Assembly: GCA_964430225.1 (NCBI GenBank)
Contig: CAYSFE010000001.1
Span: forward strand, 11,820 to 75,819
Direction: 5' to 3'
From: an uncultured Candidatus Saccharibacteria bacterium
GTDB taxonomy: Bacteria > Patescibacteriota > Dojkabacteria > GCA-016699595 > JBAXKR01
DNA: 64,000 nucleotides
Shown here: positions 1-64,000 of the stretch, in pieces
How the letters are laid out: every line of letters begins with the position of its first letter
How positions within the stretch are numbered: the first letter of the stretch is position 1
Position numbers and translations under genes: made by a program
The notes under the pieces: model-generated
Databases searched by the model: none
The model's input: the letters and a program-made list of their open reading frames with translations, nothing else
What the model was told of the DNA's origin: nothing

Positions 1-1
1 A

Positions 2-1057
2 GTCACAAGCATGATATTTTGGGGACCTCCTGCCTCAGGAAAAACTACTCTAGCACATATCATCTCTAAAACTATTAAAGCTGACTTCATAAAGATATCT
101 GCTGTCATTGACGGAAAAGAAAAACTTAAAGAAGTGCTAGATACGGCTAAGATAAATAGAGAAAAGGGGATACTTACAATTCTTTTCATTGATGAAATTC
201 ATAGGTGGAGTAAAGCACAACAAGATGCACTCTTACCATTTGTAGAAAATGGAGATATTACCCTAATTGGAGCTACTACTGAGAATCCATCTTTCACAGT
301 AATCTCTCCACTACTTTCTAGAAGCAGAGTATTTGTATTTGAACCACATTCTAAAGAAAATATTGAAATAGCTTTAAAGAAAGGGACTAAAGAATTAAAG
401 ATTAAAGTTAAAGATGAAGATACAAAATATTTAGCAGATATTTCTAATGGTGATATTCGCTTTGCTCTTAATACTCTTGAGATAGCTTCACAGATTAGTA
501 AGAAAATAACAAAAGAGGATTTAGAAAGTGCAGCTCAAAAGTTTCTAAGATACGATAAGAATGGGGAAGAACACTATAATATAATATCGGCAGTTCATAA
601 GAGTATGAGATCTTCTAATCCATCAGCTTCAGTATATTGGATTATGAGAATGTTAGACTCAGGAGAAGACCCTCTATATATTGCGCGTAGATTACTTCGC
701 TTTGCCTCTGAAGATATTGGGAATGCTAATCCAAATGCTTTGCTACTTGCTAATCAGGTATTTCAAGCATGTCAAAACTTAGGTATGCCAGAATGTACTA
801 CAGCATTAGCACAACTAGCAGAGTTCTTAGCAAAATCCCCTAAGAATAACGCTTCATATGTGGCTGTGAATAAAGCTCGTGAGGATATTAAGAAATATGG
901 TAACTTAGCTGTTCCACTTCATCTTAGAAATGCTCCTACAAAACTCATGAAAGAATTAGATTATGGAAAAGGGTATCAATATGACCATGATCTAGAAAGT
1001 AAGAAATCAGATCAACAATGTTTTCCTGATGAATTAAAAGACAGAAAATATTTCTAA
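2..1057 (+). CDS. rarA: Replication-associated recombination protein A (AAA+ ATPase), 5'-truncated at window edge
   Basis: Walker A 'WGPPASGKTTLA' sits right at the ORF start, so the N-terminus lies upstream of the window. Box 'ILFIDEIHR'; C-terminal MgsA-type helical domain ('NLAVPLHLRNAPT', 'GYQYDHD'). The frame is open from nt 2. Confidence 0.85.
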   Translation, partial: VTSMIFWGPPASGKTTLAHIISKTIKADFIKISAVIDGKEKLKEVLDTAKINREKGILTILFIDEIHRWSKAQQDALLPFVENGDITLIGATTENPSFTVISPLLSRSRVFVFEPHSKENIEIALKKGTKELKIKVKDEDTKYLADISNGDIRFALNTLEIASQISKKITKEDLESAAQKFLRYDKNGEEHYNIISAVHKSMRSSNPSASVYWIMRMLDSGEDPLYIARRLLRFASEDIGNANPNALLLANQVFQACQNLGMPECTTALAQLAEFLAKSPKNNASYVAVNKAREDIKKYGNLAVPLHLRNAPTKLMKELDYGKGYQYDHDLESKKSDQQCFPDELKDRKYF

Positions 1058-1124
1058 CTTTCTCATTGCTCAAAATATATTTTATGGTGTACAATTAGCA
1101 CACTTTACTTTTGATTGCTAATAT

Positions 1125-1736
1125 ATGAAGAACTTAAGATCAGAATCTATACTAATTCCATCAGTTATTGAAAAGACTAGAGATGGAGAAAGATCATATG
1201 ATATATATTCTAGACTTTTAAAAGATAGAATCATATTTGTAGAAGGCCAAGTAAATGATCAAATGGCTAATGCCATAATTGCTCAAATGCTTTTCTTACA
1301 AAAAGAAGCTCCTAACAAAGATATTACTATGTACATTAATACTCCTGGAGGATCTGTTAATGCAGGTCTTGCTATCGTAGATACCATGAATTTAATCTCT
1401 TGTGATGTTTCAACAGTAGCTGTAGGTATGGCAGCTTCAATGGGAGCTATTATTCTTACAGCAGGAACTAAAGGTAAAAGATACGCTCTTCCTAACTCAT
1501 CTATCCTTATTCACCAACCTATTGGGGGAACAGAAGGACAAGCATCAGATATTGAAATAGAGGCTAGAGAGATACTTAGAATTAAAGATGTCTTAATGAC
1601 ATTCTTAGCTGAAAGATCAGGACAAACAAAAACAAAGATAATAAAAGACTCTGATAGAAACTATTGGATGACAGCAGACCTAGCAAAAAACTATGGTTTA
1701 ATAGATAAAGTATTATACTCAAGTAAGAAGAAATAA
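1125..1736 (+). CDS. clpP: ATP-dependent Clp protease proteolytic subunit
   Basis: Full-length ClpP-like: Ser in 'GMAASMGA', His in 'ILIHQPIGG', 'YINTPGGSV'. Length 203 aa. Confidence 0.9.
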
Positions 1737-2417
1737 ATGACTGAATTCCCAATCTCAGAAATTGCATCGCCTCAGAAATGCATAGACATATTTCGTGGCA
1801 AGGTAGAATCTTTACTTGATTCTATTCCTAAACAACCAGCTAGTAACATCACTATAAATTTCTCGAATGGAGAACAAGACTTTTCATTAGATGAAAGAAT
1901 ATGTGTACTTGAAATAAACATGGCTGTAGGTCCCGAAGAAGACAAACAATTAGAAACAGCGGGATTCTTTGACTCTTTAAACAGCTATATTGGAGAATTA
2001 TCAGCCAAAATGAAACACAGTGAAAAAAGTACAGTAACTGGTTCAAAAATATATAGACAAATAGTTATTGAATTTACACCTTTCGAATCAAGTCCATTAA
2101 TGAGGGCATATGATTTTGAAGATGATTTTAAAGAATATATAACCGGGAGATATTATTCTCCTCAACAAGCCATTATTGAGCAAAATAGATCTACAACAGA
2201 ACTTTCCGAGTCACAAGAGGGTTGCTTTGTAATATCAGGTCAAGTTGGTCTAGATTCTGAAAGTGAAGTAGCAGAAATACAAACATTCAGAGATTTAGAT
2301 AGAGAAAAAAGTGCAATTATTAGTGATTTAGGTGAGTTAGCAAGTAGATACAGGGCAAAATTAGATTTCGTATATCATCAGCCTTCTGTTATATGTTTTG
2401 AAGTTATTTTTAGATAA
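1737..2417 (+). CDS. hypothetical protein (acidic), translationally coupled to clpP (ATGA overlap)
   Basis: ORF of 226 aa; no motif I recognise. Its start overlaps the clpP stop. Confidence 0.45.
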   Translation: MTEFPISEIASPQKCIDIFRGKVESLLDSIPKQPASNITINFSNGEQDFSLDERICVLEINMAVGPEEDKQLETAGFFDSLNSYIGELSAKMKHSEKSTVTGSKIYRQIVIEFTPFESSPLMRAYDFEDDFKEYITGRYYSPQQAIIEQNRSTTELSESQEGCFVISGQVGLDSESEVAEIQTFRDLDREKSAIISDLGELASRYRAKLDFVYHQPSVICFEVIFR

Positions 2418-2450
2418 CTCAATTTATAAATATTGTATAATTAATCACCT

Positions 2451-2526
2451 GGACACTTAGCTCAGCTGGTAGAGCATACCCTTGACGTGGGTAGGGTCAG
2501 AGGTTCGAACCCTCTAGTGTCCACCA
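2451..2526 (+). tRNA. tRNA-Val (anticodon GAC), CCA encoded
   Basis: Cloverleaf read by hand: acceptor GGACACT/AGTGTCC, D arm GCTC-AGCTGGTA-GAGC, anticodon stem TACCC/GGGTA with loop TTGACGT (anticodon GAC), T arm AGAGG-TTCGAAC-CCTCT, then ACCA. Confidence 0.85.
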
Positions 2527-2553
2527 AGTAAATATTAAAGTGAATCAAAAGAC

Positions 2554-3189
2554 ATGAAGATAACTAAATTTGGACATTGTTGTTTGTTAATAGAAGAGAA
2601 AGGAAAAAGAATTCTTACAGATCCTGGAAACTTCTCTAACTTACAAGACGATGTAAAGAATATTGATATTATTCTCATCACCCATGAACACCCTGATCAT
2701 ATCCATATAGAATCATTACAAAAGATACTAGAAAATAGTCCTAAAGCACTAATAGTTACAAACACAGCTACCTCCAAACTTTTAGTTCCCTTAAATATTA
2801 CTTTTGAAATCTTAGAAGATGGAAGTGAGAAAGAATTTTTAGGCATACAAATATCAGCACATGGAAAACTTCATGAAGAAGTATATTCTACAATTCCTAG
2901 AGTACAAAACACCGGTTTCTATATTTCAAATCGACTCTTTTACCCAGGAGATTCATTTACTATTCCAGGTTTTAATGTAGACATCTTAGCTCTTCCAGTA
3001 GCAGGTCCATGGGTAAAACTATCTGATTCAATTACATATGCTCTTAAAGTAAAACCAAGAATTAGTTTTCCAGTTCATGATGGAATGCTAATATCTGGTG
3101 GATCAGCACATGCATTACCAAATAAAATATTAAGTGAGAATGGAATAGAATTTAAAGTACTAGAGATTGGAAAAGAATATGAGTTTTAA
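2554..3189 (+). CDS. MBL-fold metal-dependent hydrolase
   Basis: 'ILITHEHPDHI' (HxHxDH metallo-beta-lactamase motif), 211 aa, downstream His/Asp ligands. Confidence 0.7.
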   Translation: MKITKFGHCCLLIEEKGKRILTDPGNFSNLQDDVKNIDIILITHEHPDHIHIESLQKILENSPKALIVTNTATSKLLVPLNITFEILEDGSEKEFLGIQISAHGKLHEEVYSTIPRVQNTGFYISNRLFYPGDSFTIPGFNVDILALPVAGPWVKLSDSITYALKVKPRISFPVHDGMLISGGSAHALPNKILSENGIEFKVLEIGKEYEF

Positions 3190-3206
3190 TTATTATTTTC
3201 AAACAT

Positions 3207-3527
3207 ATGTCAGACAAATTAAAAAAGTTTATTCCACTAATGATCTTAGGTGGGATAATATTGTTAGGAATTGGAGCATACATAATTGCGAATAGGACAG
3301 GTATGCCTACAAAACTTGCTACAGAACCAGCTAATTTCTTTTTAGGCTTTTGGCATGGCTTAATAATAGTATTATCTTTGATAGCTAGTTTTTTTGACCA
3401 AAACATAGTTCTATATCAAGCAAATAACTCCGGAGCTCTATATAATGTTGGATATCTAAGTGGAATCTTAATATCTATTGGGTTATTCGGAGGAAATACA
3501 TATAAGAAAACCAATAATAAATCATAG
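3207..3527 (+). CDS. small integral membrane protein, hypothetical
   Basis: 106 aa with three hydrophobic helices. Confidence 0.45.
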   Translation: MSDKLKKFIPLMILGGIILLGIGAYIIANRTGMPTKLATEPANFFLGFWHGLIIVLSLIASFFDQNIVLYQANNSGALYNVGYLSGILISIGLFGGNTYKKTNNKS

Positions 3528-3564
3528 TTTTTGAAAATATATTGTTTCTTTGATATCATTCTTT

Positions 3565-3618
3565 ATGCAATTAAGAATTGTTACAACTACAACCACTACT
3601 ACTAGACCTACCTTGTAA
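3565..3618 (+). CDS. putative Thr-rich leader peptide (MQLRIVTTTTTTTRPTL) upstream of thrS
   Basis: ATG at 3565, then ACA ACT ACA ACC ACT ACT ACT (7 consecutive Thr codons) and an 8th Thr; stop TAA at 3616-3618 lies in the hairpin loop. Too short for the ORF track. An alternative in-frame TTG start is at 3550. Confidence 0.35.
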   Translation: MQLRIVTTTTTTTRPTL

Positions 3619-3624
3619 GGTAGG
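3607..3624 (+). promoter_or_regulatory. hairpin CCTACC-TTGTAA-GGTAGG overlapping the leader stop; candidate attenuator/terminator or ThrRS operator (tRNA-Thr anticodon-loop mimic CUUGUAA)
   Basis: 6-bp GC-rich stem with a loop containing UGU (the tRNA-Thr anticodon) flanked by U and AA, followed by GAGTTTTGATT. Confidence 0.35.
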
Positions 3625-3722
3625 GAGTTTTGATTCTCTGTAATAAACTCTCGGTCAAATTCACAGAAAATAGTTTAAGTAATATGATATATATATAAAT
3701 ATTAAACATTAATAAACACACA

Positions 3723-5507
3723 ATGAAATCATATAAAGAACATGAAGAAGATAACAAACTAGTATCAGATATTGAAAAGAAAAGACATACATCAGCTCAT
3801 GTACTAGCACAAGCTGTACTTGAACTCTACCCTGGAGCAAAGCTTGGTATTGGACCAGCTATTGAGAATGGCTTTTACTATGACTTTGAACTTCCTAATA
3901 CATTAGGTATGGATGATCTTAAAGCGATTGAAGACAAAATGTATGAGATTAAAAAGAAAGATCTACCACTATCACAAAAATTCATAGAGAAGGAAGAAGC
4001 GTTAAATATGCTTAATATTAGTGGTCAAACATACAAAGCTGAACTACTACATGAAATACCAGATGAAAAGATTAGTTTCTTTTCTACAGGAGATCAATTC
4101 AGTGATATGTGTAAAGGTCCTCACGTAGAATCTACTGGTAAGATTGGAATCTTTAAACTTACAACTGTTGCTTCAGCATACTGGAGAGGAGATGAGAAGC
4201 GACCAGTACTTCAGCGTGTATACGGTGTTGAGTTTGATAGTGAAGAAGAATTAGATAATTATTTTGAGATGTTAGAAGAAGCTAAAAGAAGAGATCATAG
4301 AACTTTAGGTAAAGAGCTAGGTCTATTTCTATTCTCTGATATAGTTGGTAAAGGATTACCTCTTTGGACGGTAAAGGGAGCAACAATTAGACGTGAACTA
4401 GAAAGATTTATTGTTGATGAAGAGATAAAAAGAGGATATGAACATGTATATACTCCAGATATAGCTAAAATAGATCTATATAAAAAGTCAGGACATTACC
4501 CTTACTATAAAGACAGCATGTATGCTCCTATTACTATAGAAGAAGAAGAGTATATGTTAAGACCTATGACATGTCCTCATCACTTTCAAATATATGCTTC
4601 TCAAAAACGTAGCTATAGAGAACTACCTATGAGAATTGCAGAGCTTGCAAAGCTTTACAGATATGAGCAATCAGGAGAGCTATCAGGACTAATGAGAGTT
4701 AGAAGTTTCTGTTTGGCAGATGCACATATTATCGCTCAAAAAGAACAAGCTATTGATGAAATAAACAAAGCATTAGACTTAATAGAATTTGCTGCAGGTG
4801 TATTCGGACTTAAACCAAATGAAGACTATTCATATAGACTATCCTTAGGAGATAGAAAGAATGAAGAGAAATATTTTAAAGATGATAAAGCTTGGGACTA
4901 TGCTGAAGATCAGTTAAGAGAAGTTCTTAAAACTCGTTCTGTTAAGAGTGTAGAAGCACCAGCAGAAGCAGCTTTCTATGGACCTAAAATAGATATACAA
5001 ATGAGAAATATCTTAGGAAAAGAAGAAACAGCATTCACAGTTCAATATGATTTTGTAATGCCAAAAAGATTTGAACTTAAATTTACTAACGAAGAGGGAA
5101 ATGATGAAGAACCAATAGTAATCCATAGATCAAGTATCGGAGCAATAGAAAGAATCATAGCTCTATTAATAGAAAGATATGCAGGAGTATTCCCTCTATG
5201 GTTAAGTCCAGTACATGCAAAGATAATCCCAATAGGAGAAAAACATGTAGAGTATGCTAAAGGAGTACAATCAAAAATGAAGGAACTTGGTTTAAGAGTA
5301 GAGATAGATGTAAGACCTGAAAGAATGCAAGCAAAGATAAGAGATGCTCAAGTAGAAAAGATTCCTTACATGTTAGTAATAGGGGATAAAGAGATGGAAA
5401 ACGACTCTATTGCAGTACGTCCAAGAACAGGAAAAGATATGGGAATGATGAAAACTGATGACTTCATAAGAGAAGTTTTAGAGGAAATAAAAACTAAAAA
5501 GTTATGA
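3723..5507 (+). CDS. thrS: threonyl-tRNA synthetase (lacks N-terminal TGS domain, starts in the editing/SAD domain)
   Basis: 'HTSAHVLAQAV' (second additional domain), class II motifs ('RPMTCPHHFQIY', 'FCLADAHII', 'HRSSIGAIERIIALLIE'), C-terminal anticodon-binding domain. 594 aa. Confidence 0.9.
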   Translation: MKSYKEHEEDNKLVSDIEKKRHTSAHVLAQAVLELYPGAKLGIGPAIENGFYYDFELPNTLGMDDLKAIEDKMYEIKKKDLPLSQKFIEKEEALNMLNISGQTYKAELLHEIPDEKISFFSTGDQFSDMCKGPHVESTGKIGIFKLTTVASAYWRGDEKRPVLQRVYGVEFDSEEELDNYFEMLEEAKRRDHRTLGKELGLFLFSDIVGKGLPLWTVKGATIRRELERFIVDEEIKRGYEHVYTPDIAKIDLYKKSGHYPYYKDSMYAPITIEEEEYMLRPMTCPHHFQIYASQKRSYRELPMRIAELAKLYRYEQSGELSGLMRVRSFCLADAHIIAQKEQAIDEINKALDLIEFAAGVFGLKPNEDYSYRLSLGDRKNEEKYFKDDKAWDYAEDQLREVLKTRSVKSVEAPAEAAFYGPKIDIQMRNILGKEETAFTVQYDFVMPKRFELKFTNEEGNDEEPIVIHRSSIGAIERIIALLIERYAGVFPLWLSPVHAKIIPIGEKHVEYAKGVQSKMKELGLRVEIDVRPERMQAKIRDAQVEKIPYMLVIGDKEMENDSIAVRPRTGKDMGMMKTDDFIREVLEEIKTKKL

Positions 5508-5551
5508 TATAATTATTTCATATATTTTAATCTCACTACTTAAAACAAAAT

Positions 5552-6181
5552 ATGTTTACTAACTCAGGAAGAAGCTTTGGAGGAAGATCAGGAGGATATA
5601 ATCCTAATTTTAAGAGACCTTTTAATTCTAGTTCACGACCACCATTCTTTAAAACAAGACAGCCTTACGTTAAGGTAGAAAATACTTATGGATTTAATAG
5701 AAATGAATTCATTAAAGCTACTGAGGTTAATGTCATAGACCCTAATGGGGTTAACCTTGGTTTAATGCCTACTGAAGTGGCTATTCAGAGAGCTCGTGAT
5801 GAGTTTGATCTAGATTTAGTTGAAGTAGCTCCTAATGCTAAACCCCCTGTATGTAAGATTACAGATTGGTCTAAGTTTAGATATGAGCAAAGCAAAAAAC
5901 ATAACCAAACATCTAAATCTATCGATATGAAGGGAATGTGGTTTTCTCCAGTTATTGGAGAAGGGGATTTAAACCATAAAGTGGAGAGAATATTAGAGTT
6001 TGTAAGTAAGAAACATCCAGTTAAAGTAGAGGTAAGATTCAAAGGTAGAATGAAGAGAGATCAGGTAATTATCACTATGAATAAGGTGATGGAGCTTCTT
6101 AAGGATCAAGTAAAAGTAGAAGCTTCACCTAAGTTTGAAGGAAGATCATATTCAACCATAGTTTACCCTATTAAAAAGTAG
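5552..6181 (+). CDS. infC: translation initiation factor IF-3 with ~45-aa Arg/Gly/Pro-rich N-terminal extension (true start uncertain)
   Basis: Conserved IF3 N- and C-domains ('LDLVEVAPNAKPPVCKITDWSKF', 'KVEVRFKGRMKRD'). Position after thrS matches the conserved operon order. Confidence 0.8.
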   Translation: MFTNSGRSFGGRSGGYNPNFKRPFNSSSRPPFFKTRQPYVKVENTYGFNRNEFIKATEVNVIDPNGVNLGLMPTEVAIQRARDEFDLDLVEVAPNAKPPVCKITDWSKFRYEQSKKHNQTSKSIDMKGMWFSPVIGEGDLNHKVERILEFVSKKHPVKVEVRFKGRMKRDQVIITMNKVMELLKDQVKVEASPKFEGRSYSTIVYPIKK

Positions 6182-6219
6182 TTGTTTAAGTTCATGTAGC
6201 TTTGATATAATCATCTCCT

Positions 6220-6420
6220 ATGAAACATAAGACCCACAAGGGACTAGCAAAAAGAATAAAGAAAATTGGTTCTAAAAAGAACGAGAAACTTGTTCACTAT
6301 CCACAAGGGGATTCACATCACTTAAGATCAAAGAAAAGTGCTAAAAGAAAGAACAGAATGAATACAATGAGTGTTATGGGTGGTAAGGTTCAAATCAAAT
6401 TAGTTAAAAGTTTAATATAA
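6220..6420 (+). CDS. rpmI: 50S ribosomal protein L35 (bL35)
   Basis: 66-aa, very basic protein between infC and rplT, as in the conserved infC-rpmI-rplT operon. Confidence 0.7.
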   Translation: MKHKTHKGLAKRIKKIGSKKNEKLVHYPQGDSHHLRSKKSAKRKNRMNTMSVMGGKVQIKLVKSLI

Positions 6421-6424
6421 TAAA

Positions 6425-6772
6425 ATGAGAGTAAAACGAGGAGTCACAGCACACGCTAAACATAAGAAGTTACTAAAACGAAATAAAGGATATACCTTAT
6501 CTTACTCAGGACTTGTAAAGAGAGCTAAAGAAGCAGCTTTACATTCAGGTGAATATTCTAAGAAACATAGAAGAGCAAGAACAGGACAATTCAGAAATGT
6601 ATGGATCACTAGAATCGCAGCAGGACTAATGGAATACGATATGAGATATTCCGACTTTATTAATCTCCTAAATAAGGCTAGTATTAAACTTAACAGGAAA
6701 GTAATGGCAGACTTAGCTTTGGATCATGCTAACGCCTTTAAAACTCTTGTTGAGACAGTAAAAACTAAGTAA
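6425..6772 (+). CDS. rplT: 50S ribosomal protein L20 (bL20)
   Basis: 'MRVKRGVTAHAKHKKLLK...RRARTGQFRNVWITRIAAG' matches bL20. Confidence 0.9.
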   Translation: MRVKRGVTAHAKHKKLLKRNKGYTLSYSGLVKRAKEAALHSGEYSKKHRRARTGQFRNVWITRIAAGLMEYDMRYSDFINLLNKASIKLNRKVMADLALDHANAFKTLVETVKTK

Positions 6773-6807
6773 ACTGAGTAAAGCTTTAAAGTTTAATAGC
6801 CTTAAAA

Positions 6808-7818
6808 ATGAATTACCAAACAGATATAGATGATATTTTATCAAGTCTTAAGACTTCTTTAGAAGCTTCTTCCGATATTGCTTCAATTAAGCTAGAATAC
6901 CTTGGGAGAAAAGGTAAGATAAACTCCTTAATGAGTAAGATTAAAGAAGTACCTGAAACTGAAAGAAAATCATTTGGTGAGAAAGTAAATGAAACAAAAT
7001 TAAAAGTTGAAGAATTAATCCTAAAAGCAGAAGAAGAAGGAAACAAGAAAAAGATAGAAGAAGAGAACAATACTTGGAGTGATGTAAGCGTAGTAATTCG
7101 TAAAGAGATGGGATCACTTCATCCAATTACCCAAACTAAATGGCTCATTGAAGATATATTCCAAAGAATGGGATTTGTAGTAGAGTATCCATTTGAAATA
7201 GATAGTACAGATAACAACTTCACATTCGTAAATATGCCACCATCTCACCCAGCACGTAGTAGTTGGGATACTTTTTTTACTGATGCTGGAGATGTACCAA
7301 TAGTACATACTTCATCTATGCAAAATAGGATATTAAAAGGAAGTAAACCACCAATATATGCAGTTGTACCTGGTAGATGTTTTAGAAATGAATCTACAGA
7401 CTCAAGGCATGAACATACCTTCACTCAGTTTGAAGGAATAGTCGTAGATAAAGGAATTAGATTTACAGATATGATTGGTGTTCTTAAAACTTTCTTTTCA
7501 GAATACTTTGAAAGAGATGTAGAAGTCATGGTAACACCAGATATGTTTCCATTTGTCGAACCTGGTGGAATGATATCCGTAAGATGGGAAGGACAATCAG
7601 AAGCAATTAAGAAAATAACTAAAGGTACAGGATGGTTAGAAATTATGGGGTGTGGAATGATCCATCCTAACGTTCTTTCTATGGGTAACATAGATCCAGA
7701 TGTATATTCAGGATTTGCTTTTGGAGGAGGAATAGAAAGACTACTATTAATAAAATATGGGATTGAGGATATCAGACTATTCGAGAAAGGAGATCTTAAG
7801 TTCTTACGTCAATTTTAA
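6808..7818 (+). CDS. pheS: phenylalanyl-tRNA synthetase alpha subunit
   Basis: Class II core 'FRNESTDSRHEHTFTQFEG', 'GWLEIMGCGMIHPNV', 'FAFGGGIERL'. Confidence 0.9.
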   Translation: MNYQTDIDDILSSLKTSLEASSDIASIKLEYLGRKGKINSLMSKIKEVPETERKSFGEKVNETKLKVEELILKAEEEGNKKKIEEENNTWSDVSVVIRKEMGSLHPITQTKWLIEDIFQRMGFVVEYPFEIDSTDNNFTFVNMPPSHPARSSWDTFFTDAGDVPIVHTSSMQNRILKGSKPPIYAVVPGRCFRNESTDSRHEHTFTQFEGIVVDKGIRFTDMIGVLKTFFSEYFERDVEVMVTPDMFPFVEPGGMISVRWEGQSEAIKKITKGTGWLEIMGCGMIHPNVLSMGNIDPDVYSGFAFGGGIERLLLIKYGIEDIRLFEKGDLKFLRQF

Positions 7819-10265
7819 TGCTATACAGTCTATCTTTTTTAAAACAATATTTAAAAGACTTCTCACTTGAAAGTAAGGGGATTAGAGATCTTTTAACATA
7901 TTCACTCGCAGAAGTTGAAAACGTTACCGAATTAAGATCTGAATTAAACAATATTTTAGTAGGTGAAGTTCTTGATGTAAAAGATCATCCTAAATCAAAT
8001 AGACTACATATTGCTACAGTAGATGTCATTAAAGGAACTAATGATCCTTCCACTAATCTAGTCATAGTTTGTGGAGCACCTAATCTTAAAGTAGGTCAAA
8101 AAGTTGCTGTATGTTTACCTGGGGGATCAGTCATAAATGCTAAATATGACTCTGTGAAAGATAAAGAAAATATAATGAAGATAGAAAAGAGAGAAGTATT
8201 AGGGGAAATAAGTAATGGAATGATTTGTTCACCTAAAGAACTAGGTGTATCAGATGAACATGAAGGTATTTGGGTATTACCTGATGATAGTATTGTTGGA
8301 ACAAATTTAACAGATATCTTAAAAGATACAGTATTTGAAATAGAGAATAAAAGCTTTACTCATAGGCCTGATCTTTTTTCACATAGAGGAATTGCTCGTG
8401 AAATATCAGCAATAACTAATACTGAATTTGTAGATAAAGTAGATCCATCCCTTAGTTTAAAAGCAGAAGTTGCTCTTAATGTTAAATTAGATACTGAAAA
8501 CTGTAATAGATATACAGCTATAGTGATAAATAACGTGCAAGTTAAAGCATCTCCAGTCTGGTTACAAACAAGACTTCTAAATGTTGGAGTAAGACCAATA
8601 AACAATATTGTGGATATAACTAACTATGTGATGCTTGATCTTAATCAACCTCTTCATGCTTTTGATTTTGATAAACTAAACTCAAATACAATAATCGTTA
8701 GAGAAAGTTTACTAGGAGAGAAAGTCATAACCCTAGATAACAAACAAAGAACTATTCCTAAAGATTCATTGGTAATAACAAATGAAAAAGAAATTGTTGC
8801 TGTTGCTGGGGTCATGGGTGGTGCAAGTTCTGAGATAAGTGAAACTACTGGATCTATTCTTCTTGAATCAGCAAACTTTAGTAAAGATAACATCCGAGTT
8901 ACATCTCGTGAACTTGGACTTAGAACAGAAGCATCAAGTAGATATGAGAAAGGACTTGATCCTGAAATGACTCTTGAAGCACTAAAACATGCAGCTACCC
9001 TCATAACTGAACTAGCTGGTGGAGAAATAGTGAGTGAGATTGTAGATGTATACCCTAACAAAGATAGCATTAAAGTAATTGAACTAGATATGAATAAAAT
9101 AAAGAGATTCTTAGGAATCACTCTTAAGAAAGAAGAGGTTGTAGATATACTTAAGAGACTAAATATAAATACAGAACACTCTAAATTTGTAGCTACAGAA
9201 AATGTAAATCCATCCCTTAATAGTAGTTTTTTAAATGTCATAGTCCCTTCATATAGAAAAGACTTAAACATTGAAGCAGATATTCTAGAAGAGATAGCAA
9301 GGCTTTATGGATACGATAAATTTAAGCCAACATTACCAGAAAAGACAATAAAACCTGGCACAATAAACAAACTATCTAAAGTAGAGAGAATTGTAAAAAA
9401 TGAGCTACTAAATCTTCATTTCAATGAGATATATTCATACAGCTTCATTAGTTCAGACCTATGGAAGAGATGTAATTTAAATACAAAAGAACTAGTAAAG
9501 ATTACAAATGCCATATCTCCAGAACTAGAATATGTAAGAGATAGTCATATACCATCTCTATTAGAAAAACTTGAATTAAACTCAGTAGAAAATGATTCAC
9601 TTTCGTTCTATGAGTTCTCAAGAATAGTGTTTAAAGAAAAAACTACTGAGAATATACCATTTCAACCATGGTCACTAGGTATAGCAGTGATGAAAAAAGA
9701 CTCTTTAATAGAGCTTAATAGAGCAATTGACCTAATTATGAGTAAACTCCAAGTCGAATACAATATATTGAATATAAAGGAGAGTAAGAATAAGGGATTG
9801 GTAAATGTAAAAGAACTCACTCATCCTAAAGCTAGTGGAATAATAGAAACTAATGAAGGTAAATACCTTGGATATGTTTCAAAGCTTTCTCCAGAAGTAG
9901 CTAGAAATTTTAAACTAAGCACTAATGATGTATCAATAGCCGAAATAAATATAGAAAATATTTTAAATGAATATTTAGGAGATAAAGTAGGGTATACACC
10001 ACTAAATATTTATCAAGAAAACAGAAGAGATATATCTTTAAATATAGAAGGGGAAATTGAATCAAGTAAGATAATAAACAAAGTACTTGAAAGTAAAATA
10101 GAATATGTAAAAGATATATTTGTAATCGATAGCTATGAAAAGAATCTTACATTAAGAGTAATAATAACTTCGGATAGTAAGACATTATCAGAAAATGAAA
10201 TAAAGTTAACTCTTGATAAAGTAATAAAAGTAATTAAGGAAACATTTAAGGTAGAAGTGAGATAA
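7818..10265 (+). CDS. pheT: phenylalanyl-tRNA synthetase beta subunit
   Basis: 815 aa. N-terminal tRNA-binding domain; B3/B4 and B5 regions ('VMGGASSEISETT', 'RYEKGLDPE'). Overlaps the pheS stop. Confidence 0.9.
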   Translation: MLYSLSFLKQYLKDFSLESKGIRDLLTYSLAEVENVTELRSELNNILVGEVLDVKDHPKSNRLHIATVDVIKGTNDPSTNLVIVCGAPNLKVGQKVAVCLPGGSVINAKYDSVKDKENIMKIEKREVLGEISNGMICSPKELGVSDEHEGIWVLPDDSIVGTNLTDILKDTVFEIENKSFTHRPDLFSHRGIAREISAITNTEFVDKVDPSLSLKAEVALNVKLDTENCNRYTAIVINNVQVKASPVWLQTRLLNVGVRPINNIVDITNYVMLDLNQPLHAFDFDKLNSNTIIVRESLLGEKVITLDNKQRTIPKDSLVITNEKEIVAVAGVMGGASSEISETTGSILLESANFSKDNIRVTSRELGLRTEASSRYEKGLDPEMTLEALKHAATLITELAGGEIVSEIVDVYPNKDSIKVIELDMNKIKRFLGITLKKEEVVDILKRLNINTEHSKFVATENVNPSLNSSFLNVIVPSYRKDLNIEADILEEIARLYGYDKFKPTLPEKTIKPGTINKLSKVERIVKNELLNLHFNEIYSYSFISSDLWKRCNLNTKELVKITNAISPELEYVRDSHIPSLLEKLELNSVENDSLSFYEFSRIVFKEKTTENIPFQPWSLGIAVMKKDSLIELNRAIDLIMSKLQVEYNILNIKESKNKGLVNVKELTHPKASGIIETNEGKYLGYVSKLSPEVARNFKLSTNDVSIAEINIENILNEYLGDKVGYTPLNIYQENRRDISLNIEGEIESSKIINKVLESKIEYVKDIFVIDSYEKNLTLRVIITSDSKTLSENEIKLTLDKVIKVIKETFKVEVR

Positions 10266-10312
10266 TAAAGGAATTTCTTGACCTAAGACTTAAAATGTTT
10301 TAGGTTAACTAC

Positions 10313-10858
10313 ATGTCAAACACAGAAGTTCAATTACCACTTGAGGTGGTCCCAACAGAACCTATTAGAGATAAAAGAATAGATTGTAGACATTTTGGAT
10401 GGATAAAACCTGAGGCAAATGGTTTTTTTGAACTTAGTTTTGTTTTACTTAAATTACCCGAGGGTACAACATCAAAATCAGGAGTAAGAAAAGTTCTAAT
10501 AGGTAGTTTTGTAAGTGAAAAGTTAGCAGAAGTTACTGATAAGTATATTGATAAACGTGCTTCTGCAGTTGCAAATAGAACTTTAATGGAAGCTGCAATA
10601 ATATTTCTAAATAATGAACAGACTCTACTTCATGCATTAAAAGAACCCTTATCTAATATTAAAATCTTTTATACTGACGCAGGAACGGATGCCAGAATTG
10701 TATTTGCTAGGCTTTCTGATTTTGTAGATCCCCAAACTCATGATAGAATACCTCGTATAGTTAAGGTAGGGATCATTCCAACTAATAAAGAGAGGTTATT
10801 ATTTAAAATCTTTTGCGGAGAGAATTCTAAAACTGCAGATTACCGTGCAGATAAATAA
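10313..10858 (+). CDS. hypothetical protein
   Basis: ORF only. Confidence 0.4.
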   Translation: MSNTEVQLPLEVVPTEPIRDKRIDCRHFGWIKPEANGFFELSFVLLKLPEGTTSKSGVRKVLIGSFVSEKLAEVTDKYIDKRASAVANRTLMEAAIIFLNNEQTLLHALKEPLSNIKIFYTDAGTDARIVFARLSDFVDPQTHDRIPRIVKVGIIPTNKERLLFKIFCGENSKTADYRADK

Positions 10859-10866
10859 ATAAAGAT

Positions 10867-11130
10867 ATGACTGAAATAAACAACAATTTAATCGGTACAT
10901 ATAAAATTGAGAGTGATTCTATGAATAATGATGCTATTGCGACATTCATAGATTATGAGGAATTACCAGATGAAAAAGTATTAGAACTTAAAAGTAGAGC
11001 TAGAAATGTAAAAGAAGCAGTATTATATCAGGCTACTGCAAAATTTTTAGCATTAACTCAAGATCCAGAAGGTTTATGGGTATTAGCAGATGAAATAGAA
11101 AGGATTTCGCTTCCTCAACCTAAATTTTAA
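10867..11130 (+). CDS. hypothetical small acidic protein
   Basis: ORF only. Confidence 0.35.
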   Translation: MTEINNNLIGTYKIESDSMNNDAIATFIDYEELPDEKVLELKSRARNVKEAVLYQATAKFLALTQDPEGLWVLADEIERISLPQPKF

Positions 11131-14100
11131 GCTCCTACTGTAACTGACTGAGTATCACTTAATCCTCCAGTTCCTGTAACTGATATATTTAGATTTCCAT
11201 TGTTCATAGTACCCGCAGGTATTGTATAAGTGTATGTATCTCCTACTAGTAATAGTGTATGACTTCCACTTAATGCAGGACCACTAAAAGTAAGGTTTAT
11301 TGTTGCTGGGGCTGCTGCTGTTCCTGTGTATTTTACTATTACTGTATTAACTGCTGCTTTTGAAATACTTCCCGTTGGTGCCGTTATATTTATAGCTGCA
11401 GGTACTATTGTTGGAGCAGCTTCTAAGACTATTCCTACACTCTCAGATCCAACTCTTCCAGATGTATCTCTTGCTGATATTGTTAATGTCTTATTCCCGT
11501 ATCCATAGCTATTATCAAGAGTTACTGTAACATCTTGTGTAGCTTCATTATTTGTAAGAGGAATAGCCACACCACCTAAAAATACTTGTACTTGATTAAT
11601 TGTCCCTATTGCAGGTAGGGAACTAAATGCAATTCTAAGAGTTCTAGATGTTGCTGAATATGGAACTACATGACCTGCAGTTGGAGCTGATATTGATACA
11701 GTAGGAACAGTAGTTACAGTGTTATAGTCGGTATCACAATCAGGTAAGACTGCCTTTTGTCCTGTGATCTTATCAAAGAATGATTGATGTAAGGGTTTAT
11801 TACCTACTTTAATATATTTTACATATGCATCTACTGCATATCCATTAGCTCTATCAATATCTCTTGCCATCATATTCTTAGATACTGCATTTGGTCTACT
11901 TGCTGGTAAATCTGTACATACATTTTTAAGAGTAAAACTATCATCTGCTATTGGTAATTTTCCATCTATGAATTTTTCAGATGTAGTAGCTCCACATTGA
12001 GGAGTTGCTAGTTTACCAGATATTAGACAAACACTAGCTTCTACAATCCCTGCAGGTCTTGTAAAAGGAGTTTTAGGGTATCTTGGAAGAACACGTTTCA
12101 TATAGTTCATCCAAAGTGGTTGAGCTGTATTAGATCCATATGCCAAAGCTCCATTTGCACTTCTTTTTGTTGATGCATTATTATTATTTCCAATCCAAAT
12201 ACCAGTAACTACTTCAGGAGTATATCCTACAAAATACATATCTTTATTATCATTACTTGTTCCAGTTTTACCAGCTGCTGGATATCCATTTACACCTTTT
12301 ACTAAGTTATTGTTATAGTTATATATCATGTCAGTCATAAGATATGTTGCTCTTTCATCAACAACTTGTTTTCCTCCATCTGGTTTATATTCCCATACTA
12401 CTTTTCCATCTCTATCTAATATTTTTAATATCGGTTGGAGTGGATTATATTTTCCTTTGTTAGCTAACACTGCAAAAGCATTAAAATGTTCAGCAGGTTT
12501 AACTTCAATAGCACCAAGCATTGCAGCTATTCCAACATCTTTTCTTGTTTTAAATGCTGATAATCCTAGTTTTTGATACATCTGTACCATGAGATCAACT
12601 CCCATCATATCTGCTGCAACAATAGCTGGTCTATTCTTTGATTCTCTAAGCATATTTCTCAAAAAGTTTCTTTGACTTCCCTCTACATATGCAACTTCAG
12701 ATCCCTCAGCATTCTGAGGCTCGTATGTTCCAAATTTAACAGGCATATCTGGTAAGAATGTAGATGTAGTAAGAAGACCTGATTCAATTCCTGCAATATA
12801 TGTCAAAGGTTTGTTTGATGATCCAGTTTGTTGGGGTGTGATTAAAACATTGACCTTAGGATCAAATCTTGCAGTGTTTTTGTATTTTGAATCTTTCTCA
12901 TCTATTGATTCTTTTTCTCCAAACCAATCTTTAGATCCTTGCATAACTAGTATCTCTCCATTTTTAGGATCTATTGTCATCATAGCTCCATTATATGCTG
13001 CAAATTGTTTCTTCATTCCACTATCTGAGTCAATCCATTTCTTAAGCTCTTCTTCTGCAATAGCTTGCAAATCAAGATCAAGAGTTGTGTATACCTTGTA
13101 TCCACCAGTTCTAATCTCTTCTTCAGTTAATGCTTTTCCATCTATTTGGAATTCTCCAGAGGTTAAATAGTCCTCAGCATAGAACACAAAGTGAGGAGCT
13201 TTAATATCAATATTATTTGCTCTAAATTTAGTTACATCAGTTTTAGCGGCAGTTATTGTTTCCTTTGTTACAATTTCACCTTTTATATTTACTTTATCTA
13301 AATGTTTAGAATACTGAGCAAGAACATAGTATTGTCTACATTTATATGGGGCTACTTTACGTATTTCATTACCGCTACTATCTTTGTATCTTGGAAGTTG
13401 TCCTTCTACATCAGGTTCTTTAATAGCCTCTGATTCAGAAGCTTCTTCTCCAGAATCTACTTTACAAAAGACTTCTTTTGTAGCTTTGTATGGGTAATAT
13501 TTAGCAGGATAATTAGGAATACCAGCTAATACACTTGCTTCCTCAAGAGTTAGATCTTTTACATCTTTTCCAAAATATCTTGAAGCAGCAGTTTTAAGTC
13601 CATATATATTACTTCCAAAGTTTACTTCATTTAAGTAAAAAAGGAGTATGTCATCTTTAGAATAGTTCTGTTCCATTCTAAGACTCATTATGATCTCTTG
13701 AATCTTTCTTTCTTCTTTAGTTAAAGTTTTTCCTTGTTTCTCATACTCAGCTTGAAGTTGCTCAAAGTATGTATTTTTTAAAACTTGTTGTGATATTGTA
13801 GATCCACCACATTTACGGGCTCTTGAAAAATTACCTATAGCACATCTAGCTATCGCTACAATATCTACCCCTTTATGATCGTAATATTCAGCGTCTTCAG
13901 AAAGGATAAATGCCCATTTAACCATATCTGGCACATCACTAATATTTCCAATATTTTCTCTAACTTCTTTTCCAGATACTTTGTATAGTTCTTTACCATT
14001 TCTATCATAGAACACGCTATATTGATCTTGTTTTCTTTCAAACACTTCTGATGGATTTGGGATAAGGGAGCTATAGTGGGCGACTACTGCCAGTCCTCCA

Positions 14101-14294
14101 ATACTACCAACTATTAAAAGAAGAAAAAAGAAAACAAGAAGTACTCCTACAAGTTTCTTTAGTTTTCCTTTAAGACCTTTCTTTCCTTTCTTGTTCTTAC
14201 TCCATGTCTTAGGATCAATTTTTTCTTTCTGAATCTTTGAATATCTAGAAAGTTTGTTTTCTTTTTTCAAACCGAATTTAAATGCCATAGACAA
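11127..14294 (-). CDS. class A penicillin-binding protein (glycosyltransferase GT51 + transpeptidase) with long Thr/Gly/Ser-rich C-terminal extension
   Basis: Basic tail and one TM at the N-terminus. GT51 motifs 'EDAEYYDHKGVD', 'GGSTISQQ'. Transpeptidase motifs 'SSNKP' (SxxK), 'SRN', 'KTGTS'. About 300 aa of repetitive beta-rich C-terminus. Confidence 0.85.
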   Translation of the reverse strand: MSMAFKFGLKKENKLSRYSKIQKEKIDPKTWSKNKKGKKGLKGKLKKLVGVLLVFFFLLLIVGSIGGLAVVAHYSSLIPNPSEVFERKQDQYSVFYDRNGKELYKVSGKEVRENIGNISDVPDMVKWAFILSEDAEYYDHKGVDIVAIARCAIGNFSRARKCGGSTISQQVLKNTYFEQLQAEYEKQGKTLTKEERKIQEIIMSLRMEQNYSKDDILLFYLNEVNFGSNIYGLKTAASRYFGKDVKDLTLEEASVLAGIPNYPAKYYPYKATKEVFCKVDSGEEASESEAIKEPDVEGQLPRYKDSSGNEIRKVAPYKCRQYYVLAQYSKHLDKVNIKGEIVTKETITAAKTDVTKFRANNIDIKAPHFVFYAEDYLTSGEFQIDGKALTEEEIRTGGYKVYTTLDLDLQAIAEEELKKWIDSDSGMKKQFAAYNGAMMTIDPKNGEILVMQGSKDWFGEKESIDEKDSKYKNTARFDPKVNVLITPQQTGSSNKPLTYIAGIESGLLTTSTFLPDMPVKFGTYEPQNAEGSEVAYVEGSQRNFLRNMLRESKNRPAIVAADMMGVDLMVQMYQKLGLSAFKTRKDVGIAAMLGAIEVKPAEHFNAFAVLANKGKYNPLQPILKILDRDGKVVWEYKPDGGKQVVDERATYLMTDMIYNYNNNLVKGVNGYPAAGKTGTSNDNKDMYFVGYTPEVVTGIWIGNNNNASTKRSANGALAYGSNTAQPLWMNYMKRVLPRYPKTPFTRPAGIVEASVCLISGKLATPQCGATTSEKFIDGKLPIADDSFTLKNVCTDLPASRPNAVSKNMMARDIDRANGYAVDAYVKYIKVGNKPLHQSFFDKITGQKAVLPDCDTDYNTVTTVPTVSISAPTAGHVVPYSATSRTLRIAFSSLPAIGTINQVQVFLGGVAIPLTNNEATQDVTVTLDNSYGYGNKTLTISARDTSGRVGSESVGIVLEAAPTIVPAAINITAPTGSISKAAVNTVIVKYTGTAAAPATINLTFSGPALSGSHTLLLVGDTYTYTIPAGTMNNGNLNISVTGTGGLSDTQSVTVGA

Positions 14295-14494
14295 AAATAT
14301 GTATATACAATTCTAACTAAATATTTACTAAAAAGTAACTACTATTTAGCGTTAGATGAAAAGAATATGGAGAGAATAACTAAAAGAAATGCGGCAATTA
14401 CAACAACAGAGAAGAGATAAGGGTAAAGTTTTTTCATAGAGTCATTTTTATTAAGATTAAGTGTGATTCTATACCTAAGCTATATATATTTCAA

Positions 14495-16837
14495 TTACTT
14501 TCTTTTTCTACCTCTAAATATTCCCTTAGGTCTATTAAATACTTCTAGCGCTTCTTTAAGCTCAATATTTAAGAAATCATATGATTTAGGAATAGATCTA
14601 AACTTTGAATCTATTAAAATATATGGACCAAATCTACCAATACCCACTTTAACTTCATTTCCCATTTTATCTACTCCTAATGTTTTAGGTAGTTCTAGAA
14701 GTTTAAGTGCTAGTTTAAGATCCATACTATCAAGAGGAATTGTAGGAGGTATTGAAGTCATTTTAGACTTTTGTTCAGTACCAAGTTTTACATATGGACC
14801 ATATCTTCCTACAAGCATAAATACTTCAAGTCCTGATACTGGATCTTTACCAAGTGGCATATTAGCTTTCTTCTTAGCTTCAATAATCTCAGCTAAGTTT
14901 TCCATATTAAGATCTGCAGGCATTACATTCTGATCAAGTGATACTTTAACACTATCTCCCTTATCATCTTTTTGATCTGTTTCAATATATGCTCCATATC
15001 TTCCTACTCTCACGTCAAATTTAAATCCAGGTAGTTTAACAGTACACATTTCTTTAGCATCAATAACTCCAAGGTTCTTTTCTACCATTGCTGCTATTCC
15101 TTTAGATCCTTCGTAAAACTTTCTAAGATATGGAAGGTATTCAATTTCATTTGTTTCTATCTTATCTAAGCTCTCTTCCATATTAGCTGTAAAGTTTAGA
15201 TCCACATATTCAGAGAAATATTTTTCAAGTAGAGTTGTGACAGCAAATGCTGTAAATGTAGGAATGAGTTGATTAGATTTTTTAAATACATATCCTCTAT
15301 CTACAATAGTTGAAATGATAGATGCGTATGTACTAGGTCTTCCAATTCCTTCAGCTTCCAATTTCTTAACCAGAGTTGCGTCAGTATATCTTGAAGGTGG
15401 TTTAGTCTCATGAGATTTACCCTCTAGAGACTTTAAATCTAATACTTGTCCAACTTTAAGTTCAGGTAATATCTTCTCACTATCATCAAGAGATTCATCT
15501 GGATTATCTGATCCTTCAACATACGCTCGTAAGAATCCAGCAAATAGTATTCTTCTACCCGAAGCTTTAAAGATAAACTCTTCACCTTTAGAAGTTGTTT
15601 TAATAGAAAGATTTACTACTTTCACACTAGCATCTTTCATTTGAGTAGCCATTGCACGTTTCCAAATAAGGTCATAGAGTTTATGTTGTTCTCCACTTAA
15701 ACCTAATTCATCAGCTGATTTCATTTCAGTACCTGCAGGACGTATTGCTTCATGTGCTTCTTGTGCACCTTTCTTCTTTCCAAACATACGTACTGATTCA
15801 TATACAAATTCTTTTCCATATCTAGTCTCAACAGATTTTCTAATTGCTGATACTGCTTGAGAAGAGAGGTTATATGAGTCTGTTCTCATGTATGTTATTA
15901 ATCCAGCTTCATATAGTTTCTGAGCAATTTGCATTGTCTGTTTAGCAGAATATCCAAATTTTCTATTCGCTTCTATTTGTAAAGAAGAAGTAATGAAAGG
16001 ACCATATGGATATCTTGCTTGGACAGATTCTTTAATATCAGATACAATATATTCAGACTTTTCTAATCTCTTTTTAAGTTCTTCTGCTTTCTTTTCATCT
16101 ATTAATATTGCCTTTGATCCTTCTTTAAGATTTCCTGTACTTTCATCAAAACTTGTTCCAGTAGCTATCTTACTATCATTTATCTGATCAAGTGTAGCTT
16201 CAAATGTTTTAAAGTTAGCTAGTAAATCCCAATAAAGAGATTTTTTGAATAGCCTTCTTTCTTTTTCCCTATTTACAATTAATCTAACAGCAACACTTTG
16301 AACTCTACCTGCTGATAATCCTACAGCAATCTTTTTCCATAAAAGAGGGGATAGGGTATATCCAAACAGTCTATCTATGACCCTTCTAGTTTCTTGAGCA
16401 TTTACAATATTTTGATCTACTTTACGAGGATTCTTTAGAGCTTCAGTAATAGCTTCTTTAGTTATTTCATGAAATACCATACGTTTAACTGGTACTTTGG
16501 GTTTTAATACTTCTTTTAAATGCCAAGATATGGATTCTCCTTCTCGGTCTTCGTCAGTTGCGAGGATCAGTTCATCAGATTTCTCTAGTAAACTCTCAAG
16601 TTCTTTAAGTATCTTTTTCTTCTCTTGAGGGATTACATATATTGGTTCATAGTCCTTTTCTACATTCACTCCTAATGTTGCCCACTTATGCTTCTTATAC
16701 TTAGCAGGTATCTCTGTAGCAGACCTTGGAAGATCACGAATATGCCCTTGGGATGCTTTAACTACATACCCATCAGGTAGAAACTTAGATATTGTTTTTG
16801 CTTTAGTAGGTGATTCTACTATGACTAACTTTTTCAT
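14495..16837 (-). CDS. topA: DNA topoisomerase I
   Basis: Toprim 'MKKLVIVESPTKAKTI'; 'ATDEDREGESISWH'; active-site region 'ITYMRTDS'; C-terminal 'GRYGPYV'/'GRFGPYI' repeats. Confidence 0.9.
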   Translation of the reverse strand: MKKLVIVESPTKAKTISKFLPDGYVVKASQGHIRDLPRSATEIPAKYKKHKWATLGVNVEKDYEPIYVIPQEKKKILKELESLLEKSDELILATDEDREGESISWHLKEVLKPKVPVKRMVFHEITKEAITEALKNPRKVDQNIVNAQETRRVIDRLFGYTLSPLLWKKIAVGLSAGRVQSVAVRLIVNREKERRLFKKSLYWDLLANFKTFEATLDQINDSKIATGTSFDESTGNLKEGSKAILIDEKKAEELKKRLEKSEYIVSDIKESVQARYPYGPFITSSLQIEANRKFGYSAKQTMQIAQKLYEAGLITYMRTDSYNLSSQAVSAIRKSVETRYGKEFVYESVRMFGKKKGAQEAHEAIRPAGTEMKSADELGLSGEQHKLYDLIWKRAMATQMKDASVKVVNLSIKTTSKGEEFIFKASGRRILFAGFLRAYVEGSDNPDESLDDSEKILPELKVGQVLDLKSLEGKSHETKPPSRYTDATLVKKLEAEGIGRPSTYASIISTIVDRGYVFKKSNQLIPTFTAFAVTTLLEKYFSEYVDLNFTANMEESLDKIETNEIEYLPYLRKFYEGSKGIAAMVEKNLGVIDAKEMCTVKLPGFKFDVRVGRYGAYIETDQKDDKGDSVKVSLDQNVMPADLNMENLAEIIEAKKKANMPLGKDPVSGLEVFMLVGRYGPYVKLGTEQKSKMTSIPPTIPLDSMDLKLALKLLELPKTLGVDKMGNEVKVGIGRFGPYILIDSKFRSIPKSYDFLNIELKEALEVFNRPKGIFRGRKRK

Positions 16838-16926
16838 AAAACAAACACACTATACCATAAACAAGTAATGAGGGATTATACACATAGATATGTAAAGGAT
16901 GCAAAAGAAGAGATCCTTTTGTTATT

Positions 16927-17940
16927 TTAAGCTTCTTCTAGAGATACTCCTAAATGTTGTGCAAATAACTTCTTTATTTCCATATTTACTTTCATAACAT
17001 CACCTGCCAGTTTATCATATCGAGCGGTCATAGCATTATAACTGTCATAAACTTGTCCACGTCCTAAATAAAGATTTGCATCACCATAAGGAATTAATAG
17101 AGGTTGTGCGCGTAATCTAAGAACTCTACGACTATTCATTGGTAATCTGTCATCAGCTGAACCATATACAATATACCCTTTCACATTATTTGGTCCAGTG
17201 ACTCCTCTAAACTCCTTAAACATTATTTCCCGATTATCTCCTTCATCAGTCATATATGCAACTGCCTGTCCAGGATTTAAATGAGTAATATTGATTGGTT
17301 TACAGTCACCTAGAATACTAGAGATTATAAGCCCTTCAATGCCTACATATGCATCTTCTGCTTTTTCTAAAGTCCAATGATTTACTTCTATTTCACGATG
17401 ATCCCTAATTCTAGAAAACACAGTTGGACTTTTAAAGAAACCACGTAATTTTAAAAGCTTTGCTTCTTGTATTTCTATTTCTTGAGGAGTTAATGTTCTT
17501 TTTAACCCTTGAAGTAAATTAGGATTAAGTTCTAGTTTATTATTAACTAATTTACCTAACACACTTATAGGAATATAAGCATTTATATTTTCACTAATAG
17601 GAACCTCTGTGCCATCAAGCAATACAATTGTAAACGCTAGAGGATTTTTATCTTTAAGACAGTGTACATCTTTGATTCTTCCAACACTTAACCCTTTCAA
17701 CTGAATTCTTTCTTCGGCACCAAGACTCCTTAAAGTGATTCTATCTAAATCGGAAACACTCATAACAGTATCACCTTCTACAGGTTTGTAATTAAGTCCA
17801 TGAACAGTTGGATATGGAAGTAAGTCTTTTAATGTTACAAGTGGTTTTTCAGACATTCTAACTCCCCCTATTGCTTCTCTAACAACTTCAACAAAAAATG
17901 GATTTGTTAATCTTCCCAATTCCGAAGAGTCTATTAACAT
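16927..17940 (-). CDS. hypothetical protein
   Basis: 337-aa ORF with no confident motif. Confidence 0.45.
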   Translation of the reverse strand: MLIDSSELGRLTNPFFVEVVREAIGGVRMSEKPLVTLKDLLPYPTVHGLNYKPVEGDTVMSVSDLDRITLRSLGAEERIQLKGLSVGRIKDVHCLKDKNPLAFTIVLLDGTEVPISENINAYIPISVLGKLVNNKLELNPNLLQGLKRTLTPQEIEIQEAKLLKLRGFFKSPTVFSRIRDHREIEVNHWTLEKAEDAYVGIEGLIISSILGDCKPINITHLNPGQAVAYMTDEGDNREIMFKEFRGVTGPNNVKGYIVYGSADDRLPMNSRRVLRLRAQPLLIPYGDANLYLGRGQVYDSYNAMTARYDKLAGDVMKVNMEIKKLFAQHLGVSLEEA

Positions 17941-18066
17941 ATTTATAAATATAATAAATATTTAAGCAGATGTGCGGATTATATCATAACCCAATCCTTA
18001 CTTACTAGAAGTCTATAATTACATTTCCCATATACTTCTATTATTCTAAAATAGTACAATTCCTAC

Positions 18067-19188
18067 ATGGTAAATGAACCAGGACAAACTGAAAGTAAAG
18101 GTATCCCACAAGTTTCAATAGAGACTAAAGAAGCATGTAAATCACTTGCAACTAAACTACATAATGCAATTAAGACCAAGTGTAAAGTAGCTATAGAAAT
18201 AAATATAGAGGAAGGAAAAGGATTTAAGGTTGAGATTCCCAATGGTATTAAAGAAGGAGTTAAGTGTGGAGTCATAATTACAGATAGATTTGGAAATGTA
18301 ATAGCTACTGGAGGTACAAAGGAAGAAATAAAGAGAAGAATAAATGGAGCATCAGCTACAAAAGTAATAATGTCATATATGATGTTAAAAGATCTATTTG
18401 AAAGAAAGCTCATAGATTTAAATGATTTGAATACAAAGCAATTACCTAGTCATAGTAGTAAAGTGAATGGGAATGAAATTGAAAGGGATATAAGTATAAA
18501 TGAATATTTACATGATATTCTTGGAGAATCTCAAAATGCACAAATAGCTGCTTTAAGAAAAATGTACGTTGAGCTTATGACTGGATTAGAAGGCACTTCA
18601 GAGAATCCAATGGATGATATTGAAAATAAGATTAATGATTACTTAGGAGTAAGTGATGAAGAAAATAAATATTTTCCAAGAACATCAACAATAGGAAAAT
18701 CAGATAAAGGACTAGGAAACACTGGACCTTTTGACGTATTACACGAATCATTTAGAAAAACAGTAGAGGAATGTAAGTCAGAAAGTTCTCCTCTTCCAGC
18801 TGAATTCAGAAATGCTTTCTTAGAAACATTAGCTCTACTTCCAATAGATCCTGCAAGAATGCCACATACATTTAAAAGACAAAATCCAGATAAATTAGTA
18901 GAAGGACATCATATAAGAGAAAAATCAGGATGGTATGCTGACCAAGGAGACGACAGAAATCTCACAAGCTCATTTTTAGAAGGATTAGTTAATGGAGAAT
19001 TAGTATATATTAGTTTTTATCATGAAGTAGAAGAGGTAACAAAATATAATGATCAAATAACAGTAAACAAACCTTCAGGTTTATTTACTGAGATTCAAAG
19101 AGAAAATCAACAAAAGAGATATTTAAGTATGGTAGGGGAGGCAATTAAACAAGTTTCAGAAGATCCAACTCTTTTACTATTTACCTAA
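18067..19188 (+). CDS. hypothetical protein
   Basis: 373-aa ORF, charged. Confidence 0.45.
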   Translation: MVNEPGQTESKGIPQVSIETKEACKSLATKLHNAIKTKCKVAIEINIEEGKGFKVEIPNGIKEGVKCGVIITDRFGNVIATGGTKEEIKRRINGASATKVIMSYMMLKDLFERKLIDLNDLNTKQLPSHSSKVNGNEIERDISINEYLHDILGESQNAQIAALRKMYVELMTGLEGTSENPMDDIENKINDYLGVSDEENKYFPRTSTIGKSDKGLGNTGPFDVLHESFRKTVEECKSESSPLPAEFRNAFLETLALLPIDPARMPHTFKRQNPDKLVEGHHIREKSGWYADQGDDRNLTSSFLEGLVNGELVYISFYHEVEEVTKYNDQITVNKPSGLFTEIQRENQQKRYLSMVGEAIKQVSEDPTLLLFT

Positions 19189-19572
19189 TTTAGCAATCAC
19201 CTTATATTTCCTTACAATAATATCTCCCCCTATTAGATTTAATTCTTCAGAAGAATCTTTTCCTGCTAAGTAGTGATATGTTCCATTAGTCTCATAAAAC
19301 TTTCTTCCTTCACTAACATCATATACATATCCATTAAGTCCAAGATAAATTGGTTTAGTTGGATCTGATCCATCATACTGAGATAGTTCAGATAGTGACA
19401 TAGTTTGAATATCTTCTTTTACAACTACTTTCATATTTCTTTTTGTTTGATAGGAGTAAAAGAAAAAAACAACAAAACTAACCAGAAAGAGAACTATGAG
19501 AATAATTACAAATTTTTTAATCGTCATCGATTTCATTTTCATCTTCATCTTCAACAATTGGAGGTGTTCCAT
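19177..19572 (-). CDS. membrane-anchored cytochrome b5-like heme/steroid-binding domain protein (start probably at internal Met near 19527)
   Basis: TM helix, then 'LSQYDGSDPTKPIYLGLNGYVYDVSEGRKFY...YHYLAGKDSS', resembling the b5-like/MAPR fold. Confidence 0.45.
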   Translation of the reverse strand: MEHLQLLKMKMKMKSMTIKKFVIILIVLFLVSFVVFFFYSYQTKRNMKVVVKEDIQTMSLSELSQYDGSDPTKPIYLGLNGYVYDVSEGRKFYETNGTYHYLAGKDSSEELNLIGGDIIVRKYKVIAKLGK

Positions 19573-20335
19573 TTAAAGTGGGGCCAGTATATGTTCCCAT
19601 AACAGGACGAGCTGTCATATATGATAGTGGATGAGGGAATACATTTGTTACATCTCTTCCTCCTGTAATACCATTATGAGTACAATTACTCCATGAAGGA
19701 TGAGTACTCACACTATACACCACCCCTTTATATGCGATATAACAATTACCTGCTTTGTTGTGAGTTGCTAGTGAACTCTGTGTAAATACTTCAGTTCCTT
19801 TTGTTACAGGTTTAACAGTAGTCTTAGTACCAGTTGTAGTTACAAGATACTGTTGAATTCGAGCTAAATCACTTCCATGTTGATTTGTAAATGTTGTAGA
19901 CATATCAGTATTACATACAAAGATGTCACCACCTGAGTGAGAGTTTCTAAGTGAAGTTACATCATATTTACTTCCCTTAATAGTGACTATACATTTATTA
20001 CTTGTAACAATACTACTCGTACTTGAGCTTATTGTTGAAAGAGTTTCTGAACTAGAAGAAGAAGAGGGAATACTTGAACTACTTTCAGAACTAGTAGAAA
20101 TTGAATTAGATGATTCAGCTAAAGAAGTAGCTAACATATCAGCACCTCTATATGCTGTAACAAGAGTTAAAGATGCAGCTCCCAACACAAGTACAACTGT
20201 AGACATCTTTATTAAGTAGTCGATCAAAGTTTTTAAAAATGGTTCTTTCAAGGGAGTAGATAAAAATCTATATATATAGTCTATCAGAAAAAAAGTATTG
20301 ACAGAATGGATACATTGTAATACGATACATCTCAA
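19517..20335 (-). CDS. membrane-anchored Ser-rich protein with two cytochrome b5-like repeats (start likely at Met 20206)
   Basis: TM, long poly-Ser linker, two 'C[IY][IV]x[IY]KGxxY[DS]V[TS]...H' modules ('HNKAGNCYIAYKGVVYSVS'). Confidence 0.4.
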   Translation of the reverse strand: MRCIVLQCIHSVNTFFLIDYIYRFLSTPLKEPFLKTLIDYLIKMSTVVLVLGAASLTLVTAYRGADMLATSLAESSNSISTSSESSSSIPSSSSSSETLSTISSSTSSIVTSNKCIVTIKGSKYDVTSLRNSHSGGDIFVCNTDMSTTFTNQHGSDLARIQQYLVTTTGTKTTVKPVTKGTEVFTQSSLATHNKAGNCYIAYKGVVYSVSTHPSWSNCTHNGITGGRDVTNVFPHPLSYMTARPVMGTYTGPTLNGTPPIVEDEDENEIDDD

Positions 20336-20361
20336 TACGATATACTTTTTAAATAATTTTT

Positions 20362-20691
20362 ATGAACATTTCAAAAGAGCTATTAAAGGGAACTACTAAG
20401 ATAATGGTGCTTAGTGTTATAGATGGAAGAGAACTATATGGATATCAAATTATTAAACTTCTTAAAGAGAAATCTGCAAATGTCTTAAAGATGGGAGAGG
20501 GAACAATCTATCCAATACTTCATCATTTAGAATCTGAAAAATATTTATCCTCAAGATGGGAAGATATGGATAACGGAATGAAAAGAAAATACTACTCCTT
20601 AACAGAAAAGGGAAAAGGTCTTCTAAAGAAATCTTTAGAAGAATGGAAAGACTTTACTAATATTGTTAACACAACTTTATTCCACTCATAA
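20362..20691 (+). CDS. PadR-family transcriptional regulator
   Basis: 'ILHHLESEKYL...YYSLTEKGK' winged-helix PadR signature. 109 aa. Confidence 0.75.
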   Translation: MNISKELLKGTTKIMVLSVIDGRELYGYQIIKLLKEKSANVLKMGEGTIYPILHHLESEKYLSSRWEDMDNGMKRKYYSLTEKGKGLLKKSLEEWKDFTNIVNTTLFHS

Positions 20692-21341
20692 TGTCATACA
20701 AAGATTTTATTGAAAATTTTGTAGAGAGTTCTTCTTTATCTGAAAAAGACTCAAAACTTCTTGCTTTAGAAATGGAATCGGATTTCTATGCTAAAGAAAA
20801 AGATTTAATTCTAAATAACGAAAAGGACACCATGAAAAAGATTGAAGATGATTTTGGAGATAAAGATAAGCTAGCTGAACAAATGTTCTTAGCTCATCAT
20901 AAATATCTAAATATTCCAATACTTGGACCACTTCTATATTTTAAAACTATTAGATGGATTATTGTAATAACATTGCTTTATCCACTTAATGTGTTATGTG
21001 CAAACTTTATTGGCGGAATGTTATATATTTCTCAAAACTTTTCAACTGAAAGTCAATTTAGTCTAAATAACATTGTATATATTTTAGGTTATATACTTCC
21101 TTTTTTGCCATTAATATTTTTATTTATTAAATTTAAGGTTTCAAATAAAGATATAGTTTTAAGCACCTTGTTATCGGTTGTGATAATAACTCTTACAATC
21201 TTTTTCTTTTTCATGGGCCCTATAAATAGCTATTCAACATTCTCACTAGAATCAAACATAATTATGCTTGGTCTTATTGCTTCTCCATATTTATTTTTCG
21301 TTTTAATTACTTTAGTTCTTAAGAGACTTTTGAAAAGATGA
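20691..21341 (+). CDS. membrane protein co-transcribed with PadR regulator
   Basis: Overlapping start/stop; cytosolic N-terminus, then multiple TM helices. Confidence 0.5.
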   Translation: MSYKDFIENFVESSSLSEKDSKLLALEMESDFYAKEKDLILNNEKDTMKKIEDDFGDKDKLAEQMFLAHHKYLNIPILGPLLYFKTIRWIIVITLLYPLNVLCANFIGGMLYISQNFSTESQFSLNNIVYILGYILPFLPLIFLFIKFKVSNKDIVLSTLLSVVIITLTIFFFFMGPINSYSTFSLESNIIMLGLIASPYLFFVLITLVLKRLLKR

Positions 21342-22522
21342 CAAAAATAGTACTAAGAAAACTTTTAATTCAATTCATCGTAGTTATTTCAGTTATATTA
21401 GTTTTAATATTTATTCCTACTTCCTTATTTGGTCCTAAAAATATTAAGTATACAAAGGCAGAAGAATTAGGTGACAGAGGCTATGTTTTCGTATTAGGTA
21501 ACAGTTCTTTTAGTGGTACCTTAGTAACTGATAACTATGGGAATACTTTATTAGAGAAGCCTTATAAGGCCCCAAAGATATTTGATTTAGGAAATACTTC
21601 AATATTACTTATCGAGGGAAACCCTTCAAACAACGAAAATATAAACGAAGTATACACCTTTGAGAAAGCATCAAATCTTAATGGGAATAAAGTTAGTTTA
21701 AAAGAACAGAAGGAACTTTTAAATAACATCTTCCTAAATATAAATTTAAAAGACATATTTCAAACAAACTACTCAATAAGTGCTGATAACAAAGCAATTA
21801 ATATCCCCCTATGTATTTTGAAAGAAAGAAAGCCAAATAAGATAGCATGTTTCAGTATTAATTCCATAGACTTCTCATACAAAGAAATAAATACTGACGA
21901 GATAAATCAAAAAATGAGCAAGTTTACTTCTAACAGATACGAACTTTCTTCTGAAGAGTATGACCAGACTGTAGAAGATACTTTCGTTTCATTAAAACTA
22001 CACTATATTAATGATGACCTAGACCTAATTGGTCCATCTGAACCGGTATTAAAATTCAAAGTAACCGCTTCTAATATTATTATTAGCAATGACAACACAG
22101 GAAAACAACAATTAGATACTTCTGAAATTAGTCAACCTGTATTAGATTTTAATCAACCACCTTTTAGCTATTTTAATTATGAAAGTTCCATACCATATAC
22201 TACTGTAAACTTAAATATGGACTATAAAAATATTAAGGACTTTGACTATTCACTTGGGGATAAACAACTTTCTAGAACAATTGATGTCAATAACCCAGTT
22301 ATTGGAGAACAGTATTTAGAGAAAGATGGAGAAAAACTAATGAGTTGGTTTTCGTTATATAACCAAAATAGTATTTCAGCTGGATTAATTGATAATTGTA
22401 TATATATAAAAATTAACCAGGATATCTATATGATTAATACCAAAGAAAATAAAACATATAAAATTAATACTTCTCTAGAATCTGATAGCAATATAAGAAT
22501 ATTATCTATATTTGCCTTTTAA
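21338..22522 (+). CDS. hypothetical Asn-rich protein with N-terminal TM
   Basis: ORF overlaps the previous gene by 4 nt. Confidence 0.45.
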   Translation: MTKIVLRKLLIQFIVVISVILVLIFIPTSLFGPKNIKYTKAEELGDRGYVFVLGNSSFSGTLVTDNYGNTLLEKPYKAPKIFDLGNTSILLIEGNPSNNENINEVYTFEKASNLNGNKVSLKEQKELLNNIFLNINLKDIFQTNYSISADNKAINIPLCILKERKPNKIACFSINSIDFSYKEINTDEINQKMSKFTSNRYELSSEEYDQTVEDTFVSLKLHYINDDLDLIGPSEPVLKFKVTASNIIISNDNTGKQQLDTSEISQPVLDFNQPPFSYFNYESSIPYTTVNLNMDYKNIKDFDYSLGDKQLSRTIDVNNPVIGEQYLEKDGEKLMSWFSLYNQNSISAGLIDNCIYIKINQDIYMINTKENKTYKINTSLESDSNIRILSIFAF

Positions 22523-22675
22523 TTTACCTTATTAATTAAGAACAAAGATACTTAAATTAAATATTGGTTTTTTAATCATAAAAAGAGTACTAGAAGAGTA
22601 TACTGCCCCATAGTCTTATTTTTGTAACGTTTTTCTACAATTTCGTTATATCAATATGTATTTAAATGAATTCAT

Positions 22676-24082
22676 ATGACACTAAGCAAAGAAGCTTTTA
22701 CTAAAAATGTTTTAAGTAAAGAGTCTGAAATTAAGGCTCATAGAAACGTGCGTATAGGAGAACTTCTAATAGACTTGCTTGGAACAAAACTTTCTCAAGG
22801 CGAAAAAACCGATAGGAAAATCCAAGTTGCTTCAGAACTCTTTGATCCTGAACATGAAGGTCAAGTTGAGTCTGTTACTGAACAACTTAGCTTCATTTCA
22901 AATGTTGAAACCAGTGTTTCAGAAGTAGAAATAATGGGAAGAGGAGTAGTAGATCAAGCAATTGTATTACTTGGTCAGTCTCTTCAAGAAACAAAAAGAC
23001 TACTTCAGGAAAGTGAGAAATATAGAAGGGCGTATGCAGACAAAAAGACTGTTTCACTAGTCACTAATATATTGGGCTCACCAGTATCTGACGAAGTAAA
23101 AAAAAGATTTATTGAAAAATTTAAATTAAATCTATCTGATGTAGTATTAAATATAATAGAGGTTGAATTAACAACTCCTGATCCTTTTGAAATTCTTTCT
23201 AGTTTAAAACAAAGTGAGAAACCTAGTTCTTCAAAAGGTCAACCAGATTCATTAACAAATTTAGGGATTAATAGTTCTGAAGGGAGTAAAGATAAAGTCT
23301 TTGCAATTTTTGAAAGATTTGCTCCGTCAAATATGAGAATTCCTAAAGATAGTGAACTAAACGCTTATGCAGTAATTTTAAATGAGGCCGACTATAAACT
23401 CCTAAAATATATAGTAGCAGGAGAAAACCATAGAAGATCTATAACAGAAGTGAATGACTATTTAGGAACAAATAAAGCACAAATACATAAGTTGAGAAGC
23501 GAACTAGAAAGGACAGAATTAGGGTTAAGAAAAACAGATAATAACTGGGAAGTATATATTAAGAATTCTGAACCACTTAGAACTCCTTTAGCTACTCATG
23601 AAATTCTAGATATATTAGGATTAAATTATGATCCCAAACAAATCCATAGTCTAAATGTACCTAAACCATTTCAGATAGAAGGAAGAGGAGATCTTATCTT
23701 TGTAAAACCAAATGAACATCCATTTATTGAAATATGTTTTAGCCTAAGTAGAACAGGAAGTAGGGTATTTAGAGACTTAACAGAAAAAACATCTTCTATT
23801 TCAAAACTAAGTGACCTTATGTTTACATTTATAACCGCTTTAGCTAAAGCAACTTTTGAATCTGAAATTGATTCAACTTTTGTAGCAAATAGTAGAATCC
23901 CTCTACTTAGAAAATTAAAAATTAGGGGGATAAATGGTTTTAATCTATATTTCACATATGGAACAAATGGTTATGTCTCAAGATTTTCTAATAAAAGACC
24001 TGTTATAGTATGGGGTATAGCTGATGAGTGTAATGATCAAGAAATATTGAGAGAAATGGCAAATTCCAATGGTAATAGCTAA
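22676..24082 (+). CDS. hypothetical protein
   Basis: 468-aa ORF. Confidence 0.45.
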   Translation: MTLSKEAFTKNVLSKESEIKAHRNVRIGELLIDLLGTKLSQGEKTDRKIQVASELFDPEHEGQVESVTEQLSFISNVETSVSEVEIMGRGVVDQAIVLLGQSLQETKRLLQESEKYRRAYADKKTVSLVTNILGSPVSDEVKKRFIEKFKLNLSDVVLNIIEVELTTPDPFEILSSLKQSEKPSSSKGQPDSLTNLGINSSEGSKDKVFAIFERFAPSNMRIPKDSELNAYAVILNEADYKLLKYIVAGENHRRSITEVNDYLGTNKAQIHKLRSELERTELGLRKTDNNWEVYIKNSEPLRTPLATHEILDILGLNYDPKQIHSLNVPKPFQIEGRGDLIFVKPNEHPFIEICFSLSRTGSRVFRDLTEKTSSISKLSDLMFTFITALAKATFESEIDSTFVANSRIPLLRKLKIRGINGFNLYFTYGTNGYVSRFSNKRPVIVWGIADECNDQEILREMANSNGNS

Positions 24083-24203
24083 TAAAATGAAGGCAAGTAC
24101 AATATATAAAAGTAATATTTGCTTATATTTCTATATGTATAATTTTGTAATTTCAGTGTTATAAGATATAATTAAATTTGTTTAAATTATTAAAATTACA
24201 AAT

Positions 24204-25124
24204 ATGCCAGAAATTAATGGAATAAATACTAAACCCAGATTGTTTGAGGGATGGAGAGAAGTAACAACCCAAATGGCCCGAGATGCAGAAGTGACCAGAA
24301 AGTTAGCCCATGCATTACTTATTTCATTAGGACAAAGTAAAGTTGTTAGGGTTGTTGCCTTTAGAATTGCAAATGCATTAGGTGAAGTTAACACGAATGT
24401 AAATCCAGATTCTTTAGCTGAAAAGATTGCCAATCCTGATCCTTCAAAAGTAGAAAGTATAAAAGCAACTTTAATAAGAGCAAGGGATGACAGTTCACTT
24501 GTTGAACAAGCTTACTCAATAAACCAAGCTGATAATATAGTAACAGTTTTAACAGAATCAGATGTTGCAGCCCTTAAAGTATTACCTGAGACATCAGGAA
24601 TTAGAATAATGCTTGAAAACGGTGCAAGAAGCGTTGACTTTGTAGAAGGTAAGTTTGAATTAGTAGCTACTGTCGATTCACTATTGAAAGCTCTTACTAA
24701 AGACTTTTCTAAAAGAAGTAATATTAGAAGAACAAATACTTTAGAAGTTAAAAAAGCTAAAAAGAACCCAACTACTAAACCAGTTAAGAGAGAGGTTGTA
24801 AGTACTTTACCAGGAATCAGCTTCTCAATTAAAGGGGAAGAACCATCTCCAATTAGTGCACTAAGACTTATGGGTGTAAATAGAGAAGCAAAAGTTTTGA
24901 AAGCTTTAGAGAAATGTATGAAAAGTGATAAGAAAGAATATGTCTATAAAAGAGCTAAGCCATCAAAACCTGAAGCTGGGTATATAAACTTAATAAGAGG
25001 TACTTTTGCAAATGATTCTAAAAGCAAACCAAATAATGCGTTATTAATGTACAAAGGAAAAAGGTTTGAAGTAAGTAAACTTGAAAATGACGAAAACGGT
25101 TTTAGAATTAAATTAGTAAAATAA
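24204..25124 (+). CDS. hypothetical protein
   Basis: 306-aa ORF. Confidence 0.45.
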   Translation: MPEINGINTKPRLFEGWREVTTQMARDAEVTRKLAHALLISLGQSKVVRVVAFRIANALGEVNTNVNPDSLAEKIANPDPSKVESIKATLIRARDDSSLVEQAYSINQADNIVTVLTESDVAALKVLPETSGIRIMLENGARSVDFVEGKFELVATVDSLLKALTKDFSKRSNIRRTNTLEVKKAKKNPTTKPVKREVVSTLPGISFSIKGEEPSPISALRLMGVNREAKVLKALEKCMKSDKKEYVYKRAKPSKPEAGYINLIRGTFANDSKSKPNNALLMYKGKRFEVSKLENDENGFRIKLVK

Positions 25125-25206
25125 ACATAAAATATATTAGCACTCTTGAATATCGTCTGCTAATTATGTACAATGAGATATTAATTGAAATTTAAATTGT
25201 ACAAAC

Positions 25207-27654
25207 ATGTTTAACCTACTTGAAATATTCTCTGAAAGAGCTAAGGCTGTTCTTCAAACTGCAGCATCTATTGCTGTTGAATATAGAAGAAAATATATTG
25301 ATACTGAGCATATACTTCTTGCTTTAATCCTAGATGAGATTGTAATAAAAATACTATCTAAGATGGATATATCTCCTGAAGATATACGTGCTGAAATGAC
25401 AGCTGTAATGTCTCAAGGAAACTTCTCAGATGGAAGAATAGATCTAGCACCTCGTGCTAAGCAAGTACTTGAAATCACTTTCCAAGAATCCCGTGGATTA
25501 AATCACTCATATGTTGGACCTGAACATATTCTTTTAGGTCTTATCTCTGAAGGAGAAGGATTAGCAGCACAGGTTCTTAAAGGAATGGATATCTCATACG
25601 ATAAAGCTCGTAAAGCAGTTCTTGAAGTCATTGGAGAAGGAGAGGGAATTAAAAAAGAAACATCTAAAACTCCTACACTAGATAAGTTTGCAAAAGATTT
25701 AACCCTATATGCAAAAGAAGGGAGGATTGATCCAGTAATTGGAAGAGCTAAAGAAGTAAACAGAGTCATTCAAATACTTTCACGTAGAAAGAAGAATAAT
25801 CCAGTACTCATTGGAGATCCTGGAGTAGGTAAGACTGCAATTGCAGAAGGACTTGCCCTTAAGATATCTTCTGAAAATGTTCCAGATATACTTTTAAACA
25901 AAAGAGTAATGGCTCTTGATCTTGGACTACTCATGGCAGGTGCTAAGTTTAGAGGTGAGTTTGAAGAAAGAGCTATGAAAATACTTTCTGAAATATCTAA
26001 ATCTAATGGAGAAGTAATTCTCTTCATAGATGAGTTACACACAATTGTAGGAACTGGGAACCAAGAAGGAGGACTAGATTTAAGTAATATTCTTAAACCT
26101 CCCCTTGCTCGTGGAGAGCTACAAGTAATAGGAGCAACTACACTAAACGAGTATCAAAAATATATTGAAAAAGATGGGGCTCTTGAGAGAAGATTCCAAC
26201 CAATACTTGTTGAAGAACCAACAGTTGAACAAACAGTAGAAATATTAAGAGGTATCAGGGATAAATATGAATCTCATCACAGGATAGAAATATCTGATGA
26301 GGCACTAATCTCAGCAGCTGAACTATCTGAAAGATATATTAACGATAGATTCCTACCAGATAAGGCTATTGATGTAATAGATGAAGGAGCATCTAAAAAA
26401 AGATTAGAAGCTTTCTCTAAGCCAGATGATATTAAAAACCTTGAAATTGAAATACGTAAACTTGATCAAGAAAGAGAAAGTCTAACCCGTTCTCAAAAGT
26501 TTGAAGATGCAGCAGAAGCTAAGATTAAGATAGATCAATTACAAAAGAAACTTGACCCACTTTTAGATCAATGGAACAAATCTCGTGGATCAGGTACTCC
26601 TGTACTTACAGCAGATGATGTAGCTGTAATCATATCTCAGATTACTAATGTACCTGTAACTCAATTAAAAGTAGAAGAGAGAACAAGACTTCTTAAACTA
26701 GAAGAAGAGATACATAAGAAACTAGTGGGACAAGATCAGGCAGTAAAAGCAGTTTCAGAAGCTGTTAGAAGAGCTAGGGCAGGACTAAAGAACCCGAACA
26801 GACCTATTGCTTCTTTCCTTTTTCTAGGACCTACAGGAGTAGGTAAAACAGAGCTAGCTAAAACTCTAGCTTCCATACTCTTTGGATCTGAGAACAATAT
26901 AATAAGGGTAGATATGTCAGAGTATTCAGAGAAGTTTAACGTATCAAAATTAATTGGATCTCCTCCAGGATATGTAGGATATGACGAAGGAGGCCAGTTA
27001 ACTGAAAAAGTTAGAAGGAACCCTTACTCAATCATATTACTTGATGAAATAGAGAAGGCTCATCCAGAAGTATTTAATTCACTTCTTCAAATACTTGAAG
27101 ATGGAAGACTTACAGATGGAAAGGGTAGAGTAGTAGACTTTAAAAATACAATAGTCATAGCTACAAGTAATATCGGGGCTGAAATCATTCAAGACTATTC
27201 AAAAGAAGGTAAAGTAGGAAACTCTTTAGGGTTTGATGTAAAGATTGATAAAGATACTAAAGAAGAAACCCAGTGGGATAAAGTAAAGAAAGAAGTTTTA
27301 GAAGAACTATCTAAAAACTTTAAACCTGAGTTTATCAATCGTATTGATGAAGTCATAATCTTTGAAAGTCTAAGTAAGGATCAAATACGAGAAATAATAA
27401 AACTTGAACTAGATAAGGTAGTAAGAATTGTTAAAGCACAAAAGATAGAAATATCTTTTGATAAAAGCTTAGTTGAAAGAGTGTTTGAAAAAGGATTCAA
27501 TGATCTCTTTGGGGCAAGAGAACTCAGACGTGTGATACAAAAAGAAGTAGAGACAAAGATAAGTGAACTAATACTTGATGGATCTATGAAAGAGAATAAG
27601 AAATATGTAGTATCATTTAAGAAAGATGCTTTAGTAGTAAAAAATGAAAAATAG
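25207..27654 (+). CDS. clpC: AAA+ chaperone ATPase ClpC (Clp ATPase subunit)
   Basis: Two Clp-N repeats; Walker A 'GDPGVGKTAIAEG' and 'GPTGVGKTELAKT'; short UVR-like middle domain; sensor motifs. Confidence 0.85.
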   Translation: MFNLLEIFSERAKAVLQTAASIAVEYRRKYIDTEHILLALILDEIVIKILSKMDISPEDIRAEMTAVMSQGNFSDGRIDLAPRAKQVLEITFQESRGLNHSYVGPEHILLGLISEGEGLAAQVLKGMDISYDKARKAVLEVIGEGEGIKKETSKTPTLDKFAKDLTLYAKEGRIDPVIGRAKEVNRVIQILSRRKKNNPVLIGDPGVGKTAIAEGLALKISSENVPDILLNKRVMALDLGLLMAGAKFRGEFEERAMKILSEISKSNGEVILFIDELHTIVGTGNQEGGLDLSNILKPPLARGELQVIGATTLNEYQKYIEKDGALERRFQPILVEEPTVEQTVEILRGIRDKYESHHRIEISDEALISAAELSERYINDRFLPDKAIDVIDEGASKKRLEAFSKPDDIKNLEIEIRKLDQERESLTRSQKFEDAAEAKIKIDQLQKKLDPLLDQWNKSRGSGTPVLTADDVAVIISQITNVPVTQLKVEERTRLLKLEEEIHKKLVGQDQAVKAVSEAVRRARAGLKNPNRPIASFLFLGPTGVGKTELAKTLASILFGSENNIIRVDMSEYSEKFNVSKLIGSPPGYVGYDEGGQLTEKVRRNPYSIILLDEIEKAHPEVFNSLLQILEDGRLTDGKGRVVDFKNTIVIATSNIGAEIIQDYSKEGKVGNSLGFDVKIDKDTKEETQWDKVKKEVLEELSKNFKPEFINRIDEVIIFESLSKDQIREIIKLELDKVVRIVKAQKIEISFDKSLVERVFEKGFNDLFGARELRRVIQKEVETKISELILDGSMKENKKYVVSFKKDALVVKNEK

Positions 27655-27865
27655 TAAGCTAGTTAAAAAAGCACATAAGATATATAAGGAGATAAGTCCT
27701 AAGTTTAAAGAGTTTGGAAAGACTAAGAAGATAGTCATAGACCCTATCACTAAAGAATTCTATACAGGTAATAGTGATATAGAGGCATATGAGAAAGCCT
27801 GCTCTAAACATCCTAAGCGTAAGTTTTATCTTACAAGTAGTGAGGAAATGTATTCTAAACTATGA
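27644..27865 (+). CDS. hypothetical small basic protein, coupled to clpC
   Basis: 73 aa; overlaps the clpC stop and the next gene's start. Confidence 0.35.
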   Translation: MKNSKLVKKAHKIYKEISPKFKEFGKTKKIVIDPITKEFYTGNSDIEAYEKACSKHPKRKFYLTSSEEMYSKL

Positions 27866-28218
27866 GTGTATACCTATCAGAAAACTACTCCCCTAGAGCA
27901 AGCATTCAAGTTTTAGCTGACATAGCATTTGAGGTAGACTGTTTAATAGATACAGGATTTTCAGGAGGTCTTCTACTTCCCATAACATATAAGAAGTATT
28001 TCAAGAAAGTTAAAACTTCTCTAAAACAGGAATACATCTTAGGAAATGGAAAGAAAGTAGAGTACTCGCTTTACTTAATAGAGGTAAAGTTTAATGGAAC
28101 TAGTAAGAAAGTGTTTACTCTATTTAACAGAAATGCTGACGCAATACTTGGAATAGAGTTTCTAAAGGGTTTGGATCTTGATTTAAACCTGAGAGAAAAT
28201 ACTATTACCTTATCCTAA
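27862..28218 (+). CDS. retropepsin-like (clan AA) aspartic protease, DTGF type
   Basis: 'CLIDTGFSGGLLLP' is an aspartic protease Asp-Thr-Gly-Phe signature in a 118-aa single-domain protein. Confidence 0.55.
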   Translation: MSVYLSENYSPRASIQVLADIAFEVDCLIDTGFSGGLLLPITYKKYFKKVKTSLKQEYILGNGKKVEYSLYLIEVKFNGTSKKVFTLFNRNADAILGIEFLKGLDLDLNLRENTITLS

Positions 28219-29160
28219 CTATTTCAAATAGTTTCTCATAGGAATAGTTTCAGAAGAATAGAATCTTTTCCAAACATATATATTGTTTAGATTAATATCA
28301 CTTTTACCTTCTATGATTGTGGCTGTATCATATCCAGCTTCTTTTACAAGCTTTACTACCTCTTCATTATATTTCCCATAAGGATAGCAAAAGTCTCTAA
28401 TCTTTATTCCTAGTTTCTTTTGTAATACATCTTTTGAATTAAATATCTGATATCTTAAATCTGCCTCTTTATATTTCATTGCTATTAGTTCAGCGTGATC
28501 CATTGTATGAGATCCAATATTAATAAGTCCTGATTCATGCATTTCAGTTAGTTGTTCCCAAGTAGCATAGTCTCCAGGAGTTCCTTTTCTATTAGGATCA
28601 TCTCTTCTACCTACAAAATTAGGCATAACATAGAAAGTAGCTTTCATGTTGTATTTTTTAAGTAGAGGGAATGCATGCTTATATATATCCTCATATCCAT
28701 CATCTATTGTAAGTAAAACATATTTTTTATCTTGTTTTATATTTCTTTTAAGTTTGTCACTTATCTCATATGGAAATATTGTTTCATATCCCTTATCTTG
28801 TATATCTTTCAAGTCAGCTTCAAATTTAGCTGGGCTCATTGATAGCCCTCTAAGTACAGAATCTTTAGGATCATTAATACTATCTGGATTTATATGATGA
28901 TACATCATAGAAGGAACTTTGTAGTTAATACTCATATCAGGAGTAGGAAATACCTCTTCTTCTGTAACATCACTCTTTAAATATTCTTTAGGATAGACTA
29001 TTAAAGGAGGGGTTGAAGATTTACTAGATGAGCTAGTTATTACAGTAGTAGCTATATCTTTACTTAAAACTGGTCTATTAAACTTATATGTGGCAAAAAC
29101 GAACAAGGTTAGTTCAACAAAAATTGACAACACTATCAGCAGTATATATTTTCTTTTCAC
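28219..29160 (-). CDS. polysaccharide deacetylase (NodB-domain) with N-terminal TM
   Basis: 'LLTIDDGYEDIY' (TFDDG-type motif), 'ATFYVMPNFVG', His motifs 'GSHTMDH'. Confidence 0.65.
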   Translation of the reverse strand: MKRKYILLIVLSIFVELTLFVFATYKFNRPVLSKDIATTVITSSSSKSSTPPLIVYPKEYLKSDVTEEEVFPTPDMSINYKVPSMMYHHINPDSINDPKDSVLRGLSMSPAKFEADLKDIQDKGYETIFPYEISDKLKRNIKQDKKYVLLTIDDGYEDIYKHAFPLLKKYNMKATFYVMPNFVGRRDDPNRKGTPGDYATWEQLTEMHESGLINIGSHTMDHAELIAMKYKEADLRYQIFNSKDVLQKKLGIKIRDFCYPYGKYNEEVVKLVKEAGYDTATIIEGKSDINLNNIYVWKRFYSSETIPMRNYLK

Positions 29161-29164
29161 AATT

Positions 29165-29836
29165 TTATCTTATTAATATTATTGGGGTAAGTTCAGCACC
29201 TTGTCCCATTGGATTATCAAGAAGTATTCCTCGATAAAGTTCTTTCTTATCTTTAATAGCATCACTCATACCAAGTACTTCTGTGTTGATATTATTTCCA
29301 TCTATGATAATACTTGGAATCCCATATTTTGCTTCTATATCATTACAGAATTTGTCTGGTTCATTAGGGGGAAGCATGGCAAACTCATCAAATGGGGGAA
29401 TAGCCTTTGGATTAAATCCATCTATCTCAGATATATGATTTCCAGCTATTCTCCAAAAGTCTCCATGTCTTCCAAATAGTCTTGTAATACTTCCTAAAAT
29501 CATAGCTAGAATCATTCTAAGCTCACCTACTTGCCATATAGCTACTTGCATCTTAGCAGGATGCGAAAAACCAATATCATGTTCATATTTTCTTACTCCC
29601 TTTACCAGCAATCTAGCTAACAGACCTGGTTTAACTACTGATATATGTACAACTTTACCCTGACATATTGAAACAACTTTTTCAGATATAGCCATAACAT
29701 CACCTTTCTTAAACTCAGGTAAGACATATTTCTGAATAATCTTATCAAAGTCTTCTTTAAGAGCAATAAGGTGAGTATGAATATGTATTCTCTCAAACTT
29801 AGCTCCTTCGAAAGTCGCGGTAGTTGTTGTATTCAT
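29165..29836 (-). CDS. CofE-like (F420-0:gamma-glutamyl ligase family) protein, tentative
   Basis: 'VMAISEKVVSICQGK' and 'IIIDGNNINTEVLG' resemble conserved CofE blocks. Weak. Confidence 0.3.
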   Translation of the reverse strand: MNTTTTATFEGAKFERIHIHTHLIALKEDFDKIIQKYVLPEFKKGDVMAISEKVVSICQGKVVHISVVKPGLLARLLVKGVRKYEHDIGFSHPAKMQVAIWQVGELRMILAMILGSITRLFGRHGDFWRIAGNHISEIDGFNPKAIPPFDEFAMLPPNEPDKFCNDIEAKYGIPSIIIDGNNINTEVLGMSDAIKDKKELYRGILLDNPMGQGAELTPIILIR

Positions 29837-29900
29837 AAAGGTAAGTCTAGTAATATATACCTAGTATTATACTTTAATTTAGCCATACAAAAAAGAGCAC

Positions 29901-30548
29901 ATGAAATTTCTAACTTCCTCTATTTCCTTAATATTTGTAAACCTTTTACCAATACTTGGGGCCATATTTTTAGGTTGGGATATATATACACTTCTTCTCA
30001 TATATTGGTCAGAAAATGTAGTAGTAGGAATATTTACAGTTATTAAAATACTTAAAGCCGAGAATATATTAGATAGAAATGGAAAGTATAAGATAGAGGT
30101 GATTAAACCTCAAACAGACCCTGCAAAAGAAAATGATAAGAAGGGGAGTTACTTAGGAGCATTTCTATTTACCTATGGTGGTTTCTGTTTGATTCATGGA
30201 ATAATTTTAATGACTATAGTTTCAACTGAAGTTGTAAATATTATAGCCTTAATTTTAAATATGGTAATTGGTTTTGCACTAATATTTATAAGTCATTTAA
30301 TTTCATATAAGACTAACTATATTGACAAAGAAGAGTATAAGAATACATCTGTTGTAGAAATATTTATTAGATCATTTAAAAGAATCTTTATCATCCAGTT
30401 CACGATGGTAATTCTTTTCTTTCTCTTAAGAGGAGTGGACAACCTAATTGCAGTAAGCGTAATGGTAGTTATTAAAATAATTGCGGATCTAATTGGACAC
30501 CGTAGTGAACATATGACGATAAAGAGAGTTACTTTTACCCTTGATTAA
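29901..30548 (+). CDS. integral membrane protein, hypothetical
   Basis: Multiple TM helices. Confidence 0.45.
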   Translation: MKFLTSSISLIFVNLLPILGAIFLGWDIYTLLLIYWSENVVVGIFTVIKILKAENILDRNGKYKIEVIKPQTDPAKENDKKGSYLGAFLFTYGGFCLIHGIILMTIVSTEVVNIIALILNMVIGFALIFISHLISYKTNYIDKEEYKNTSVVEIFIRSFKRIFIIQFTMVILFFLLRGVDNLIAVSVMVVIKIIADLIGHRSEHMTIKRVTFTLD

Positions 30549-30564
30549 TGGGTAGAAAATATTC

Positions 30565-30592
30565 TTGACATTTTCTCTAAAAGTAATATATT
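30565..30592 (+). promoter_or_regulatory. sigma70-like promoter (TTGACA-16 nt-TATATT) for the candidate small RNA
   Basis: Consensus -35 TTGACA at 30565-30570, 16-nt spacer, -10 TATATT at 30587-30592. Predicted +1 at about G30599. Confidence 0.4.
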
Positions 30593-30598
30593 GGTAAT

Positions 30599-30707
30599 GG
30601 AACTGAATGTCGGAAAGGCTTCCGCAAATCTGTGTGAAGATAGCCCTTAAAAGCTATACTTGCTCTGATTGATTGAGAAATGCCGCTCTCACAGTTCCAT
30701 TTTTATT
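30599..30707 (+). ncRNA. candidate ~109-nt structured small RNA (unknown family)
   Basis: 5' GGAACUG pairs with 3' CAGUUCC (30692-30698), followed by AUUUUUAUU. Internal hairpins (e.g. CGGAA-AGGC-UUCCG). Higher G+C than the flanks. Lies between convergent genes. Confidence 0.35.
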
Positions 30708-30714
30708 GCTTATC

Positions 30715-31677
30715 TTATTTCTCTATTAACTTATTCATTAATTGATTAGCAGATGTTTCGTCTAATGGGTTTTGAGATACAATCATTACTTGAACATCAT
30801 TGTTATTAAATATAATTATTTCATTTTTATTCTCCGTAGTTGGAACTGTTAAATAAGCATTCTTATTAAGTTTAGTAAGATATATTTCCTTATACTCATA
30901 TTTGCTTATTACTTTATTAATATCTTTATCGACATCAGCACCTTGGTCATATGATTGAGTAAGAATAATATTATTTCCTCCATTTTTATCTATGATTGTC
31001 TGATAAACAGTTATTGGTGAACTTTCATAATTCACCAATAACCCAGAAACCATTTGACCACTTGTTCTTTTTGCCAAATCAAATACCAATACTGGTTTTC
31101 CAACCTTAAAAGATACAGAACTATATCCATAGTCATTTGTTAGCAGATCATAGAAACAAAATATAGTTGAAGCTATCGCAATAATTAAAGGAAATATACA
31201 AAATATTGTTAAAAACCATTTACTCTTTTTTCCTAAATTAGCGACTTCACCATTACTTGATTTAAGACCCAACAAAAGAAGAACTACTGATACAACAAAT
31301 ATTACTATTAACACATACCCAAAGAAATTGAGTTGTAAAGGAATTGGACTAAAAGAGTTAATAAAAGAGATATTAAAAACATTTATTAAAACCATACTTA
31401 AAACAGATGTGCCTAAGGCTAATATTAGAAATTTCCTATCAGCAAATCTTGCCTTAATAGAGAAATAGAAAGAGATAAAGACTACTAAAGAAGTTAGAAA
31501 TGGGAAGATGATAAGTCCTGAATTACTCATCCAAAACTCAGCAAAAGGTGAGGTAAGTGCTACAAGAGCAATATATGTAAGAACAATCTGAAATATAATT
31601 AAAATTGAATTCCAAAGACCCACCAAATTAAATATCATAAGTAACCACCATCCAATCTTGTATGCCTTACTTGTCAT
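30715..31677 (-). CDS. integral membrane protein, hypothetical
   Basis: Six TM helices, then a soluble C-terminal domain. Confidence 0.45.
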   Translation of the reverse strand: MTSKAYKIGWWLLMIFNLVGLWNSILIIFQIVLTYIALVALTSPFAEFWMSNSGLIIFPFLTSLVVFISFYFSIKARFADRKFLILALGTSVLSMVLINVFNISFINSFSPIPLQLNFFGYVLIVIFVVSVVLLLLGLKSSNGEVANLGKKSKWFLTIFCIFPLIIAIASTIFCFYDLLTNDYGYSSVSFKVGKPVLVFDLAKRTSGQMVSGLLVNYESSPITVYQTIIDKNGGNNIILTQSYDQGADVDKDINKVISKYEYKEIYLTKLNKNAYLTVPTTENKNEIIIFNNNDVQVMIVSQNPLDETSANQLMNKLIEK

Positions 31678-32378
31678 ATTTTAGAGTTTAAATATAATTT
31701 ACGAGTAGTTTCATCAAACTTTTCTATGGAATATCTTAGCATTGTTCTAGGCATAGTCATATATCTGTCTTTTAAATACTTTTTTAAAATTTCTTCACCA
31801 CACTTTTTACCAATTTCTCTTAGCATCCACCCACACGCCTTATGCATCAAATCCTCTTTATCTTTCATAAGTATATCAACTAGTTTGAAAGTAATATCAG
31901 GATCTTGGTCATATATGAATATTGAAGTTGCTAAAACAGCAATTCTTCTTTCCCATAACAATTTGGACTTAGCTAGTTTTAAAAGTATTTTCTCTCTATC
32001 TTTCTTATCCATTAAAAACTTTCCTACAATCCTTGGAGCACTTAGATCTACTAAGTCCCAGTTGTTAATATATTTAGTATGAGATAAATAGTAGGAATAG
32101 ATATTCTTTCTAATCTTTTCATCCTTAGCTTTTTCAAATCTCTTAACTAGTATTAAAAGAGCTATTAATCTTTCTTCATGATAGGGACTTGTAAGAATAT
32201 TTTCTAAGTCTTTATCAGAAATATCTATTAACTCTTTAACAAGTATTCTACATGTTGGAACTGTTAAACCTAAGAATTTATCACCTTCACCATACTCACC
32301 TTTACCCGTCTTAAAGAATCTGGATAGATTTTTTGCCCTTTCTTTATCCCCATATTTCCTAATTTCTTTTATCTCCAT
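31674..32378 (-). CDS. DNA alkylation repair protein (AlkD/AlkC HEAT-like repeat family)
   Basis: 'RAKNLSRFFKTGKGEYGEGDKFLGLTVP' is the hallmark N-terminal block of this family. Confidence 0.65.
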   Translation of the reverse strand: MEIKEIRKYGDKERAKNLSRFFKTGKGEYGEGDKFLGLTVPTCRILVKELIDISDKDLENILTSPYHEERLIALLILVKRFEKAKDEKIRKNIYSYYLSHTKYINNWDLVDLSAPRIVGKFLMDKKDREKILLKLAKSKLLWERRIAVLATSIFIYDQDPDITFKLVDILMKDKEDLMHKACGWMLREIGKKCGEEILKKYLKDRYMTMPRTMLRYSIEKFDETTRKLYLNSKI

Positions 32379-32453
32379 ATATATTTCTTCATATATAATT
32401 CATAATTAGGAGATATAATAGGACAATTAATTAGAAATATAAAGGAAACAGAA

Positions 32454-33131
32454 ATGAGAATACTTTACGCTGAAGATGAAATTAAGATTAAGATGATAGT
32501 TGAGGACTCCCTTAAACTTGAGAAATACACAGTTGATGGATGTTTTGATGGTAAAAAAGCCTTAGAGCTATTTCGTCTTAATGACTACGACCTAGTCATA
32601 CTTGATCTCATGATGCCAGAACTAAGTGGTACTGAGGTTATGAAAAAGATAAGAGAGAAGAATAAAGAGATACCAATACTAGCTTTAACTGCTAAAGGTG
32701 ATACAGAAAGTATAGTAAGTAATATTGATCAAGGATTTGATGACTATCTTCCTAAACCATTTAAAATGGAAGAACTTAAAAGTAGAATAAGAGCACTCAT
32801 TAGAAGAAGTACTTCTAAAGAAACAGTACTACATGTAGATGATCTAACTCTTGATCCAAAACTCAAGAAAGTAGTTAGAGCTAAAAAAGAAATTAAACTA
32901 ACTGCTAAGGAATATGCAATACTTGAATATCTTTTAAGACATATAGGGGAGTTTAAGACATCGGCAGAATTAACTGATAATATATGGGATGTCGCTTCTG
33001 ATATAGACTCAAATGTAGTAGCAGCACATATTAAAAACTTAAAGCATAAGATAGAAAAAGATTTTCCTAAACTTAGAGAAATCATAATTTCAGAAAGAGG
33101 ATTTGGATATAAAATAGAAAATGATAAATAA
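32454..33131 (+). CDS. OmpR-family response regulator
   Basis: Receiver 'DLVILDLMMPELSG', 'LTAKG', 'DDYLPKPF'; winged-helix output 'LTAKEYAILEYLL'. Confidence 0.8.
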   Translation: MRILYAEDEIKIKMIVEDSLKLEKYTVDGCFDGKKALELFRLNDYDLVILDLMMPELSGTEVMKKIREKNKEIPILALTAKGDTESIVSNIDQGFDDYLPKPFKMEELKSRIRALIRRSTSKETVLHVDDLTLDPKLKKVVRAKKEIKLTAKEYAILEYLLRHIGEFKTSAELTDNIWDVASDIDSNVVAAHIKNLKHKIEKDFPKLREIIISERGFGYKIENDK

Positions 33132-34017
33132 TGAATTTGAAAAAACAAGATTTAAGATAGCAGGACTTTTCTTTGCTATCTTTTTTATCCTTGTCTCCAT
33201 CATAAATATTGTAAACATATCTAGACAAAACTTTGGAATAGGTAGATTAGAAGAAGTAAGAGGAATGGGAGGGATTGGAAGGATGATTAACGACGAGATA
33301 TTTAAACAAAGACTTGAAGAACAAAGAGAGAGAGTAATAACTGATGCAATAATTCTTGAACTCTCTCTATCAGTACTTGGTGCAATCATTTCATACATAC
33401 TTTCTGACTATGTTTTACGACCTATTAAACTTAACATTGAGAATCAAAGGAGATTCTTAAGTTTTGCATCTCATGAACTTAAAACACCAATAACTACAAT
33501 ATCTCTACTATCTGAATCAGATAAATCAGAGAAGATGAAAAGTATTAATGAAGAAGCCGAAAAACTAAGTCTTCTAACTTCTAAATACCTAGAGATCATA
33601 ACTACAGACAAGAATAGAGAGGTAAAAGAAGTTGATATAGAGAAAATAATCTCACATACAATAGATCAGTTTAGAAAGACAATAGATCAAGAAAATATAA
33701 AAGTAGAAAATGTCACTCCTAAAGATATAAAAATAAGAACATATGAAGATGATTTAAAGATAGTACTTAGAAACATAATAGAGAATGCTACAAAGTATGT
33801 AGGAGAACCAAAGTACATTAAAATTTCTTCAACACTTCTTAATGACGTCTTAACAATAACTGTAATTAACTCAATATCTAGTTCTAACTACAAAAAAGGA
33901 TATGGACTTGGAAGCGAGATCATCAAATATCACTCTTCTCAAAGTAACTTTAAATACTCGTTTAATAAAACAAATAAAGAAGGAATTAGTACTTTAGAAA
34001 TTAAGAATATAAACTAA
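33121..34017 (+). CDS. sensor histidine kinase
   Basis: TM; HisKA 'FLSFASHELKTPIT'; N box 'LRNIIENATKY'; G2 'GYGLGSEI'. Overlaps the regulator gene. Confidence 0.75.
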   Translation: MINNEFEKTRFKIAGLFFAIFFILVSIINIVNISRQNFGIGRLEEVRGMGGIGRMINDEIFKQRLEEQRERVITDAIILELSLSVLGAIISYILSDYVLRPIKLNIENQRRFLSFASHELKTPITTISLLSESDKSEKMKSINEEAEKLSLLTSKYLEIITTDKNREVKEVDIEKIISHTIDQFRKTIDQENIKVENVTPKDIKIRTYEDDLKIVLRNIIENATKYVGEPKYIKISSTLLNDVLTITVINSISSSNYKKGYGLGSEIIKYHSSQSNFKYSFNKTNKEGISTLEIKNIN

Positions 34018-34132
34018 GCTTTCTTCATATTCCCTTCACTTTACATATATATACTTTACTTAATCTTAAATCATTTCAAATTCTAGAAAATTGATTTGAT
34101 GGAAAGAGAAATTTACTTTTTATTTTATTCAA

Positions 34133-34684
34133 ATGAATAAAGCACTAAAAATAGGTGCTATCTCAGTAGTCTCAGTAGCATTACTTGGACTAAGTGGGAT
34201 AATGGCCTTTCAAGGAGCTACTGTATATGCAGCAACTCCAACTAATACCGTATTTGAAAAGGTATTAGAGAAACTAGGTATTAAGAATGTAACAGCAGAT
34301 CAATTAAAGACTGCTCTTGATACTTCAAGAGATGAAGTAAGAAAGACTGAACTTGAAACAAGACTTTCTGAAGCAGTAACTGCTAAAAAGCTAACACAAG
34401 CGCAAGCTGACTTAGCTAAGAAACTTTTTACTGTTAGAGAGACACAAAGAGAAGCAATGAGAACAAAGATGGAGGCAATGACAGATGCTGAGAGAGAAGC
34501 ATTAAGAGGAACAAGACCAATGCAAGCTGACAAGGATGCAGTTGCAAAGGAATTAGGAATATCAGTAACTGATTTAACTAACTTAGAAACAGCATTAAGA
34601 GAAGCAGATGTTGTTCCAATGCAAGGTAGAGGTATGGGAATGGGTAAAGGAATGGGAGAAGGTAGAATGATGAGAGGTCAATAA
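34133..34684 (+). CDS. secreted Spy/CpxP-like (LTxxQ-motif) periplasmic protein, tentative
   Basis: Signal peptide; helical repeats with 'KKLTQAQADLAKKLF' (LTxxQ); Met/Gly-rich tail. Directly downstream of the two-component pair. Confidence 0.35.
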   Translation: MNKALKIGAISVVSVALLGLSGIMAFQGATVYAATPTNTVFEKVLEKLGIKNVTADQLKTALDTSRDEVRKTELETRLSEAVTAKKLTQAQADLAKKLFTVRETQREAMRTKMEAMTDAEREALRGTRPMQADKDAVAKELGISVTDLTNLETALREADVVPMQGRGMGMGKGMGEGRMMRGQ

Positions 34685-34706
34685 AAGACTTATACTCATT
34701 CGAACA

Positions 34707-34735
34707 AAAGACCATGAGAAATCATGGTCTTTTTG
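34707..34735. terminator. bidirectional rho-independent terminator
   Basis: AAAGACCATGA-gaaa-TCATGGTCTTT (11-bp stem) with T/A runs on both sides, between convergent genes. Confidence 0.55.
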
Positions 34736-34745
34736 TTAAATACTC

Positions 34746-35165
34746 TTAAAGTAATACTGCTATTACTCCAGCAAGTACAAATATAACTAACTGATACCCA
34801 GCATCAATAAGGAAAAGTCTTCTAGGTCTTTGAGCAAATACATAGTTCATTGCCATAGAAGTAACTACAAATGCTAACCACATTTTAGCTCCTAATATTA
34901 AACCACCCTGCCATGTATGTAGGTTAAGTCTTGTAGCGAGATAGTCCATAAACACACCAATTACTAAACTAGCTATGATAGAAACAACATAACCTACTGC
35001 TGGAGCTTTCTTCATAGACTCTGCATTTAATCCAACATCACTCATCCATTTCTTACCAAATACTTGCACTGAATACCACACCATACCTACTGCCATAACC
35101 ATGACGGCCACTGCAACAGGAACAAGGGGATTCACTTGCATTAATGCGTTTAAATTCAGCATCAA
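34746..35165 (-). CDS. DUF1761-like membrane protein
   Basis: Four TM helices; noticeably G+C-richer codons than the neighbourhood. Confidence 0.45.
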   Translation of the reverse strand: MMLNLNALMQVNPLVPVAVAVMVMAVGMVWYSVQVFGKKWMSDVGLNAESMKKAPAVGYVVSIIASLVIGVFMDYLATRLNLHTWQGGLILGAKMWLAFVVTSMAMNYVFAQRPRRLFLIDAGYQLVIFVLAGVIAVLL

Positions 35166-35233
35166 TGTAAAGTAATATATAAATACCTGATACTATAATG
35201 AATTTAATAGAAATACAATAAAGAACTTTACCC

Positions 35234-35764
35234 TTAAAGAGTCAATATTTCCTTAGATATACTCTCTTCAAATTTAGGAAGTACTTCAGAATAGTTATCA
35301 TTCCTAATCTCTGGGATATTAATTTCACCTGACAAAGTAAGGTTTAATTCTTCAAAGATTGGAAGCATTGCAGTAATAGCTCTTCTACCTGCATTCTTTC
35401 CGATTGAGTAACTAATACCTAATACTTTCTTACCATTCCATTCTTTCATAAACCATTCAAAGAAACTTACCATACTTGCTGGCAAAGTATGATTATATTC
35501 AGGGGTAACTACAATATATGAGGTTGCATCATTCACTCTTTTAGCCCATTCATTTGCTTTAGGATTAGAGTACTCCTTCTTTGACATATTTAATCCCATT
35601 GGAGACATAGACTCAGAGTATAGTCCAAGATCAAAATCTCTAAGATCTACATAGTCTACCTTGGTGTCAGGAAGTTTTGAGGCGATATCCGCTACAAACC
35701 TCGATACCTTATCTCCAACTCTCCCTTCTCTTGTTGAAACTGAAAATATCATTATGTTTTTCAT
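35234..35764 (-). CDS. NADPH-dependent FMN reductase family flavoprotein
   Basis: 'MIFSVSTREGRVG...IVVTPEYNHTLPASMVSFFEW', typical of PF03358-type reductases. Confidence 0.65.
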   Translation of the reverse strand: MKNIMIFSVSTREGRVGDKVSRFVADIASKLPDTKVDYVDLRDFDLGLYSESMSPMGLNMSKKEYSNPKANEWAKRVNDATSYIVVTPEYNHTLPASMVSFFEWFMKEWNGKKVLGISYSIGKNAGRRAITAMLPIFEELNLTLSGEINIPEIRNDNYSEVLPKFEESISKEILTL

Positions 35765-35878
35765 ATATGAAATTTAAGAAATAAATTATGGGAACCAAAT
35801 CCCATTAGGGAAGTATAGTTATGTGAGGGATACAATATATATCTTTTGTCTTTTTAATATATATATGGTATTTAGACT

Positions 35879-37285
35879 TTGTACCTTTTAACTCTCTTAA
35901 TGAAACAAGATACTTTAAAAGCTGTTTCCCCTATAGATGGTAGATACTATGAGAGCACCTCTGCACTTAATCCATATGTTTCCGAATACGCCTTAATATA
36001 TTTTAGAATTGAAATAGAAGTAAGATATTTAGAAGCTCTCTCAAAAGAGGGAATTATTAGAAAATTTAGTGCAAAAGAATTAAAACTTCTAAAAGATATA
36101 TATGAGATAAAGAGTGAGAGTGAAGCAAACAAGGTAAAAGAAATAGAGGATAAAGTTAGACATGATGTAAAAGCCGTAGAGATATATTTAAGAGAAAAGC
36201 TTAAAAGTACATCACTAAAAGATGTAATAGAATATCTTCACTTTGCTCTTACATCTGAAGACATCAACAACATCGCATATAGACTTACACTAAAGAGAGG
36301 ATTTGAAAGTGTAGCATTACCTAAATATAGGTCTCTACTTAATAGTTTTCTAGATTTCTCTGAAGAGAATATGGGTTTACCAATGCTTGCTCGTACTCAT
36401 GGACAAGATGCAATCCCTACGACTCTTGGAAAAGAAACTTGTGTCTTTGCTTTAAGGCTATACAAAGAAATTAAAAAGATTGAAAAACTTAAACTTACAG
36501 GGAAACTGAGTGGAGGAGTTGGAACATACGCGAGTTTCACTCTTACATATCCTAAAACTGATTGGATAAAGTTCTCAAAGAACTTCATTGAGTCTTTTGA
36601 TCTAGAGTTTAATGTTCTCACTACTCAAATAAATCCACTCGATGATATTGTAGAATACCTTCAAACACTACATAGGATTAATAGTATTCTCTTAGGTTTT
36701 AATCAAGATATGTGGAGATACATTTCAGATGGATGGCTTACACAAAAGGTAGATAAAACAAGTGTTGGTTCTTCTACAATGGCTCAAAAGATAAATCCAA
36801 TAAACTTTGAGAATAGTGAAGGAAATATACAGGTTGTAAATAGCTTAATTGAAGGTCTAGTGAGATCCCTACCAATATCTCGTTTACAACGAGATCTATC
36901 TGGAAGTACTGTTATTAGAAACATCTCAACAATACTAGCTCATGAGATATTAATCTTTGATGGAACTCTTAAAGGTATATCTAAAGTGAAAGCTAATCAT
37001 GAGCTCATTACTACATATCTAACTTCAAACTACTCAATCCTATCTGAAGCAGCACAGATAATACTTAGAAAACATGGAATTAAAGATGGTTATGAAGTGA
37101 TAAAACAAAAAACGATGGGAGAGGAACTAAGTAAGAATGAATGGGAAGAGATGATAAATGGTTTAGATATTTCTAAGAAGATAAAGAATAACATCCTTTC
37201 AGTCACACCTCTTAACTACTTAGGATACTCAGAAAAAATAACTAAAAGTACTATTAATACTATTCGTAAATATTTAATTCTTTAA
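35879..37285 (+). CDS. purB: adenylosuccinate lyase
   Basis: 'SPIDGRY' start block; fumarate-lyase signature 'GSSTMAQKINP'. Confidence 0.85.
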   Translation: MYLLTLLMKQDTLKAVSPIDGRYYESTSALNPYVSEYALIYFRIEIEVRYLEALSKEGIIRKFSAKELKLLKDIYEIKSESEANKVKEIEDKVRHDVKAVEIYLREKLKSTSLKDVIEYLHFALTSEDINNIAYRLTLKRGFESVALPKYRSLLNSFLDFSEENMGLPMLARTHGQDAIPTTLGKETCVFALRLYKEIKKIEKLKLTGKLSGGVGTYASFTLTYPKTDWIKFSKNFIESFDLEFNVLTTQINPLDDIVEYLQTLHRINSILLGFNQDMWRYISDGWLTQKVDKTSVGSSTMAQKINPINFENSEGNIQVVNSLIEGLVRSLPISRLQRDLSGSTVIRNISTILAHEILIFDGTLKGISKVKANHELITTYLTSNYSILSEAAQIILRKHGIKDGYEVIKQKTMGEELSKNEWEEMINGLDISKKIKNNILSVTPLNYLGYSEKITKSTINTIRKYLIL

Positions 37286-37294
37286 TATATCTTT

Positions 37295-38644
37295 ATGAGA
37301 AAAAACTCTATTGCTTTTGGTGGTGGTGCATATGGTGATGAAGGGAAGGGGAGAATAGTAGATGAGTATGCAAATATACTCGCTAAAAAATACAAGATGG
37401 TGATATATAGAGATAACGGAGGGAGTAATGCAGGTCATACTGTAGAAGTACCTGATAAAGCAAAGATAGCTCTTCATCAACTTCCATCTGGAGTATTTAT
37501 TAAAGGAGCATATGTAATACTTGGGAAAGGTATGGTAATCAATCCAGCTGATCTGTTAGAAGAAATCAGACAAGTAAAGAAAGTAAATAGTAATAAACTA
37601 GATGTAACAATGTTAATAGATGAAATGGCAGTTCTTACACTAGATACACATAGAGCATTTGAAGGAGTACTTAAGAAATATCAAGAGGGTGGGAAAGGAT
37701 CTACAGGGAGAGGTATATCACCTGCATATGCAGATGTACTTTTAAGACACCCGCTAAGAGCAAGAGATATAAAAACATTTAACAGAGAAAAAATACTCTC
37801 TCACTACAGAATGTATAAAGATTTAATTAAAGGTTTAGGGGAAGATATGGAAAAGTGGGAAGTTAAGACTTTAGGTGGTAGTGGAACAAGTACTGTAGGA
37901 TCTGAGAAGGTATTTGTAGAAAGACTATTAAAGGAATCAAAAGAATTAAAGAAATATATTTCAGACGTATCAGAATTCCTTAAGACTTCTTGGAACTCTA
38001 AATCATATGCCTTTATCTTTGAGAAAGCACAAGCTGTAGGATTAGATCCAAGATATGGAGTATATCCTGATGTAACAGCATCAGATACTACATTTGGTGG
38101 TATTGAAAGTTCTACCGAAGGATTAATAAATCCTTTGGATATAGAGATAAGAGCAAATGTCATAAAAGCTACATATATGTCCTCTGTAGGTACTAGAAAA
38201 CTTCCATCTATGATGCCCGAAGACTTAGCACATAGAATAAGAGAAGATGCTAATGAATATGGAGCTACAACTAAAAGACCTAGAGATATTGCTTACCTTG
38301 ATCTTGTAGCTACAGACTTCTTTAGAAAAGTAGGTAAAGCAACACATATGGTTCTTACTCATATGGATATTGTATACAATGACACCCCTATTAAAGTTTG
38401 TATTGGATATACATTAAGAGGAAAGAAAGTGACATACAGACCTGACCAAGAATTTCTAAACAAAGTAAAACCAGAATACAAAGAATTTAAGACTTGGGAT
38501 AAAGAGAAGGTACAAAAAGCTAAGAGATATGATGATCTACCAAAAGAAGCTAAAGTATTTTTAACATATATCTCAAAATACTTAGGAGTACCAATACTAA
38601 TGATTACAACAGGACCTAAGAGAGAACAGGGGATAAGGTTCTAG
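37295..38644 (+). CDS. purA: adenylosuccinate synthetase
   Basis: 'GGGAYGDEGKGRIVD', 'GGSNAGHTV', 'GSTGRGISPAY', 'GATTKRPRDIAYLD', 'ITTGPKREQ'. Confidence 0.85.
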   Translation: MRKNSIAFGGGAYGDEGKGRIVDEYANILAKKYKMVIYRDNGGSNAGHTVEVPDKAKIALHQLPSGVFIKGAYVILGKGMVINPADLLEEIRQVKKVNSNKLDVTMLIDEMAVLTLDTHRAFEGVLKKYQEGGKGSTGRGISPAYADVLLRHPLRARDIKTFNREKILSHYRMYKDLIKGLGEDMEKWEVKTLGGSGTSTVGSEKVFVERLLKESKELKKYISDVSEFLKTSWNSKSYAFIFEKAQAVGLDPRYGVYPDVTASDTTFGGIESSTEGLINPLDIEIRANVIKATYMSSVGTRKLPSMMPEDLAHRIREDANEYGATTKRPRDIAYLDLVATDFFRKVGKATHMVLTHMDIVYNDTPIKVCIGYTLRGKKVTYRPDQEFLNKVKPEYKEFKTWDKEKVQKAKRYDDLPKEAKVFLTYISKYLGVPILMITTGPKREQGIRF

Positions 38645-38646
38645 AC

Positions 38647-40005
38647 TTAATATTTATCTGGACTTGTACAAAGTGCAGTCTCTATTATTCTAGCAGTTCC
38701 ATCTTCTAAATTTTCTAGACAAAATCTTTGTTGTTTAAATTTTGTTGCTAGTTTAATAATTCTTTCAATCTCTTTTATGTCTCCCTCAATCAGAACAGCT
38801 GGTTCTTGATATGTAGAAGGTTCAGCAATTCCTTTTCTTACCGTAAATATTTCGGCTTGAGTTAAGATAAAACTTTCACCTAATATTTCTTTAACCTCAT
38901 CAATCGTATGAAACATTCCAGAGTTATATCCAATCTCTAGTCCTAGTAATACCCTAAATTTGGGCTTACTATTCCTTTCCTCTACCTCAACTGAGGCTTC
39001 AATACCATTTCCAATCATTTCACTTGTAAACATTAACTCTTCACTGCTTTGAATATCTCCATACTTTCTTCTTGGGTATATATTTCGAACATAAGTCCAA
39101 TTACCTTCAGATCCAACAAAGTATCCAAAACAATTTACCCCTGTCTCTCTAACAGTATGAATTATTGATTGTTTAAACTCACTTAAAGTACTAGATGTTC
39201 CATCTATTCTTGCAGACCAAAGTGGAGCAGGTTCTAGTTCCCTTGGTACTTTAAATTTTCTAGTCTTTTCATCAAATACTATTCCTTCCTTCTTTATCCC
39301 TCTACATTCTGCTGTTATTGTCATCTCTTCAGTCAATTTATCATACTCAAATTGAATACGCATGCCTTCTCCTTTTCTTGGTTCTTGACCTTTTTCAAGA
39401 GTAAATCCAAATACATCTTCCATGATTGGATACATAATTTCATAGTGAGTGGTTGCAATTATATGAAGGGGCTTTCCTTTCAGATCTCCAGACTTAGCTA
39501 AATATCTTACCCAGTTATATACCCTCTCAGCTCTTCTTCTTATTAATGAACTTACTTCAAAATTAGGATTAGGTGCTTGAAAGTCAGGATCTCTAAAAAG
39601 CCTATTACTTCGTACAAAGCTTGCACCTTTAGGTACATCAATAATCTCTTTTTTTACAAATTTTTGATTATATACATCAAAAGGTCTTAAAGATCTTATG
39701 ATACTTTCTTTAAATATTTCAAATCCTGCTCTTTTTAGTCTTTTTTTAATTATATCTTTGGAATCCCTTGCTCTCCAAGATTCAGAACTCCATAATACTA
39801 TTCTTTCATTATGACTTATTGCTTTTACCAGAACTCTTGCTGTCCTTAAGACATCAATTATGCCTTTTCTAGATAAATCAAAGGGACGTTCGTCTCCTAA
39901 TACTTCATTAAATTGGGGATCATGTTCATATTCATGGTAAGGAGTTCTTCCATGACGAACCATATCAAATATAACTACGTTTGTAGTTAATGACCTTTGG
40001 GGCAT
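38647..40005 (-). CDS. hypothetical two-domain protein with N-terminal histidine-phosphatase-like (RHG) domain
   Basis: 'VVIFDMVRHGRT' RHG catalytic motif, later 'HIIATTHYEI'. C-terminal ~230 aa unrecognised. Confidence 0.4.
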   Translation of the reverse strand: MPQRSLTTNVVIFDMVRHGRTPYHEYEHDPQFNEVLGDERPFDLSRKGIIDVLRTARVLVKAISHNERIVLWSSESWRARDSKDIIKKRLKRAGFEIFKESIIRSLRPFDVYNQKFVKKEIIDVPKGASFVRSNRLFRDPDFQAPNPNFEVSSLIRRRAERVYNWVRYLAKSGDLKGKPLHIIATTHYEIMYPIMEDVFGFTLEKGQEPRKGEGMRIQFEYDKLTEEMTITAECRGIKKEGIVFDEKTRKFKVPRELEPAPLWSARIDGTSSTLSEFKQSIIHTVRETGVNCFGYFVGSEGNWTYVRNIYPRRKYGDIQSSEELMFTSEMIGNGIEASVEVEERNSKPKFRVLLGLEIGYNSGMFHTIDEVKEILGESFILTQAEIFTVRKGIAEPSTYQEPAVLIEGDIKEIERIIKLATKFKQQRFCLENLEDGTARIIETALCTSPDKY

Positions 40006-40391
40006 CGTTTCCGATACTGTTTCTGAATTGATAATATGACAATGATAACTTAAATCATATTGGGCAGGATTCTAGCATAATCTCATAAGAATAGTCTAAT
40101 TCTTTAATTGACAAATATAAGACTTAACTGTATCATCTCTGCATTATTGAAAATTTAGTTTGTTTTTTCAATAAAATCTGAGATATATATAAAACTAAAA
40201 AATTCAAAGACTTTCGTTGATTACAGACTTCAGAGTATTTAATTTTTTTCTATCTATAGTTTACTAAACTGAATCTAATAAATTTCGTTTTATTAGGAAA
40301 TATAGACTCAAAGACATATTTTTGTTACTAAAAAATTAATTTAATAGTTAATCTTTAAGTGATATAAAATATAATTTAATGGACTATTTTA

Positions 40392-41546
40392 ATGGAACAA
40401 CTTAGTGATGAGGGAGATACAGCATTATCTTCATATTATGATGGTGTATTAAATAAACTTAGATTCAAGCAAGTTGGAGGAGTAAGTGAGTTTTTTGGTG
40501 GCCCACTTAATCTAGGAAATGGTTGTTCAGATTGGGTGTCACCTGCAGAAATTATTGATGAGTACGGGCGACAACAATATCATATTATATATCTCAATAC
40601 TAACCCATCTAATGATAATATAAATGTTCCGGTTACCCTTTTAAGACTAGATGAGATGGCCTTAAAGTTAGCCTCTGAAGCGGATGCAAGAAAAAACATT
40701 GTTGCTAAACTTCTTAATTCCACTTCACCAAGAATAATTATAAGACCTACCTCAACAGGTATGCTTTATTATCCTAGTGCTAGCCTTCCAACAGAAGATA
40801 AAGAAAATTTAATTTTTGAAAGAACTGATAAAACCTTAGATGCCTTAGGTTTAGGTCCAATCGTAGAAATTACTGACTTGCGCTTTAGTAAAACAGCTGC
40901 AGAAATAGTGCCTTTGTCAGGGGGAGTATCATCGGCTGGTGAACAAGTCTACAGTTCTGAGTTTGGTGACTTAATTGTTACTAGTTACATTCTAAGTAAT
41001 GATACTTGGAAATACTACCAAGTAATTTCATCTTTTCCATTGTCAGGAATTGAGAGAAATCGAGTTGTTCCAATGCGATTGGATTCAGGTTGTGATATTG
41101 GTCAGATATACAGAGACTTAGGTTGTGATTGTAGTGATCAATTACATCGTGCTATAGAAAAAACAATATCTGAGGGAGGAATTATTATTCATTTACCAAC
41201 TCAAGATGGTAGAGGATATGGTATGGTGACAAAAATGGAGACTGAGGGATTAAAAAGTGGTGTACAAGTTGTTACCAACTCTCAAAATTTAGTACCAATG
41301 GATACAATTCAGGCTGCAAAATCACTACTAGGAGAAGCATTTGATATTCGAACATATTTAGGTGTAGGTAGACTTCTTAATACACTTGGTATTGACCAAG
41401 TTCAGCTTTACACAAATAATAGGAAAAAGATTGCAGGTTTAGAGAGAATGGGTATTGGTGTAACAAGGCTTTCAGCTGTAGGTAATCCAGAAAATGTTCA
41501 TATAAAAGCTAAATTAGCTCATAACGATATATACATCAAGGACTAG
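40392..41546 (+). CDS. GTP cyclohydrolase II-like enzyme with ~180-aa extra N-terminal region
   Basis: Zinc site 'RLDSGCDIGQIYRDLGCDCSDQL' (matches RibA C-x10-C-x-C); 'HLPTQDGRGYGMVTKME' (RibA 'LRQEGRGIGL' Arg nucleophile region); 'VQLYTNNRKK' (like 'RLLTNNPKK'). Confidence 0.6.
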   Translation: MEQLSDEGDTALSSYYDGVLNKLRFKQVGGVSEFFGGPLNLGNGCSDWVSPAEIIDEYGRQQYHIIYLNTNPSNDNINVPVTLLRLDEMALKLASEADARKNIVAKLLNSTSPRIIIRPTSTGMLYYPSASLPTEDKENLIFERTDKTLDALGLGPIVEITDLRFSKTAAEIVPLSGGVSSAGEQVYSSEFGDLIVTSYILSNDTWKYYQVISSFPLSGIERNRVVPMRLDSGCDIGQIYRDLGCDCSDQLHRAIEKTISEGGIIIHLPTQDGRGYGMVTKMETEGLKSGVQVVTNSQNLVPMDTIQAAKSLLGEAFDIRTYLGVGRLLNTLGIDQVQLYTNNRKKIAGLERMGIGVTRLSAVGNPENVHIKAKLAHNDIYIKD

Positions 41547-41549
41547 TAT

Positions 41550-42437
41550 ATGACTGATACTCCCGAGTTTAATTTAAAACCCAAAACAGTATTTGAAAAA
41601 ATCAGATCCAGATGGATAACTATTGACTCTATGGCAGGAGTTGGACTAGACCCTGTTCCTGAAAGAATTCCTGAAGAAATTTGGCAACAAGTCGGGAGCA
41701 AACATAATTATGGTGATGCATTTTCTTTATTTAACCAAATGATTATAGAAGCAACTGCACCTCATGCTATTGACTATAAAGTCAATTCTAATTTCTATCA
41801 AGGAGCACAAGGAAGAAAAGCATTACAAGAAACCTTTGATTACCTGAAAAGAAATCATCCAGATATAGTTCGTGTATGTGACGGAAAATTCGCTGATGTT
41901 GGAAATACTGCAGAAGTTATTGCTGAAGAAGTATTTGGTAATTTAGATGCTGATGCTGTTTTACTTAATCCATATTTGGGATTTGATGCTATTAAACCTT
42001 TTTTAAAATATAAAGGTAAGGCAATAATTCTATGCATTAATACTTCTAACCAATCGGCTAGTGACATACAAAACCTAAGATTAGATTCAGGTGTCCCTCT
42101 TTGGAGACATATATTGACTATTTCAATGACTGAATGGAATCAATATGAAAATATTATTCCTGTATTAAGTGCAACACACCCTGATAACCTTGTTGGTATT
42201 AGAGGAGTAATTGGACAAGCCCCAATACTTTTAGCAGGAGTGGGTAATCAGGGAGGGGATTTGTCACAAAGTATTCCACATTGTTTAGATGATAATGGTT
42301 ACGGTATGATGATAAGTTCATCCAGAGGTATACTATACCCAGAACGATTTGAAGGTGAAGGCTTTTTAAGTGCTTCAAAAAGGGCAGTGATTGAATTGAA
42401 AGATTTAATAAATGAGGCTAAAAGAAATTTATTTTAA
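41550..42437 (+). CDS. pyrF: orotidine 5'-phosphate decarboxylase, type 2 (or ODCase-suprafamily enzyme)
   Basis: 'MAGVGLDP' N-terminal block; catalytic 'CDGKFADVGNT' (DxKxxD); 'LNPYLGFDAIKPFL'; 'ILCINTSNQSASD'; 'SSSRGI'. Confidence 0.55.
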   Translation: MTDTPEFNLKPKTVFEKIRSRWITIDSMAGVGLDPVPERIPEEIWQQVGSKHNYGDAFSLFNQMIIEATAPHAIDYKVNSNFYQGAQGRKALQETFDYLKRNHPDIVRVCDGKFADVGNTAEVIAEEVFGNLDADAVLLNPYLGFDAIKPFLKYKGKAIILCINTSNQSASDIQNLRLDSGVPLWRHILTISMTEWNQYENIIPVLSATHPDNLVGIRGVIGQAPILLAGVGNQGGDLSQSIPHCLDDNGYGMMISSSRGILYPERFEGEGFLSASKRAVIELKDLINEAKRNLF

Positions 42438-43095
42438 TATTTTTATAAACATGAATCTAACTGAATTATCCGGAGTAAATTTTGAAGATATTGCCAGAGT
42501 ACATAATCAAGTAGATCAGCTTAGGACTTTAAGAAGAAATAAATTATTTGTTTTATTATTAGGTCCATCTGGTGTCGGTAAAACTACAATAATAAAAGCT
42601 TTAAATGATCAAACAAATGGAAAGTATCCATATATATCGCCTTATATAACAAGAGATTTAAGACCAGGAGAAACTGAAAAGACTGCAATAAGTGAGACTG
42701 AATTTGACAAACTAGAACAAGCTGGAGAATTTGTAATTGTTAATGCTTTATATGGAGTAAGGTATGGAACTCCATTAAAGACTATCACAAACTGCTTAGC
42801 ATCAGGAAGAGTTCCTATATTGGACTTTCCACTCGAAAAAGTAGCCAAATTACGTAGGAAAGAATTTGACCTGTTAAACATATATGTTTTTCCTCCTAAC
42901 ATAGCTGAATGGCGGTCAAGACTTGAAAAAGAAAATAGAAATAATTCAAATAGATTTGAACAGGGTGTTGACGAACTTGGGATGCTTTCTCAATTAACTA
43001 AACCCCATCCCGATATTCATTATTCAGTAGTTAGTAGAAGTGGAGATATACCTAAAATTGCTAATATAATCAATACCATAATAAGTTCTATATAA
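42412..43095 (+). CDS. guanylate kinase-like nucleoside monophosphate kinase (start may be Met at 42451)
   Basis: P-loop 'LLLGPSGVGKTT'; 'SPYITRDLRPGE' (S-TTR-PRPGE-like); 'YGVRYGT'; 'ILDF'; 'YVFPPN'; LID 'WRSRLEKENR'. Confidence 0.55.
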   Translation: MRLKEIYFNIFINMNLTELSGVNFEDIARVHNQVDQLRTLRRNKLFVLLLGPSGVGKTTIIKALNDQTNGKYPYISPYITRDLRPGETEKTAISETEFDKLEQAGEFVIVNALYGVRYGTPLKTITNCLASGRVPILDFPLEKVAKLRRKEFDLLNIYVFPPNIAEWRSRLEKENRNNSNRFEQGVDELGMLSQLTKPHPDIHYSVVSRSGDIPKIANIINTIISSI

Positions 43096-43136
43096 AGGTA
43101 TTTATTTGATTAGTTCCCTTGAAAATATTAATAATC

Positions 43137-43508
43137 TTACCTTAACTTCTGTTTGTGAAAAGTTCCCCTATTTAATCTAAATGCCAATCTTCTTTCTGGA
43201 GCATATACCATTGGTACACCTATAAGTGATTTACAACTTTCACATACTAAATTTGGCATGTCTTTAGTCCCCACAATTTTAGGGTCACTACTTAAAGAGG
43301 CTAGTTTAGGAGGCCATAAAATTCTATCTAAATAAGACCTTAGTAGTGCACCAATTCCATCTTTTTGATATATCATTAATCTTGTGTTACATCTTGCACA
43401 TGATATATCTAATAACTCAGAATTACCGCCTCTTGCTTTTCTATATCCATCTTTCTTTATGTGAAAATCAGATGGTTTTGGACCTTTAATGTTTCCTTCT
43501 AGTTCCAT
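43137..43508 (-). CDS. hypothetical protein with CxxC...CxxC zinc-ribbon
   Basis: 'CARCNT' and 'CESCKS' pairs. Confidence 0.4.
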   Translation of the reverse strand: MELEGNIKGPKPSDFHIKKDGYRKARGGNSELLDISCARCNTRLMIYQKDGIGALLRSYLDRILWPPKLASLSSDPKIVGTKDMPNLVCESCKSLIGVPMVYAPERRLAFRLNRGTFHKQKLR

Positions 43509-43580
43509 ATTTTAGTAAAATGTTTATAAATATTTTGAGTTTGTTTATTGTACACTATAATTTCAATTATTATAAGTCAT

Positions 43581-44108
43581 TTAGTATAGTTCAGGATTAA
43601 CGAAGGGAATTAGGGCAAGTATTGTAGCTAAGGTAAAAGAATCTTCCCTTGTTACTAGTCCATGTGTAAGTATTCCTATTGCTCCATTTCTTACTTTAGA
43701 GTTCTTCCTGCCGAATACAATATCATCTGCAACTCCCAGTTCTTTTCCACTTTTTATTAGCATAGTTACAGCTTGAGGCAATGGGGGAGAGGGAGACCTT
43801 CCTTTACCAATCAATTTTTTACCTTTAACACTAACCCATCCAAAAGCATATAGGGAACCATCTAGTTCTTCAAGTCCGCCCTCTAATCCTACATAGTAAT
43901 CAGCACCAGGGTATTTCTTATATGCATTAATAGCTCTATTAAGAGATCCTTTAATAGTTTGTTCATTACCCATTGGTTGAGAGGGTACACCTGATGGTAC
44001 ATCTACACCCTCTATCTTAAACTTTTCATTTTTAAATACTTTCTTAAAAGCTTTTAAGGTAGCTTTTATCTTTACTGGATTTCTTGATCCTACTATTATC
44101 TTTTTCAT
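43581..44108 (-). CDS. inosine/xanthosine triphosphatase (YjjX family non-canonical NTP pyrophosphatase)
   Basis: Near-collinear with E. coli YjjX blocks: 'GSRNPVKIKA', 'VPSGVPSQPMGNEQT', 'YVGLEGG', 'ATILALIPF'. Confidence 0.65.
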   Translation of the reverse strand: MKKIIVGSRNPVKIKATLKAFKKVFKNEKFKIEGVDVPSGVPSQPMGNEQTIKGSLNRAINAYKKYPGADYYVGLEGGLEELDGSLYAFGWVSVKGKKLIGKGRSPSPPLPQAVTMLIKSGKELGVADDIVFGRKNSKVRNGAIGILTHGLVTREDSFTLATILALIPFVNPELY

Positions 44109-44172
44109 ATGGTTTATTTAATATGGGGTTATAGTAACAGAGTTTATAAAGTTACTCAAAATATCTGAAACT

Positions 44173-44613
44173 TTATAAAGTTAGAGGTATTTTATCTAAA
44201 TCCCCATTTATGACAATAGGACTCATAACTATTATCTCATCCTTATATGCCATCTCTGGAATAGGGTAGAGAAGGTATATAGGTTTTCTTAATACATATG
44301 CAAAACCTATTTCTAAAAATGTATTTCCTCCAATATATCCTTCAATATTCTTTTTAGTATAGTTAGCTATTAGAACACAATCTGATTCTTTAATCTTTTC
44401 AAAGTATTTCCTAATAGCGTCATATTTCATTTTAGCTTTATATCCCTCTCCTTTGTCTACACTTTCTAAGTGTTCTTTCATTGTTCGCTCTCCACTTAGT
44501 ATCCTCATAGCTCCATCTGGTATTTCTACAACATGACCTTTCTCAACAAGCTTATCAGATAGCTCTTTCATCTCTTTAGTGAATTGTATTGAACCACAGA
44601 TAGTAATTTTCAT
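44173..44613 (-). CDS. nucleoside 2-deoxyribosyltransferase-like / dNMP N-glycosidase (Rcl-like) fold protein
   Basis: 'MKITICGS' start; 'SDCVLIANY...GGNTFLEIGFAYVLRKPIYLL' matches the D..GT.FE.G.A...KP motif of PF05014-type proteins. Confidence 0.45.
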   Translation of the reverse strand: MKITICGSIQFTKEMKELSDKLVEKGHVVEIPDGAMRILSGERTMKEHLESVDKGEGYKAKMKYDAIRKYFEKIKESDCVLIANYTKKNIEGYIGGNTFLEIGFAYVLRKPIYLLYPIPEMAYKDEIIVMSPIVINGDLDKIPLTL

Positions 44614-44646
44614 ATTAGTTGATTTAAAACTTAGTTATTCTATTTC

Positions 44647-45201
44647 CTATTGTTTACTCTTTCTTATAGCTTTGATAATCCTGTAAACCAAGTAAATTAC
44701 TAAAGTAATTACAGTAATATCAAAAGCAAGATAGAATAATGGGAAAGGCGTATTTTTAGCACATACAGCAGCACAGCCATAACCTGACTGATTAACTATT
44801 CCAAATGGATTTAAATAGCTATGACGATCGCAAGGGCTTCCACAATCAAGTTTTAAATTCCACAAAACAAACGTTATTGCTGACTCTATTATTAGGATAG
44901 GAACTACTATAGATATTTTAAGTTTAGGACTAAGTTTATTTTTAACAAACTTAATCAATTTAAAAAGTAAATATCCTACTATAGTGAGAATTAATATATC
45001 AAACATAAGATAAAAGTTTTGATGAGGTACATTTTCAAAAACATTAAGGCATAGTTCCTTTGTTGGATGCCATCCAAATGGGTTTAAGAAAGTATATGGT
45101 TCACACATATCCACATACTGTGTTTTCATGAAGAATAGTATGATAGTAATAATAGATTCTACCAAAAGTAGCAATAGTATTGGAGTAAACTTTATTTTCA
45201 T
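44647..45201 (-). CDS. membrane protein with duplicated Cys-containing module
   Basis: Two similar halves, each TM - 'NPFG...C...F(Y)LMFDI' - TM. Confidence 0.4.
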   Translation of the reverse strand: MKIKFTPILLLLLVESIITIILFFMKTQYVDMCEPYTFLNPFGWHPTKELCLNVFENVPHQNFYLMFDILILTIVGYLLFKLIKFVKNKLSPKLKISIVVPILIIESAITFVLWNLKLDCGSPCDRHSYLNPFGIVNQSGYGCAAVCAKNTPFPLFYLAFDITVITLVIYLVYRIIKAIRKSKQ

Positions 45202-45308
45202 TATTAATGTATTAATAACTATTTTTTAAAATCATTACCCAAAGATATTGTACAATAGATATTAGAAAAATAGTTAAGGACGTATATATTATCTATTACT
45301 AATACCTA

Positions 45309-45719
45309 ATGATACAAATGCCTAAAGCATTAGCTCCATATGCTAAACACTTAGAAGAAGAGGGATATAAAGTCACTACTACTGAAGAAAGTATAATCAC
45401 GGAAAAAGATGGTAACCAAGTAATATTTGTAGCTTCTGAAGTACCTGCTTATATAATAGCAATGGTAAAGTATGATTTAAATCAAAGTGCATATCTTGCA
45501 AATAAGTTAGAAGCTTTAGAGATAGTAAACTCAATAAATACTTATGATATACCAAGTTGTTACATTGGAGAGAACAGTGACCAGCCTTACTTAGCAATAA
45601 CTTGGCCTTACTTTGGAGAGTATAATAAAGATATATTTCATACTTTCATGTTACAAGTACAATTTGACGAAGTAATAATACTAAAAGAAATGCATGAGAG
45701 TTTAAAGAAGTTCATGTAA
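45309..45719 (+). CDS. hypothetical protein
   Basis: 136-aa ORF. Confidence 0.4.
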   Translation: MIQMPKALAPYAKHLEEEGYKVTTTEESIITEKDGNQVIFVASEVPAYIIAMVKYDLNQSAYLANKLEALEIVNSINTYDIPSCYIGENSDQPYLAITWPYFGEYNKDIFHTFMLQVQFDEVIILKEMHESLKKFM

Positions 45720-45740
45720 AGACAATTAAGTGTCTTTAAA

Positions 45741-46058
45741 CTATAGTTGGTCATATTTCTTGTTACTTCCTTTTGCCTTAGATACAGGATATTTCTTAAT
45801 ATTCTTAGCTAGTTTCTTAAGTATTATATCTTCAATATCTACATTAAGACTTTCAGCCATTAGAACAGAGTATATTATTATATCTGCCAATTCTTCATTT
45901 ACTTCTCCTTGCATAGCTACATCATCCCATTGATAACATTCTAATAGTTCTCCAGCTTCTATAGATAAAGACTTAGCTAGATTCTCTGGAGTATGAAACT
46001 TCTTCCATTCTCTTTCATCTCTAAACTTTAATATTTTCTTAATTAAGCTAGGATTCAT
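45741..46058 (-). CDS. MazG-like all-alpha nucleotide pyrophosphohydrolase
   Basis: 'FRDEREWKKFHTPENLAKSLSIEAGELLE...EELADIIIY...KKLAKNIKKYP', the characteristic small MazG-family layout. Confidence 0.55.
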   Translation of the reverse strand: MNPSLIKKILKFRDEREWKKFHTPENLAKSLSIEAGELLECYQWDDVAMQGEVNEELADIIIYSVLMAESLNVDIEDIILKKLAKNIKKYPVSKAKGSNKKYDQL

Positions 46059-46132
46059 AGATGAGAAATAATAAATAATTACTTAAACACAGGTATTATA
46101 TTGCTATTAAAGGGAATTAACAATAACTGCCT

Positions 46133-46159
46133 CAACTTGTAAGAAAACCTTACAAGTTG
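46133..46159. repeat. perfect 11-bp inverted repeat hairpin CAACTTGTAAG-aaaac-CTTACAAGTTG
   Basis: Read directly; lies between the MazG-like and RhuM genes. Confidence 0.6.
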
Positions 46160-46172
46160 ATATATCTTACTA

Positions 46173-46238
46173 AATGTATACAAAGTACACTAGTTTGTAT
46201 CTTTTGATTAAAGCAATGTATACAAACTTTCTATTTTA
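46173..46238. repeat. ~65-bp structured repeat unit, copy 1 (hairpin + conserved 25-mer overlapping the RhuM stop codon)
   Basis: AATGTATACAAAGTAC...TTTGTAT hairpin, then CAATGTATACAAACTTTCTATTTTA (46214-46238). 23/25 identity to copy 2. Confidence 0.55.
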
Positions 46239-47279
46239 TAGAACTGTTTTGTTATTAGGATCAATTAGTTTTTTAACTTCTTTGTCAAAGTCAGAAATAT
46301 AATTTTTATCCTGTATAGGTTTATATTTCTCATACTCACTTTCAGCAAATGACTTGGCCACTTCTGATGAAACTTTACCAGCATTTTTCAAGATATCTTT
46401 ATTATTAAATCTCAAAAATACATCAAGTTTTGTAGCCCAATCTTTCATAGTCATTGGGGTACCGTTTTCTGCCTGGTCTTCTGCATAATCCAAATACATA
46501 GTAACAATTCGGTTAAGTGCCTTGATCTCTTTTTCATTGAGATAGTTTTTTGCTATTACTACATCTGTCTTGAGTATTTTTCCCTTTGGAGCCTTTTTCC
46601 ATGTTGTTAAGCCCATATATTCTTTTTCATGAGAGACTCGATCTACAATCAGCTCAGCTGCTGTATTTTGATGAATAGCGTAATGCATCTTATTTTGAAC
46701 TGTAGCGAAGAAATCTTTAGTTGTTTGTGAATTAAGGTCATAATCTAAAGCAGTTACATAAATATCCGTTATTTTTTGATAAAAGTTTCTTTCACTTTCA
46801 CGAATATCTCTAATTTCAAGAATTAAATCTTCAAAATATTGCTTACTTAAGAATGAACCGTTTTTTAATCTTTCACTATCAAGTACATATCCACGAGTTG
46901 AGAAATCTTTCAATATTCTATTTGCCCATCGACGAAATTCTATTGCTCTTTCTGAGTTAACTTTAAATCCTATTGCTATGATTGCCTCTAAACTATAATG
47001 CTCAACATCTCTTTCCACTTTGCGTGAACCTTCAGTTTGAACTATTCGAAAATTTCGAATAGTTGAGTTCTCAACTAATTCCTTACTCATGAATATCTCT
47101 TTTATATGGTAGTTAATGGTGTTAATTTCAACACTAAAAAGTTTTGCAATTAATTTTTGTGTCAGCCAAATATTCCCATCCTCAACCCTTACTTCAATAC
47201 TATCTTGGCCAGATTGTAGGGTAAATATTAAAAATTCTGAAGTACTATTTCTTATCATTAAGTTTTTACTATTTGGCAT
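46236..47279 (-). CDS. RhuM-family protein (virulence/defence-island associated)
   Basis: N-terminal 'IEVRVEDGNIWLTQKLIAKLFSVEINTINYHIKEIF', typical of the RhuM/Fic-associated family. 347 aa. Confidence 0.55.
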   Translation of the reverse strand: MPNSKNLMIRNSTSEFLIFTLQSGQDSIEVRVEDGNIWLTQKLIAKLFSVEINTINYHIKEIFMSKELVENSTIRNFRIVQTEGSRKVERDVEHYSLEAIIAIGFKVNSERAIEFRRWANRILKDFSTRGYVLDSERLKNGSFLSKQYFEDLILEIRDIRESERNFYQKITDIYVTALDYDLNSQTTKDFFATVQNKMHYAIHQNTAAELIVDRVSHEKEYMGLTTWKKAPKGKILKTDVVIAKNYLNEKEIKALNRIVTMYLDYAEDQAENGTPMTMKDWATKLDVFLRFNNKDILKNAGKVSSEVAKSFAESEYEKYKPIQDKNYISDFDKEVKKLIDPNNKTVL

Positions 47280-47378
47280 GGTGTTTTATAGGTATTATAA
47301 GAATTATGATTATCCTAAAGTCGCTATTGGTATTTTACCTTAAAAGATCGTTTTAATAAAACTGAAGCTATTTACTAG

Positions 47379-47445
47379 GAATGTACTCAAAGTACCCTTG
47401 TTTGAGTACATTCATTCAGTCAATGTACACAAACTTTCCATTTTA
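47379..47445. repeat. ~65-bp structured repeat unit, copy 2 (13-bp inverted repeat GAATGTACTCAAA/TTTGAGTACATTC + conserved 25-mer overlapping the nuclease stop codon)
   Basis: CAATGTACACAAACTTTCCATTTTA at 47421-47445; same architecture as copy 1. Confidence 0.55.
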
Positions 47446-48171
47446 ATATTGTTTTGCCATCTTTTCTTGATACTCACACCATTCACACTCACTTGAATAT
47501 TCTGGTACCTTATCACTATTTAAACAACTTTTAATGTTTAAAAGGGTGGGTTCTATCCAGTTATCATTCCCTACATATGGTATTACTTTGATTTTAAACT
47601 CTAGCTTAGCATCAAATGCCTCTTTATCTTTTATTCCATTGCAATATACAAAGTATCCAGTATTAGATACTTTGAATTCATTTCTTCTTAGCAACCACTG
47701 ATATACCTCCATCTGTCTTTTATATCCCATCTGCCATTCTGAATCTAAGTTTACCTCTGTATCCTTGGCTGTTGATTTATAGTCGACGACATGGAGTTCT
47801 CCAATAGGATTTACCCATACATCATCTATAGCCCCATAAATATATAGGTTGGTTTTAGGATGAAGATACTGTACTCCAGTAAAGTTAGCTCTCCATATAT
47901 CTATATCCTTATGACTATATGGAATAGCATCTATTCCATATTTTTTCATTAAAGGATGCGTTTTTCCCTTTACCCTATGAGCATCAAATTCAAGTTTTAA
48001 TAAATGATCTACTGCAGAGTTAAGAGAGTATGGGGGAGAGGAGGGTCTCTTAATACCTAATTTCTTATCTAAATAGAAACATCTGGGACATTTAACATAT
48101 AGCTCTATACCAGTCCTACTTATCTTATATGAATCTTCACTATCTGTTTTATATACTCCTTTATATGGCAT
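47443..48171 (-). CDS. PD-(D/E)xK nuclease, Cas4/RecB-like with four Cys (CxxC...CxxC)
   Basis: 'GAIDD...ELHVVDYKST' (D...D/E-x-K); N-terminal 'CPRC' and C-terminal 'CEWC'. Confidence 0.5.
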   Translation of the reverse strand: MPYKGVYKTDSEDSYKISRTGIELYVKCPRCFYLDKKLGIKRPSSPPYSLNSAVDHLLKLEFDAHRVKGKTHPLMKKYGIDAIPYSHKDIDIWRANFTGVQYLHPKTNLYIYGAIDDVWVNPIGELHVVDYKSTAKDTEVNLDSEWQMGYKRQMEVYQWLLRRNEFKVSNTGYFVYCNGIKDKEAFDAKLEFKIKVIPYVGNDNWIEPTLLNIKSCLNSDKVPEYSSECEWCEYQEKMAKQY

Positions 48172-48270
48172 ATGTAGGTGATTATATATCTAGGGGTAAT
48201 AGGAAGCTACTATATATTTGTCATTAATATTAGCTACACTTTTCACTCTTTAATCTTAAATTCTTTCGCC

Positions 48271-48299
48271 TTGACAATCGGTTTCTTTCCGGTTAAACT
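48271..48299 (+). promoter_or_regulatory. candidate promoter of the LexA-methyltransferase gene (TTGACA-17 nt-TAAACT) with CGGTT direct repeats in spacer
   Basis: Consensus -35; weak -10; tCGGTTtctttcCGGTTaa inside the spacer could be an operator. Confidence 0.3.
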
Positions 48300-48332
48300 C
48301 CCGTAATAAATATACATTAACAATCAATTAAT

Positions 48333-49901
48333 ATGAATGGACTAAGCTTAAAACAAAAAAGAGTTTATGATTATATAATTAAATTTATAAATGAAAATGG
48401 AATAGCTCCAACTATCGAAGAAATCCGAAAAGCCTTAAAATTAATGGCAACATCTACAGTTCATGAACATATTAAAACTTTAGTAGATAAGGGATATCTT
48501 AAAAAAGAGACCTCCTATCACAGAGGGTTAATTCCAATAAAAGCAATTAAGAAAGTATTTGAGGTTCCAATAATCGGGAAGATTGCAGCTGGCAAACCCA
48601 TTGAGGTAAATGAGGTTTTTGAAGATACAATTTCAATTGTAAACGAAAATATTTCCAACATAAAAGATTTTTATGCTTTAAAAGTCGAGGGTAACAGTAT
48701 GATTGACGAAGGAATTTTTGATGGAGACATTGTGATAGTCAAGAAACAATCAGTAGCCGAAAATGGCCAGACTGTAGTTGCTATTGTTGATGATAATTGT
48801 GCAACTCTTAAAAAGATATATAAAGAGAAATCTAGATTTAGGCTTGAGCCAAGAAATCAATCTATGCTTCCCTTTTTTAGAAAAGAGGTTGAAGTAAGAG
48901 GTGTTGTTATTCAAATCATTAGTAATACCTTTAGTAATGCATTAAATAAACAAGAAAAACAACAAAATTTTAGAACAATTGATTTATTTGCAGGTATTGG
49001 TGGCATACGTATTGGATTTGAAAAAGCAGGATTTAATACAGTTTTCGCAAATGATTTTGAGCCAAATTGTAAAATTACTTATGATCTTAACTTCAAGAAG
49101 ACAAAACTAGTGGTTGAAGATATAAAAAAAATTGGTATTAAAGATTTACCAAACTTTGATTTTGTTTTAGCTGGCTTTCCATGTCAGGCATTTTCAATCG
49201 CTGGTTACAGACAGGGTTTTAATGATGAGAAGGGAAGAGGAAACTTATTCTTTGATATTGTTAAAATTTTAGAAGCACGTAAACCCGAAGGATTTTTACT
49301 AGAGAATGTTAAGAATCTAAAAAGTCATGATAATGGTAAAACTTTTAAGATTATAGAAAAATCGTTAACAGACCTAGGCTATTATGTCAAAACAAAGGTA
49401 CTAAACTCAATGGAATATGGTAATATCCCACAGAATCGCGAACGAATATATATTGTAGGATTCAAAAATAAGAATTATGCAGAAAAATTTACATTCCCAT
49501 TGCCACAAAAGCTTTCAACAAAAGTAGAAGACTTATTAGAAAAGAATGTTCTACAAAAGTATTATTACAATAACAAGCCACTTTACGAGAAGCTTAAAAA
49601 TCATGTAAAAGTAGGAAAGGTTTATCAGTGGAGAAGACAATATGTAAGGGAAAACAAGAAAGGTGTTTGTCCAACATTGACTGCAAACATGGGAACAGGA
49701 GGGCATAATGTTCCAATTATAAAAGATAGTAAGGGAATTAGAAAATTAACTCCAATCGAGTGCGCAAGAATTCAAGGATTTCCGCAAGATTTTGTACTAC
49801 CAAATCTTGCAGACTCCATACTTTATAAACAAATTGGAAATTCAGTCAGTGTACCAGTCGTAGAGTCAGTAGCAAAACAAATGATGAAAGCATTAGAATA
49901 A
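48333..49901 (+). CDS. fusion protein: LexA-like repressor (HTH + S24 autopeptidase) fused to DNA (cytosine-5) methyltransferase
   Basis: Residues 1-~200 are collinear with LexA ('IAPTIEEIRKAL...HIKTLVDKGYL', 'IGKIAAGKPIE' Ala-Gly site, 'VEGNSMID' Ser, 'IVIVKK' Lys). C-terminal C5-MTase motifs: I 'DLFAGIGGIRIGF', IV 'GFPCQAFSIAG', VI 'ENVKNL', 'RIQGFPQDF', 'GNSVSVPV'. Confidence 0.8.
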   Translation: MNGLSLKQKRVYDYIIKFINENGIAPTIEEIRKALKLMATSTVHEHIKTLVDKGYLKKETSYHRGLIPIKAIKKVFEVPIIGKIAAGKPIEVNEVFEDTISIVNENISNIKDFYALKVEGNSMIDEGIFDGDIVIVKKQSVAENGQTVVAIVDDNCATLKKIYKEKSRFRLEPRNQSMLPFFRKEVEVRGVVIQIISNTFSNALNKQEKQQNFRTIDLFAGIGGIRIGFEKAGFNTVFANDFEPNCKITYDLNFKKTKLVVEDIKKIGIKDLPNFDFVLAGFPCQAFSIAGYRQGFNDEKGRGNLFFDIVKILEARKPEGFLLENVKNLKSHDNGKTFKIIEKSLTDLGYYVKTKVLNSMEYGNIPQNRERIYIVGFKNKNYAEKFTFPLPQKLSTKVEDLLEKNVLQKYYYNNKPLYEKLKNHVKVGKVYQWRRQYVRENKKGVCPTLTANMGTGGHNVPIIKDSKGIRKLTPIECARIQGFPQDFVLPNLADSILYKQIGNSVSVPVVESVAKQMMKALE

Positions 49902-49902
49902 A

Positions 49903-50958
49903 TTAAATTTTTTCGGAAATTTCTTTAAATGCCACTTCTGGTTTAGTTAAAAGACCTTTTGATATTAGGGTAGTAATATTATTTTTAGCAATCCAAATGT
50001 TATTTCTATCTAATTTAGGATTTCTTCCTATTGCATTTAAATCAAAACTATAATAATTATCTTTTTCAAGTTTGTAATTCCCAACTATTTTATTTGTTAC
50101 AAACGAATCAGTTACACAATAAATATACCTTCTTATACTTTTTTTGTTCTTTTTTTCAAAAAGTTTAATTTCTCCAGAATAATAAAACCTACCCATAAAT
50201 TCAGGAGAAGGAACCTTTTTATTCATTTCATATTGCTCAAGGTATTCTTTTGAAATTCCAATAATTTCAGGAATTTTGCCTTTTTTTATAGAAGATATTG
50301 TCGCTTTTCCAGCAATGTTAAAAACTTTTGTTTCATACATTAAAGAGTCCTTTCTATAAATTTTCCCATATTTACTTAACTCACTACCCGAAATTACATA
50401 ATCAACTACGACTTGAATATTTTGCATTTCGGTAAATCTTTCAAATATTTCCGTTTTAATTTCTCCTTTAAGGTATACCCCAAGTAAATCCTTCTGTTTA
50501 CTGTCCCCTATGTTTGTATTTGCGATATGAGCACCAATAATAAAAATGTTTTCCAAATTGGAATAACTGGGGATACTTTTTATTGTTTCAAACTGTTCTA
50601 GAGTAAGTCCACACCATCTATCAGCAACTGAGACGTTTTTAATTTCAATAAAACAATTCGGATTTCTTTTCTTATTATTATGGAAAATATATGGAATGTC
50701 AGGCTCATTCAAAATCTCACTATTACTTTTAATATCAAGATCAAGTTCGAATGATTTATTGGGATTGAAATTTGCGAGTATTTTAGAAACTCCAATTTCA
50801 ACAAGCTTACCAAATAAAAAACTATCAATAACACCCCCTAATCCCCTAGAGGAACCTGAGGTTCTTGAAGACTTAGATTTCTTAGGATCAAGATGATATT
50901 TAACAGCGAAGCCGAAAGCAACTTCAAAATCTTTTTTTGTTAAATTATAACTTAACAT
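49903..50958 (-). CDS. putative type II restriction endonuclease (PD-x16-ExK)
   Basis: 'NEPDIPYIFHNNKKRNPNCFIEIKNVS' contains PD...E-I-K. Convergent with the methyltransferase and abutting it (1-nt gap). Confidence 0.45.
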   Translation of the reverse strand: MLSYNLTKKDFEVAFGFAVKYHLDPKKSKSSRTSGSSRGLGGVIDSFLFGKLVEIGVSKILANFNPNKSFELDLDIKSNSEILNEPDIPYIFHNNKKRNPNCFIEIKNVSVADRWCGLTLEQFETIKSIPSYSNLENIFIIGAHIANTNIGDSKQKDLLGVYLKGEIKTEIFERFTEMQNIQVVVDYVISGSELSKYGKIYRKDSLMYETKVFNIAGKATISSIKKGKIPEIIGISKEYLEQYEMNKKVPSPEFMGRFYYSGEIKLFEKKNKKSIRRYIYCVTDSFVTNKIVGNYKLEKDNYYSFDLNAIGRNPKLDRNNIWIAKNNITTLISKGLLTKPEVAFKEISEKI

Positions 50959-50969
50959 TTTTTATTTCT

Positions 50970-51059
50970 TGGCGGAGAGAGAGGGATTCGAACCCCCGGT
51001 TGACTTGCGCCAACAACAGTTTTCAAGACTGTCGCCTTAAACCACTCGGCCATCTCTCC
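50970..51059 (-). tRNA. tRNA-Ser (anticodon UGA), CCA encoded
   Basis: The reverse complement reads GGAGAGATGGCCGAGTGGTTTAAGGCG-ACAGT-CTTGAAA-ACTGT-[long variable arm TGTTGGCGCAAGTCAACC]-GGGGGTTCGAATCCCTC-TCTCTCC-G-CCA. Confidence 0.8.
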
Positions 51060-51103
51060 ATATGGGTATAGATATTGTACCAAAGTAGGAGATTATCCGT
51101 AAA

Positions 51104-51970
51104 TTATTTATTCCTTCTAGTTATGAGCATTTGAGCTAATTTTGTCCTAGTAGGTTTATCAAATCCTCTTATCATCTCTTTTTCCTCAGCTATTGCATCC
51201 ATATATTTAGGGTTAAGTATTTGCATTACTCTATGTTTAAATCTTAAAGGTAATTCTAATAACGTAGCTTGGACCACTAGTAACATAGACATTTGTCTTT
51301 CAAGTTGTAAGGCTAAACCTGGAACCGGAGATACCCAATCATATTTATTCCTAGCAAATATTGTCCTAAATTCAACTTCTGTTATCTCCTGTTCTGGAGA
51401 TACAGGTAATTTATCTACAACATAACATGTACTTGGGTAAGTAAGGCCGGACCTATTAACTTTAACACCTCTCTCACTATCCCTTCTACGTGCTATTCCT
51501 AAGATTCTAATGATTCTAACCTGAAATTCTCTATCTCCATTAACAATGTTTGATAGATAAATTCTCTGTCTTACTTTTGCATTACCCTTAAAAGAAGCTA
51601 GAACATCAAATGCATAATATGGAAATTGATATGTGGAAGTGGGGTAGTAAAAAGTATTAAAACCATCTTGTTCAAAATCAATATAATTCTGAATAATTGT
51701 TCTGAAATTAGGAATTAGTGCTTCACATCCGCCAACTTGATTTGGATGATCTAGTACTATATGCCAAAAGGCTTCACTTTGTTCAGGTATACTAAAAGGT
51801 ATGACACTTTGAGAATATGGACTTATTAATTGAAGTCCATCTTTTTTATCTTGATTAAGTTTAGAAGCTAATTGTAAACAACCTAAAAAGGAATCATATC
51901 TTCTTAGTTGATCCTCAGAAACATACCTTGGTTTTAGACCAAATTCTTGCCTAACTTCATTTGAAACCAT
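51104..51970 (-). CDS. hypothetical protein
   Basis: 288-aa ORF. Confidence 0.4.
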   Translation of the reverse strand: MVSNEVRQEFGLKPRYVSEDQLRRYDSFLGCLQLASKLNQDKKDGLQLISPYSQSVIPFSIPEQSEAFWHIVLDHPNQVGGCEALIPNFRTIIQNYIDFEQDGFNTFYYPTSTYQFPYYAFDVLASFKGNAKVRQRIYLSNIVNGDREFQVRIIRILGIARRRDSERGVKVNRSGLTYPSTCYVVDKLPVSPEQEITEVEFRTIFARNKYDWVSPVPGLALQLERQMSMLLVVQATLLELPLRFKHRVMQILNPKYMDAIAEEKEMIRGFDKPTRTKLAQMLITRRNK

Positions 51971-51992
51971 GATAAATTATAACACTATAAGA

Positions 51993-53210
51993 CTATTCCG
52001 GTAAAGAAGAATAGAGGGAAAACTCCCCATTCTGGTATATCACTTTTTTAGTTCCATTTCTAAGTATTGCTGTAACTGTCCTATCTTTTCTTGTGACTAT
52101 ATCTGTATGTACATGACTTTCATTAAAGCCATATTTCTTTGCTGTTTTAGTAGTATAGTCTTTAGTTCCTTCAGAGAAACATTCAGGGAAAGATTGTCCT
52201 AAAGCTAAGTGCATATTCCCATATTTTCCCCCTGTATTTTCATCAAAGAGTGTTTCAGCCATAAACCTATGAATCCTACTTAGTCTTTTATCTGTAAGAC
52301 TAAACTCTCCAAGTCTATTTGCTCCTTTCTCAGATATCATTTGTTTTAATACATTCTCTCCCTTCTTTGCACTAGCTTTAACTACCTTTCCATCTTTAAA
52401 CTCTAAAGTTATCCCATCTACAAGATTGTCATATATATAGAGAGGTTCTGAGAAAGAGATATATCCCTCAGCTTCTCTGCAATCTGGTGAAGTAAACACT
52501 TCAAAAGAGGGGATATTCCTTCCTCCTCCTCCTGCCCATATTCTTTTCGCTCCTAACCCTATACTTAAATCGACTCCATCTCCCTTAACAATTAAGGTCT
52601 TAATATCTAGTATGTTGAGTTTAGATTTTGTGTCTTCTACTTGTTTAGTTACTTCTCGCCATTTACTTACAGGATCATTCTCATCTAGAAAACATGCATG
52701 TACTATCTCCTCCCAATACTCAGCTAAAGACATATTGGCTTCTTTAGCCATTGCTTTAGTTGGGAATAGAGAGATATTCCAAGTAAGCTTTCCTTTGTTT
52801 TCTTTTTGTTGCATCAGACTTCTAAAGAATCCTAAATTCTTTTGTCTTAGCATTATGAGTTTAGGATCTATTCCCTCTAGTTGTTTAGGATCTGATTCAG
52901 ATAAGATTCTAACCACATGATCACACTCAGATATTAAAGATCTTACATATTTCTTTGGAGTATATGACAATTGTTCAGGAGATCCTATATCAAAGAAATC
53001 TCTTAATATACCATCAGGGATATATTCAAGTATCATATGTCCACCTGATTCTAGGATAGACTTTTGAAGATAGGGAAGAAACTCACGAGCTGCTTCTGGA
53101 ATACGTACATATACCTTATCTCCCTTCTTTATACCTTTATAGTCATTAAGAGCAAACTTAATGATCACATCAGCATATCTCTTTAATATTGTTTCATCTA
53201 TTTTAGTCAT
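51993..53210 (-). CDS. aminopeptidase, M29 (AmpS/PepS)-like, tentative
   Basis: Length ~405 aa; N-terminal 'LKRYADVIIKFALNDYKGIKKGDKVYV', like M29 aminopeptidases. Confidence 0.45.
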   Translation of the reverse strand: MTKIDETILKRYADVIIKFALNDYKGIKKGDKVYVRIPEAAREFLPYLQKSILESGGHMILEYIPDGILRDFFDIGSPEQLSYTPKKYVRSLISECDHVVRILSESDPKQLEGIDPKLIMLRQKNLGFFRSLMQQKENKGKLTWNISLFPTKAMAKEANMSLAEYWEEIVHACFLDENDPVSKWREVTKQVEDTKSKLNILDIKTLIVKGDGVDLSIGLGAKRIWAGGGGRNIPSFEVFTSPDCREAEGYISFSEPLYIYDNLVDGITLEFKDGKVVKASAKKGENVLKQMISEKGANRLGEFSLTDKRLSRIHRFMAETLFDENTGGKYGNMHLALGQSFPECFSEGTKDYTTKTAKKYGFNESHVHTDIVTRKDRTVTAILRNGTKKVIYQNGEFSLYSSLPE

Positions 53211-53218
53211 ATGAGTAT

Positions 53219-54526
53219 TTATTTTCTAAGTAGCCATTCATATAGAGGGACTACATGTATGTTTATTCCATCTTTAGATATTGTTTCCTTTTCACTTTCA
53301 GTAACTAGTAGACATGTAGGAGATTTCTTTCCTTCTTTTACTTCTTTCTTTTCTTTTATAGCAGATACTACAGCTCTTAACTCTCTTTCTTTAGTATCTT
53401 CTGACTCAAAGTGTTGAGATACTTGAATAAAAGAATTTTCTTTAGGTAGATAGAAGTCTACTTCATAGTCTTCAGAAGTTTTATAGTAGTATATTTCTTG
53501 ATTCCTTCTTCTTAAGTCAACATACACAACATTTTCTATTAATTTACCTTTGTTCTTAGAAAAACTAAAACCAACAGATTCAATAAGACCAGTGTCTATT
53601 CCATATACCTTCTTTGCAGCTATTTGCTGTTCCTTTACAGAGAAAGCATACTTATTTACTAGAAAGAATAGCCAGCTAGTTTCTAAATAGTCTATATAGC
53701 TTATTACAGTATTAACACTCCCTAATTGAAGAAGTTCTTTAAGTTTATTATATGATATTAGAGAAGATATATTACTTACTAAGTAAAAAGATAGTTCTTT
53801 TAAACTCTTTACATTAGTCAAGTTATATCTTGTAGCTATATCCCTATATAGTACATCGTCATAAAGTGTTTTATGTATTTCTAGTTCTGGATATTTTAGA
53901 GAGTCTGGTATTCCTCCTGATGAAATATATTCTTTAGTTAAATTCACAAATTGTCCCTTCTGTTTTGTAGTCAATACTTTCATATCAGGAATCTCAAAGT
54001 TCTTAAAGGTTAGAAACTCTCTAAACGAGAAAGGGAATAGTTCAACACGAACAGAACGGCCTGTTAATCTTGTTCCTAGTTCCTGGCTGAGTAGAGATGC
54101 ATTTGATCCCGTTATTACAAACTTATATCCTTCATCGTGTAATCTTCTAACAAACCTTTCCCACTCAGGGACATTTTGAATCTCATCAAATAAGAATGTT
54201 TTCTTTTCACCAAATAGACTTATTAGTGTTTCGTGTAGTAAATCAAAGTCATTTACTTGAAAGTTTATCAACCTCTCATCTTCAAAGTTCACAAAATAGT
54301 ATCCATCTTTTAGGTATTTATCAGCTATTTGAGCTAGAAGAGTAGACTTACCTACACGTCTTAAACCAGTAATAACCATTATTTGGGTAGAAGATAAAAT
54401 GTCACCTAATTCAGCAAGTATTTCTCTTTTTATACCTAAATCACGGGCCATAAACGAATCATGCTGTTCCTTTAAAGCACTAGTAAGTATCTCTTTATTT
54501 AGTATTTTTAGTGGTTCTGCCGTCAT
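53219..54526 (-). CDS. AAA-family ATPase (AAA_14 + DUF4143-type)
   Basis: Walker A 'GLRRVGKSTLL'; Walker B 'LFDEIQ'. Family size ~435 aa. Confidence 0.6.
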   Translation of the reverse strand: MTAEPLKILNKEILTSALKEQHDSFMARDLGIKREILAELGDILSSTQIMVITGLRRVGKSTLLAQIADKYLKDGYYFVNFEDERLINFQVNDFDLLHETLISLFGEKKTFLFDEIQNVPEWERFVRRLHDEGYKFVITGSNASLLSQELGTRLTGRSVRVELFPFSFREFLTFKNFEIPDMKVLTTKQKGQFVNLTKEYISSGGIPDSLKYPELEIHKTLYDDVLYRDIATRYNLTNVKSLKELSFYLVSNISSLISYNKLKELLQLGSVNTVISYIDYLETSWLFFLVNKYAFSVKEQQIAAKKVYGIDTGLIESVGFSFSKNKGKLIENVVYVDLRRRNQEIYYYKTSEDYEVDFYLPKENSFIQVSQHFESEDTKERELRAVVSAIKEKKEVKEGKKSPTCLLVTESEKETISKDGINIHVVPLYEWLLRK

Positions 54527-54660
54527 AATACTTAAAAGTTTACCATGAAATAGTTTTCACTGTCAATGAAAACTATTTCCCATTTGTTTTCAGTGGGAAT
54601 GAAAGCTTTTTTTGAGACCCAAGTGGGAGTAGGGTAGTCACCTAGTTCCTAGTACCTCAC

Positions 54661-54870
54661 TTAACTAGGAACTAAATGAGTATGATCTACCTTTTCACTC
54701 TCTAGCATCTCTATAGCTTTCTTTACTCTTTGTACCTTAGTATGGTCCATTTTAGCGGAGTCTATCCACTTTAAATATTCCCTTTGATGAGATGGAGATA
54801 ATGTCTCAAAGTATTCCAGTACATGAGAAGAAAAGAATTGCTTCCTTACATATTCAGGTATCTTTGTCAT
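54661..54870 (-). CDS. YdeI/OmdA-like small protein
   Basis: 'HQREYLKWIDSAKMDHTKVQRVKKAIEML'. Confidence 0.4.
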   Translation of the reverse strand: MTKIPEYVRKQFFSSHVLEYFETLSPSHQREYLKWIDSAKMDHTKVQRVKKAIEMLESEKVDHTHLVPS

Positions 54871-54903
54871 AAAAAGAGAGTATAAAGTAAATTGGGGTAG
54901 TGT

Positions 54904-55092
54904 TTATATTCCGAATATCTTTCTTATTCCATCAAGTAGATCTATTCTTAAAAAGAAATTAACTACAAATAGAACAAAAGCTGCAAAGAATGCTAGCTTA
55001 AGAGTAAATTTTAAAACTTTAACGAATATACCAAAAGCAAGTACTGCTATGATCACGTATATGATTGTATTTGGATTACTAAATAGTTCCAT
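54904..55092 (-). CDS. small membrane protein
   Basis: 62 aa, two TM helices. Confidence 0.3.
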   Translation of the reverse strand: MELFSNPNTIIYVIIAVLAFGIFVKVLKFTLKLAFFAAFVLFVVNFFLRIDLLDGIRKIFGI

Positions 55093-55126
55093 ATATGTAT
55101 TTTAGTACAAAGAATGTACGAATGCA

Positions 55127-56158
55127 CTAGGGCTTTTGCATTGTATATGGAACTATACCTAATACATCTCTCACACTAGCTAAAAGAATTGATCTAAGCT
55201 CCATATTAATTTGGGGACTTAGTCTTCTTTTAACTTCTGTTGCTGTTTCAATAACTGCATCAAGTTCAGCTTTTAATGCTCTAAAATCTTTTCTATAGAC
55301 TAGAAAGCCTTTCATTGTTCTATCAACTCTTTCAGGATTTGTATCACCACTCCCTGAAAGTGTTACTTCTTGTATCCTATTATTACAAAGCTCACCTGTT
55401 CTAACCCAAATGTCCGGATCTAATACTTTCTTTAAACTTGCATTGGTAATTAATGGTCCATTAAAGATCACTGAAAAAAATAACTTTCCCTTTAAATCAC
55501 TTGGTTTAACTATTTTGTCTGGACTAATCGTAAATCTTTTAAATCTCTCTCCAAGAGCATCAATCCATCTTTCTACATATGCTCTACCAATTTCTTCTAA
55601 ACGATTTTCTACAAATTGAGCTTGTTCACTAAATCCATAAGACCTAAATAAATATGGAACTGAATTCTCAGTAGATCCTAACATATCAAATAATGTTCGC
55701 TCATGCTGTCTATATTCAGGATCTGCATTTTCAGGTCCTAATACTTGCATATAATAACCATTTGCGTCTATTGGATGAGCTGCATTATCGAAATCACTTA
55801 ATGGAAAGAAATAGGGAGTTTCTTGCTTCATAAATCCAGTTTGGTCTTCCACCTTTACCTGCGACCAATTTGACGTATTATCAAGTAAAGTTAAACTTGA
55901 GTCCATTAATTGATCTTTTGTAAATTCTCCTTTTAGAAAACGTACTGCATAATCAGTCCTAACAAGCTTAGTACCTTTATCTACGGGTCTATTAATCCCA
56001 ATTCTTGTATACCCTGATAGTAATCTTTCTATTTCTATATTTAAACCGCCATTCCACTTTTTATTTAAGTGTTCTCTAATAGTTGCTTTTAAACCTTCTT
56101 GAAATGCTGTTCTTGTTTCTGGTGTTTGAAATAACCGTGGTTCATCTAATATTGTCAT
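55127..56158 (-). CDS. hypothetical protein
   Basis: 343-aa ORF. Confidence 0.4.
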   Translation of the reverse strand: MTILDEPRLFQTPETRTAFQEGLKATIREHLNKKWNGGLNIEIERLLSGYTRIGINRPVDKGTKLVRTDYAVRFLKGEFTKDQLMDSSLTLLDNTSNWSQVKVEDQTGFMKQETPYFFPLSDFDNAAHPIDANGYYMQVLGPENADPEYRQHERTLFDMLGSTENSVPYLFRSYGFSEQAQFVENRLEEIGRAYVERWIDALGERFKRFTISPDKIVKPSDLKGKLFFSVIFNGPLITNASLKKVLDPDIWVRTGELCNNRIQEVTLSGSGDTNPERVDRTMKGFLVYRKDFRALKAELDAVIETATEVKRRLSPQINMELRSILLASVRDVLGIVPYTMQKP

Positions 56159-56205
56159 TTTAAGTAATATTGATAAATATAGGCGAAATTATATCATACT
56201 AAGGG

Positions 56206-58038
56206 TTATTCATATCCCTTAGCTTGTAACTTAAACATAGTAGAGTATAGTCCATTATTGTTTAATAGTTTCTCATGTGTACCTTCTTCTGTAATCTTTC
56301 CTTTGTCTATTACTAATATCCTATCTGCCATTCTTACTGTAGAGAATCTATGTGAGATAAAGATAACAGTCTTACTCTTTATCTTTCCCTTTATAGTTTC
56401 AAATATTTCTGATTCAGCTTTAGCATCTACTGCACTCGTAGGTTCATCCATTATTACTAGTCCCGAGTCCCTATAGAATGTTCTTGCTAAGGCTATTCTT
56501 TGATGTTGACCTCCAGAAAAATCTACTCCATTAAAATCTCTTCCTATTGGTTCTTCATATCCCTTCTTATTACTTAAGATAAACTCTTCTGCTTTTGCAT
56601 CTCTTGCTGATTCCTTTACTTTTTTATTTTCAGGATCTACGTCTTTTAGAAATCTATTTACATCACCAATTCCAATATTTTCTTTTACTGTTAACACATC
56701 AAAAGTAGTAAAGTCTTGAAGTAATACTGAACACTCTTTCCTCCATGTTTCTATATCTATTGTCTTTATGTCTATTCCATTTATTAATACTTGTCCTTCT
56801 GTGACATCATAGAATCTAAGTATTAATTTCACTAAGGTAGATTTACCAGCTCCATTCTCTCCAACAATAGCTACAGTTTCAGCCTTATCTATCTTAAGAT
56901 TAAAATCTTTAAGAATATATTTCTCAGTATCAGGATATTTAAAAGATACATTTTTAAACTCAATAGATGGGGGAGTATCTATCTTCATAATTGGATTTTC
57001 AATATTTAGCACTTTATTCTTTATCCCAAACATTTCAAATACTTTCATTACATATTTTGTTTGAGCTAAAGCAGATGTTAAATCTTGAAGTAATTGAGAT
57101 ATTCTATCTCTAAAGAATATTAAGTTAAAAAGTGTAAATGAAATAGCTCCTATTTCAATCTTACCTAAGAAATATTGATTAACAAGATAGTAAAGAGCAA
57201 TCCCATTTACAAATACTGGTATAAGGTCAGCTATGATAGTCCACTTAAGCTTATTAAATAGAATTCCCTTTTGTTTCTTAATTACAGAGTCATATAGATT
57301 AAAAAGTTTAGACTGTAAAAATTCTCCAATTCCAAGCAACTTAATATCTTTAATAGTATTTACACTTTCATTGTAATGAATCAAAGTTCCATATCTTCTT
57401 GTAATATTTGCATCTAGGGACCATATACCCCACATAGCATTTTCAGTTTTTGAATTTACTATTATCCTAGGTATTATGCTAACAGCAACAAGTAAAGAGA
57501 ATATAGGTTGAACAAGAAAGATAGCTAGACCAGAAGAAAATGCTCCTATAAGATCATAAAGTGAATCCCAACTAAATCTTAATACATCTGATGGTCTCCA
57601 TTCATGTCCCTCTTTAGCATTACTAATTAGGTCAGCATATTTTGAGTTTTCATATATCTCAATATCAAGAGAAACAAATTTCTTTAAAAATGCTTTTAGG
57701 AAATACTCTGTCATATCATACCTATATGCCATATCTGTAATACTATTCTTAATAGTAAGCATAATACTATCTAGGAATGTTAATACGGGATACATAAGTA
57801 CAAGTGCTAATATCTTTTCAGGTTCAGGTTTCTCTCTAACTAAAGTAGATAGTATATTAGTAAATACAAGAATAGATAAAGTAGGAGCAATTGCAGCAAG
57901 TATCGTAGAAAAGAGAGCCACAAAAAAGTACTTCTTATTTATATCAAAAGCTAATTTTAAAATCTTGAAAATAACCATTATCAATGATAACAGTGTGATA
58001 GAGGGAGATACAATAGGAGAGAGAGAGTTATAAGTCAC
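56206..58038 (-). CDS. ABC exporter, fused permease/ATP-binding protein (no peptidase domain)
   Basis: Six TM helices, then Walker A 'GENGAGKSTL', signature 'FSGGQHQRIALAR', Walker B 'VIMDEPTSAVD'. Confidence 0.8.
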   Translation of the reverse strand: MTYNSLSPIVSPSITLLSLIMVIFKILKLAFDINKKYFFVALFSTILAAIAPTLSILVFTNILSTLVREKPEPEKILALVLMYPVLTFLDSIMLTIKNSITDMAYRYDMTEYFLKAFLKKFVSLDIEIYENSKYADLISNAKEGHEWRPSDVLRFSWDSLYDLIGAFSSGLAIFLVQPIFSLLVAVSIIPRIIVNSKTENAMWGIWSLDANITRRYGTLIHYNESVNTIKDIKLLGIGEFLQSKLFNLYDSVIKKQKGILFNKLKWTIIADLIPVFVNGIALYYLVNQYFLGKIEIGAISFTLFNLIFFRDRISQLLQDLTSALAQTKYVMKVFEMFGIKNKVLNIENPIMKIDTPPSIEFKNVSFKYPDTEKYILKDFNLKIDKAETVAIVGENGAGKSTLVKLILRFYDVTEGQVLINGIDIKTIDIETWRKECSVLLQDFTTFDVLTVKENIGIGDVNRFLKDVDPENKKVKESARDAKAEEFILSNKKGYEEPIGRDFNGVDFSGGQHQRIALARTFYRDSGLVIMDEPTSAVDAKAESEIFETIKGKIKSKTVIFISHRFSTVRMADRILVIDKGKITEEGTHEKLLNNNGLYSTMFKLQAKGYE

Positions 58039-58237
58039 CTATCACTTGAAGAGGATGATTAGCATTAATATCTTGGATAGATTCAGGGGTTATTTCATGA
58101 TTTGGAAATAATATACTTCCCACTGCTAAGCCTAAGTCAGGATTTACATTTGGTCCCAAATCACTTTCTCCATCAGGGATAGATGAATTACCTTCATCCT
58201 GAACAATTGATTCCAATAAATGATCTGTACCCTCCAT
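58028..58237 (-). CDS. small acidic hypothetical protein
   Basis: 69-aa ORF overlapping the ABC exporter start. Confidence 0.3.
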   Translation of the reverse strand: MEGTDHLLESIVQDEGNSSIPDGESDLGPNVNPDLGLAVGSILFPNHEITPESIQDINANHPLQVIGDL

Positions 58238-58257
58238 ATTACTTCTGTCCTATTAAA

Positions 58258-58470
58258 CTAAGGCTTTATTATTAGTGTAACTCCTGGCAAATTAATAAAT
58301 ATTATATCTCCTGTAGCTTTTTTTAGGGTAGTTCCTATAGCTTCTTTTACTCCTTCAGCATTCACTTCTTTGTTAACTGGAGTGTCTTCTTGAACTTGAG
58401 GAATACCTGTTTCAATTCCAGAAGGAGTATTAGGTTTTCTTACTTTTCTTCTTAATGCAGGTTTCGGCAT
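58258..58470 (-). CDS. small hypothetical protein
   Basis: 70-aa ORF. Confidence 0.3.
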   Translation of the reverse strand: MPKPALRRKVRKPNTPSGIETGIPQVQEDTPVNKEVNAEGVKEAIGTTLKKATGDIIFINLPGVTLIIKP

Positions 58471-58490
58471 AAAATATACTTAAAAAATTA

Positions 58491-58724
58491 TTATGTACCT
58501 CCTCCCCCAAATCCTGCTGGCTTCTGGGTATTTGGCCCACTTCTTTTTTGAAGAGCTCTAGCAAATCTATTCATACTCTCCTCATCTTTTCCTGGAAATA
58601 ATTCATGCTGTAATCTTTTAAGATCCATAGGTTTTCCATCAGCATCTATTTTTGGCATAACAGGTGGATTACTAGGATCTCCAACATAGTCTGCTGCTTC
58701 TGCTTCAGGTATTTCTTCTGACAT
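58491..58724 (-). CDS. small hypothetical protein with Gly-rich tail
   Basis: 77-aa ORF ending 'GFGGGGT'. Confidence 0.3.
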   Translation of the reverse strand: MSEEIPEAEAADYVGDPSNPPVMPKIDADGKPMDLKRLQHELFPGKDEESMNRFARALQKRSGPNTQKPAGFGGGGT

Positions 58725-58766
58725 GTTTAATTTCTTAAAAAATAATATAAAAAGTATACTCTTTCC

Positions 58767-59288
58767 CTATTTCATCACAATCTTTTTGTATCCCCATTTG
58801 TTTAGGTCTTTCTTTAAGTCATTGTAAGACTTAGAACAAAGTACTCCTCCCGCTATGAACTTCTCTTGGGTAATATCTTCTAAACAAAAATCTGGTTTTT
58901 TGAAGTTATCTTTTTCTTTTCTTGTCTTAAATTCAAAGTCTATTAATACTAGACCTTTAAGGTCTCCTTGAAATACATCTATCTCAACGGGCTGATCTTT
59001 AAATGTGTAGTAGTATCTTTTCTTTTTGATCGTCTTTCCCTTTATCTTACTTAATGCCATATATTCAGATTCTTTTAAGGATATTGTTTGTTCGAGTTGG
59101 ATGGAAGAGTCTTTTCCCTTAAGTGGTTCTTTCTTTGTTATCTCATACTTATCTCCACTCTTACGTATTCTTAGAGTTAGGTGGTCACTACCATTAGGGA
59201 CATATATGTCTACAATCTCTTTGAATTTAGTTCTGTCTAAATCCCTAGGTAAATATTTAGCTAAGTATGTTAGCTCAAGTTCTATCAT
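58767..59288 (-). CDS. CYTH-domain protein (triphosphate tunnel metalloenzyme)
   Basis: N-terminal 'MIELELTY' (ExExK-type motif) and later charged beta-strand pattern 'LVLIDFEF'. Confidence 0.5.
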   Translation of the reverse strand: MIELELTYLAKYLPRDLDRTKFKEIVDIYVPNGSDHLTLRIRKSGDKYEITKKEPLKGKDSSIQLEQTISLKESEYMALSKIKGKTIKKKRYYYTFKDQPVEIDVFQGDLKGLVLIDFEFKTRKEKDNFKKPDFCLEDITQEKFIAGGVLCSKSYNDLKKDLNKWGYKKIVMK

Positions 59289-59782
59289 GCAATTAAACTA
59301 AAAAGTAGTACTGAGAATGATACTACAAATATTTCAGATATTAAAACACCATTCTTAAGGGAGTAGTGAACAATACCTCTTAAATTTAAATCTTGTTCTT
59401 TAACTAGTTTAGTAAATGAAAATTCATGTGTAGAGAAAGGCATGAATAGGTATAGCCCGGCTCTGACCCCAAAGAGATCCATAAAAAGATGAACAGCACA
59501 AAGACAAAGGATGTACTTAAGATAGAATAGATCTATCCTTAAAGTAGTTTCTAAAAATACTATTATCATGGCAATAAAAATATATACAATAGGGTAGTGG
59601 GTAATATCTTTATGATGATTTAGTAGGTTCCGATAGAGCATATTAATATCAGGAAGATTTGAAAATACTGCTGAGAATAGACAAATATCTCCTAGGTTAA
59701 CAGTACTTGAAACATTTGGATTAAAGTTCCAAAGTGTAGCTCCAATAGCTACTCCTACCATAGTGTGTGTAAGTGTTGTCAT
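59285..59782 (-). CDS. membrane-bound metal-dependent hydrolase (YdjM/DUF457-like)
   Basis: 'MTTLTHTMVG' start with His; multi-TM; His-rich 'HLFMDLFG'. Confidence 0.4.
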   Translation of the reverse strand: MTTLTHTMVGVAIGATLWNFNPNVSSTVNLGDICLFSAVFSNLPDINMLYRNLLNHHKDITHYPIVYIFIAMIIVFLETTLRIDLFYLKYILCLCAVHLFMDLFGVRAGLYLFMPFSTHEFSFTKLVKEQDLNLRGIVHYSLKNGVLISEIFVVSFSVLLFSLIA

Positions 59783-59899
59783 ATATTTTGTTAAAAGATC
59801 TTTTAACCTTACTATATTCCTACACTTTTTTCCATCTGCTTTTCCTTTAACTTAAAATACTGTAGTGTATATATGTATAAATATTAAGATTTTTGTTCT

Positions 59900-60280
59900 A
59901 TGTCTAGACGTAAAAGTATACTTGAATTTAATGCAAAACGAACCCTTCCTGAGAGATTTGCAGATGAAGTTTCCTCATTTGTAGGTAGTTGGAAATTCAT
60001 AGTTTACCAAACTATCTTCATAGTTATCTGGGTAGGATTAAACTCATTTATTCTCTTAGCAGAAAAATTTGATCCATATCCTTTCATATTCTTAAACCTC
60101 ATACTCGCCCTATCTACTGTATATCTCACTCCTTTAATCATGATGAGTCAAAACAGACATGAAGCAAGAAACTCTGTAAGGGATGATGAAGATTTAGAAG
60201 CAGATTTAAGAGGAGAAGCTAATACAGAAAAGATATTAAAAGAGTTAAATGAAATTAAGAAACAACTTGAAAAAAGGTAG
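59900..60280 (+). CDS. DUF1003-like membrane protein
   Basis: 'ERFADEVSSFVGSWKFIVYQTIFIVIWV', two TM helices, coiled-coil tail. Confidence 0.45.
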   Translation: MSRRKSILEFNAKRTLPERFADEVSSFVGSWKFIVYQTIFIVIWVGLNSFILLAEKFDPYPFIFLNLILALSTVYLTPLIMMSQNRHEARNSVRDDEDLEADLRGEANTEKILKELNEIKKQLEKR

Positions 60281-62612
60281 TATTTTAGTATTACTAGTTT
60301 TTGGAATTTTCTTTTTTAGCTTCTCAAGTGTAGAAGCACAACAGTGTCAACCAGGTGGAGGGTGTAATTGTCCAGGAGGATGTGGACAAGCTATATATCC
60401 TCCAGATAGACAAGAATATTGTCCTTGTGGAGATTGGTCATGTTGTGGAGGAGGGGGAGGAGGACCATCAAATAACTTTTCATGTTTAAATAATACATGT
60501 CGAGATGTAGGGAATGGAGACTATTCAAGTAATAGCTGTAATGGTAATTGTGGGATAAGGTGTACTCTAACTCCAGTTGGATCTTCTAACTCAGCATCAA
60601 GAGCATCAAATACAAGAAGTTGTGATATAGGTTTAGGTGTAGGAAATCCAAATAATCCATCATCATACAAAATTGAGTGTAGTGCTGAAGGAAATACAGA
60701 GGGATACGTAAGGAATTGGCAGTTTAGTGAAATATCTAGTGATAACGTAGGAAAGAGAGAATGTAACTTCTCATCTAACTCAACTCCAACATGTCCTGGT
60801 GTATTTAGAGAAGGAGGAAACATTACAATGACATCTAATACTTCTACTAATGGGAATAAAAGTATATTTAGTGCTGATGTAAATATTACATGGCCTGAAG
60901 GTATTGAGTATAGTTTCAATCCCATAAAATTCATGATTACTGATAAACCTGAAAGATGTACCGTAGAAAATTCTAACTGTAAATTACTTACTAGTGTACA
61001 AATAGTAGATACAAAGGGACCGACACTAAGTCGTAATTTTGAAATAGAAAGTGCAAGTAGTTTCATAGTGGAATATAAAGCTAGTGATGCTAGGGATATT
61101 AAATCACACTCATACTTCTGTGGACCAGGTGCTTACTCAGAGGCTACAGGAGGGACATATACTCCTGGAACATATCCATTTGTATCAGAATATCGTCAAG
61201 ATGAAAGTACAGTAATGACTGGTTATCCTGGATCAAATTTTGTAACTAACTATCAAACAGATCCATCATCATCACTTTTCTCTTGTCCTAATGTAAATAG
61301 CACATCAACTTCATTTAATGCTTTGGGAAATAATAGTGCTAACTTCTATCAAAAGAGAACATTTAGTGAAAGTGGAACAGCTGAAGGTAAAACTTTAAAG
61401 GTAACAGGAAATACTGATAGTAGAAGAATAAAGTATTCACTTAAAGATGTGTTTAGTGGACAAGCTAAACCTGTGGAAATTGGATTTGGTAATGGTAAAG
61501 ATGGTTCTGAGTTTGGTAAATGGTACGCTGAAGATGCATGGTGTAATGTAAGCTCAGATCAACTTCCTAAAGGTGTGACTGTCGGTAATCCATGGCTACA
61601 AACAAAAAATGGAAACACATATGTAAAAGGAAAAACAAATAAGTCCTCCCTTAACTATACTATTAATAGAATTACTCCAACATGTACTTCATATTTCACC
61701 TCACAGTCAGGTAAACAAGCATGCCCAGAAAGAAATGATGACTTTGGATCAACATATCTTTTTTCAAGTAAAGAATATTCTACAGGACCACTTCCAAACT
61801 CAATATATACTTCTAAAAATGGCATGAAGGCAACAGACTATGAAAGAGAAAATCTAACTAGTATGTATGACAAAGTAACAAAGATGGTTTCTGATAGCAT
61901 GGAGAAATCATCTTCACCCCTCTTATCTGACTCAACATGTATAGGGGACACAAATGATGGGAACTTAAGAGTGTATAACATACTTTCTAGTGTGTCATAT
62001 AACACTAATACCGGAAATCTTTTATCTCTACTTAAATCAAGTAGTGTTTCTGATTCAACAAGATCAAAGTGTACAACAGGTATGCAAGCATACTTCATAA
62101 AAGGAGACCTTAATCTTGATGGTAGTTTCACTGTAAATAATCCTGGAATCGTATTAGTTAGTGGAAATATAAATATTAACGCGGATATTAAAAAGCTTGG
62201 TGGAGCTGGAGTAAATAGTAGGGGACTCATACTGATTTCTCGAGGAAATATTAATATACTTCCATCTAGCTATAAATCAATAAGTAACAGAAAAGTAGAA
62301 GCTAATGAATTTGAATATCCTCTTTACGATACTATTGAAGCATTTCTAATTTCAGATGGGAGAATATCAACAGTAAAAGATATAGGAACAAATTTAGTAA
62401 ATGATGGACTTAAGATATTTGGTGGAGTAGTTCAAAGTGGGACTAGTATTCAAGACGATAACTATGATCCTTCATTTAATAGGGATCTTGTATTACTTCA
62501 AAACTTAATAGCTCCAAGTGAACAAATTGTATTTGATCCAAGTATAGAAGATATATTTAGTAGTGTACTTTATTCAAAAGGAATTCTATTCTCAATACGT
62601 GAAAGTAAATAA
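60249..62612 (+). CDS. large secreted Cys-rich surface protein (putative adhesin)
   Basis: TM/signal peptide; Cys/Gly-rich block 'CQPGGGCNCPGGCGQ...CCGGGGGG'; about 700 aa Ser/Thr/Asn-rich. Confidence 0.5.
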   Translation: MKLRNNLKKGSILVLLVFGIFFFSFSSVEAQQCQPGGGCNCPGGCGQAIYPPDRQEYCPCGDWSCCGGGGGGPSNNFSCLNNTCRDVGNGDYSSNSCNGNCGIRCTLTPVGSSNSASRASNTRSCDIGLGVGNPNNPSSYKIECSAEGNTEGYVRNWQFSEISSDNVGKRECNFSSNSTPTCPGVFREGGNITMTSNTSTNGNKSIFSADVNITWPEGIEYSFNPIKFMITDKPERCTVENSNCKLLTSVQIVDTKGPTLSRNFEIESASSFIVEYKASDARDIKSHSYFCGPGAYSEATGGTYTPGTYPFVSEYRQDESTVMTGYPGSNFVTNYQTDPSSSLFSCPNVNSTSTSFNALGNNSANFYQKRTFSESGTAEGKTLKVTGNTDSRRIKYSLKDVFSGQAKPVEIGFGNGKDGSEFGKWYAEDAWCNVSSDQLPKGVTVGNPWLQTKNGNTYVKGKTNKSSLNYTINRITPTCTSYFTSQSGKQACPERNDDFGSTYLFSSKEYSTGPLPNSIYTSKNGMKATDYERENLTSMYDKVTKMVSDSMEKSSSPLLSDSTCIGDTNDGNLRVYNILSSVSYNTNTGNLLSLLKSSSVSDSTRSKCTTGMQAYFIKGDLNLDGSFTVNNPGIVLVSGNININADIKKLGGAGVNSRGLILISRGNINILPSSYKSISNRKVEANEFEYPLYDTIEAFLISDGRISTVKDIGTNLVNDGLKIFGGVVQSGTSIQDDNYDPSFNRDLVLLQNLIAPSEQIVFDPSIEDIFSSVLYSKGILFSIRESK

Positions 62613-63603
62613 CTATAAAAAAGGATTTTCATTAATAGCTGTAATGATGATAGTAGCAATCATAGGTATACTAGTTACTTTAATAATTGCATCTACTGTA
62701 ACTGATACTAGAAAGCTTTTAGTAGAAACTTCTAACTTAAGAGCATACTCATTAGCCGAAAACTATTTATCCCAAATAGTATCTAATGATGACAATAAAG
62801 TATTTAGTGATGACCAAAAACTTAAAGACTCTTTTGGAAATACCTGTGAGATAAGGACTGCGGATAAAGATTTTGTATGTTCAGAATTAGGCAGTAATCA
62901 AGACTCACAAGCTATCTGTTCCATAGAATCATCTAAAAGTACATATTCTCTCAAAGTCCCAATAAATGATTCTTTAAAGTTAGGTCTTAAAGGAGCAGAG
63001 CCAACAAATGTAAATTCTTTCATCACTAAGATTGCATTTTCAAATGCAGATGGAGTAATGATCATACTTAAATATTTAGATGGAAGTGGAAGACTAGCAA
63101 ACTATAACTTCACAGTATTTAAAGACAATACATCATATATATTAGGAAACTCTAAAGTAGAGGGGAATAGATTTGTAAGTATAATAGATCCACTAAGTGG
63201 AACTGGATCATCCATAGTACTGTCCTCAGTTAAAGAGGGAAGTAGTACTTTCCTAGATATTGCAAATTCTTCGACTGGAGCATTTGAAATAAATATATAT
63301 AACTTAATAAAAAAGAATTTCATAAACGCATCTGTTTTAGAATCTCTTCAAATAATACCCATGAAGAATACACCCGGTACTGCTTTGTTATCAGTGGAAC
63401 TAGATAAATATCTACCAGCATATGAGTCTCAGTTTAATCTTTACAAGTGTAAGGGAAATGATGGAGGAGAAGGAAATACTTCAGGATTATCATCTGTAGA
63501 ACTTAATGTTTCAATCCCTAAAGAAAAATCTCCATTACCTATTCTTGACTATTCTCTTTACCTTACAGCACCAGAGAATAAAGAGGTATATTTAAGCAAA
63601 TAA
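62599..63603 (+). CDS. type IV pilin-like protein (GTG start; prepilin motif KKG-FSLIA)
   Basis: 'MKVNNYKKGFSLIAVMMIVAIIGILVTLII' is a class III signal peptide with Ala instead of Glu at +5. The ORF track shows a longer ATG-started version that overlaps the previous gene. Confidence 0.45.
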   Translation: MKVNNYKKGFSLIAVMMIVAIIGILVTLIIASTVTDTRKLLVETSNLRAYSLAENYLSQIVSNDDNKVFSDDQKLKDSFGNTCEIRTADKDFVCSELGSNQDSQAICSIESSKSTYSLKVPINDSLKLGLKGAEPTNVNSFITKIAFSNADGVMIILKYLDGSGRLANYNFTVFKDNTSYILGNSKVEGNRFVSIIDPLSGTGSSIVLSSVKEGSSTFLDIANSSTGAFEINIYNLIKKNFINASVLESLQIIPMKNTPGTALLSVELDKYLPAYESQFNLYKCKGNDGGEGNTSGLSSVELNVSIPKEKSPLPILDYSLYLTAPENKEVYLSK

Positions 63604-63676
63604 GTCAAGTGGTAGGTTGCAAAATATCCCTAAACATACTAGCATTGATACACGTTAAATTAATTCTACCTGACTC

Positions 63677-64000
63677 ATGGAAAACAAAAAACAAGCAAAT
63701 ATTCTCGTTGTATTAGCAAGTGTAATAGTAGTCCTCATAGTAGCAATCATCGGAGGTCTATACTTCCTTAATCAAAAGACAGCAAATAGAGCTGGAGGTA
63801 ATAGCACTACATCTACATCTTCATCAACAATAAGTGAAGGAGCTTCTCAAACATCAGCATCAAGTACAAAGACAGCAATCACAAACGAAGAACTCGATAC
63901 CATACAAAAAGATACTACTGATGTAATAAACGCTGTAGATTCCACTTTAAAAGAAATAGATACAATAGATAAAACTAGAGATAATACTCCTAGCCTTTAA
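63677..64000 (+). CDS. membrane-anchored Ser/Thr-rich protein, 3'-truncated at window edge
   Basis: TM helix; continues past the window end. Confidence 0.35.
   Translation: MENKKQANILVVLASVIVVLIVAIIGGLYFLNQKTANRAGGNSTTSTSSSTISEGASQTSASSTKTAITNEELDTIQKDTTDVINAVDSTLKEIDTIDKTRDNTPSL

Follow-up and report, generated by a model that had tools for sequence, protein, structure and literature searches.

A threonine-codon leader upstream of thrS in Patescibacteria as a putative ribosome-mediated attenuator

In the 64-kb stretch of patescibacterial DNA analysed here (the window), the spacer upstream of the threonyl-tRNA synthetase gene thrS (3528–3722, 195 nt) carries a short open reading frame (ORF) with seven consecutive Thr codons, and its stop codon lies inside a GC-rich hairpin. 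We interpret this leader as a ribosome-mediated attenuator in which charged tRNA-Thr is read by way of a leader peptide, with a probability of about 0.6. It is most likely a switch for the supply of charged Thr-tRNA because similar leaders recur in relatives. We consider it very probable that the leader is a translated ORF sensing Thr-tRNA; that the regulation is homeostatic, a stalled ribosome turning thrS on, is likely, at a lower level of confidence. The specificity of the Thr codons for thrS, selection among strains, a leaderless promoter, a hairpin at the stop codon and the position of the Thr codons all speak for this interpretation. The region contains the following features.

3531–3559, + strand: promoter P1, –35 TTGAAA (3531–3536), 17-nt spacer, extended –10 TGaTATCAT (3551–3559)
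3565–3618, + strand: leader ORF, ATG at 3565, TAA at 3616–3618, 17 sense codons encoding MQLRIVTTTTTTTRPTL before the stop
3583–3603, + strand: run of seven Thr codons, ACA ACT ACA ACC ACT ACT ACT
3607–3624, + strand: hairpin H1, stem 3607–3613/3618–3624, CCTACC(T)/(A)GGTAGG, then GAGTTTTGATT
3625–3635, + strand: U-rich tail GAGUUUUGAUU directly 3′ of H1, a weak, interrupted U-tract, invariant in strains
3623–3630 with 3645–3652, + strand: candidate hairpin H2, predicted pairing of GGGAGUUU with AAACUCUC
3636–3669, + strand: block 3′ of H1, invariant, with zero variable sites in strains
3660–3688, + strand: candidate promoter P2, TTCACA-17-TATGAT, 34 nt 5′ of the thrS ATG, score 10/12
3723–5507, + strand: thrS, 594 aa, with tRNA_SAD, tRNA-synt_2b and HGTP_anticodon domains; TGS domain absent

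Leader ORF, promoters and hairpin

The spacer separates the gene at 3207–3527 from thrS, which is followed by infC, rpmI, rplT, pheS and pheT. An earlier note on this DNA had described the 195-nt spacer and its 17-codon ORF with seven consecutive Thr codons, and all of this is borne out. The leader ORF is a short 5′ ORF with codons cognate to the regulated gene, a feature of leader-peptide attenuators, and it is the only small ORF on either strand of the window with a run of at least four Thr codons. We propose that the run at 3583–3603 is the sensor of charged tRNA-Thr. An eighth Thr codon (ACC, 3610–3612) is located within the stem of H1. Tandem Repeats Finder calls zero repeats at the leader and the run length is constant in four strains, which together exclude a simple-repeat artefact.

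The element TTGAAA-17-TATCAT, also pointed out in the earlier note, is present at 3531–3559. P1 scores 10/12 in the promoter scan and has a TG at 3551–3552; overall the scan gives no excess, with 16 matches found and 16.0 expected from shuffles. Both hexamers of P1 are invariant in the four strains, the spacer between them varies at 3543–3544 and the DNA 5′ of the –35 is highly variable. P1 ends 5 nt upstream of the leader ATG, and therefore the leader mRNA is predicted to be leaderless or nearly so. Of 28 leaders, 23 have a –10-like hexamer 4–9 nt 5′ of the start, the corresponding proportion for all ATGs being 13% (p 3e-16). The Shine-Dalgarno motif is present in just 3 of 60 genes, so a Shine-Dalgarno-like sequence in the 3′ arm of H1 is moot and was set aside. 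In P2 the hexamers are again invariant in the four strains, and its spacer varies at 3670, 3671, 3674 and 3676 with constant length, a pattern of variation that fits a promoter and leaves P2 as a candidate.

H1, the GC-rich hairpin holding the leader stop as the earlier note had it, is predicted to form seven base pairs with a 4-nt UGUA loop and a folding energy of –10.5 kcal/mol. The Pro-Thr-Leu codons and the TAA stop of the leader ORF fall inside it, CCT ACC TTG TAA occupying the 5′ arm and the loop. None of 150 random 33-nt segments of the window folds as stably, and H1 is the only terminator-like site in 3000–6500. It is positioned about 100 nt upstream of the thrS start. Its U-tract is short and offset from the stem by an intervening GAG. 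This offset, the scarcity of canonical terminators at gene ends of the window and a sister lineage without a U-tract count against termination at H1, and we give only a slight preference to H1 acting as a transcription terminator. Candidate hairpin H2 was rejected as an alternative to H1, its 6-bp form coexisting with H1; a GGAG...CUCC pairing at the equivalent position in two relatives (L002 and L081) is weakly supported.

The loop of H1 had also been taken in the earlier note for a copy of the tRNA-Thr anticodon loop. In that case H1 would be an anticodon-arm mimic bound by ThrRS, with autorepression as at the E. coli thrS operator. The string CUUGUAA is indeed present at 3612–3618, a second UGUAA is found in the candidate H2 loop (3639–3643), and the ThrRS has an anticodon-binding domain. 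However, C3612 pairs with G3619, so the predicted loop has 6 nt, or 4 nt in the minimum-energy fold, and not 7 nt. In two independent samples (L162 and L163) the loop reads UUAUAA instead of UUGUAA with the remainder of the leader unchanged, and this variant loses G35, the main identity base. Hairpins at the equivalent place in relatives have different arm sequences and unrelated loops (UAAA/CUAAA, UUA, UUCG and CCUGU). H1 is 99–116 nt upstream of the thrS AUG and thus cannot compete with ribosome binding there, and the Thr run would be left without a role. We consider a mimic extremely improbable; it fails because the variant removes UGU and the loops of relatives are unrelated.

Recurrence in relatives and selection among strains

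Among 115 non-redundant regions upstream of thrS, 13 contain a small ORF with a run of at least four Thr codons, compared with a maximum of two for other amino acids and zero on the antisense strand. Runs of at least three Thr codons are found at 15 loci, while 100 dinucleotide shuffles average 1.7 and never exceed 4. Over 600 kb of loci searched on both strands, 12 of the 19 such Thr-run ORFs lie on the sense strand within 400 nt upstream of thrS, and four further ones are located at –451 to –574 relative to thrS. As judged from these counts, the presence of a Thr-run leader upstream of thrS is not due to chance. Thr-run leader ORFs recur directly 5′ of thrS in many patescibacterial relatives, and homologous leaders with a Thr run or containing Thr are found upstream of thrS in relatives. 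Their synonymous codon choice varies among lineages and the reading frame and Thr identity are kept; seven Thr codons are found too in the nearest other lineage (77% ThrRS identity), written with different synonymous codons. In L001 and L002 the upstream neighbour genes are different and the leader still stands beside thrS.

Variation among the four strains points the same way. Third positions of thrS are variable at 237 of 595 codons (40%), and only one site varies in the whole of 3580–3669, where TTG is replaced by the synonymous TTA in the H1 loop; the third positions of all Thr-run codons are invariant. This pattern is a sign of strong purifying selection on the leader. Recurrence of the Thr run upstream of thrS in relatives, selection in strains, a conserved promoter at the start codon and the lack of a T-box match in Rfam together strengthen the leader-peptide reading put forward in the earlier note.

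The region could also be without regulatory function, either a low-complexity ACT-rich stretch beside the terminator of the upstream gene (3207–3527) or a small protein gene. The region is AT-rich, its promoter-like matches are as frequent as in shuffles, and the fold of the whole 5′ leader region is no better than that of shuffles (z –0.72). A random ACT repeat, which the earlier note had named among the findings that would overturn its reading, does not agree with the Tandem Repeats Finder result, with the recurrence of Thr runs, or with a frame and Thr identity that persist despite differing synonymous codons. The concentration of Thr-run ORFs upstream of thrS, the near invariance in strains and the retention of the leader beside thrS when the upstream neighbours change (L001, L002) also argue against it, and an absence of regulation is highly unlikely.

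Hairpins are also enriched at leader stops (24 leaders, Fisher p 1.8e-7). In every relative with the compact form a Thr codon falls within or next to the hairpin's 5′ arm, and most of these relatives have U-rich tails, as counted by eye on their sequences. In the sister lineage L001/L002/L081 the hairpin is present and the U-tract is absent. Of 16 compact relatives, 11 have a second small ORF whose start codon overlaps or abuts the leader stop (UAAUG, UGAUG, AUGA or UAA-AUG) and which ends between –32 and +8 nt relative to the thrS AUG. A leader peptide conserved across Dojkabacteria, …K[IL]V[FY][PT]T-x-x-stop, has one invariant Thr codon placed in the hairpin arm. The stop codon of this leader overlaps the start of another small ORF, which reaches the thrS AUG. 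This arrangement suggests a relay type of control with help from the peptide, in an organism that lacks Shine-Dalgarno sites.

Such relatives raise the possibility that Thr sensing is post-transcriptional and H1 is no terminator, the stalled ribosome altering how the mRNA folds, how stable it is or how ribosomes are delivered, for example by protection of the 5′ end, a change in the H1/H2 region or a small-ORF relay as in relatives. Mycobacterial leaderless poly-Cys small ORFs use translational attenuation (bioRxiv 10.1101/834739). The stop/start overlap in the 11 compact relatives, the sister lineage without a U-tract and the invariant block at 3636–3669, which is more than a bare terminator explains, would fit such a route. 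On the other side, the stop/start overlap is absent in the window, and the only second ORF there (TTG, 3630–3698) is not conserved, being cut short in L161 by an early stop with a 2-nt insertion. Pairing of the Thr run with the thrS start region is at chance level, 56 of 300 shuffles being as good. A Rho-dependent version is not supported: base counts in the spacer (C 12, G 10) show no C-over-G bias, no rho gene is found among the 20 ORFs scanned, and a literature search found no Rho paper for the bacterial group of the window. We regard post-transcriptional sensing as improbable.

Ribosome position and the direction of control

In the preferred interpretation, ribosome-mediated attenuation, transcription from P1 would place the leader ATG at or a few bases from the 5′ end. 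The ribosome would read MQLRIV, then the seven Thr codons and then the eighth within the hairpin stem, and its position would set whether H1, followed by UUUU, forms in the wake of the polymerase. We propose H1 as the premature terminator, located 5′ of P2 and thrS. In the conventional direction, shortage of Thr-tRNA would hold the ribosome on Thr codons 6 to 8 and cover the 5′ arm of H1, allowing read-through into thrS-infC-rpmI-rplT-pheST, while quick translation and release would let H1 form.

Mutually exclusive terminator and antiterminator structures, a check suggested in the earlier note, are absent in the window beyond the pairing given by random Thr-codon runs. The sole alternative partner of the H1 3′ arm (with the U-tract) is the Thr run, at –9.8 kcal/mol. 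This pairing is not evidence of design because random Thr-codon runs pair as well, with a mean of –10.1, and 54% of codon permutations equal it. Nine relatives (L030, L047, L052, L068, L073, L105, L130, L133 and L160) share the Thr-run leader ORF directly 5′ of thrS with the window and have the classical layout, with an antiterminator and a separate GC-rich terminator 27–37 nt past the stop and a U-tract of at least five. We folded the leaders with a ribosome placed at chosen codons and scored survival of the hairpin. In all nine classical relatives the terminator is lost with the ribosome at the first Thr codon and kept with the ribosome at the stop. The window shows the opposite pattern: H1 is kept with the ribosome at Thr codon 1 and lost with it at Thr codon 7 or the stop, presence or absence of H1 being the only two outcomes, and its ORF ends inside the hairpin, with no antiterminator. 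In these modelled folds the direction seen in the nine relatives counts for homeostatic attenuation, and the missing antiterminator and opposite pattern of the window count against it.

The same geometry admits a coupling sensor of the pyrBI type working in the opposite direction. Here a ribosome pacing the polymerase would cover the 5′ arm of H1 and permit read-through; hungry Thr codons would delay the ribosome, free H1 and stop transcription from P1. Shortage of Thr-tRNA would then lower P1-driven thrS-infC-rpmI-rplT-pheST, with P2 as basal supply. Because the stop lies inside H1, the polymerase will have cleared the U-tract before the ribosome can complete translation and come off, and delay of the first ribosome at Thr codons 1–4 should favour termination, that is, the reverse direction. 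This argument is a geometric one based on standard footprints of ribosome and polymerase; geometric too is the point that the seven Thr codons just 5′ of the hairpin would be decoded during transcription of the terminator. The constrained folds, the end of the leader ORF within the hairpin without an antiterminator and the plausibility of P2 agree with such a sensor. So does the sister lineage, in which the start of the Thr run (ACACAACU in L001/L002/L081) is complementary to the hairpin 5′ arm, so that the hairpin would form more readily with a ribosome on the run. However, it amounts to positive feedback on an essential synthetase, whereas the nine classical relatives are homeostatic and, to our knowledge, so are all known synthetase controls (T-box, pheST and the E. 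coli thrS operator). It also leaves unexplained the Thr codon in or against the hairpin arm of compact relatives, and any codon would do, yet Thr is specifically enriched. We consider the reverse direction rather unlikely.

The compact form could represent a design of its own and not a degenerate classical attenuator, a suggestion we make tentatively. It would consist of a leaderless sensor ORF with sensing codons adjoining a stop-containing hairpin and no antiterminator RNA. The ribosome may be the sole antiterminator, with the direction reversed and Thr-tRNA shortage shutting off P1-driven thrS, or the hairpin may be a positive element of a mechanism so far undescribed. The compact architecture spans about 70 nt between the predicted transcription start and the U-tract and lacks an alternative RNA structure; this shortness and simplicity make it a simple test case for a ribosome alone deciding termination. 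It would also be a small charged-tRNA sensor, potentially movable into other systems. If the direction is reversed, anti-homeostatic control of a synthetase would be seen here for the first time.

Comparison with known systems

Patescibacteria, the candidate phyla radiation, are uncultured and have very few regulators. If confirmed, this would be their first cis-regulatory leader peptide as far as literature searches show. Control of thrS elsewhere uses a protein-bound operator in E. coli and a T-box in Firmicutes. Leader-peptide sensing of Thr-tRNA, in at least two architectures, would add a third logic for thrS in a whole bacterial lineage.

No Rfam family matches the window at gathering score, and none matches around the leader (3400–3850) at E up to 10; in 40 related loci nothing except tRNAs is found. 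The T-box, which the earlier note had advised excluding with Rfam, falls under the same result: RF00230 gives no match at either threshold, and the T-box sequence GGUGGNACCGCG is absent. For comparison, the same model scores 29 bits (E 1e-4) in one relative, L014. The E. coli thrS operator and the Firmicute thrS T-box also regulate thrS, but they are read by ThrRS or tRNA with no leader peptide. The operator has a 7-nt anticodon-like loop with conserved G35 and U36, whereas the H1 loop is 4–6 nt and has a natural G to A variant. The operator adjoins the ribosome-binding site, where ThrRS competes with the ribosome, and H1 ends 98 nt 5′ of the thrS ATG.

Among leader-peptide systems, E. coli pheM-pheST has a Phe-codon-rich leader peptide before the phenylalanyl-tRNA synthetase genes. 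Both pheM and the window leader have a short ORF with a cognate codon run and a hairpin with a U-tract 5′ of a synthetase operon, and the gene neighbourhood, thrS-infC-rpmI-rplT-pheST, is equal. The pheM ORF is led by a Shine-Dalgarno sequence and uses alternative terminator and antiterminator structures, while the window leader is predicted to be leaderless and ends in its sole hairpin with no antiterminator. The two are not homologous.

Leader-peptide attenuation of synthetases is known for pheST and predicted for Streptomyces leuS and trpS (PMC1262725). Leader peptides are also predicted for Streptomyces alaS and thrS, and the one for thrS, 'thrL' (MKRVRPFLETTPGFVPAR), was proposed in Streptomyces lividans (PMC8079986); it is the only case returned by our literature search for a thrS leader peptide. 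The remark in the earlier note that leader attenuation was undescribed for thrS is thus overstated, since pheM-pheST, Streptomyces leuS, trpS and the proposed thrL-thrS precede it. These Streptomyces leaders resemble ours in having a leaderless ORF 5′ of thrS and other synthetase genes and a single hairpin after it, without a clear U-tract. The Streptomyces thrL has two Thr codons and comes from the RNA-seq of one genome, whereas the window leader has 7 + 1 and belongs to a pattern across many Patescibacteria.

The enterobacterial thrL (RF00506) likewise senses Thr-tRNA with a Thr-codon run in a leader peptide. Unlike the window leader, it controls biosynthetic genes, uses Ile codons as well and has the classical four-segment structure; searches with its model find nothing in the window and nothing in 20 Thr-leader loci. 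The mycobacterial leaderless poly-Cys ORFs share the leaderless short ORF with a single-codon run, by which charged tRNA is sensed (bioRxiv 10.1101/834739). They differ in that comparable pairing, between the Thr run and the thrS start, is not seen in the window.

The E. coli pyrBI attenuator senses UTP through polymerase pausing. Its leader ORF enters the terminator hairpin, and the ribosome, not an alternative RNA structure, blocks termination. The overlap of leader ORF and terminator hairpin is present at H1. In pyrBI, UTP is read through pausing of the polymerase, whereas in the window the sensor would be the Thr codons, with charged tRNA read through stalling of the ribosome.

Architecture of the thrS leader

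The source organism is low-GC, and its nearest ThrRS sequences come from candidate division WS6/Dojkabacteria and Patescibacteria genomes (77% identity with the relatives L001/L002, 66% with WS6). The short ORF, its Thr run, the hairpin (H1), the tail and the TTGAAA-17-TATCAT site (P1) are as the earlier note described them, and all are located in the 195-nt spacer upstream of thrS; P2 and thrS itself are listed with them:

3531–3559, P1, promoter-like site TTGAAA-17-TATCAT with an upstream TG; 5 nt between its end and the leader ATG
3565–3618, leader ORF, ATG at 3565 to TAA at 3616–3618, product MQLRIVTTTTTTTRPTL
3583–3603, seven consecutive Thr codons; an eighth at 3610–3612
3607–3624, H1, 7 bp, loop UGUA, −10.5 kcal/mol, with the final three sense codons and the stop codon inside
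after H1, tail GAGUUUUGAUU
3660–3688, P2, candidate second promoter TTCACA-17-TATGAT, 34 nt before thrS
3723–5507, plus strand, thrS, followed by infC, rpmI, rplT, pheS and pheT

Apart from the leader ORF, no small ORF on either strand of the 64-kb window has four or more Thr codons in a row. Tandem Repeats Finder calls no repeat at the leader, and none of 150 random 33-nt windows of the same sequence reaches the stability of H1. Rfam matches in the window are two tRNAs only. A permissive Rfam search of 3400–3850 gives nothing credible (the top match, on the minus strand, scores 18 bits where the threshold is 75), and no T-box is found at the thrS leader. The element belongs to none of three known groups, T-box leaders, E. 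coli-type thrS operators and enterobacterial Thr leaders; features that define each of them were looked for and are absent. The 594-aa ThrRS (3723–5507) has the editing (tRNA_SAD) domain at its N-terminus and lacks the TGS domain, and IF3 (5552–6181) has an N-terminal extension of ~40 residues in which Gly, Ser, Phe, Arg and Pro are abundant. Elsewhere in the window, a 522-aa ORF (48333–49901, plus strand) carries LexA DNA-binding, S24 peptidase and C-5 cytosine DNA methylase domains, a predicted fusion that unusually joins an SOS-type repressor to a methyltransferase; nearby is a RhuM-family gene (46236–47279, minus strand).

A Shine-Dalgarno-like motif is present at 3 of 60 gene starts in the window and a −10-like box lies 5–8 nt before the ATG at many of its genes, which suggests that leaderless mRNAs are widespread in the source genome. 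Of 28 leaders, 23 have a TANNNT hexamer 4–9 nt ahead of their start codon, among them every one of the 19 of the compact type (ORF ending in or at the hairpin); the background rate for ATGs of these loci is 13% (p 3e-16). From this placement and the scarcity of Shine-Dalgarno motifs, the leader peptide is most likely translated from leaderless or nearly leaderless RNA. Leaderless leader peptides are reported in Streptomyces (PMC8079986), and mycobacterial poly-Cys small ORFs are leaderless (10.1101/834739). For rpmI (6220), inside the thrS operon, TGATATAAT lies 8 nt upstream of the ATG.

Two readings were offered in the earlier note, a Thr-codon leader-peptide attenuator, which is right in kind, and an anticodon-mimic hairpin bound by ThrRS, which is wrong. 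Mimicry of an anticodon loop as in the E. coli thrS operator fails on loop size, natural variation, relatives and distance. A 7-nt loop is precluded by the C3612–G3619 pair, which leaves 6 nt, or 4 in the minimum-energy fold; the variant G3615A removes the G of UGU; the corresponding loops of relatives are UAAA or CUAAA, UUA, UUCG and CCUGU; and H1 is ~100 nt from the thrS start, so that it could not block ribosome binding there.

Conservation in strains and relatives

Three divergent members (strains L161–L163) of a protein-database cluster of 16 ThrRS sequences were fetched and aligned with the window. Excluding the exact match, the 12 full-length cluster members differ from the window ThrRS at 6–19 of 594 residues (identity at least 97%). 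In the four aligned sequences, 237 of 595 thrS third-codon positions are variable and variability is high directly upstream of the −35 hexamer. From this hexamer through 3669 only seven positions vary (3543, 3544, 3561, 3570, 3578, 3579 and 3615), and 3580–3669 contains one variable site. Two of the seven are within the promoter spacer, one is a synonymous Ile change, and in L162 leader codon 5 changes from Ile to Thr, a gain of one Thr codon. G3615A, found in contigs of two different samples, is a synonymous TTG to TTA change in the loop (UUGUAA to UUAUAA). The P2 hexamers are invariant in the four strains, while its spacer varies at constant length; this pattern supports P2 as a candidate second promoter, which could provide basal thrS transcription irrespective of attenuator state. 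The block 3636–3669, 3' of H1, has no variable sites among strains with 40% third-codon variation in thrS, and is not explained by a simple terminator. A candidate second hairpin, H2, would pair GGGAGUUU (3623–3630) with AAACUCUC (3645–3652).

The comparison with relatives covered 160 thrS loci drawn from collections of genomes and metagenomes and 13 from exact protein look-ups, and runs were counted in small ORFs (6–45 codons) of 115 non-redundant 400-nt upstream regions. In the sense direction 15 regions have a Thr run of at least three, compared with 2 in antisense; 100 dinucleotide shuffles average 1.7 and never exceed 4. Runs of at least four number 13 for Thr and 2 for the runner-up amino acid; those of at least five, 9 for Thr and 1 for Ala. 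Both strands of all 600 kb of loci hold 19 small ORFs with a Thr run of at least four: 12 within 400 nt upstream of thrS in the sense direction, 4 at −451 to −574 and 3 elsewhere. Leu and Ser runs number nearly 100 each across the 600 kb, and the region upstream of thrS is almost free of them. The closest other lineage (L001, L002, L081) has MKSFVLN[IT]KTRSNTTTTTTTRVSC..., with seven Thr codons in a synonymous spelling unlike that of the window, and then a hairpin unrelated in sequence to H1. Selection therefore acts on the run as Thr codons, and the run is specific to thrS. Thr-run leaders recur upstream of thrS beyond shuffled expectation, and the finding is real and functional. The small ORFs with runs of 4–5 that lie 451–574 nt upstream of thrS (L056, L078, L148, L156; e.g. 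MQMQKFNTTTTTSS) could be leaders separated from it by a long spacer or by a small gene.

Dojkabacteria loci (L004, L005, L082, L165–L170, L173) carry a conserved leader, M[YF][RK]..G....K[IL].K[IL]V[FY][PT]T-x-x-stop, 100–170 nt upstream of thrS. Synonymous changes at nearly every third codon position indicate selection on the peptide itself. Usually it has a single Thr codon, which invariably lies within the hairpin 5' arm or adjoins it; the peptide could be of an arrest type that sensitises this codon. The window RIV-T7-RPTL* looks like a derived member of the family (cf. KIVFPTSL*). At L004, L005 and L082 (also L165–L169, L080, L002/L081 and L045) the leader stop overlaps or abuts the start of a second small ORF (UAAUG, UGAUG, AUGA, UAA-AUG), which reaches −32 to +8 nt from the thrS AUG. 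At the three WS6 loci (L004, L005, L082) this ORF is exactly 15 codons and ends in UAAUG or UAAAUG on the thrS start, with diverged intervening sequence. The arrangement suggests a possible ribosome relay from the leaderless ORF to thrS at these loci; the window has no such stop/start overlap.

Some other Patescibacteria appear to have divergent T-box-like leaders before thrS, and the mechanism has therefore been swapped at thrS within the lineage as a whole. The relative L014 (2203–2402) scores 29 bits (E 1e-4) for T-box in Rfam, where the gathering threshold is far higher at 93, and an ACC specifier is apparently readable by eye. A T-box-like motif occurs in 12 of 115 upstream regions. The Patescibacteria and Chloroflexi relatives listed beyond L014 (L006, L017, L033, L037, L071, L092, L097, L099, L100, L109, L140, L150) are putative carriers, assigned by a loose match (at most 2 mismatches) to the T-box core motif, the Rfam check covering L014. 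Divergent T-boxes of the Patescibacteria radiation are invisible to standard annotation.

Two architectures and the direction of switching

Nine relatives (L030, L047, L052, L068, L073, L105, L130, L133, L160) have the classical type, with a separate GC-rich terminator (U-tract of at least 5) beginning 27–37 nt past the leader stop. Each leader was folded with 28 nt blocked in imitation of a ribosome. A block on the first Thr codon removes the terminator in 9/9, an antiterminator forming with the leader's end instead; a block on the stop retains it in 9/9, and in free RNA it also forms in 4 of the nine. By these folds the nine are of classical homeostatic design. Such mutually exclusive structures, anticipated for the window too, are absent from its leader: there is no antiterminator, and the sole alternative partner of the H1 3' arm is the Thr run, with which random Thr-codon runs pair equally well.

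Dojkabacteria-like relatives share the compact type. Its ORF is leaderless and stops inside or just past a short hairpin, and a Thr codon lies within the 5' arm of that hairpin or adjoins it. A U-rich tail is usual (counted by eye). The hairpin at the stop is enriched over 24 leaders (Fisher p 1.8e-7) and weak in several members. In L002/L081 the Thr run begins with a stretch (ACACAACU, leader codons 13–15) that can pair with the hairpin 5' arm (AGUUGUGU) at −7.5 to −10.7 kcal/mol, so a ribosome on the run would favour the hairpin; this hairpin has no U-tract, and its role is possibly unlike that of H1.

The analysis shows the elements of the leader, that they are conserved, and that they are specific to Thr and thrS. 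Our main reading, to which we give a probability of roughly 0.85, is that the leader undergoes translation and that charged tRNA-Thr is reported by how long ribosomes dwell on the Thr codons. Slightly more likely than not, H1 and its U-tail act as a premature terminator upstream of thrS, because this is the region's best terminator-like site, relatives use termination and the U-rich tail recurs; caution is due because the U-tract, besides being short, is set off from the stem, few gene ends in the window have a canonical terminator, and the sister lineage has no U-tract. Stalling on Thr codons would probably raise thrS expression, the conventional direction. We choose it because the nine classical relatives are homeostatic, as are, to our knowledge, all synthetase controls, and because one feature alone is invariant among leaders of the compact type, a Thr codon so placed that a ribosome waiting on it would keep the hairpin open. 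The constrained folds of the window leader run opposite to the classical ones: a block at Thr codon 1 leaves H1 in place, and one at Thr codon 7 or the stop abolishes it. A pyrBI-like coupling sensor of reversed direction would fit a first ribosome held at Thr codons 1–4, which leaves H1 free, and an ORF ending inside H1, where the ribosome cannot finish and leave before polymerase clears the U-tract; against the homeostatic relatives we consider it unlikely. A post-transcriptional mechanism would remove the timing problem and give the invariant block 3636–3669 a role, and is less probable still.

Comparison with known systems

The claim that leader-peptide control is undescribed for thrS is not quite right, since a Streptomyces thrL-thrS attenuator has been proposed, although that case comprises two Thr codons in one genome (PMC8079986). 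What makes the element interesting is less a new way of controlling thrS than how widely Thr leaders govern this gene in an unstudied radiation, together with the compact leaderless form without antiterminator and the direction of switching as a testable question. Compared with leader-peptide attenuators, the window element has the codon run and the conservation but not the antiterminator. Functionally, the nearest known system is the E. coli pheM-pheST attenuator, followed by the predicted leuS and trpS attenuators (PMC1262725) and the proposed Streptomyces thrL-thrS (PMC8079986).

Follow-up and report, generated by a model that had tools for sequence, protein, structure and literature searches.

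A probable strain-variable type II restriction-modification cassette with a LexA-methyltransferase fusion beside tRNA-Ser(UGA) in a Patescibacteria genome

The defence-type genes adjoining tRNA-Ser(UGA) in the window (the whole stretch of DNA analysed, 64 kb) raise the question of whether they form one island integrated at the 3' end of the tRNA, as the initial annotation proposed, or a smaller exchangeable unit, and of what the restriction-type genes next to the tRNA encode.

Gene content and the variable slot beside tRNA-Ser

The features of the locus are as follows.

45741-46058, minus strand: MazG-like NTP pyrophosphohydrolase, 105 aa (PF12643, E 1.4e-19)
46173-46238: 66-nt repeat D1, copy 1 (77% identical to copy 2)
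46236-47279, minus strand: RhuM-family gene (Pfam PF13310, E 3e-108; PADLOC candidate PDC-S05, E 1.5e-150)
47380-47445: 66-nt repeat D1, copy 2, holding GTTTGNRTACATT three times in alternating orientation
47443-48171, minus strand: Cas4-like PD-(D/E)xK nuclease, 242 aa (PDDEXK_1, E 1e-12)
48221-50969: strain-variable restriction-modification (R-M) cassette, at whose ends similarity to the related contigs L109 and L091 breaks off
48271-48299, plus strand: promoter of the fusion gene (-35 TTGACA at 48271-76, -10 TAAACT at 48294-99; sequence and promoter scan)
48333-49901, plus strand: LexA-C5 DNA methyltransferase fusion, 522 aa (Pfam PF01726, PF00717, PF00145)
49903-50958, minus strand: candidate type II restriction endonuclease, 351 aa (PD-(D/E)xK core; no Pfam model)
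50970-51059, minus strand: tRNA-Ser(UGA), anticodon tga (ARAGORN)
51074-51103, minus strand: promoter-like TTTACG-18-TACAAT with TG, upstream of tRNA-Ser (consensus scan and sequence)

The MazG-like, RhuM, Cas4-like and methyltransferase genes and the 351-aa ORF were all found where the initial annotation had placed them. The MazG-like gene had no match in PADLOC, and the RhuM gene is bracketed by the two copies of D1 in direct orientation. Matches of the 242-aa protein to Cas4 profiles were weak (Pfam E 0.0024, PADLOC E 9e-10), no other cas genes were seen near its gene and no CRISPR-like array was present in 40-56 kb; a stand-alone PDDEXK_1 nuclease is the more fitting description. The 351-aa nuclease ORF is convergent with the fusion gene across a gap of 1 nt, and this pair of a PF00145 methyltransferase and a PD-(D/E)xK nuclease is very probably the type II R-M system that had been suspected.

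Compared with the window, the relatives L109 and L091 have flanks of 91-94% identity and entirely different restriction cargo, which fills the interval from the tRNA-Ser 3' end to the Cas4-like gene and consists of a type I system in one relative and of an EcoRI-type methylase with GmrSD-like genes in the other. Homology with L109, L091 and L108 stops exactly at the tRNA-Ser 3' end, beyond which there are four different sequences, and the similarity to L109 and L091 that stops at 50969 resumes at 48220 and 48192, respectively. Past the differing cargo, the Cas4-like gene has about 91-95% nucleotide identity in L091 and L109, indicating that in both relatives it forms the conserved far flank rather than cargo, and that the variable unit ends at about 48220. 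The slot is bounded sharply on the left by the tRNA-Ser 3' end and on the right by the promoter of the Cas4-like gene. In addition, Logan contig L001 covers about 48186-50994, as estimated from its extent and gene offsets, and contig L117 begins 44 nt before the Cas4-like gene, so that two samples have assembly breaks at or near both cargo junctions. The 5' side of tRNA-Ser is also variable: a 288-aa gene located there is absent from L091, and its place is apparently taken by different sequence in L108, L090 and L107.

The proposal of an island at the tRNA-Ser 3' end is borne out in part, since the tRNA-adjacent cargo differs among relatives and 48221-50969 is accessory DNA; it is not supported for 45741-51059 as one unit, because the Cas4-like gene is conserved. 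That the whole block from MazG to the nuclease is a decayed island, inserted site-specifically at the tRNA-Ser 3' end with later loss of its integrase, is unlikely. Its defence-type genes are contiguous, the DNA adjoining the tRNA 3' end is accessory, this family's R-M modules occur somewhat more often than expected beside tRNA 3' ends (9 of 68 modules have a tRNA no more than 1 kb beyond the start of the nuclease gene and 0 of 68 have one on the other side, with about 3 expected), and the direct repeat around RhuM suggests separate insertion events. However, no Pfam integrase family matched any scanned ORF of the block, in agreement with the earlier remark that the block has neither an integrase nor a CRISPR array, and none matched the scanned ORFs of the differing cargo in L109 and L091. 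The integrase scan of 42-54.5 kb covered the ORFs other than those of 227 aa (42412-43095; recorded Pfam match Guanylate_kin), 123 aa (43137-43508; no recorded match) and 405 aa (51993-53210; an M29-type aminopeptidase by sequence reading). Neither of the two other expected traces of tRNA-targeted integration appeared: no direct repeat of the tRNA 3' end occurs in 42-53 kb or in the junction sequences, and GC is flat (0.29-0.32 across 45-51 kb vs about 0.32 for the window). The retention of the Cas4-like gene beyond different cargo and the variability of the tRNA 5' side also speak against a single island.

We favour, as the likely reading, that a type II R-M cassette which varies among strains occupies 48221-50969 in a defence hotspot, with a LexA-fused methyltransferase whose putative mechanism of regulation is set out below. 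The cargo may have been swapped by homologous recombination through the conserved flanks.

The 351-aa nuclease and its family

The nuclease motif is P86-D87-x17-E105-I-K107, with a spacer one residue longer than the PD-x16-ExK spacing given initially. The protein comprises an N-terminal PD-(D/E)xK core (E54, D87, E105, K107), whose four residues are invariant across 30 homologues, and a C-terminal beta-rich domain. It had been regarded as having no recognisable relatives, a view that no longer stands: its family has 67 proteins including itself, none with a Pfam domain and all those with a source name labelled Patescibacteria. Genes of the family are convergent with LexA-methyltransferase genes in unrelated neighbourhoods, in five other distinct contexts. 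The protein probably represents a new family of PD-(D/E)xK restriction enzymes, with GCNGC as its probable specificity. Its gene starts 11 nt after tRNA-Ser, and the element at 51074-51103 is the only plausible promoter for it; with no promoter of its own, the gene is probably transcribed from the tRNA promoter, which would make the two co-transcribed.

The LexA-methyltransferase fusion, its partners and its putative operator

The 522-aa protein, which had been recognised as a methyltransferase, does have a PF00145 domain, but it is not a plain methyltransferase; its LexA part (aa 1-193) had been overlooked. Its domains and predicted cleavage site are listed below.

48333-48515, plus strand: LexA_DNA_bind, aa 1-61 (PF01726, E 8e-14)
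48567-48911, plus strand: Peptidase_S24, aa 79-193 (PF00717, E 1.3e-25)
48588-48593, plus strand: codons of Ala86-Gly87, the predicted self-cleavage site (alignment to E. coli LexA A84/G85/S119/K156)
48969-49886, plus strand: DNA_methylase, aa 213-518 (PF00145, E 7e-93, profile positions 1-323 of 324)

In PDB searches, aa 1-196 aligned end to end with LexA structures (3k2z, E 7e-29) and aa 209-517 matched M.HhaI residues 8-318 (E 1e-58), and the methyltransferase motifs DLFAGIGG, GFPCQ, ENV, QNRER and GNSVSVP are seen in the sequence. By these matches, the protein joins a complete LexA to a C5 methyltransferase resembling M.HhaI. The S24 domain has the catalytic dyad Ser122 and Lys160. Of 120 C5 fusions, 118-120 keep the Ala-Gly, Ser and Lys residues, as do all 46 other long fusion representatives, so the fused LexA is apparently cleavable.

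Judged by homology, the fusion is widespread in Patescibacteria: homologues with 60-76% identity occur across many Patescibacteria groups, and each of the best 120 homologous clusters has all three domains. Most of the nearest LexA relatives are fused to a methyltransferase of the C5, N6_N4, D12, N6_Mtase or Eco57I family, which brings related LexA domains together with five Pfam DNA-methyltransferase families, and in one split form the lexA and methyltransferase genes overlap. No description of a LexA-fused DNA methyltransferase was found in the literature searched.

At 68 of 80 genome loci, a convergent ORF lies a few to about 40 nt past the fusion stop. These partners belong to at least seven unrelated families, and for three of these, nuclease models gave matches: RE_Bsp6I (E 4.8e-13), RE_NgoFVII_C (E 1.7e-13) and PDDEXK_5. 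Irrespective of the partner, the target-recognition region (aa 385-475) has 76-79% identity to the window protein. Around four partner clusters no short palindrome is more strongly depleted than GCNGC, and around two more it ranks second, with observed/expected ratios of 0.45-0.72 (z down to -10.7) compared with 0.95 in control Patescibacteria loci; pooled over the partner cluster of the 351-aa nuclease, the ratio is 0.60 (z -5.8). The predicted methyltransferase target is GCNGC, as m5C. In the window itself GCNGC is weakly depleted (43 observed vs 50.8 expected), which fits a recent arrival and lends no support to the target of this particular copy.

The fusion genes of the family have a conserved direct repeat, TTCGGT-N5-TTCGGT, in the promoter spacer upstream, and the 17-nt spacer of the window promoter (ATCGGTTTCTTTCCGGT, 48277-93) is a degenerate copy of it. 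A matrix built from 54 sites gave a single match in the window, at the fusion promoter (19.5 bits; next best 8.6), and 57 of 58 strong matches in about 1.1 Mb of loci (10-kb flanks per locus) were at the fusion's own promoter. The predicted operator in the window reads ATCGG/TCCGG and scores 15.7-19.5 bits vs a family median of 38, and the TGTGGATAA element, present in 57 of 76 other promoters, is absent from the window promoter. LexA dimers do not usually have a direct repeat as their operator. An operator of this type also occurs with a stand-alone Patescibacteria LexA (L115), so that the fused LexA may interfere with the host SOS repressor or may even act as that repressor. The position of this predicted operator in the gene's own promoter suggests negative autoregulation of the methyltransferase.

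Taken together with the conserved cleavage residues, this suggests LexA autorepression with damage-triggered cleavage that would raise methylation. The LexA part would bind the TTCGG direct repeat filling the 17-nt spacer of its own promoter and so keep methyltransferase synthesis at a set level. DNA breaks, for example after cutting of the cell's own under-methylated DNA, would give rise to RecA-ssDNA filaments, upon which the S24 domain would cleave itself at Ala86-Gly87. With the DNA-binding domain lost, the promoter would be derepressed, and the S24-methyltransferase fragment together with newly made protein would supply more methyltransferase and restore protection.

In a reading that is unlikely overall, the LexA part is instead a borrowed DNA-binding and dimerisation module, in the style of the SsoII-type helix-turn-helix or of C proteins, and self-cleavage has no signalling role. 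It has precedent in M.SsoII, M.EcoRII and M.MspI, whose N-terminal helix-turn-helix domains autorepress the methyltransferase genes, and it agrees with the overlap of operator and promoter and with relative L006, where a small HTH_3 gene lies upstream of the nuclease gene. Against this, all fusion lineages retain the Ala-Gly site and the Ser/Lys dyad with hardly an exception, which would not be expected if cleavage were irrelevant.

Least probable is that the 522-aa protein is a true SOS master repressor carrying an orphan or epigenetic C5 methyltransferase, with the 351-aa nuclease serving repair or another role rather than being cognate: NCBI names homologues 'transcriptional repressor LexA', the fusion is highly conserved across Patescibacteria groups, no second LexA was found in the 64-kb window, and the TTCGG direct-repeat operator class is shared with the stand-alone LexA of L115, but the slot holds other restriction systems in close relatives and the gene is thus not core in the lineage, orthologous fusions are paired with recognised restriction-enzyme families, GCNGC avoidance is specific to carrier loci, the operator is essentially confined to the fusion's own promoter in 1.1 Mb, and the joining of LexA to five methyltransferase families hints at a connection with R-M.

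Returning to LexA autorepression with damage-triggered cleavage, a broader generalisation is offered tentatively: LexA-methyltransferase fusions may represent a general class by which Patescibacteria regulate R-M, in which a dedicated LexA lineage, joined time and again to five Pfam DNA-methyltransferase families by fusion or translational coupling, lets RecA-sensed damage tune methylation, and the GCNGC methyltransferase acts as a fixed point next to which at least seven unrelated nuclease families have been exchanged.

Implications and comparison with known systems

Patescibacteria (CPR bacteria) reportedly lack CRISPR-Cas for the most part, which would make them rely on restriction systems, and we know of no account of how they avoid damage by their own restriction enzymes. 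A methyltransferase joined to a cleavable damage sensor suggests a feedback from breaks to more methylation; if true, the class would amount to restriction alleviation for type II systems, limiting cutting of self DNA. The findings also indicate that proteins named 'transcriptional repressor LexA' by NCBI in these genomes are often R-M components, which affects SOS regulon reconstructions, and that a methyltransferase specificity can persist through repeated replacement of its nuclease partner.

Among type IIP systems, Bsp6I and NgoFVII (GCNGC or GCSGC, C5 methyltransferases) resemble the window pair in their convergent or adjacent methyltransferase and small nuclease; RE_Bsp6I and RE_NgoFVII_C nucleases pair with orthologues of the window methyltransferase, and the carrier loci avoid GCNGC. 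The window nuclease, in contrast, falls into neither family and is not covered by any Pfam model, and the window methyltransferase has about 205 extra N-terminal residues, which make up the complete LexA.

M.SsoII, M.EcoRII, M.MspI and the C-protein systems likewise have a DNA-binding domain fused to or beside the methyltransferase and an operator at the R-M promoter. What sets the window protein apart is that its module is an entire LexA, including the self-cleaving S24 domain, so that a DNA-damage signal should be able to lift repression, and that the putative operator consists of a direct repeat located within the promoter spacer. Canonical LexA (E. coli, Thermotoga maritima) shares the winged helix, the Ala-Gly site, the Ser/Lys dyad, full-length alignment and a probable operator at its own promoter, whereas the window LexA is fused to an enzyme, is carried on strain-variable cargo and has its type of operator almost solely at its own promoter in the sequence scanned.

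Defence hotspots such as the E. coli immigration control region are similar in having conserved flanks, type I/II/IV-like cargo alternating among close relatives and no integrase; here, one flank is a tRNA 3' end, 11 nt from which the nuclease gene starts, and the other is the Cas4-like gene. Finally, in type I restriction alleviation ClpXP degrades HsdR after damage, and the hypothetical likeness is a shift away from self-cutting, which in the window would be reached in a type II system by transcriptional derepression through LexA self-cleavage.

The fused LexA-methyltransferase in the gene block beside tRNA-Ser

Genes were called from an ORF listing, Pfam and PADLOC. The initial annotation had placed a group of defence-type genes on the 3' side of tRNA-Ser, and this group was observed as follows (ARAGORN, ORFs, Pfam and PADLOC).

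Genes on the 3' side of tRNA-Ser
45741-46058, minus strand: MazG-like protein (PF12643, E 1.4e-19), without a PADLOC match
46236-47279, minus strand: RhuM (PF13310, E 3e-108; PADLOC PDC-S05)
47443-48171, minus strand: Cas4-like nuclease (PDDEXK_1, E 1e-12)
48333-49901, plus strand: 522-aa protein with a C5 methyltransferase domain (PF00145, E 7e-93)
49903-50958, minus strand: 351-aa ORF, convergent with and 1 nt from the 522-aa gene, without a Pfam match
50970-51059, minus strand: tRNA-Ser(tga) (ARAGORN)

No integrase was present among the Pfam-scanned ORFs and no CRISPR-like array was found, as the initial annotation had also stated. Small nucleotide-metabolism genes are grouped left of the defence genes (43581-46058), including, along with the MazG-like gene, NTPase_I-T (DUF84; Pfam E 6.6e-54) and an ORF weakly resembling nucleoside 2-deoxyribosyltransferase (E 4.5e-05, under the Pfam cut-off).

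The 522-aa protein had been described as the methyltransferase of a restriction-modification (R-M) pair; the C5 domain is indeed present, but the protein is more than a methyltransferase, being a LexA fusion by both Pfam and PDB comparison.

Domains of the 522-aa protein
aa 1-61: LexA_DNA_bind (Pfam, E 8e-14)
aa 79-193: Peptidase_S24 (Pfam, E 1.3e-25)
aa 213-518: C5 methyltransferase (Pfam)

In PDB, aa 1-196 aligned end to end with LexA (3k2z at E 7e-29, and also E. coli 1jhh), and aa 209-517 aligned with M.HhaI (E 1e-58). The cleavage site A86-G87 and the catalytic dyad S122/K160, located by alignment to E. coli LexA, were kept in 118-120 of 120 homologous fusions. The best 120 homologous clusters (71-76% identity, ~525 aa) contained the three domains in every case, and a frameshift or assembly artefact was ruled out because this architecture is identical throughout these top 120. 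Some of these 120 clusters carry the NCBI name "transcriptional repressor LexA". At least 517 relatives were confirmed when one genome was scanned for each species, and the record titles of the listed relatives mostly named Patescibacteria groups and a few other phyla. Searches of phage and IMG/VR sequences gave methyltransferase-only or LexA-only relatives and no phage-borne fusion. When the LexA part alone was searched against 1.84 billion representatives, 38 of the 60 closest were proteins at least 350 aa long with LexA at the N terminus, and the C-terminal parts of such long relatives were C5, N6_N4, D12, N6_Mtase or Eco57I methyltransferases (Pfam).

Putative operator and predicted autoregulation

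Upstream of the fusion genes, TTTCGGTTTnTnTTCGGTTATAAT is conserved, comprising two copies of TTCGGT set in an 11-nt register. It occupies the whole 17-nt spacer and directly adjoins the -10 box; in the window, the promoter (48271-48299) reads TTGACA-ATCGGTTTCTTTCCGGT-TAAACT. An operator matrix built from 54 sites had a single match in the 64-kb window, at the fusion promoter (19.5 bits; next best 8.6), and 57 of the 58 strong core matches in ~1.1 Mb of loci lay at the fusion's own promoter. A DnaA-box-like 9-mer of perfect consensus, TGTGGA(A/T)AA, precedes the LexA operator by ~10-15 nt in 57/76 of the genome loci carrying the fusion family (L010-L089). The 9-mer occurs 114 times in 1.15 Mb, and these copies account for half of that total; the window lacks it.

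In the split near relative L114, the genes for a 222-aa LexA and an N6_N4 methyltransferase share a 13-nt overlap, and the lexA gene is preceded by the 9-mer and by a putative operator (GCTCGGGT-TTT-GCTCGGGT plus TGTGGATAAC). The stand-alone 206-aa LexA of L115 has TTTCGGTTTTG-TTTCGGTTTT upstream, with the 9-mer in the form TGTGAATAA, and its upstream repeat indicates that the predicted operator class is common to the fusion and ordinary Patescibacteria LexA. This shared class would suit a global SOS repressor, but such a role is disfavoured by the confinement of the operator to the fusion's own promoter, by the recognised restriction-enzyme partners and by the strain-variable location of the gene, the latter two described below. 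A LexA part serving as a passive DNA-binding module is also disfavoured, since the cleavage machinery is conserved.

Autoregulation of the fusion gene by its LexA part is considered likely. The LexA part would occupy the promoter spacer and repress its own promoter, and RecA filaments would induce self-cleavage at A86-G87, lifting repression and raising methyltransferase levels, which would protect the chromosome from the nuclease cutting the cell's own DNA. That such damage feedback is the purpose of the fusion is a tentative proposal, with the odds slightly against it.

The 351-aa nuclease, its counterparts and the predicted GCNGC target

The 351-aa ORF is a predicted nuclease. Its motif, given in the initial annotation as PD-x16-ExK, reads PD-x17-EIK in the alignment, and although the protein had been thought to have no recognisable relatives, 66 were found in a 5.8-billion-protein set, none with a Pfam domain (0/66) and all source-named ones labelled Patescibacteria. 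Residues E54, D87, E105 and K107 were invariant across a 30-sequence alignment of the family. The AlphaFold2 model was confident (pLDDT 90.8, pTM 0.87), with a beta-rich C-terminal half that had no strong match and that we infer to be the DNA-recognition part. PADLOC returned nothing meaningful for this protein (sole match HTH_VI, E 0.0028). The gene starts 11 nt past the tRNA and no promoter of its own was found by sequence inspection and promoter scan; the promoter of the tRNA (51074-51103) probably drives its transcription.

In L006 (7784-7996), and also in L007 and L008, a 70-aa HTH_3 gene lies 4 nt upstream of a nuclease gene of the same family, placed like a C-protein controller; two regulators may operate in this version, with LexA acting on the methyltransferase and a C protein on the nuclease. 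Of the nuclease homologues examined, the most divergent (35% identity; L009, 2033-3073) has no adjoining LexA fusion, and 2.5 kb from it lies a 504-aa C5 methyltransferase (5633-7147) that has no LexA domain.

Among the 80 fetched fusion loci, 68 had a convergent ORF from a few nt to ~40 nt past the fusion stop codon. The partner ORFs belong to at least seven mutually unrelated families.

Partner ORFs of the fusion
~187 aa, 21 loci: RE_Bsp6I (Pfam, E 4.8e-13)
~388 aa, 8 loci, 2 of them not convergent: RE_NgoFVII_C (Pfam, E 1.7e-13)
~150 aa, 7 loci: PDDEXK_5 (Pfam)
~360, 279 and 281 aa, 14, 10 and 8 loci, respectively: no Pfam match
~350 aa, 3 genome loci and metagenome loci: nuclease family of the window

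The target-recognition region of the fusion (aa 385-475) had 76-79% identity to the window protein regardless of partner and was conserved to the same degree as the catalytic motifs. In pooled loci, GCNGC was the most depleted short palindrome in four partner clusters and the second most depleted in two more (observed/expected 0.45-0.72; z down to -10.7), against a ratio of 0.95 in fusion-free control loci of Patescibacteria; in the window alone the avoidance was not significant (0.85). Bsp6I cuts GCNGC. From this depletion and the Bsp6I association, the fusion is predicted to methylate GCNGC as m5C, and the nuclease partners to share this one target.

The variable slot and its surroundings

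Close relatives of the window were found by scanning metagenomes with the nearby 405-aa peptidase (M29-type by reading of the sequence). In L109 and L091, similarity to the window ends exactly at the tRNA 3' end (50969) and returns 18-42 nt upstream of the start codon of the Cas4-like gene. Between tRNA-Ser(tga) and the Cas4-like gene, L109 carries an EcoRI-type adenine methylase, GmrSD_N/HNH, Hypoth_Ymh and an 827-aa GmrSD-like protein, and L091 carries an 83-aa ORF followed by a type I system (HsdM, a 501-aa unknown, HsdS and HsdR); L108 has a fourth distinct sequence after the tRNA. The window cargo (48221-50969) is very probably an R-M cassette in a defence hotspot, and the conserved flanks would allow cargo to be swapped by homologous recombination.

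Of the proposed island at the tRNA 3' end, the slot next to the tRNA varies among relatives, but the Cas4-like gene is retained beyond the cargo as a conserved flank. This flank contradicts a single integrase-less island spanning 45.7-51.06 kb, as do three negative results: no integrase among the scanned ORFs, no direct repeat of the tRNA 3' end within 42-53 kb and no island-like signal in the GC profile.

Exact matches to window proteins were confined to short contigs of the same strain, which yielded no synteny but whose break points are informative: L001 covers ~48186-50994, as inferred from length and gene offsets, and L117 begins 44 nt before the Cas4-like gene. Two samples, assembled independently, thus show breaks at the cargo junctions or close to them, which fits polymorphism within the population. 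A tRNA lay within 1 kb beyond the nuclease gene start in 9/68 modules (8 on the same strand; ~3 expected from tRNA density) and on the methyltransferase side in 0/68.

Other parts of the region were also variable. The 288-aa gene between the peptidase and tRNA-Ser (51104-51970, without a Pfam match) is absent in L091, where 9 nt separate the peptidase stop from the tRNA, has only 77% nucleotide identity in L109, and appears to be replaced by ~2 kb of different sequence in L108, L090 and L107. A gene for a 435-aa AAA_14 and DUF4143 ATPase (53219-54526; PADLOC candidate PDC-S01, E 1.4e-107) is found in L092 but not in L090, L110, L111 or L112. GGATCC was absent from the window (0 observed vs 10.9 expected, maximal-order Markov model) and occurred once in close relatives (L090-L092, L109-L111; 5.8 expected); this deficit points to a restriction system of the BamHI type elsewhere in the lineage.

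A 66-nt direct repeat (77% identical; 46173-46238 and 47380-47445) brackets the RhuM gene. Within each repeat, GTTTGNRTACATT occurs three times in alternating orientation; these copies co-vary within the repeat (GTAC vs ATAC) and permit alternative hairpins; 5 of the 7 window matches to this motif lie within the repeats vs 0.99 expected. The repeat may serve as an operator or a terminator, or may mark a cassette boundary; as LexA boxes for shared control by the fused LexA, the repeats were rejected, having no match to the operator matrix.

LexA-methyltransferase fusions were not found in the literature searched, and the 2017 study of the Patescibacteria LexA regulon by Sanchez-Osuna, Barbe and Erill (Environ Microbiol 19:3465) may cover the operator or the fusions; PMC7739468, a later paper that shares authors with it, cites it among cases of LexA evolving direct-repeat recognition. 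Already known are R-M systems, LexA, defence hotspots and methyltransferases that regulate their own expression. New relative to the searched literature are an apparently cleavable, complete LexA fused to five Pfam DNA-methyltransferase families, and nuclease partners exchanged beside a conserved methyltransferase with GCNGC as its predicted target.

What the first reader, a model, noticed from the sequence alone, without database searches (positions are those of the whole stretch)
46133..47445. Two copies of a ~65-bp structured element capping the 3' ends of consecutive island genes
The RhuM gene and the PD-(D/E)xK nuclease gene each end in the same element. The 25-mer CAATGTAYACAAACTTTCYATTTTA overlaps the stop codon (23/25 identical between copies). 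It is preceded ~10 nt earlier by an inverted-repeat hairpin built on the shared core AATGTAyyCAAAGTAC...TTTG (13-bp perfect arms in copy 2). The motif ATGTAYACAAA therefore occurs four times. A separate perfect 11-bp hairpin (46133-46159) lies next to copy 1. Shared structured 3' boundaries are reminiscent of cassette recombination sites (attC-like), of a mobile MITE-like element, or of a common terminator/regulatory-RNA module. The core does not match integron attC consensus cores.
Basis: seen in the sequence. Interest (0 to 1): 0.5.

Follow-up and report, generated by a model that had tools for sequence, protein, structure and literature searches.

The report
Orphan Fic-toxin operator boxes
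The two repeats are stranded copies of the DNA control region that normally sits directly in front of a widespread Fic toxin gene; the toxin gene is missing here, but the protein-binding boxes are still conserved, so they are probably regulatory sites and not caps on the ends of genes.

Summary
In detail: two 66-nt copies (46173-46238, 47380-47445; 77% identical) lie in register with the stop codons of RhuM and a PD-(D/E)xK gene. They are not attC-like, MITE-like or terminator modules. Each copy holds three 12-bp half-sites (ATGTAWACAAAC type) in alternating orientation, 23 and 19 nt apart. The same array, plus a fourth half-site abutting the ATG, a TTGACn -35 and a TATACT -10, lies directly upstream of a highly conserved 380-aa class II Fic gene (Fic_N + Fic + C-terminal wHTH, SoFic/CccR type). 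It occurs there in about 100 distinct loci from Patescibacteria and about ten other phyla. Homologous Fic proteins (CccR, SoFic) are published to bind inverted repeats in their own promoters as dimers. Family-wide variation fits protein sites, not RNA pairing. The window copies have no Fic ORF and a mutated -10. Yet in orthologous orphan copies of related strains the half-sites differ at 1/72 positions against 13/36 in the spacers (p = 1e-6), so the boxes are still under selection. RhuM plus one copy is a presence/absence polymorphism among relatives. Best reading: solo Fic-operator arrays left by loss of the Fic ORF, probably still bound in trans.

The parts
47423..47434 (-). Copy 2, half-site 3 (minus strand GTTTGTGTACAT), left half of operator O1
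   Evidence: Same register as site 3 of the canonical Fic modules.
47400..47411 (-). Copy 2, half-site 2 (minus strand ATGTACTCAAAC), right half of O1, 23 nt start-to-start from site 3
   Evidence: Its ortholog in L154 reads ATGTACACAAAC.
47381..47392 (-). Copy 2, half-site 1 (minus strand CTTTGAGTACAT), 19 nt from site 2. There is no site 0 after it.
   Evidence: Homology with L055 ends exactly at 47380.
47435..47457 (-). Copy 2, A-rich upstream extension (minus strand GCAAAACAATATTAAAATGGAAA). It supplies the last 4 codons and the TAA stop of the PD-(D/E)xK gene.
   Evidence: L160, a 95%-identical PD-(D/E)xK gene without the module, loses homology at 47458 and has a different C-terminus.
46216..46227 (-). 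Copy 1, half-site 3 (minus strand GTTTGTATACAT, perfect consensus)
46193..46204 (-). Copy 1, half-site 2 (minus strand AAAGATACAAAC, one mismatch to the common ATAGATACAAAC variant)
   Evidence: Identical in the L154 ortholog.
46174..46185 (-). Copy 1, half-site 1 (minus strand CTTTGTATACAT)
   Evidence: Homology with the L154 block ends at 46173.
46228..46253 (-). Copy 1, A-rich upstream extension that includes the last codons and the TAA stop of RhuM (CAAAACAGTTCTATAAAATAGAAA)
   Evidence: Similar to the copy 2 extension and to the A-rich stretch upstream of T-class canonical modules.
46156..46167 (-). Copy 1, degenerate remnant of half-site 0 (minus strand GATATATCAAC). It overlaps the arm of the hairpin.
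   Evidence: Alignment with L055 and L154, which keep site 0 at the canonical +22.
46133..46159 (.). Perfect 11-bp hairpin, separate from the boxes. A near-identical copy lies in L123:751-775 next to a degenerate box pair.
46095..46123 (-). Sigma-70-like promoter (TTGTTA-17-TATAAT) upstream of the MazG-like gene
   Evidence: a consensus match only
46236..47279 (-). RhuM-family gene (PADLOC PDC-S05), flanked by the two copies. Absent at this position in relative L055.
47443..48171 (-). Cas4-like PD-(D/E)xK gene, widely conserved in Patescibacteria. Its 3' end is supplied by copy 2.
45741..46058 (-). MazG-like gene downstream of copy 1

Best explanation
Each copy is a solo, Fic-less copy of the autoregulatory promoter-operator of a horizontally spread SoFic/CccR-type Fic toxin gene.

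The canonical module. Read on the window's minus strand it is: A-rich stretch - box3 (GTTTGTWTACAT) - TTGACn (-35) - box2 (ATGTAWACAAAC) - TATACT (-10), overlapping box1 (TTTGTWTACAT) - about 10 nt - box0 (ATGTAARCAAAC) - ATG of Fic. Boxes 3+2 and boxes 1+0 form two inverted-repeat operators. Their half-site centres are 22-23 bp apart. Dimers of the Fic protein are expected to bind them through the C-terminal winged helix, cover the -35, the -10 and the start codon, and so repress the toxin gene.

The window copies. The Fic ORF is gone, box0 is lost or degenerate, and the -10 is mutated (TGTACT in c1, GGTACT in c2). The copies therefore no longer drive a Fic gene. Boxes 3, 2 and 1 keep the canonical spacing and are under purifying selection. 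I therefore think they still act as DNA sites for a Fic-wHTH-type repressor made elsewhere in the genome. They would then work as operators or roadblocks around RhuM (copy 2 lies 100 nt upstream of it, copy 1 just downstream) and upstream of MazG. Their position at the stop codons arises because the inserted Fic unit landed in the very 3' end of the upstream ORF.

Status of each step.
- Shown here: the homology and architecture, the linkage to Fic elsewhere, the absence of Fic in the window, the selection on the boxes, and the origin of orphans by ORF deletion.
- Inferred: that this Fic subfamily binds these boxes (shown experimentally only for CccR and SoFic), and that a trans-acting binder exists in this organism.
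For: Family and architecture.
- A pattern that required only the three boxes found 62 metagenome loci. I estimate that fewer than 0.01 hits would be expected by chance for 26 specified bases.
- A protein-based scan found 291 relatives of the linked Fic among the 185,579 species genomes. Nearly all of the 80 loci kept carry the module directly upstream of the Fic gene.
- Of 109 distinct Fic-upstream sequences, 105 could be parsed and 97 have all four boxes at exactly 23/19/22 nt.
- TTGACn is present in 96 of the 105 parsed sequences. TATACT follows at a 17-nt spacer in 78 of 105.

Linked gene.
- Pfam finds Fic_N + Fic.
- A profile of the gene matches SoFic (3eqx, deposited as 'Fic domain containing transcriptional regulator') and 7cb8 over the full length.
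- CccR represses its own promoter as a dimer through inverted repeats near the -35 and -10 (PMC9755527).
- SoFic binds the first 100 bp upstream of its start codon, and only as a dimer (bioRxiv 10.64898/2026.07.09.737422).

Protein sites, not an RNA helix.
- The T/A choice at box position 6 correlates as strongly between boxes that cannot pair (3-1: 88/97 identical) as between boxes that can (3-2: 92/97; 2-1: 87/97).
- A/G changes at position 7 are not compensated.
- Non-Watson-Crick cells are mostly mismatches, not G-U, on either strand.

Binder.
- The one Fic alignment column perfectly associated with box class is Thr/Ser at residue 339, the start of the predicted wHTH recognition helix.

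Window copies.
- They keep the 23/19 spacing.
- There is no Fic anywhere in the 64 kb.
- c1 is closer to canonical modules (84-86% to L022, L124 and L139) than to c2 (77%).

Selection (window against the orthologous orphan copies in L154).
- Boxes differ at 1/72 positions and spacers at 13/36 (Fisher p = 1.2e-6).
- Four-fold sites of the adjacent RhuM gene differ at 16.5%. At that rate, one or fewer box changes has P = 3.5e-5.

Origin by ORF loss.
- L126 holds an intact module + Fic, and also a second module followed by an internally deleted Fic that retains only the wHTH end.
- L055 and L154 keep box0 plus a decayed Fic start.
Against: - No Fic or other candidate binder lies in the 64-kb window or on the relatives' short contigs. 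The trans-acting protein is therefore assumed.
- Binding of this Fic subfamily to these boxes has not been tested. The residue-339 association probably reflects a single clade split.
- Copy 2 carries C at box position 6 in all three boxes. None of the Fic-linked modules parsed has this in more than one box, so a canonical Fic may not recognise copy 2.
- Conserved arms with variable loops are also what an RNA or DNA hairpin under selection would show. With only one box substitution, the orphan copies themselves cannot separate the two readings.
- Copy 2 lies about 80-135 nt upstream of the likely RhuM promoter, which is an unusual position for simple repression.
Confidence: 0.6

Rival explanations
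1. Neutral relics. The two copies are dead remains of Fic cassettes whose ORFs were deleted. They have no present function and are simply not yet eroded.
For: - There is no Fic ORF, the -10 is mutated in both copies, the -35 is mutated or shifted, and box0 is lost.
- L126 shows that Fic genes decay while leaving the module.
- Decayed Fic start stubs remain in L055 and L154.
Against: - Between orthologous orphan copies, boxes differ at 1/72 positions against 13/36 in the spacers and 16.5% at four-fold sites.
- Both lineages share the loss of the conserved A at position 2 of the -10, which suggests that the divergence happened after the promoter was lost.
- Other orphans (L009, L017, L034, L046, L049) keep three perfect boxes with no promoter hexamers at all.
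Confidence: 0.15
2. RNA-level 3' stem-loops. The alternating inverted boxes are kept because, once transcribed at the ends of the PD-(D/E)xK and RhuM mRNAs, they fold into hairpins that terminate transcription or protect the 3' ends.
For: - The copies lie directly after the stop codons on the coding strand.
- The minus-strand folds are more stable than shuffles (z = -4.1 and -2.8).
- Arms are conserved while loops vary.
- An additional perfect hairpin follows copy 1.
Against: - No U-tract follows either box hairpin.
- The two copies fold differently: boxes 3-2 pair in c1, boxes 2-1 in c2.
- The perfect 13-bp stem of c2 is not conserved. In L154, box 2 matches box 3 and mismatches box 1.
- All three boxes are conserved, including the positions of c1 box 2 that do not pair.
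- The family shows no compensatory changes, and boxes that cannot pair co-vary equally well.
- In canonical loci most of the array lies upstream of the predicted transcription start.
Confidence: 0.12
3. Recombination sites. The copies are crossover points, site-specific or microhomology-driven, at which genes such as RhuM are inserted, excised or exchanged. This would be a functional analogue of attC.
For: - RhuM plus one copy is an indel between the window and L055, and L055's single module is c2-like on the left and c1-like on the right.
- Homology with relatives ends exactly at the outer edge of box 1 in both cases (47380 for L055, 46173 for L154).
- The block c2-RhuM-c1 lies in a different gene context in L154-L159.
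- The Fic + module unit itself sits in many unrelated contexts, often a few nt after the stop of the upstream gene.
Against: - No integrase, resolvase or transposase was found among the ORFs examined from 38.6 to 63.6 kb.
- The moved block also carries 229 nt of the PD-(D/E)xK 3' end, so its left border is not at a box.
- The copies share runs of at most about 10 identical bases.
- There are no attC cores, terminal inverted repeats or target-site duplications.
- No repeat of the tRNA-Ser end was found.
- The boxes are fully accounted for as a Fic operator.
Confidence: 0.1

Closest known systems
PcccR operator of CccR, Yersinia pseudotuberculosis (class II Fic with C-terminal HTH; PMC9755527; the best PDB match here, 7cb8, is a Fic-domain protein of this type)
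   Same: - The toxin is its own repressor.
- A dimer binds inverted repeats that flank the -35/-10 region of its own promoter.
- The DNA-binding helices lie far apart (about 70 A), which fits half-sites with centres about two helical turns apart.
- The domain architecture is homologous over the full length.
   Different: - The half-site sequence differs (AGATAATCAT against ATGTAWACAAAC).
- The spacer differs (26 bp against 10-11 bp).
- CccR has two half-sites; this module has four in two operators, the last one abutting the start codon.
- The window copies have no Fic gene at all.
SoFic (SO_4266, PDB 3eqx) binding to its own promoter (bioRxiv 10.64898/2026.07.09.737422)
   Same: - The architecture is the same: Fic_N, Fic and wHTH.
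- DNA binding depends on dimerisation.
[quoted passage not shown]
   Different: - No binding motif was defined for SoFic.
- The sequence relationship to the Fic subfamily found here is distant (profile E = 1e-32).
Operators of type II toxin-antitoxin modules (for example phd/doc)
   Same: A Fido-fold toxin locus is autorepressed through palindromic operators that overlap the promoter.
   Different: In those modules the DNA binder is a separate antitoxin. Here the inhibitory helix and the DNA-binding domain are part of the toxin polypeptide, and there is no second gene.
Integron attC sites
   Same: They are imperfect inverted repeats that start at or near the stop codon of variable genes. The flanked gene is present or absent among strains.
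   Different: - There are no R''/L''-L'/R' cores (RYYYAAC / GTTRRRY) and no extrahelical bases.
- There is no intI or attI nearby.
- The element is a promoter-operator of a specific gene family elsewhere.
MITEs and REP-like intergenic repeats
   Same: They are short palindromic repeats at gene ends.
   Different: - Only two copies occur in 64 kb.
- There are no terminal inverted repeats or target-site duplications.
- Most copies found elsewhere are tied to one gene family (Fic) or to its remnants.

Membership tests
Autoregulatory operator of wHTH-containing class II Fic toxins (CccR/SoFic type) | The element lies in the promoter of a class II Fic-wHTH gene and overlaps the -35/-10. | tested here: not met
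   This is met in about 100 related loci. The two window copies have no Fic ORF downstream and a mutated -10. They are orphan derivatives, not working Fic promoters.
Autoregulatory operator of wHTH-containing class II Fic toxins (CccR/SoFic type) | Sequence homology to the canonical module: 12-bp half-sites in alternating orientation at fixed spacing. | tested here: met
   Boxes 3, 2 and 1 lie at 23 and 19 nt in both copies, as in 100-103 of the 105 canonical modules parsed. c1 is 75-86% identical to many canonical modules over 56-99 nt.
Autoregulatory operator of wHTH-containing class II Fic toxins (CccR/SoFic type) | The half-sites are bound by the Fic dimer through its C-terminal wHTH. | not testable with these tools
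   The only support is indirect: published binding for CccR and SoFic, and a perfect association of box class with residue 339 in the predicted recognition helix.
Integron attC / gene cassette | Inverse core RYYYAAC and core GTTRRRY at the ends of an imperfect palindrome, with extrahelical bases. | tested here: not met
   Reading of both strands finds no such cores. The palindromes are the Fic boxes.
Integron attC / gene cassette | An adjacent integron integrase with attI and an array of promoterless cassettes. | tested here: not met
   No integrase or recombinase domain was found in the ORFs from 38.6 to 63.6 kb. The rest of the window was not scanned.
Intrinsic (Rho-independent) terminator | A G+C-rich stem-loop followed directly by a U-tract on the transcribed strand. 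| tested here: not met
   The terminator scan reports nothing on the minus strand at either copy. It reports only the separate hairpin 46132-46160, on the plus strand. No T-run follows the box hairpins.
MITE / dispersed repeat | Many copies in unrelated contexts, with terminal inverted repeats and target-site duplications. | tested here: not met
   There are two copies in 64 kb. No TIR or TSD is present. Most copies in other genomes are tied to Fic or to Fic remnants.
Known structured RNA (Rfam 15) | A match to a curated covariance model. | tested here: not met
   No hit overlaps either copy even at E <= 10.
tRNA-linked integrative island att repeat | A direct repeat of the tRNA 3' end at the far border of the island. 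| tested here: not met
   No exact repeat of 11 nt or more of tRNA-Ser (50970-51059) occurs elsewhere in the window.

The most novel reading that the evidence does not exclude
The boxes define a trans-acting regulon of a mobile Fic toxin-repressor. Solo box arrays would be retained, or seeded, next to other defence genes so that one Fic-wHTH protein couples their expression to its own state. Examples are RhuM and MazG here, hsdR in L020 and a YhcG nuclease in L044. Because the arrays are shared, they would also serve as the joints at which such genes are swapped between strains. In that reading the window shows a RhuM gene bracketed by two box arrays of different specificity (T-class c1 and C-class c2), which could be looped or insulated by Fic dimers.
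Probability: 0.25. Interest if true: 0.65.

Novelty: new member of a known kind. Interest (0 to 1): 0.42.

Why it matters
- It gives a concrete, testable operator code for one of the most widely transferred Fic toxin genes. That code is four ATGTAWACAAAC boxes at 23/19/22 nt around a near-consensus promoter. The gene is 75-96% identical across Patescibacteria and about ten other phyla. Only two relatives (CccR and SoFic) have any DNA-binding data, and SoFic has no defined motif.
- It shows that Fic-less copies of the operator persist under purifying selection beside other defence genes. This would extend the role of these toxin-repressors from autoregulation to control of neighbouring defence functions in reduced CPR genomes.
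- For annotation, it warns that conserved palindromes at the 3' ends of genes can be the 5' control region of a gene that has since been lost.

Tried and rejected
- **Strict pattern for the first half of the element.** AATGTANNCAAAGTACNCTNGTTTG gave 0 hits in genome contigs and in viral contigs. It was too specific. The looser three-box pattern worked.
- **Viral contigs with a general three-box pattern.** 0 hits.
- **Plasmid collection with the Fic protein.** Only relatives of 43% identity or less, so there is no evidence that this subfamily travels on known plasmids.
- **Rfam at E <= 10.** Nothing at the element.
- **A RhuM-specific operator.** Three RhuM homologues (50-54% identity; L048, L058, L127) have no boxes upstream or downstream. 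Rejected.
- **A feature of the PD-(D/E)xK gene.** Five neighbourhoods of homologues (69-95% identity) have no boxes. Rejected.
- **Simple local duplication of c1 and c2.** c1 is closer to canonical modules of other phyla than to c2. Unlikely.
- **An att repeat of tRNA-Ser.** None found.
- **Fic remnants downstream of c1 or c2 in the window.** tblastn finds nothing. Only relatives keep stubs.
- **The hairpin 46133-46159 as the Fic gene's own terminator.** It was not found downstream of intact Fic genes, only in L123.
- **An early misreading, corrected.** A 'second subgroup' with the gene on the other side (L008, L027, L028, L030, L050) turned out to be the same four-box architecture. The quasi-palindromic pattern had matched it on the opposite strand.
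Full report
**1. Observation**

The window holds two direct copies of a 66-nt element, at 46173-46238 and 47380-47445, that are 77% identical. Its last three bases are the stop codons (TAA on the minus strand) of a RhuM-family gene (46236..47279) and a Cas4-like PD-(D/E)xK gene (47443..48171). The perfect 13-bp inverted repeat in copy 2 and the separate 11-bp hairpin at 46133-46159 are both present.

Two details needed correcting. The 11-mer ATGTAYACAAA occurs three times exactly and twice with one mismatch, and it is not enriched on its own. Copy 1 does not form the same hairpin as copy 2.

**2. Anatomy**

Each copy consists of three 12-bp boxes of one type (ATGTAWACAAAC) in alternating orientation. 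On the minus strand, which is the strand of the island genes, they read box3 (GTTTGTnTACAT), box2 (ATGTAnnCAAAC) and box1 (cTTTGnnTACAT). Start-to-start spacings are 23 and 19 nt in both copies. The 25-mer is box 3 plus an A-rich stretch that contains the stop codon.

**3. The element is a member of a large family**

A pattern that required only the three boxes found 62 loci in public metagenomes. After removing duplicates there are 54 distinct instances, counting the two window copies. In most of them a fourth box, in inverted orientation, abuts the ATG of a roughly 380-aa gene on the same strand as the window's island genes. That gene is a class II Fic protein:
- Pfam finds Fic_N + Fic.
- The Fic motif HPFLDGNGRTGR lies at residues 213-224, and an N-terminal SSQIEG inhibitory motif is present.
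- Ten examples from unrelated contexts are 58-87% identical to the first sequence of the alignment.
- A profile of them matches SoFic (3eqx, deposited as 'Fic domain containing transcriptional regulator') and 7cb8 over the full length, including the C-terminal winged-helix domain.

Searching one genome per species with this protein gave 291 relatives. The best 80 are 74-96% identical. They come from many Patescibacteria classes and also from MAGs labelled Gallionella, Actinomycetota, Ca. Brocadia pituitae (a complete genome), Verrucomicrobiota, KSB1, Ignavibacteriales, Bdellovibrionales and others. Nearly all of them carry the module directly upstream of the gene.

**4. Canonical architecture**

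There are 109 distinct Fic-upstream sequences, of which 105 could be parsed.
- Box spacings are 23, 19 and 22 nt in 100, 103 and 102 of the 105.
- The half-site consensus is A-T-G-T-A-W-A/g-C-A-A-A-C.
- TTGACn lies between boxes 3 and 2.
- TATACT follows after a 17-nt spacer in 78 of the 105 and overlaps box 1.
- Box 0 ends 0-3 nt before the start codon.

The module is therefore a near-consensus sigma-70 promoter wrapped in two inverted-repeat operators: boxes 3+2 around the -35, and boxes 1+0 between the -10 and the ATG. A more divergent relative (L052) has the box-pair unit repeated several times, which supports the pair as the binding unit.

**5. Protein sites or RNA structure?**

I compared boxes within modules.
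- The T/A choice at box position 6 is shared between boxes 3 and 1, which have the same orientation and cannot pair, in 88/97 modules. That is as often as between the pairable boxes 3-2 (92/97) and 2-1 (87/97).
- A/G differences at position 7 are not compensated.
- Non-Watson-Crick combinations are mostly true mismatches, not G-U, on either strand.
- Boxes 1 and 0 differ at position 6 in about half of the modules.

This is the pattern of repeated sites for one protein, not of a conserved helix. Rfam has nothing here.

**6. Who binds?**

Published work on two homologues gives the mechanism. CccR of Yersinia pseudotuberculosis is a class II Fic with a C-terminal HTH. It represses its own promoter as a dimer by binding inverted repeats near the -35 and -10. 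Its C-terminal half is sufficient for binding, and its DNA-binding helices are about 70 A apart (PMC9755527). SoFic binds the first 100 bp upstream of its own start codon, and only as a dimer (bioRxiv 10.64898/2026.07.09.737422). The 22-23-bp centre spacing of the box pairs here corresponds to about two helical turns.

Within the family, the single alignment column perfectly associated with box class (TATAC against TAAAC/TAAGC) is Thr/Ser at residue 339. This is the first residue of the predicted wHTH recognition helix (WTGF-T/S-R-A/V-G). Residue 341 is also among the top six columns. This is suggestive only, because the A-class is probably one clade.

**7. What the window copies have and lack**

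There is no Fic gene anywhere in the 64 kb.
- **Copy 1** has consensus boxes 3 and 1, a box 2 with one mismatch, a degenerate box 0 (GATATATCAAC), a spoiled -35 (TTTAAT) and a spoiled -10 (TGTACT).
- **Copy 2** has boxes with C at position 6 (ATGTAC[A/T]CAAA), a -35-like TTGACT shifted by 4 nt, a spoiled -10 (GGTACT) and no box 0.

Copy 1 is more similar to canonical modules from other phyla (84-86%) than to copy 2 (77%). The two are therefore not a simple recent local duplication.

The element also extends into the ORFs. L160, a strain whose PD-(D/E)xK gene is 95% identical in DNA but has no module, loses homology at 47458 and has a different C-terminus. The last four codons and the stop of the window's gene therefore belong to the inserted DNA, and the c1/c2 similarity starts at the same CAAAACA. 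That explains why the element seems to 'cap' the genes.

**8. Relatives of this locus**

- **L055** has PD-(D/E)xK, then a single module (c2-type boxes 3-2-1, an intact box 0, ATG and a 12-codon stub), then MazG. It has no RhuM. Homology to the window ends exactly at 47380.
- **L154-L159** have RhuM that is 92.8% identical in protein. They carry a block made of the last 229 nt of PD-(D/E)xK, c2', RhuM and c1'. The block is 91% identical to window 47671..46173 but lies between a SLFN-like helicase gene and a Ham1p gene. Homology ends exactly at 46173.
- c1' keeps box 0 at the canonical +22, followed by a decayed Fic start.
- **L126**, a Patescibacteria single-cell genome, has an intact module + Fic. 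About 1.5 kb downstream it has a second module followed by an internally deleted Fic that retains only the wHTH-coding end.

Orphan modules thus arise by loss of the Fic ORF. The island is highly rearranged among close relatives.

**9. The orphan boxes are under selection**

I compared the window with the orthologous orphan copies in L154. The 72 box positions differ once. The 36 spacer positions, which include the former -35 and -10, differ 13 times (Fisher p = 1.2e-6). Four-fold degenerate sites in the adjacent RhuM gene differ at 16.5%. At that rate, one or fewer changes in 72 box positions has P = 3.5e-5. Both lineages share the loss of the -10's conserved A, so most of this divergence took place without a working Fic promoter.

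Other orphans behave the same way. L009, L014, L017, L034, L046 and L049 keep three perfect boxes with no promoter hexamers. L020 has a complete module between hsdS and hsdR with no Fic on the 12 kb of the contig held here. L044 has one 60 nt upstream of a YhcG nuclease gene.

**10. Interpretation**

Identity is close to certain (about 0.9).

Present function is less certain. My best reading (about 0.5-0.6) is that they remain binding sites for a Fic-wHTH-type protein encoded elsewhere, acting as operators or roadblocks around RhuM and upstream of MazG. The rivals are:
- **Neutral relics**, contradicted by the selection test.
- **RNA 3' stem-loops.** There is no U-tract. The two copies fold differently. 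The perfect stem of c2 is not conserved, since in L154 box 2 matches box 3 instead.
- **Recombination joints.** Homology breaks at the outer edge of box 1 in two independent comparisons, which is striking. But no recombinase is nearby, the moved block also carries part of PD-(D/E)xK, and no tRNA-derived att repeat exists.

**11. Comparison with what is known, and novelty**

The mechanism class is known: a class II Fic toxin that represses its own promoter through a C-terminal wHTH (CccR 2022; SoFic preprint 2026). I found no description of the following:
- the four-box operator of this widespread, mostly CPR-borne Fic subfamily;
- its precise geometry;
- Fic-less box arrays under purifying selection beside other defence genes.

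The literature search was limited to the two searches. The window element fails the membership feature 'in the promoter of a Fic gene' and passes the homology feature. It is therefore best filed as an orphan derivative of a new member of a known kind.

**12. Caveats**

- The binder is inferred.
- MAG taxonomic labels may include binning errors.
- The selection test rests on one pair of lineages per copy, plus L055 for c2.
- The metagenome pattern required near-consensus boxes, so diverged family members (including any C-class Fic-linked module) would have been missed.
- The window's organism is inferred to be a Patescibacterium only from its closest protein relatives and its 31% G+C.

Noticed in passing
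window 48333-49901 (+), with 49903-50958 (-) and tRNA-Ser 50970-51059 (-): A single 522-aa ORF fuses a complete LexA (LexA_DNA_bind + Peptidase_S24) to a C-5 cytosine DNA methyltransferase (PADLOC MTase_II). It is convergent with a 351-aa ORF without any Pfam or PADLOC hit (possibly the restriction enzyme), which abuts the 3' end of tRNA-Ser(tga). A LexA-controlled or self-cleaving methylase of a restriction-modification system would be unusual.
   Followed up: no
Loci L006, L013, L021, L026, L037, L042, L063, L066-L068, L071, L072 and others, about 6 nt upstream of box 3: A perfect or near-perfect DnaA-box-like motif (GTTATCCACA) sits just upstream of box 3 in 15 of 32 A-class modules and in only 1 of 72 T-class modules. 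It is absent from the window copies. Its function is unknown.
   Followed up: partly
L009:7595-7649, L014, L017:4296-4350, L049, L046, L034/L045: These 'class B' arrays have three perfect boxes without -35/-10 hexamers, followed by a strong hairpin. They lie 125-138 nt from a divergently transcribed 196-209-aa gene that has no Pfam hit and whose C-terminus looks like a winged-helix DNA-binding domain. In L046 the array lies about 180 nt upstream of a different 300-aa Fic gene.
   Followed up: partly
L126:5690-5970: A second module copy is followed by an internally deleted Fic that keeps only the wHTH-coding end (VAVVQKWTGFTRAGAQTVIDRF...). If expressed, it could be a stand-alone repressor fragment.
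   Followed up: partly
window 46133-46159 and L123:751-775: The 11-bp hairpin next to copy 1 has a near-identical copy (CAACTTGTAAG-GATTT-CTTACAAGTT) in a Peribacteria MAG. There it lies beside a degenerate box pair and the 3' end of a PD-(D/E)xK homologue. It was not found downstream of intact Fic genes.
   Followed up: partly
L005 (whole 1.3-kb contig), L010/L052, L053, L015: Tandem, iteron-like arrays of the 12-bp box or of box pairs. In L052 they lie upstream of a more divergent Fic (58% identity).
   Followed up: no
window 47443-48171 and loci L146-L153, L160: The Cas4-like PD-(D/E)xK protein is extremely widespread and conserved. All 8000 candidates scored had E <= 1e-20, and the best 120 are about 60-100% identical. 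Its flanks are a hotspot for variable defence genes: type I R-M, GmrSD, NucS-like, AAA_15 and RhuM.
   Followed up: partly
L146:2382-3347: A 321-aa protein next to a PD-(D/E)xK homologue is hit by both the Virulence_RhuM and the Fic Pfam models. This is consistent with RhuM proteins carrying a Fic/Doc-like domain. In L127, RhuM, Fic (with module) and PD-(D/E)xK genes lie within about 4 kb on the same strand, separated by one 219-aa ORF.
   Followed up: no
Window copies against L154: spacers between the boxes: The spacers differ at 36%, significantly more than the four-fold sites of the adjacent gene (16.5%; P = 0.004). This may reflect a high mutation rate in the loops of the palindromes, or selection to erase the old promoter.
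   Followed up: no
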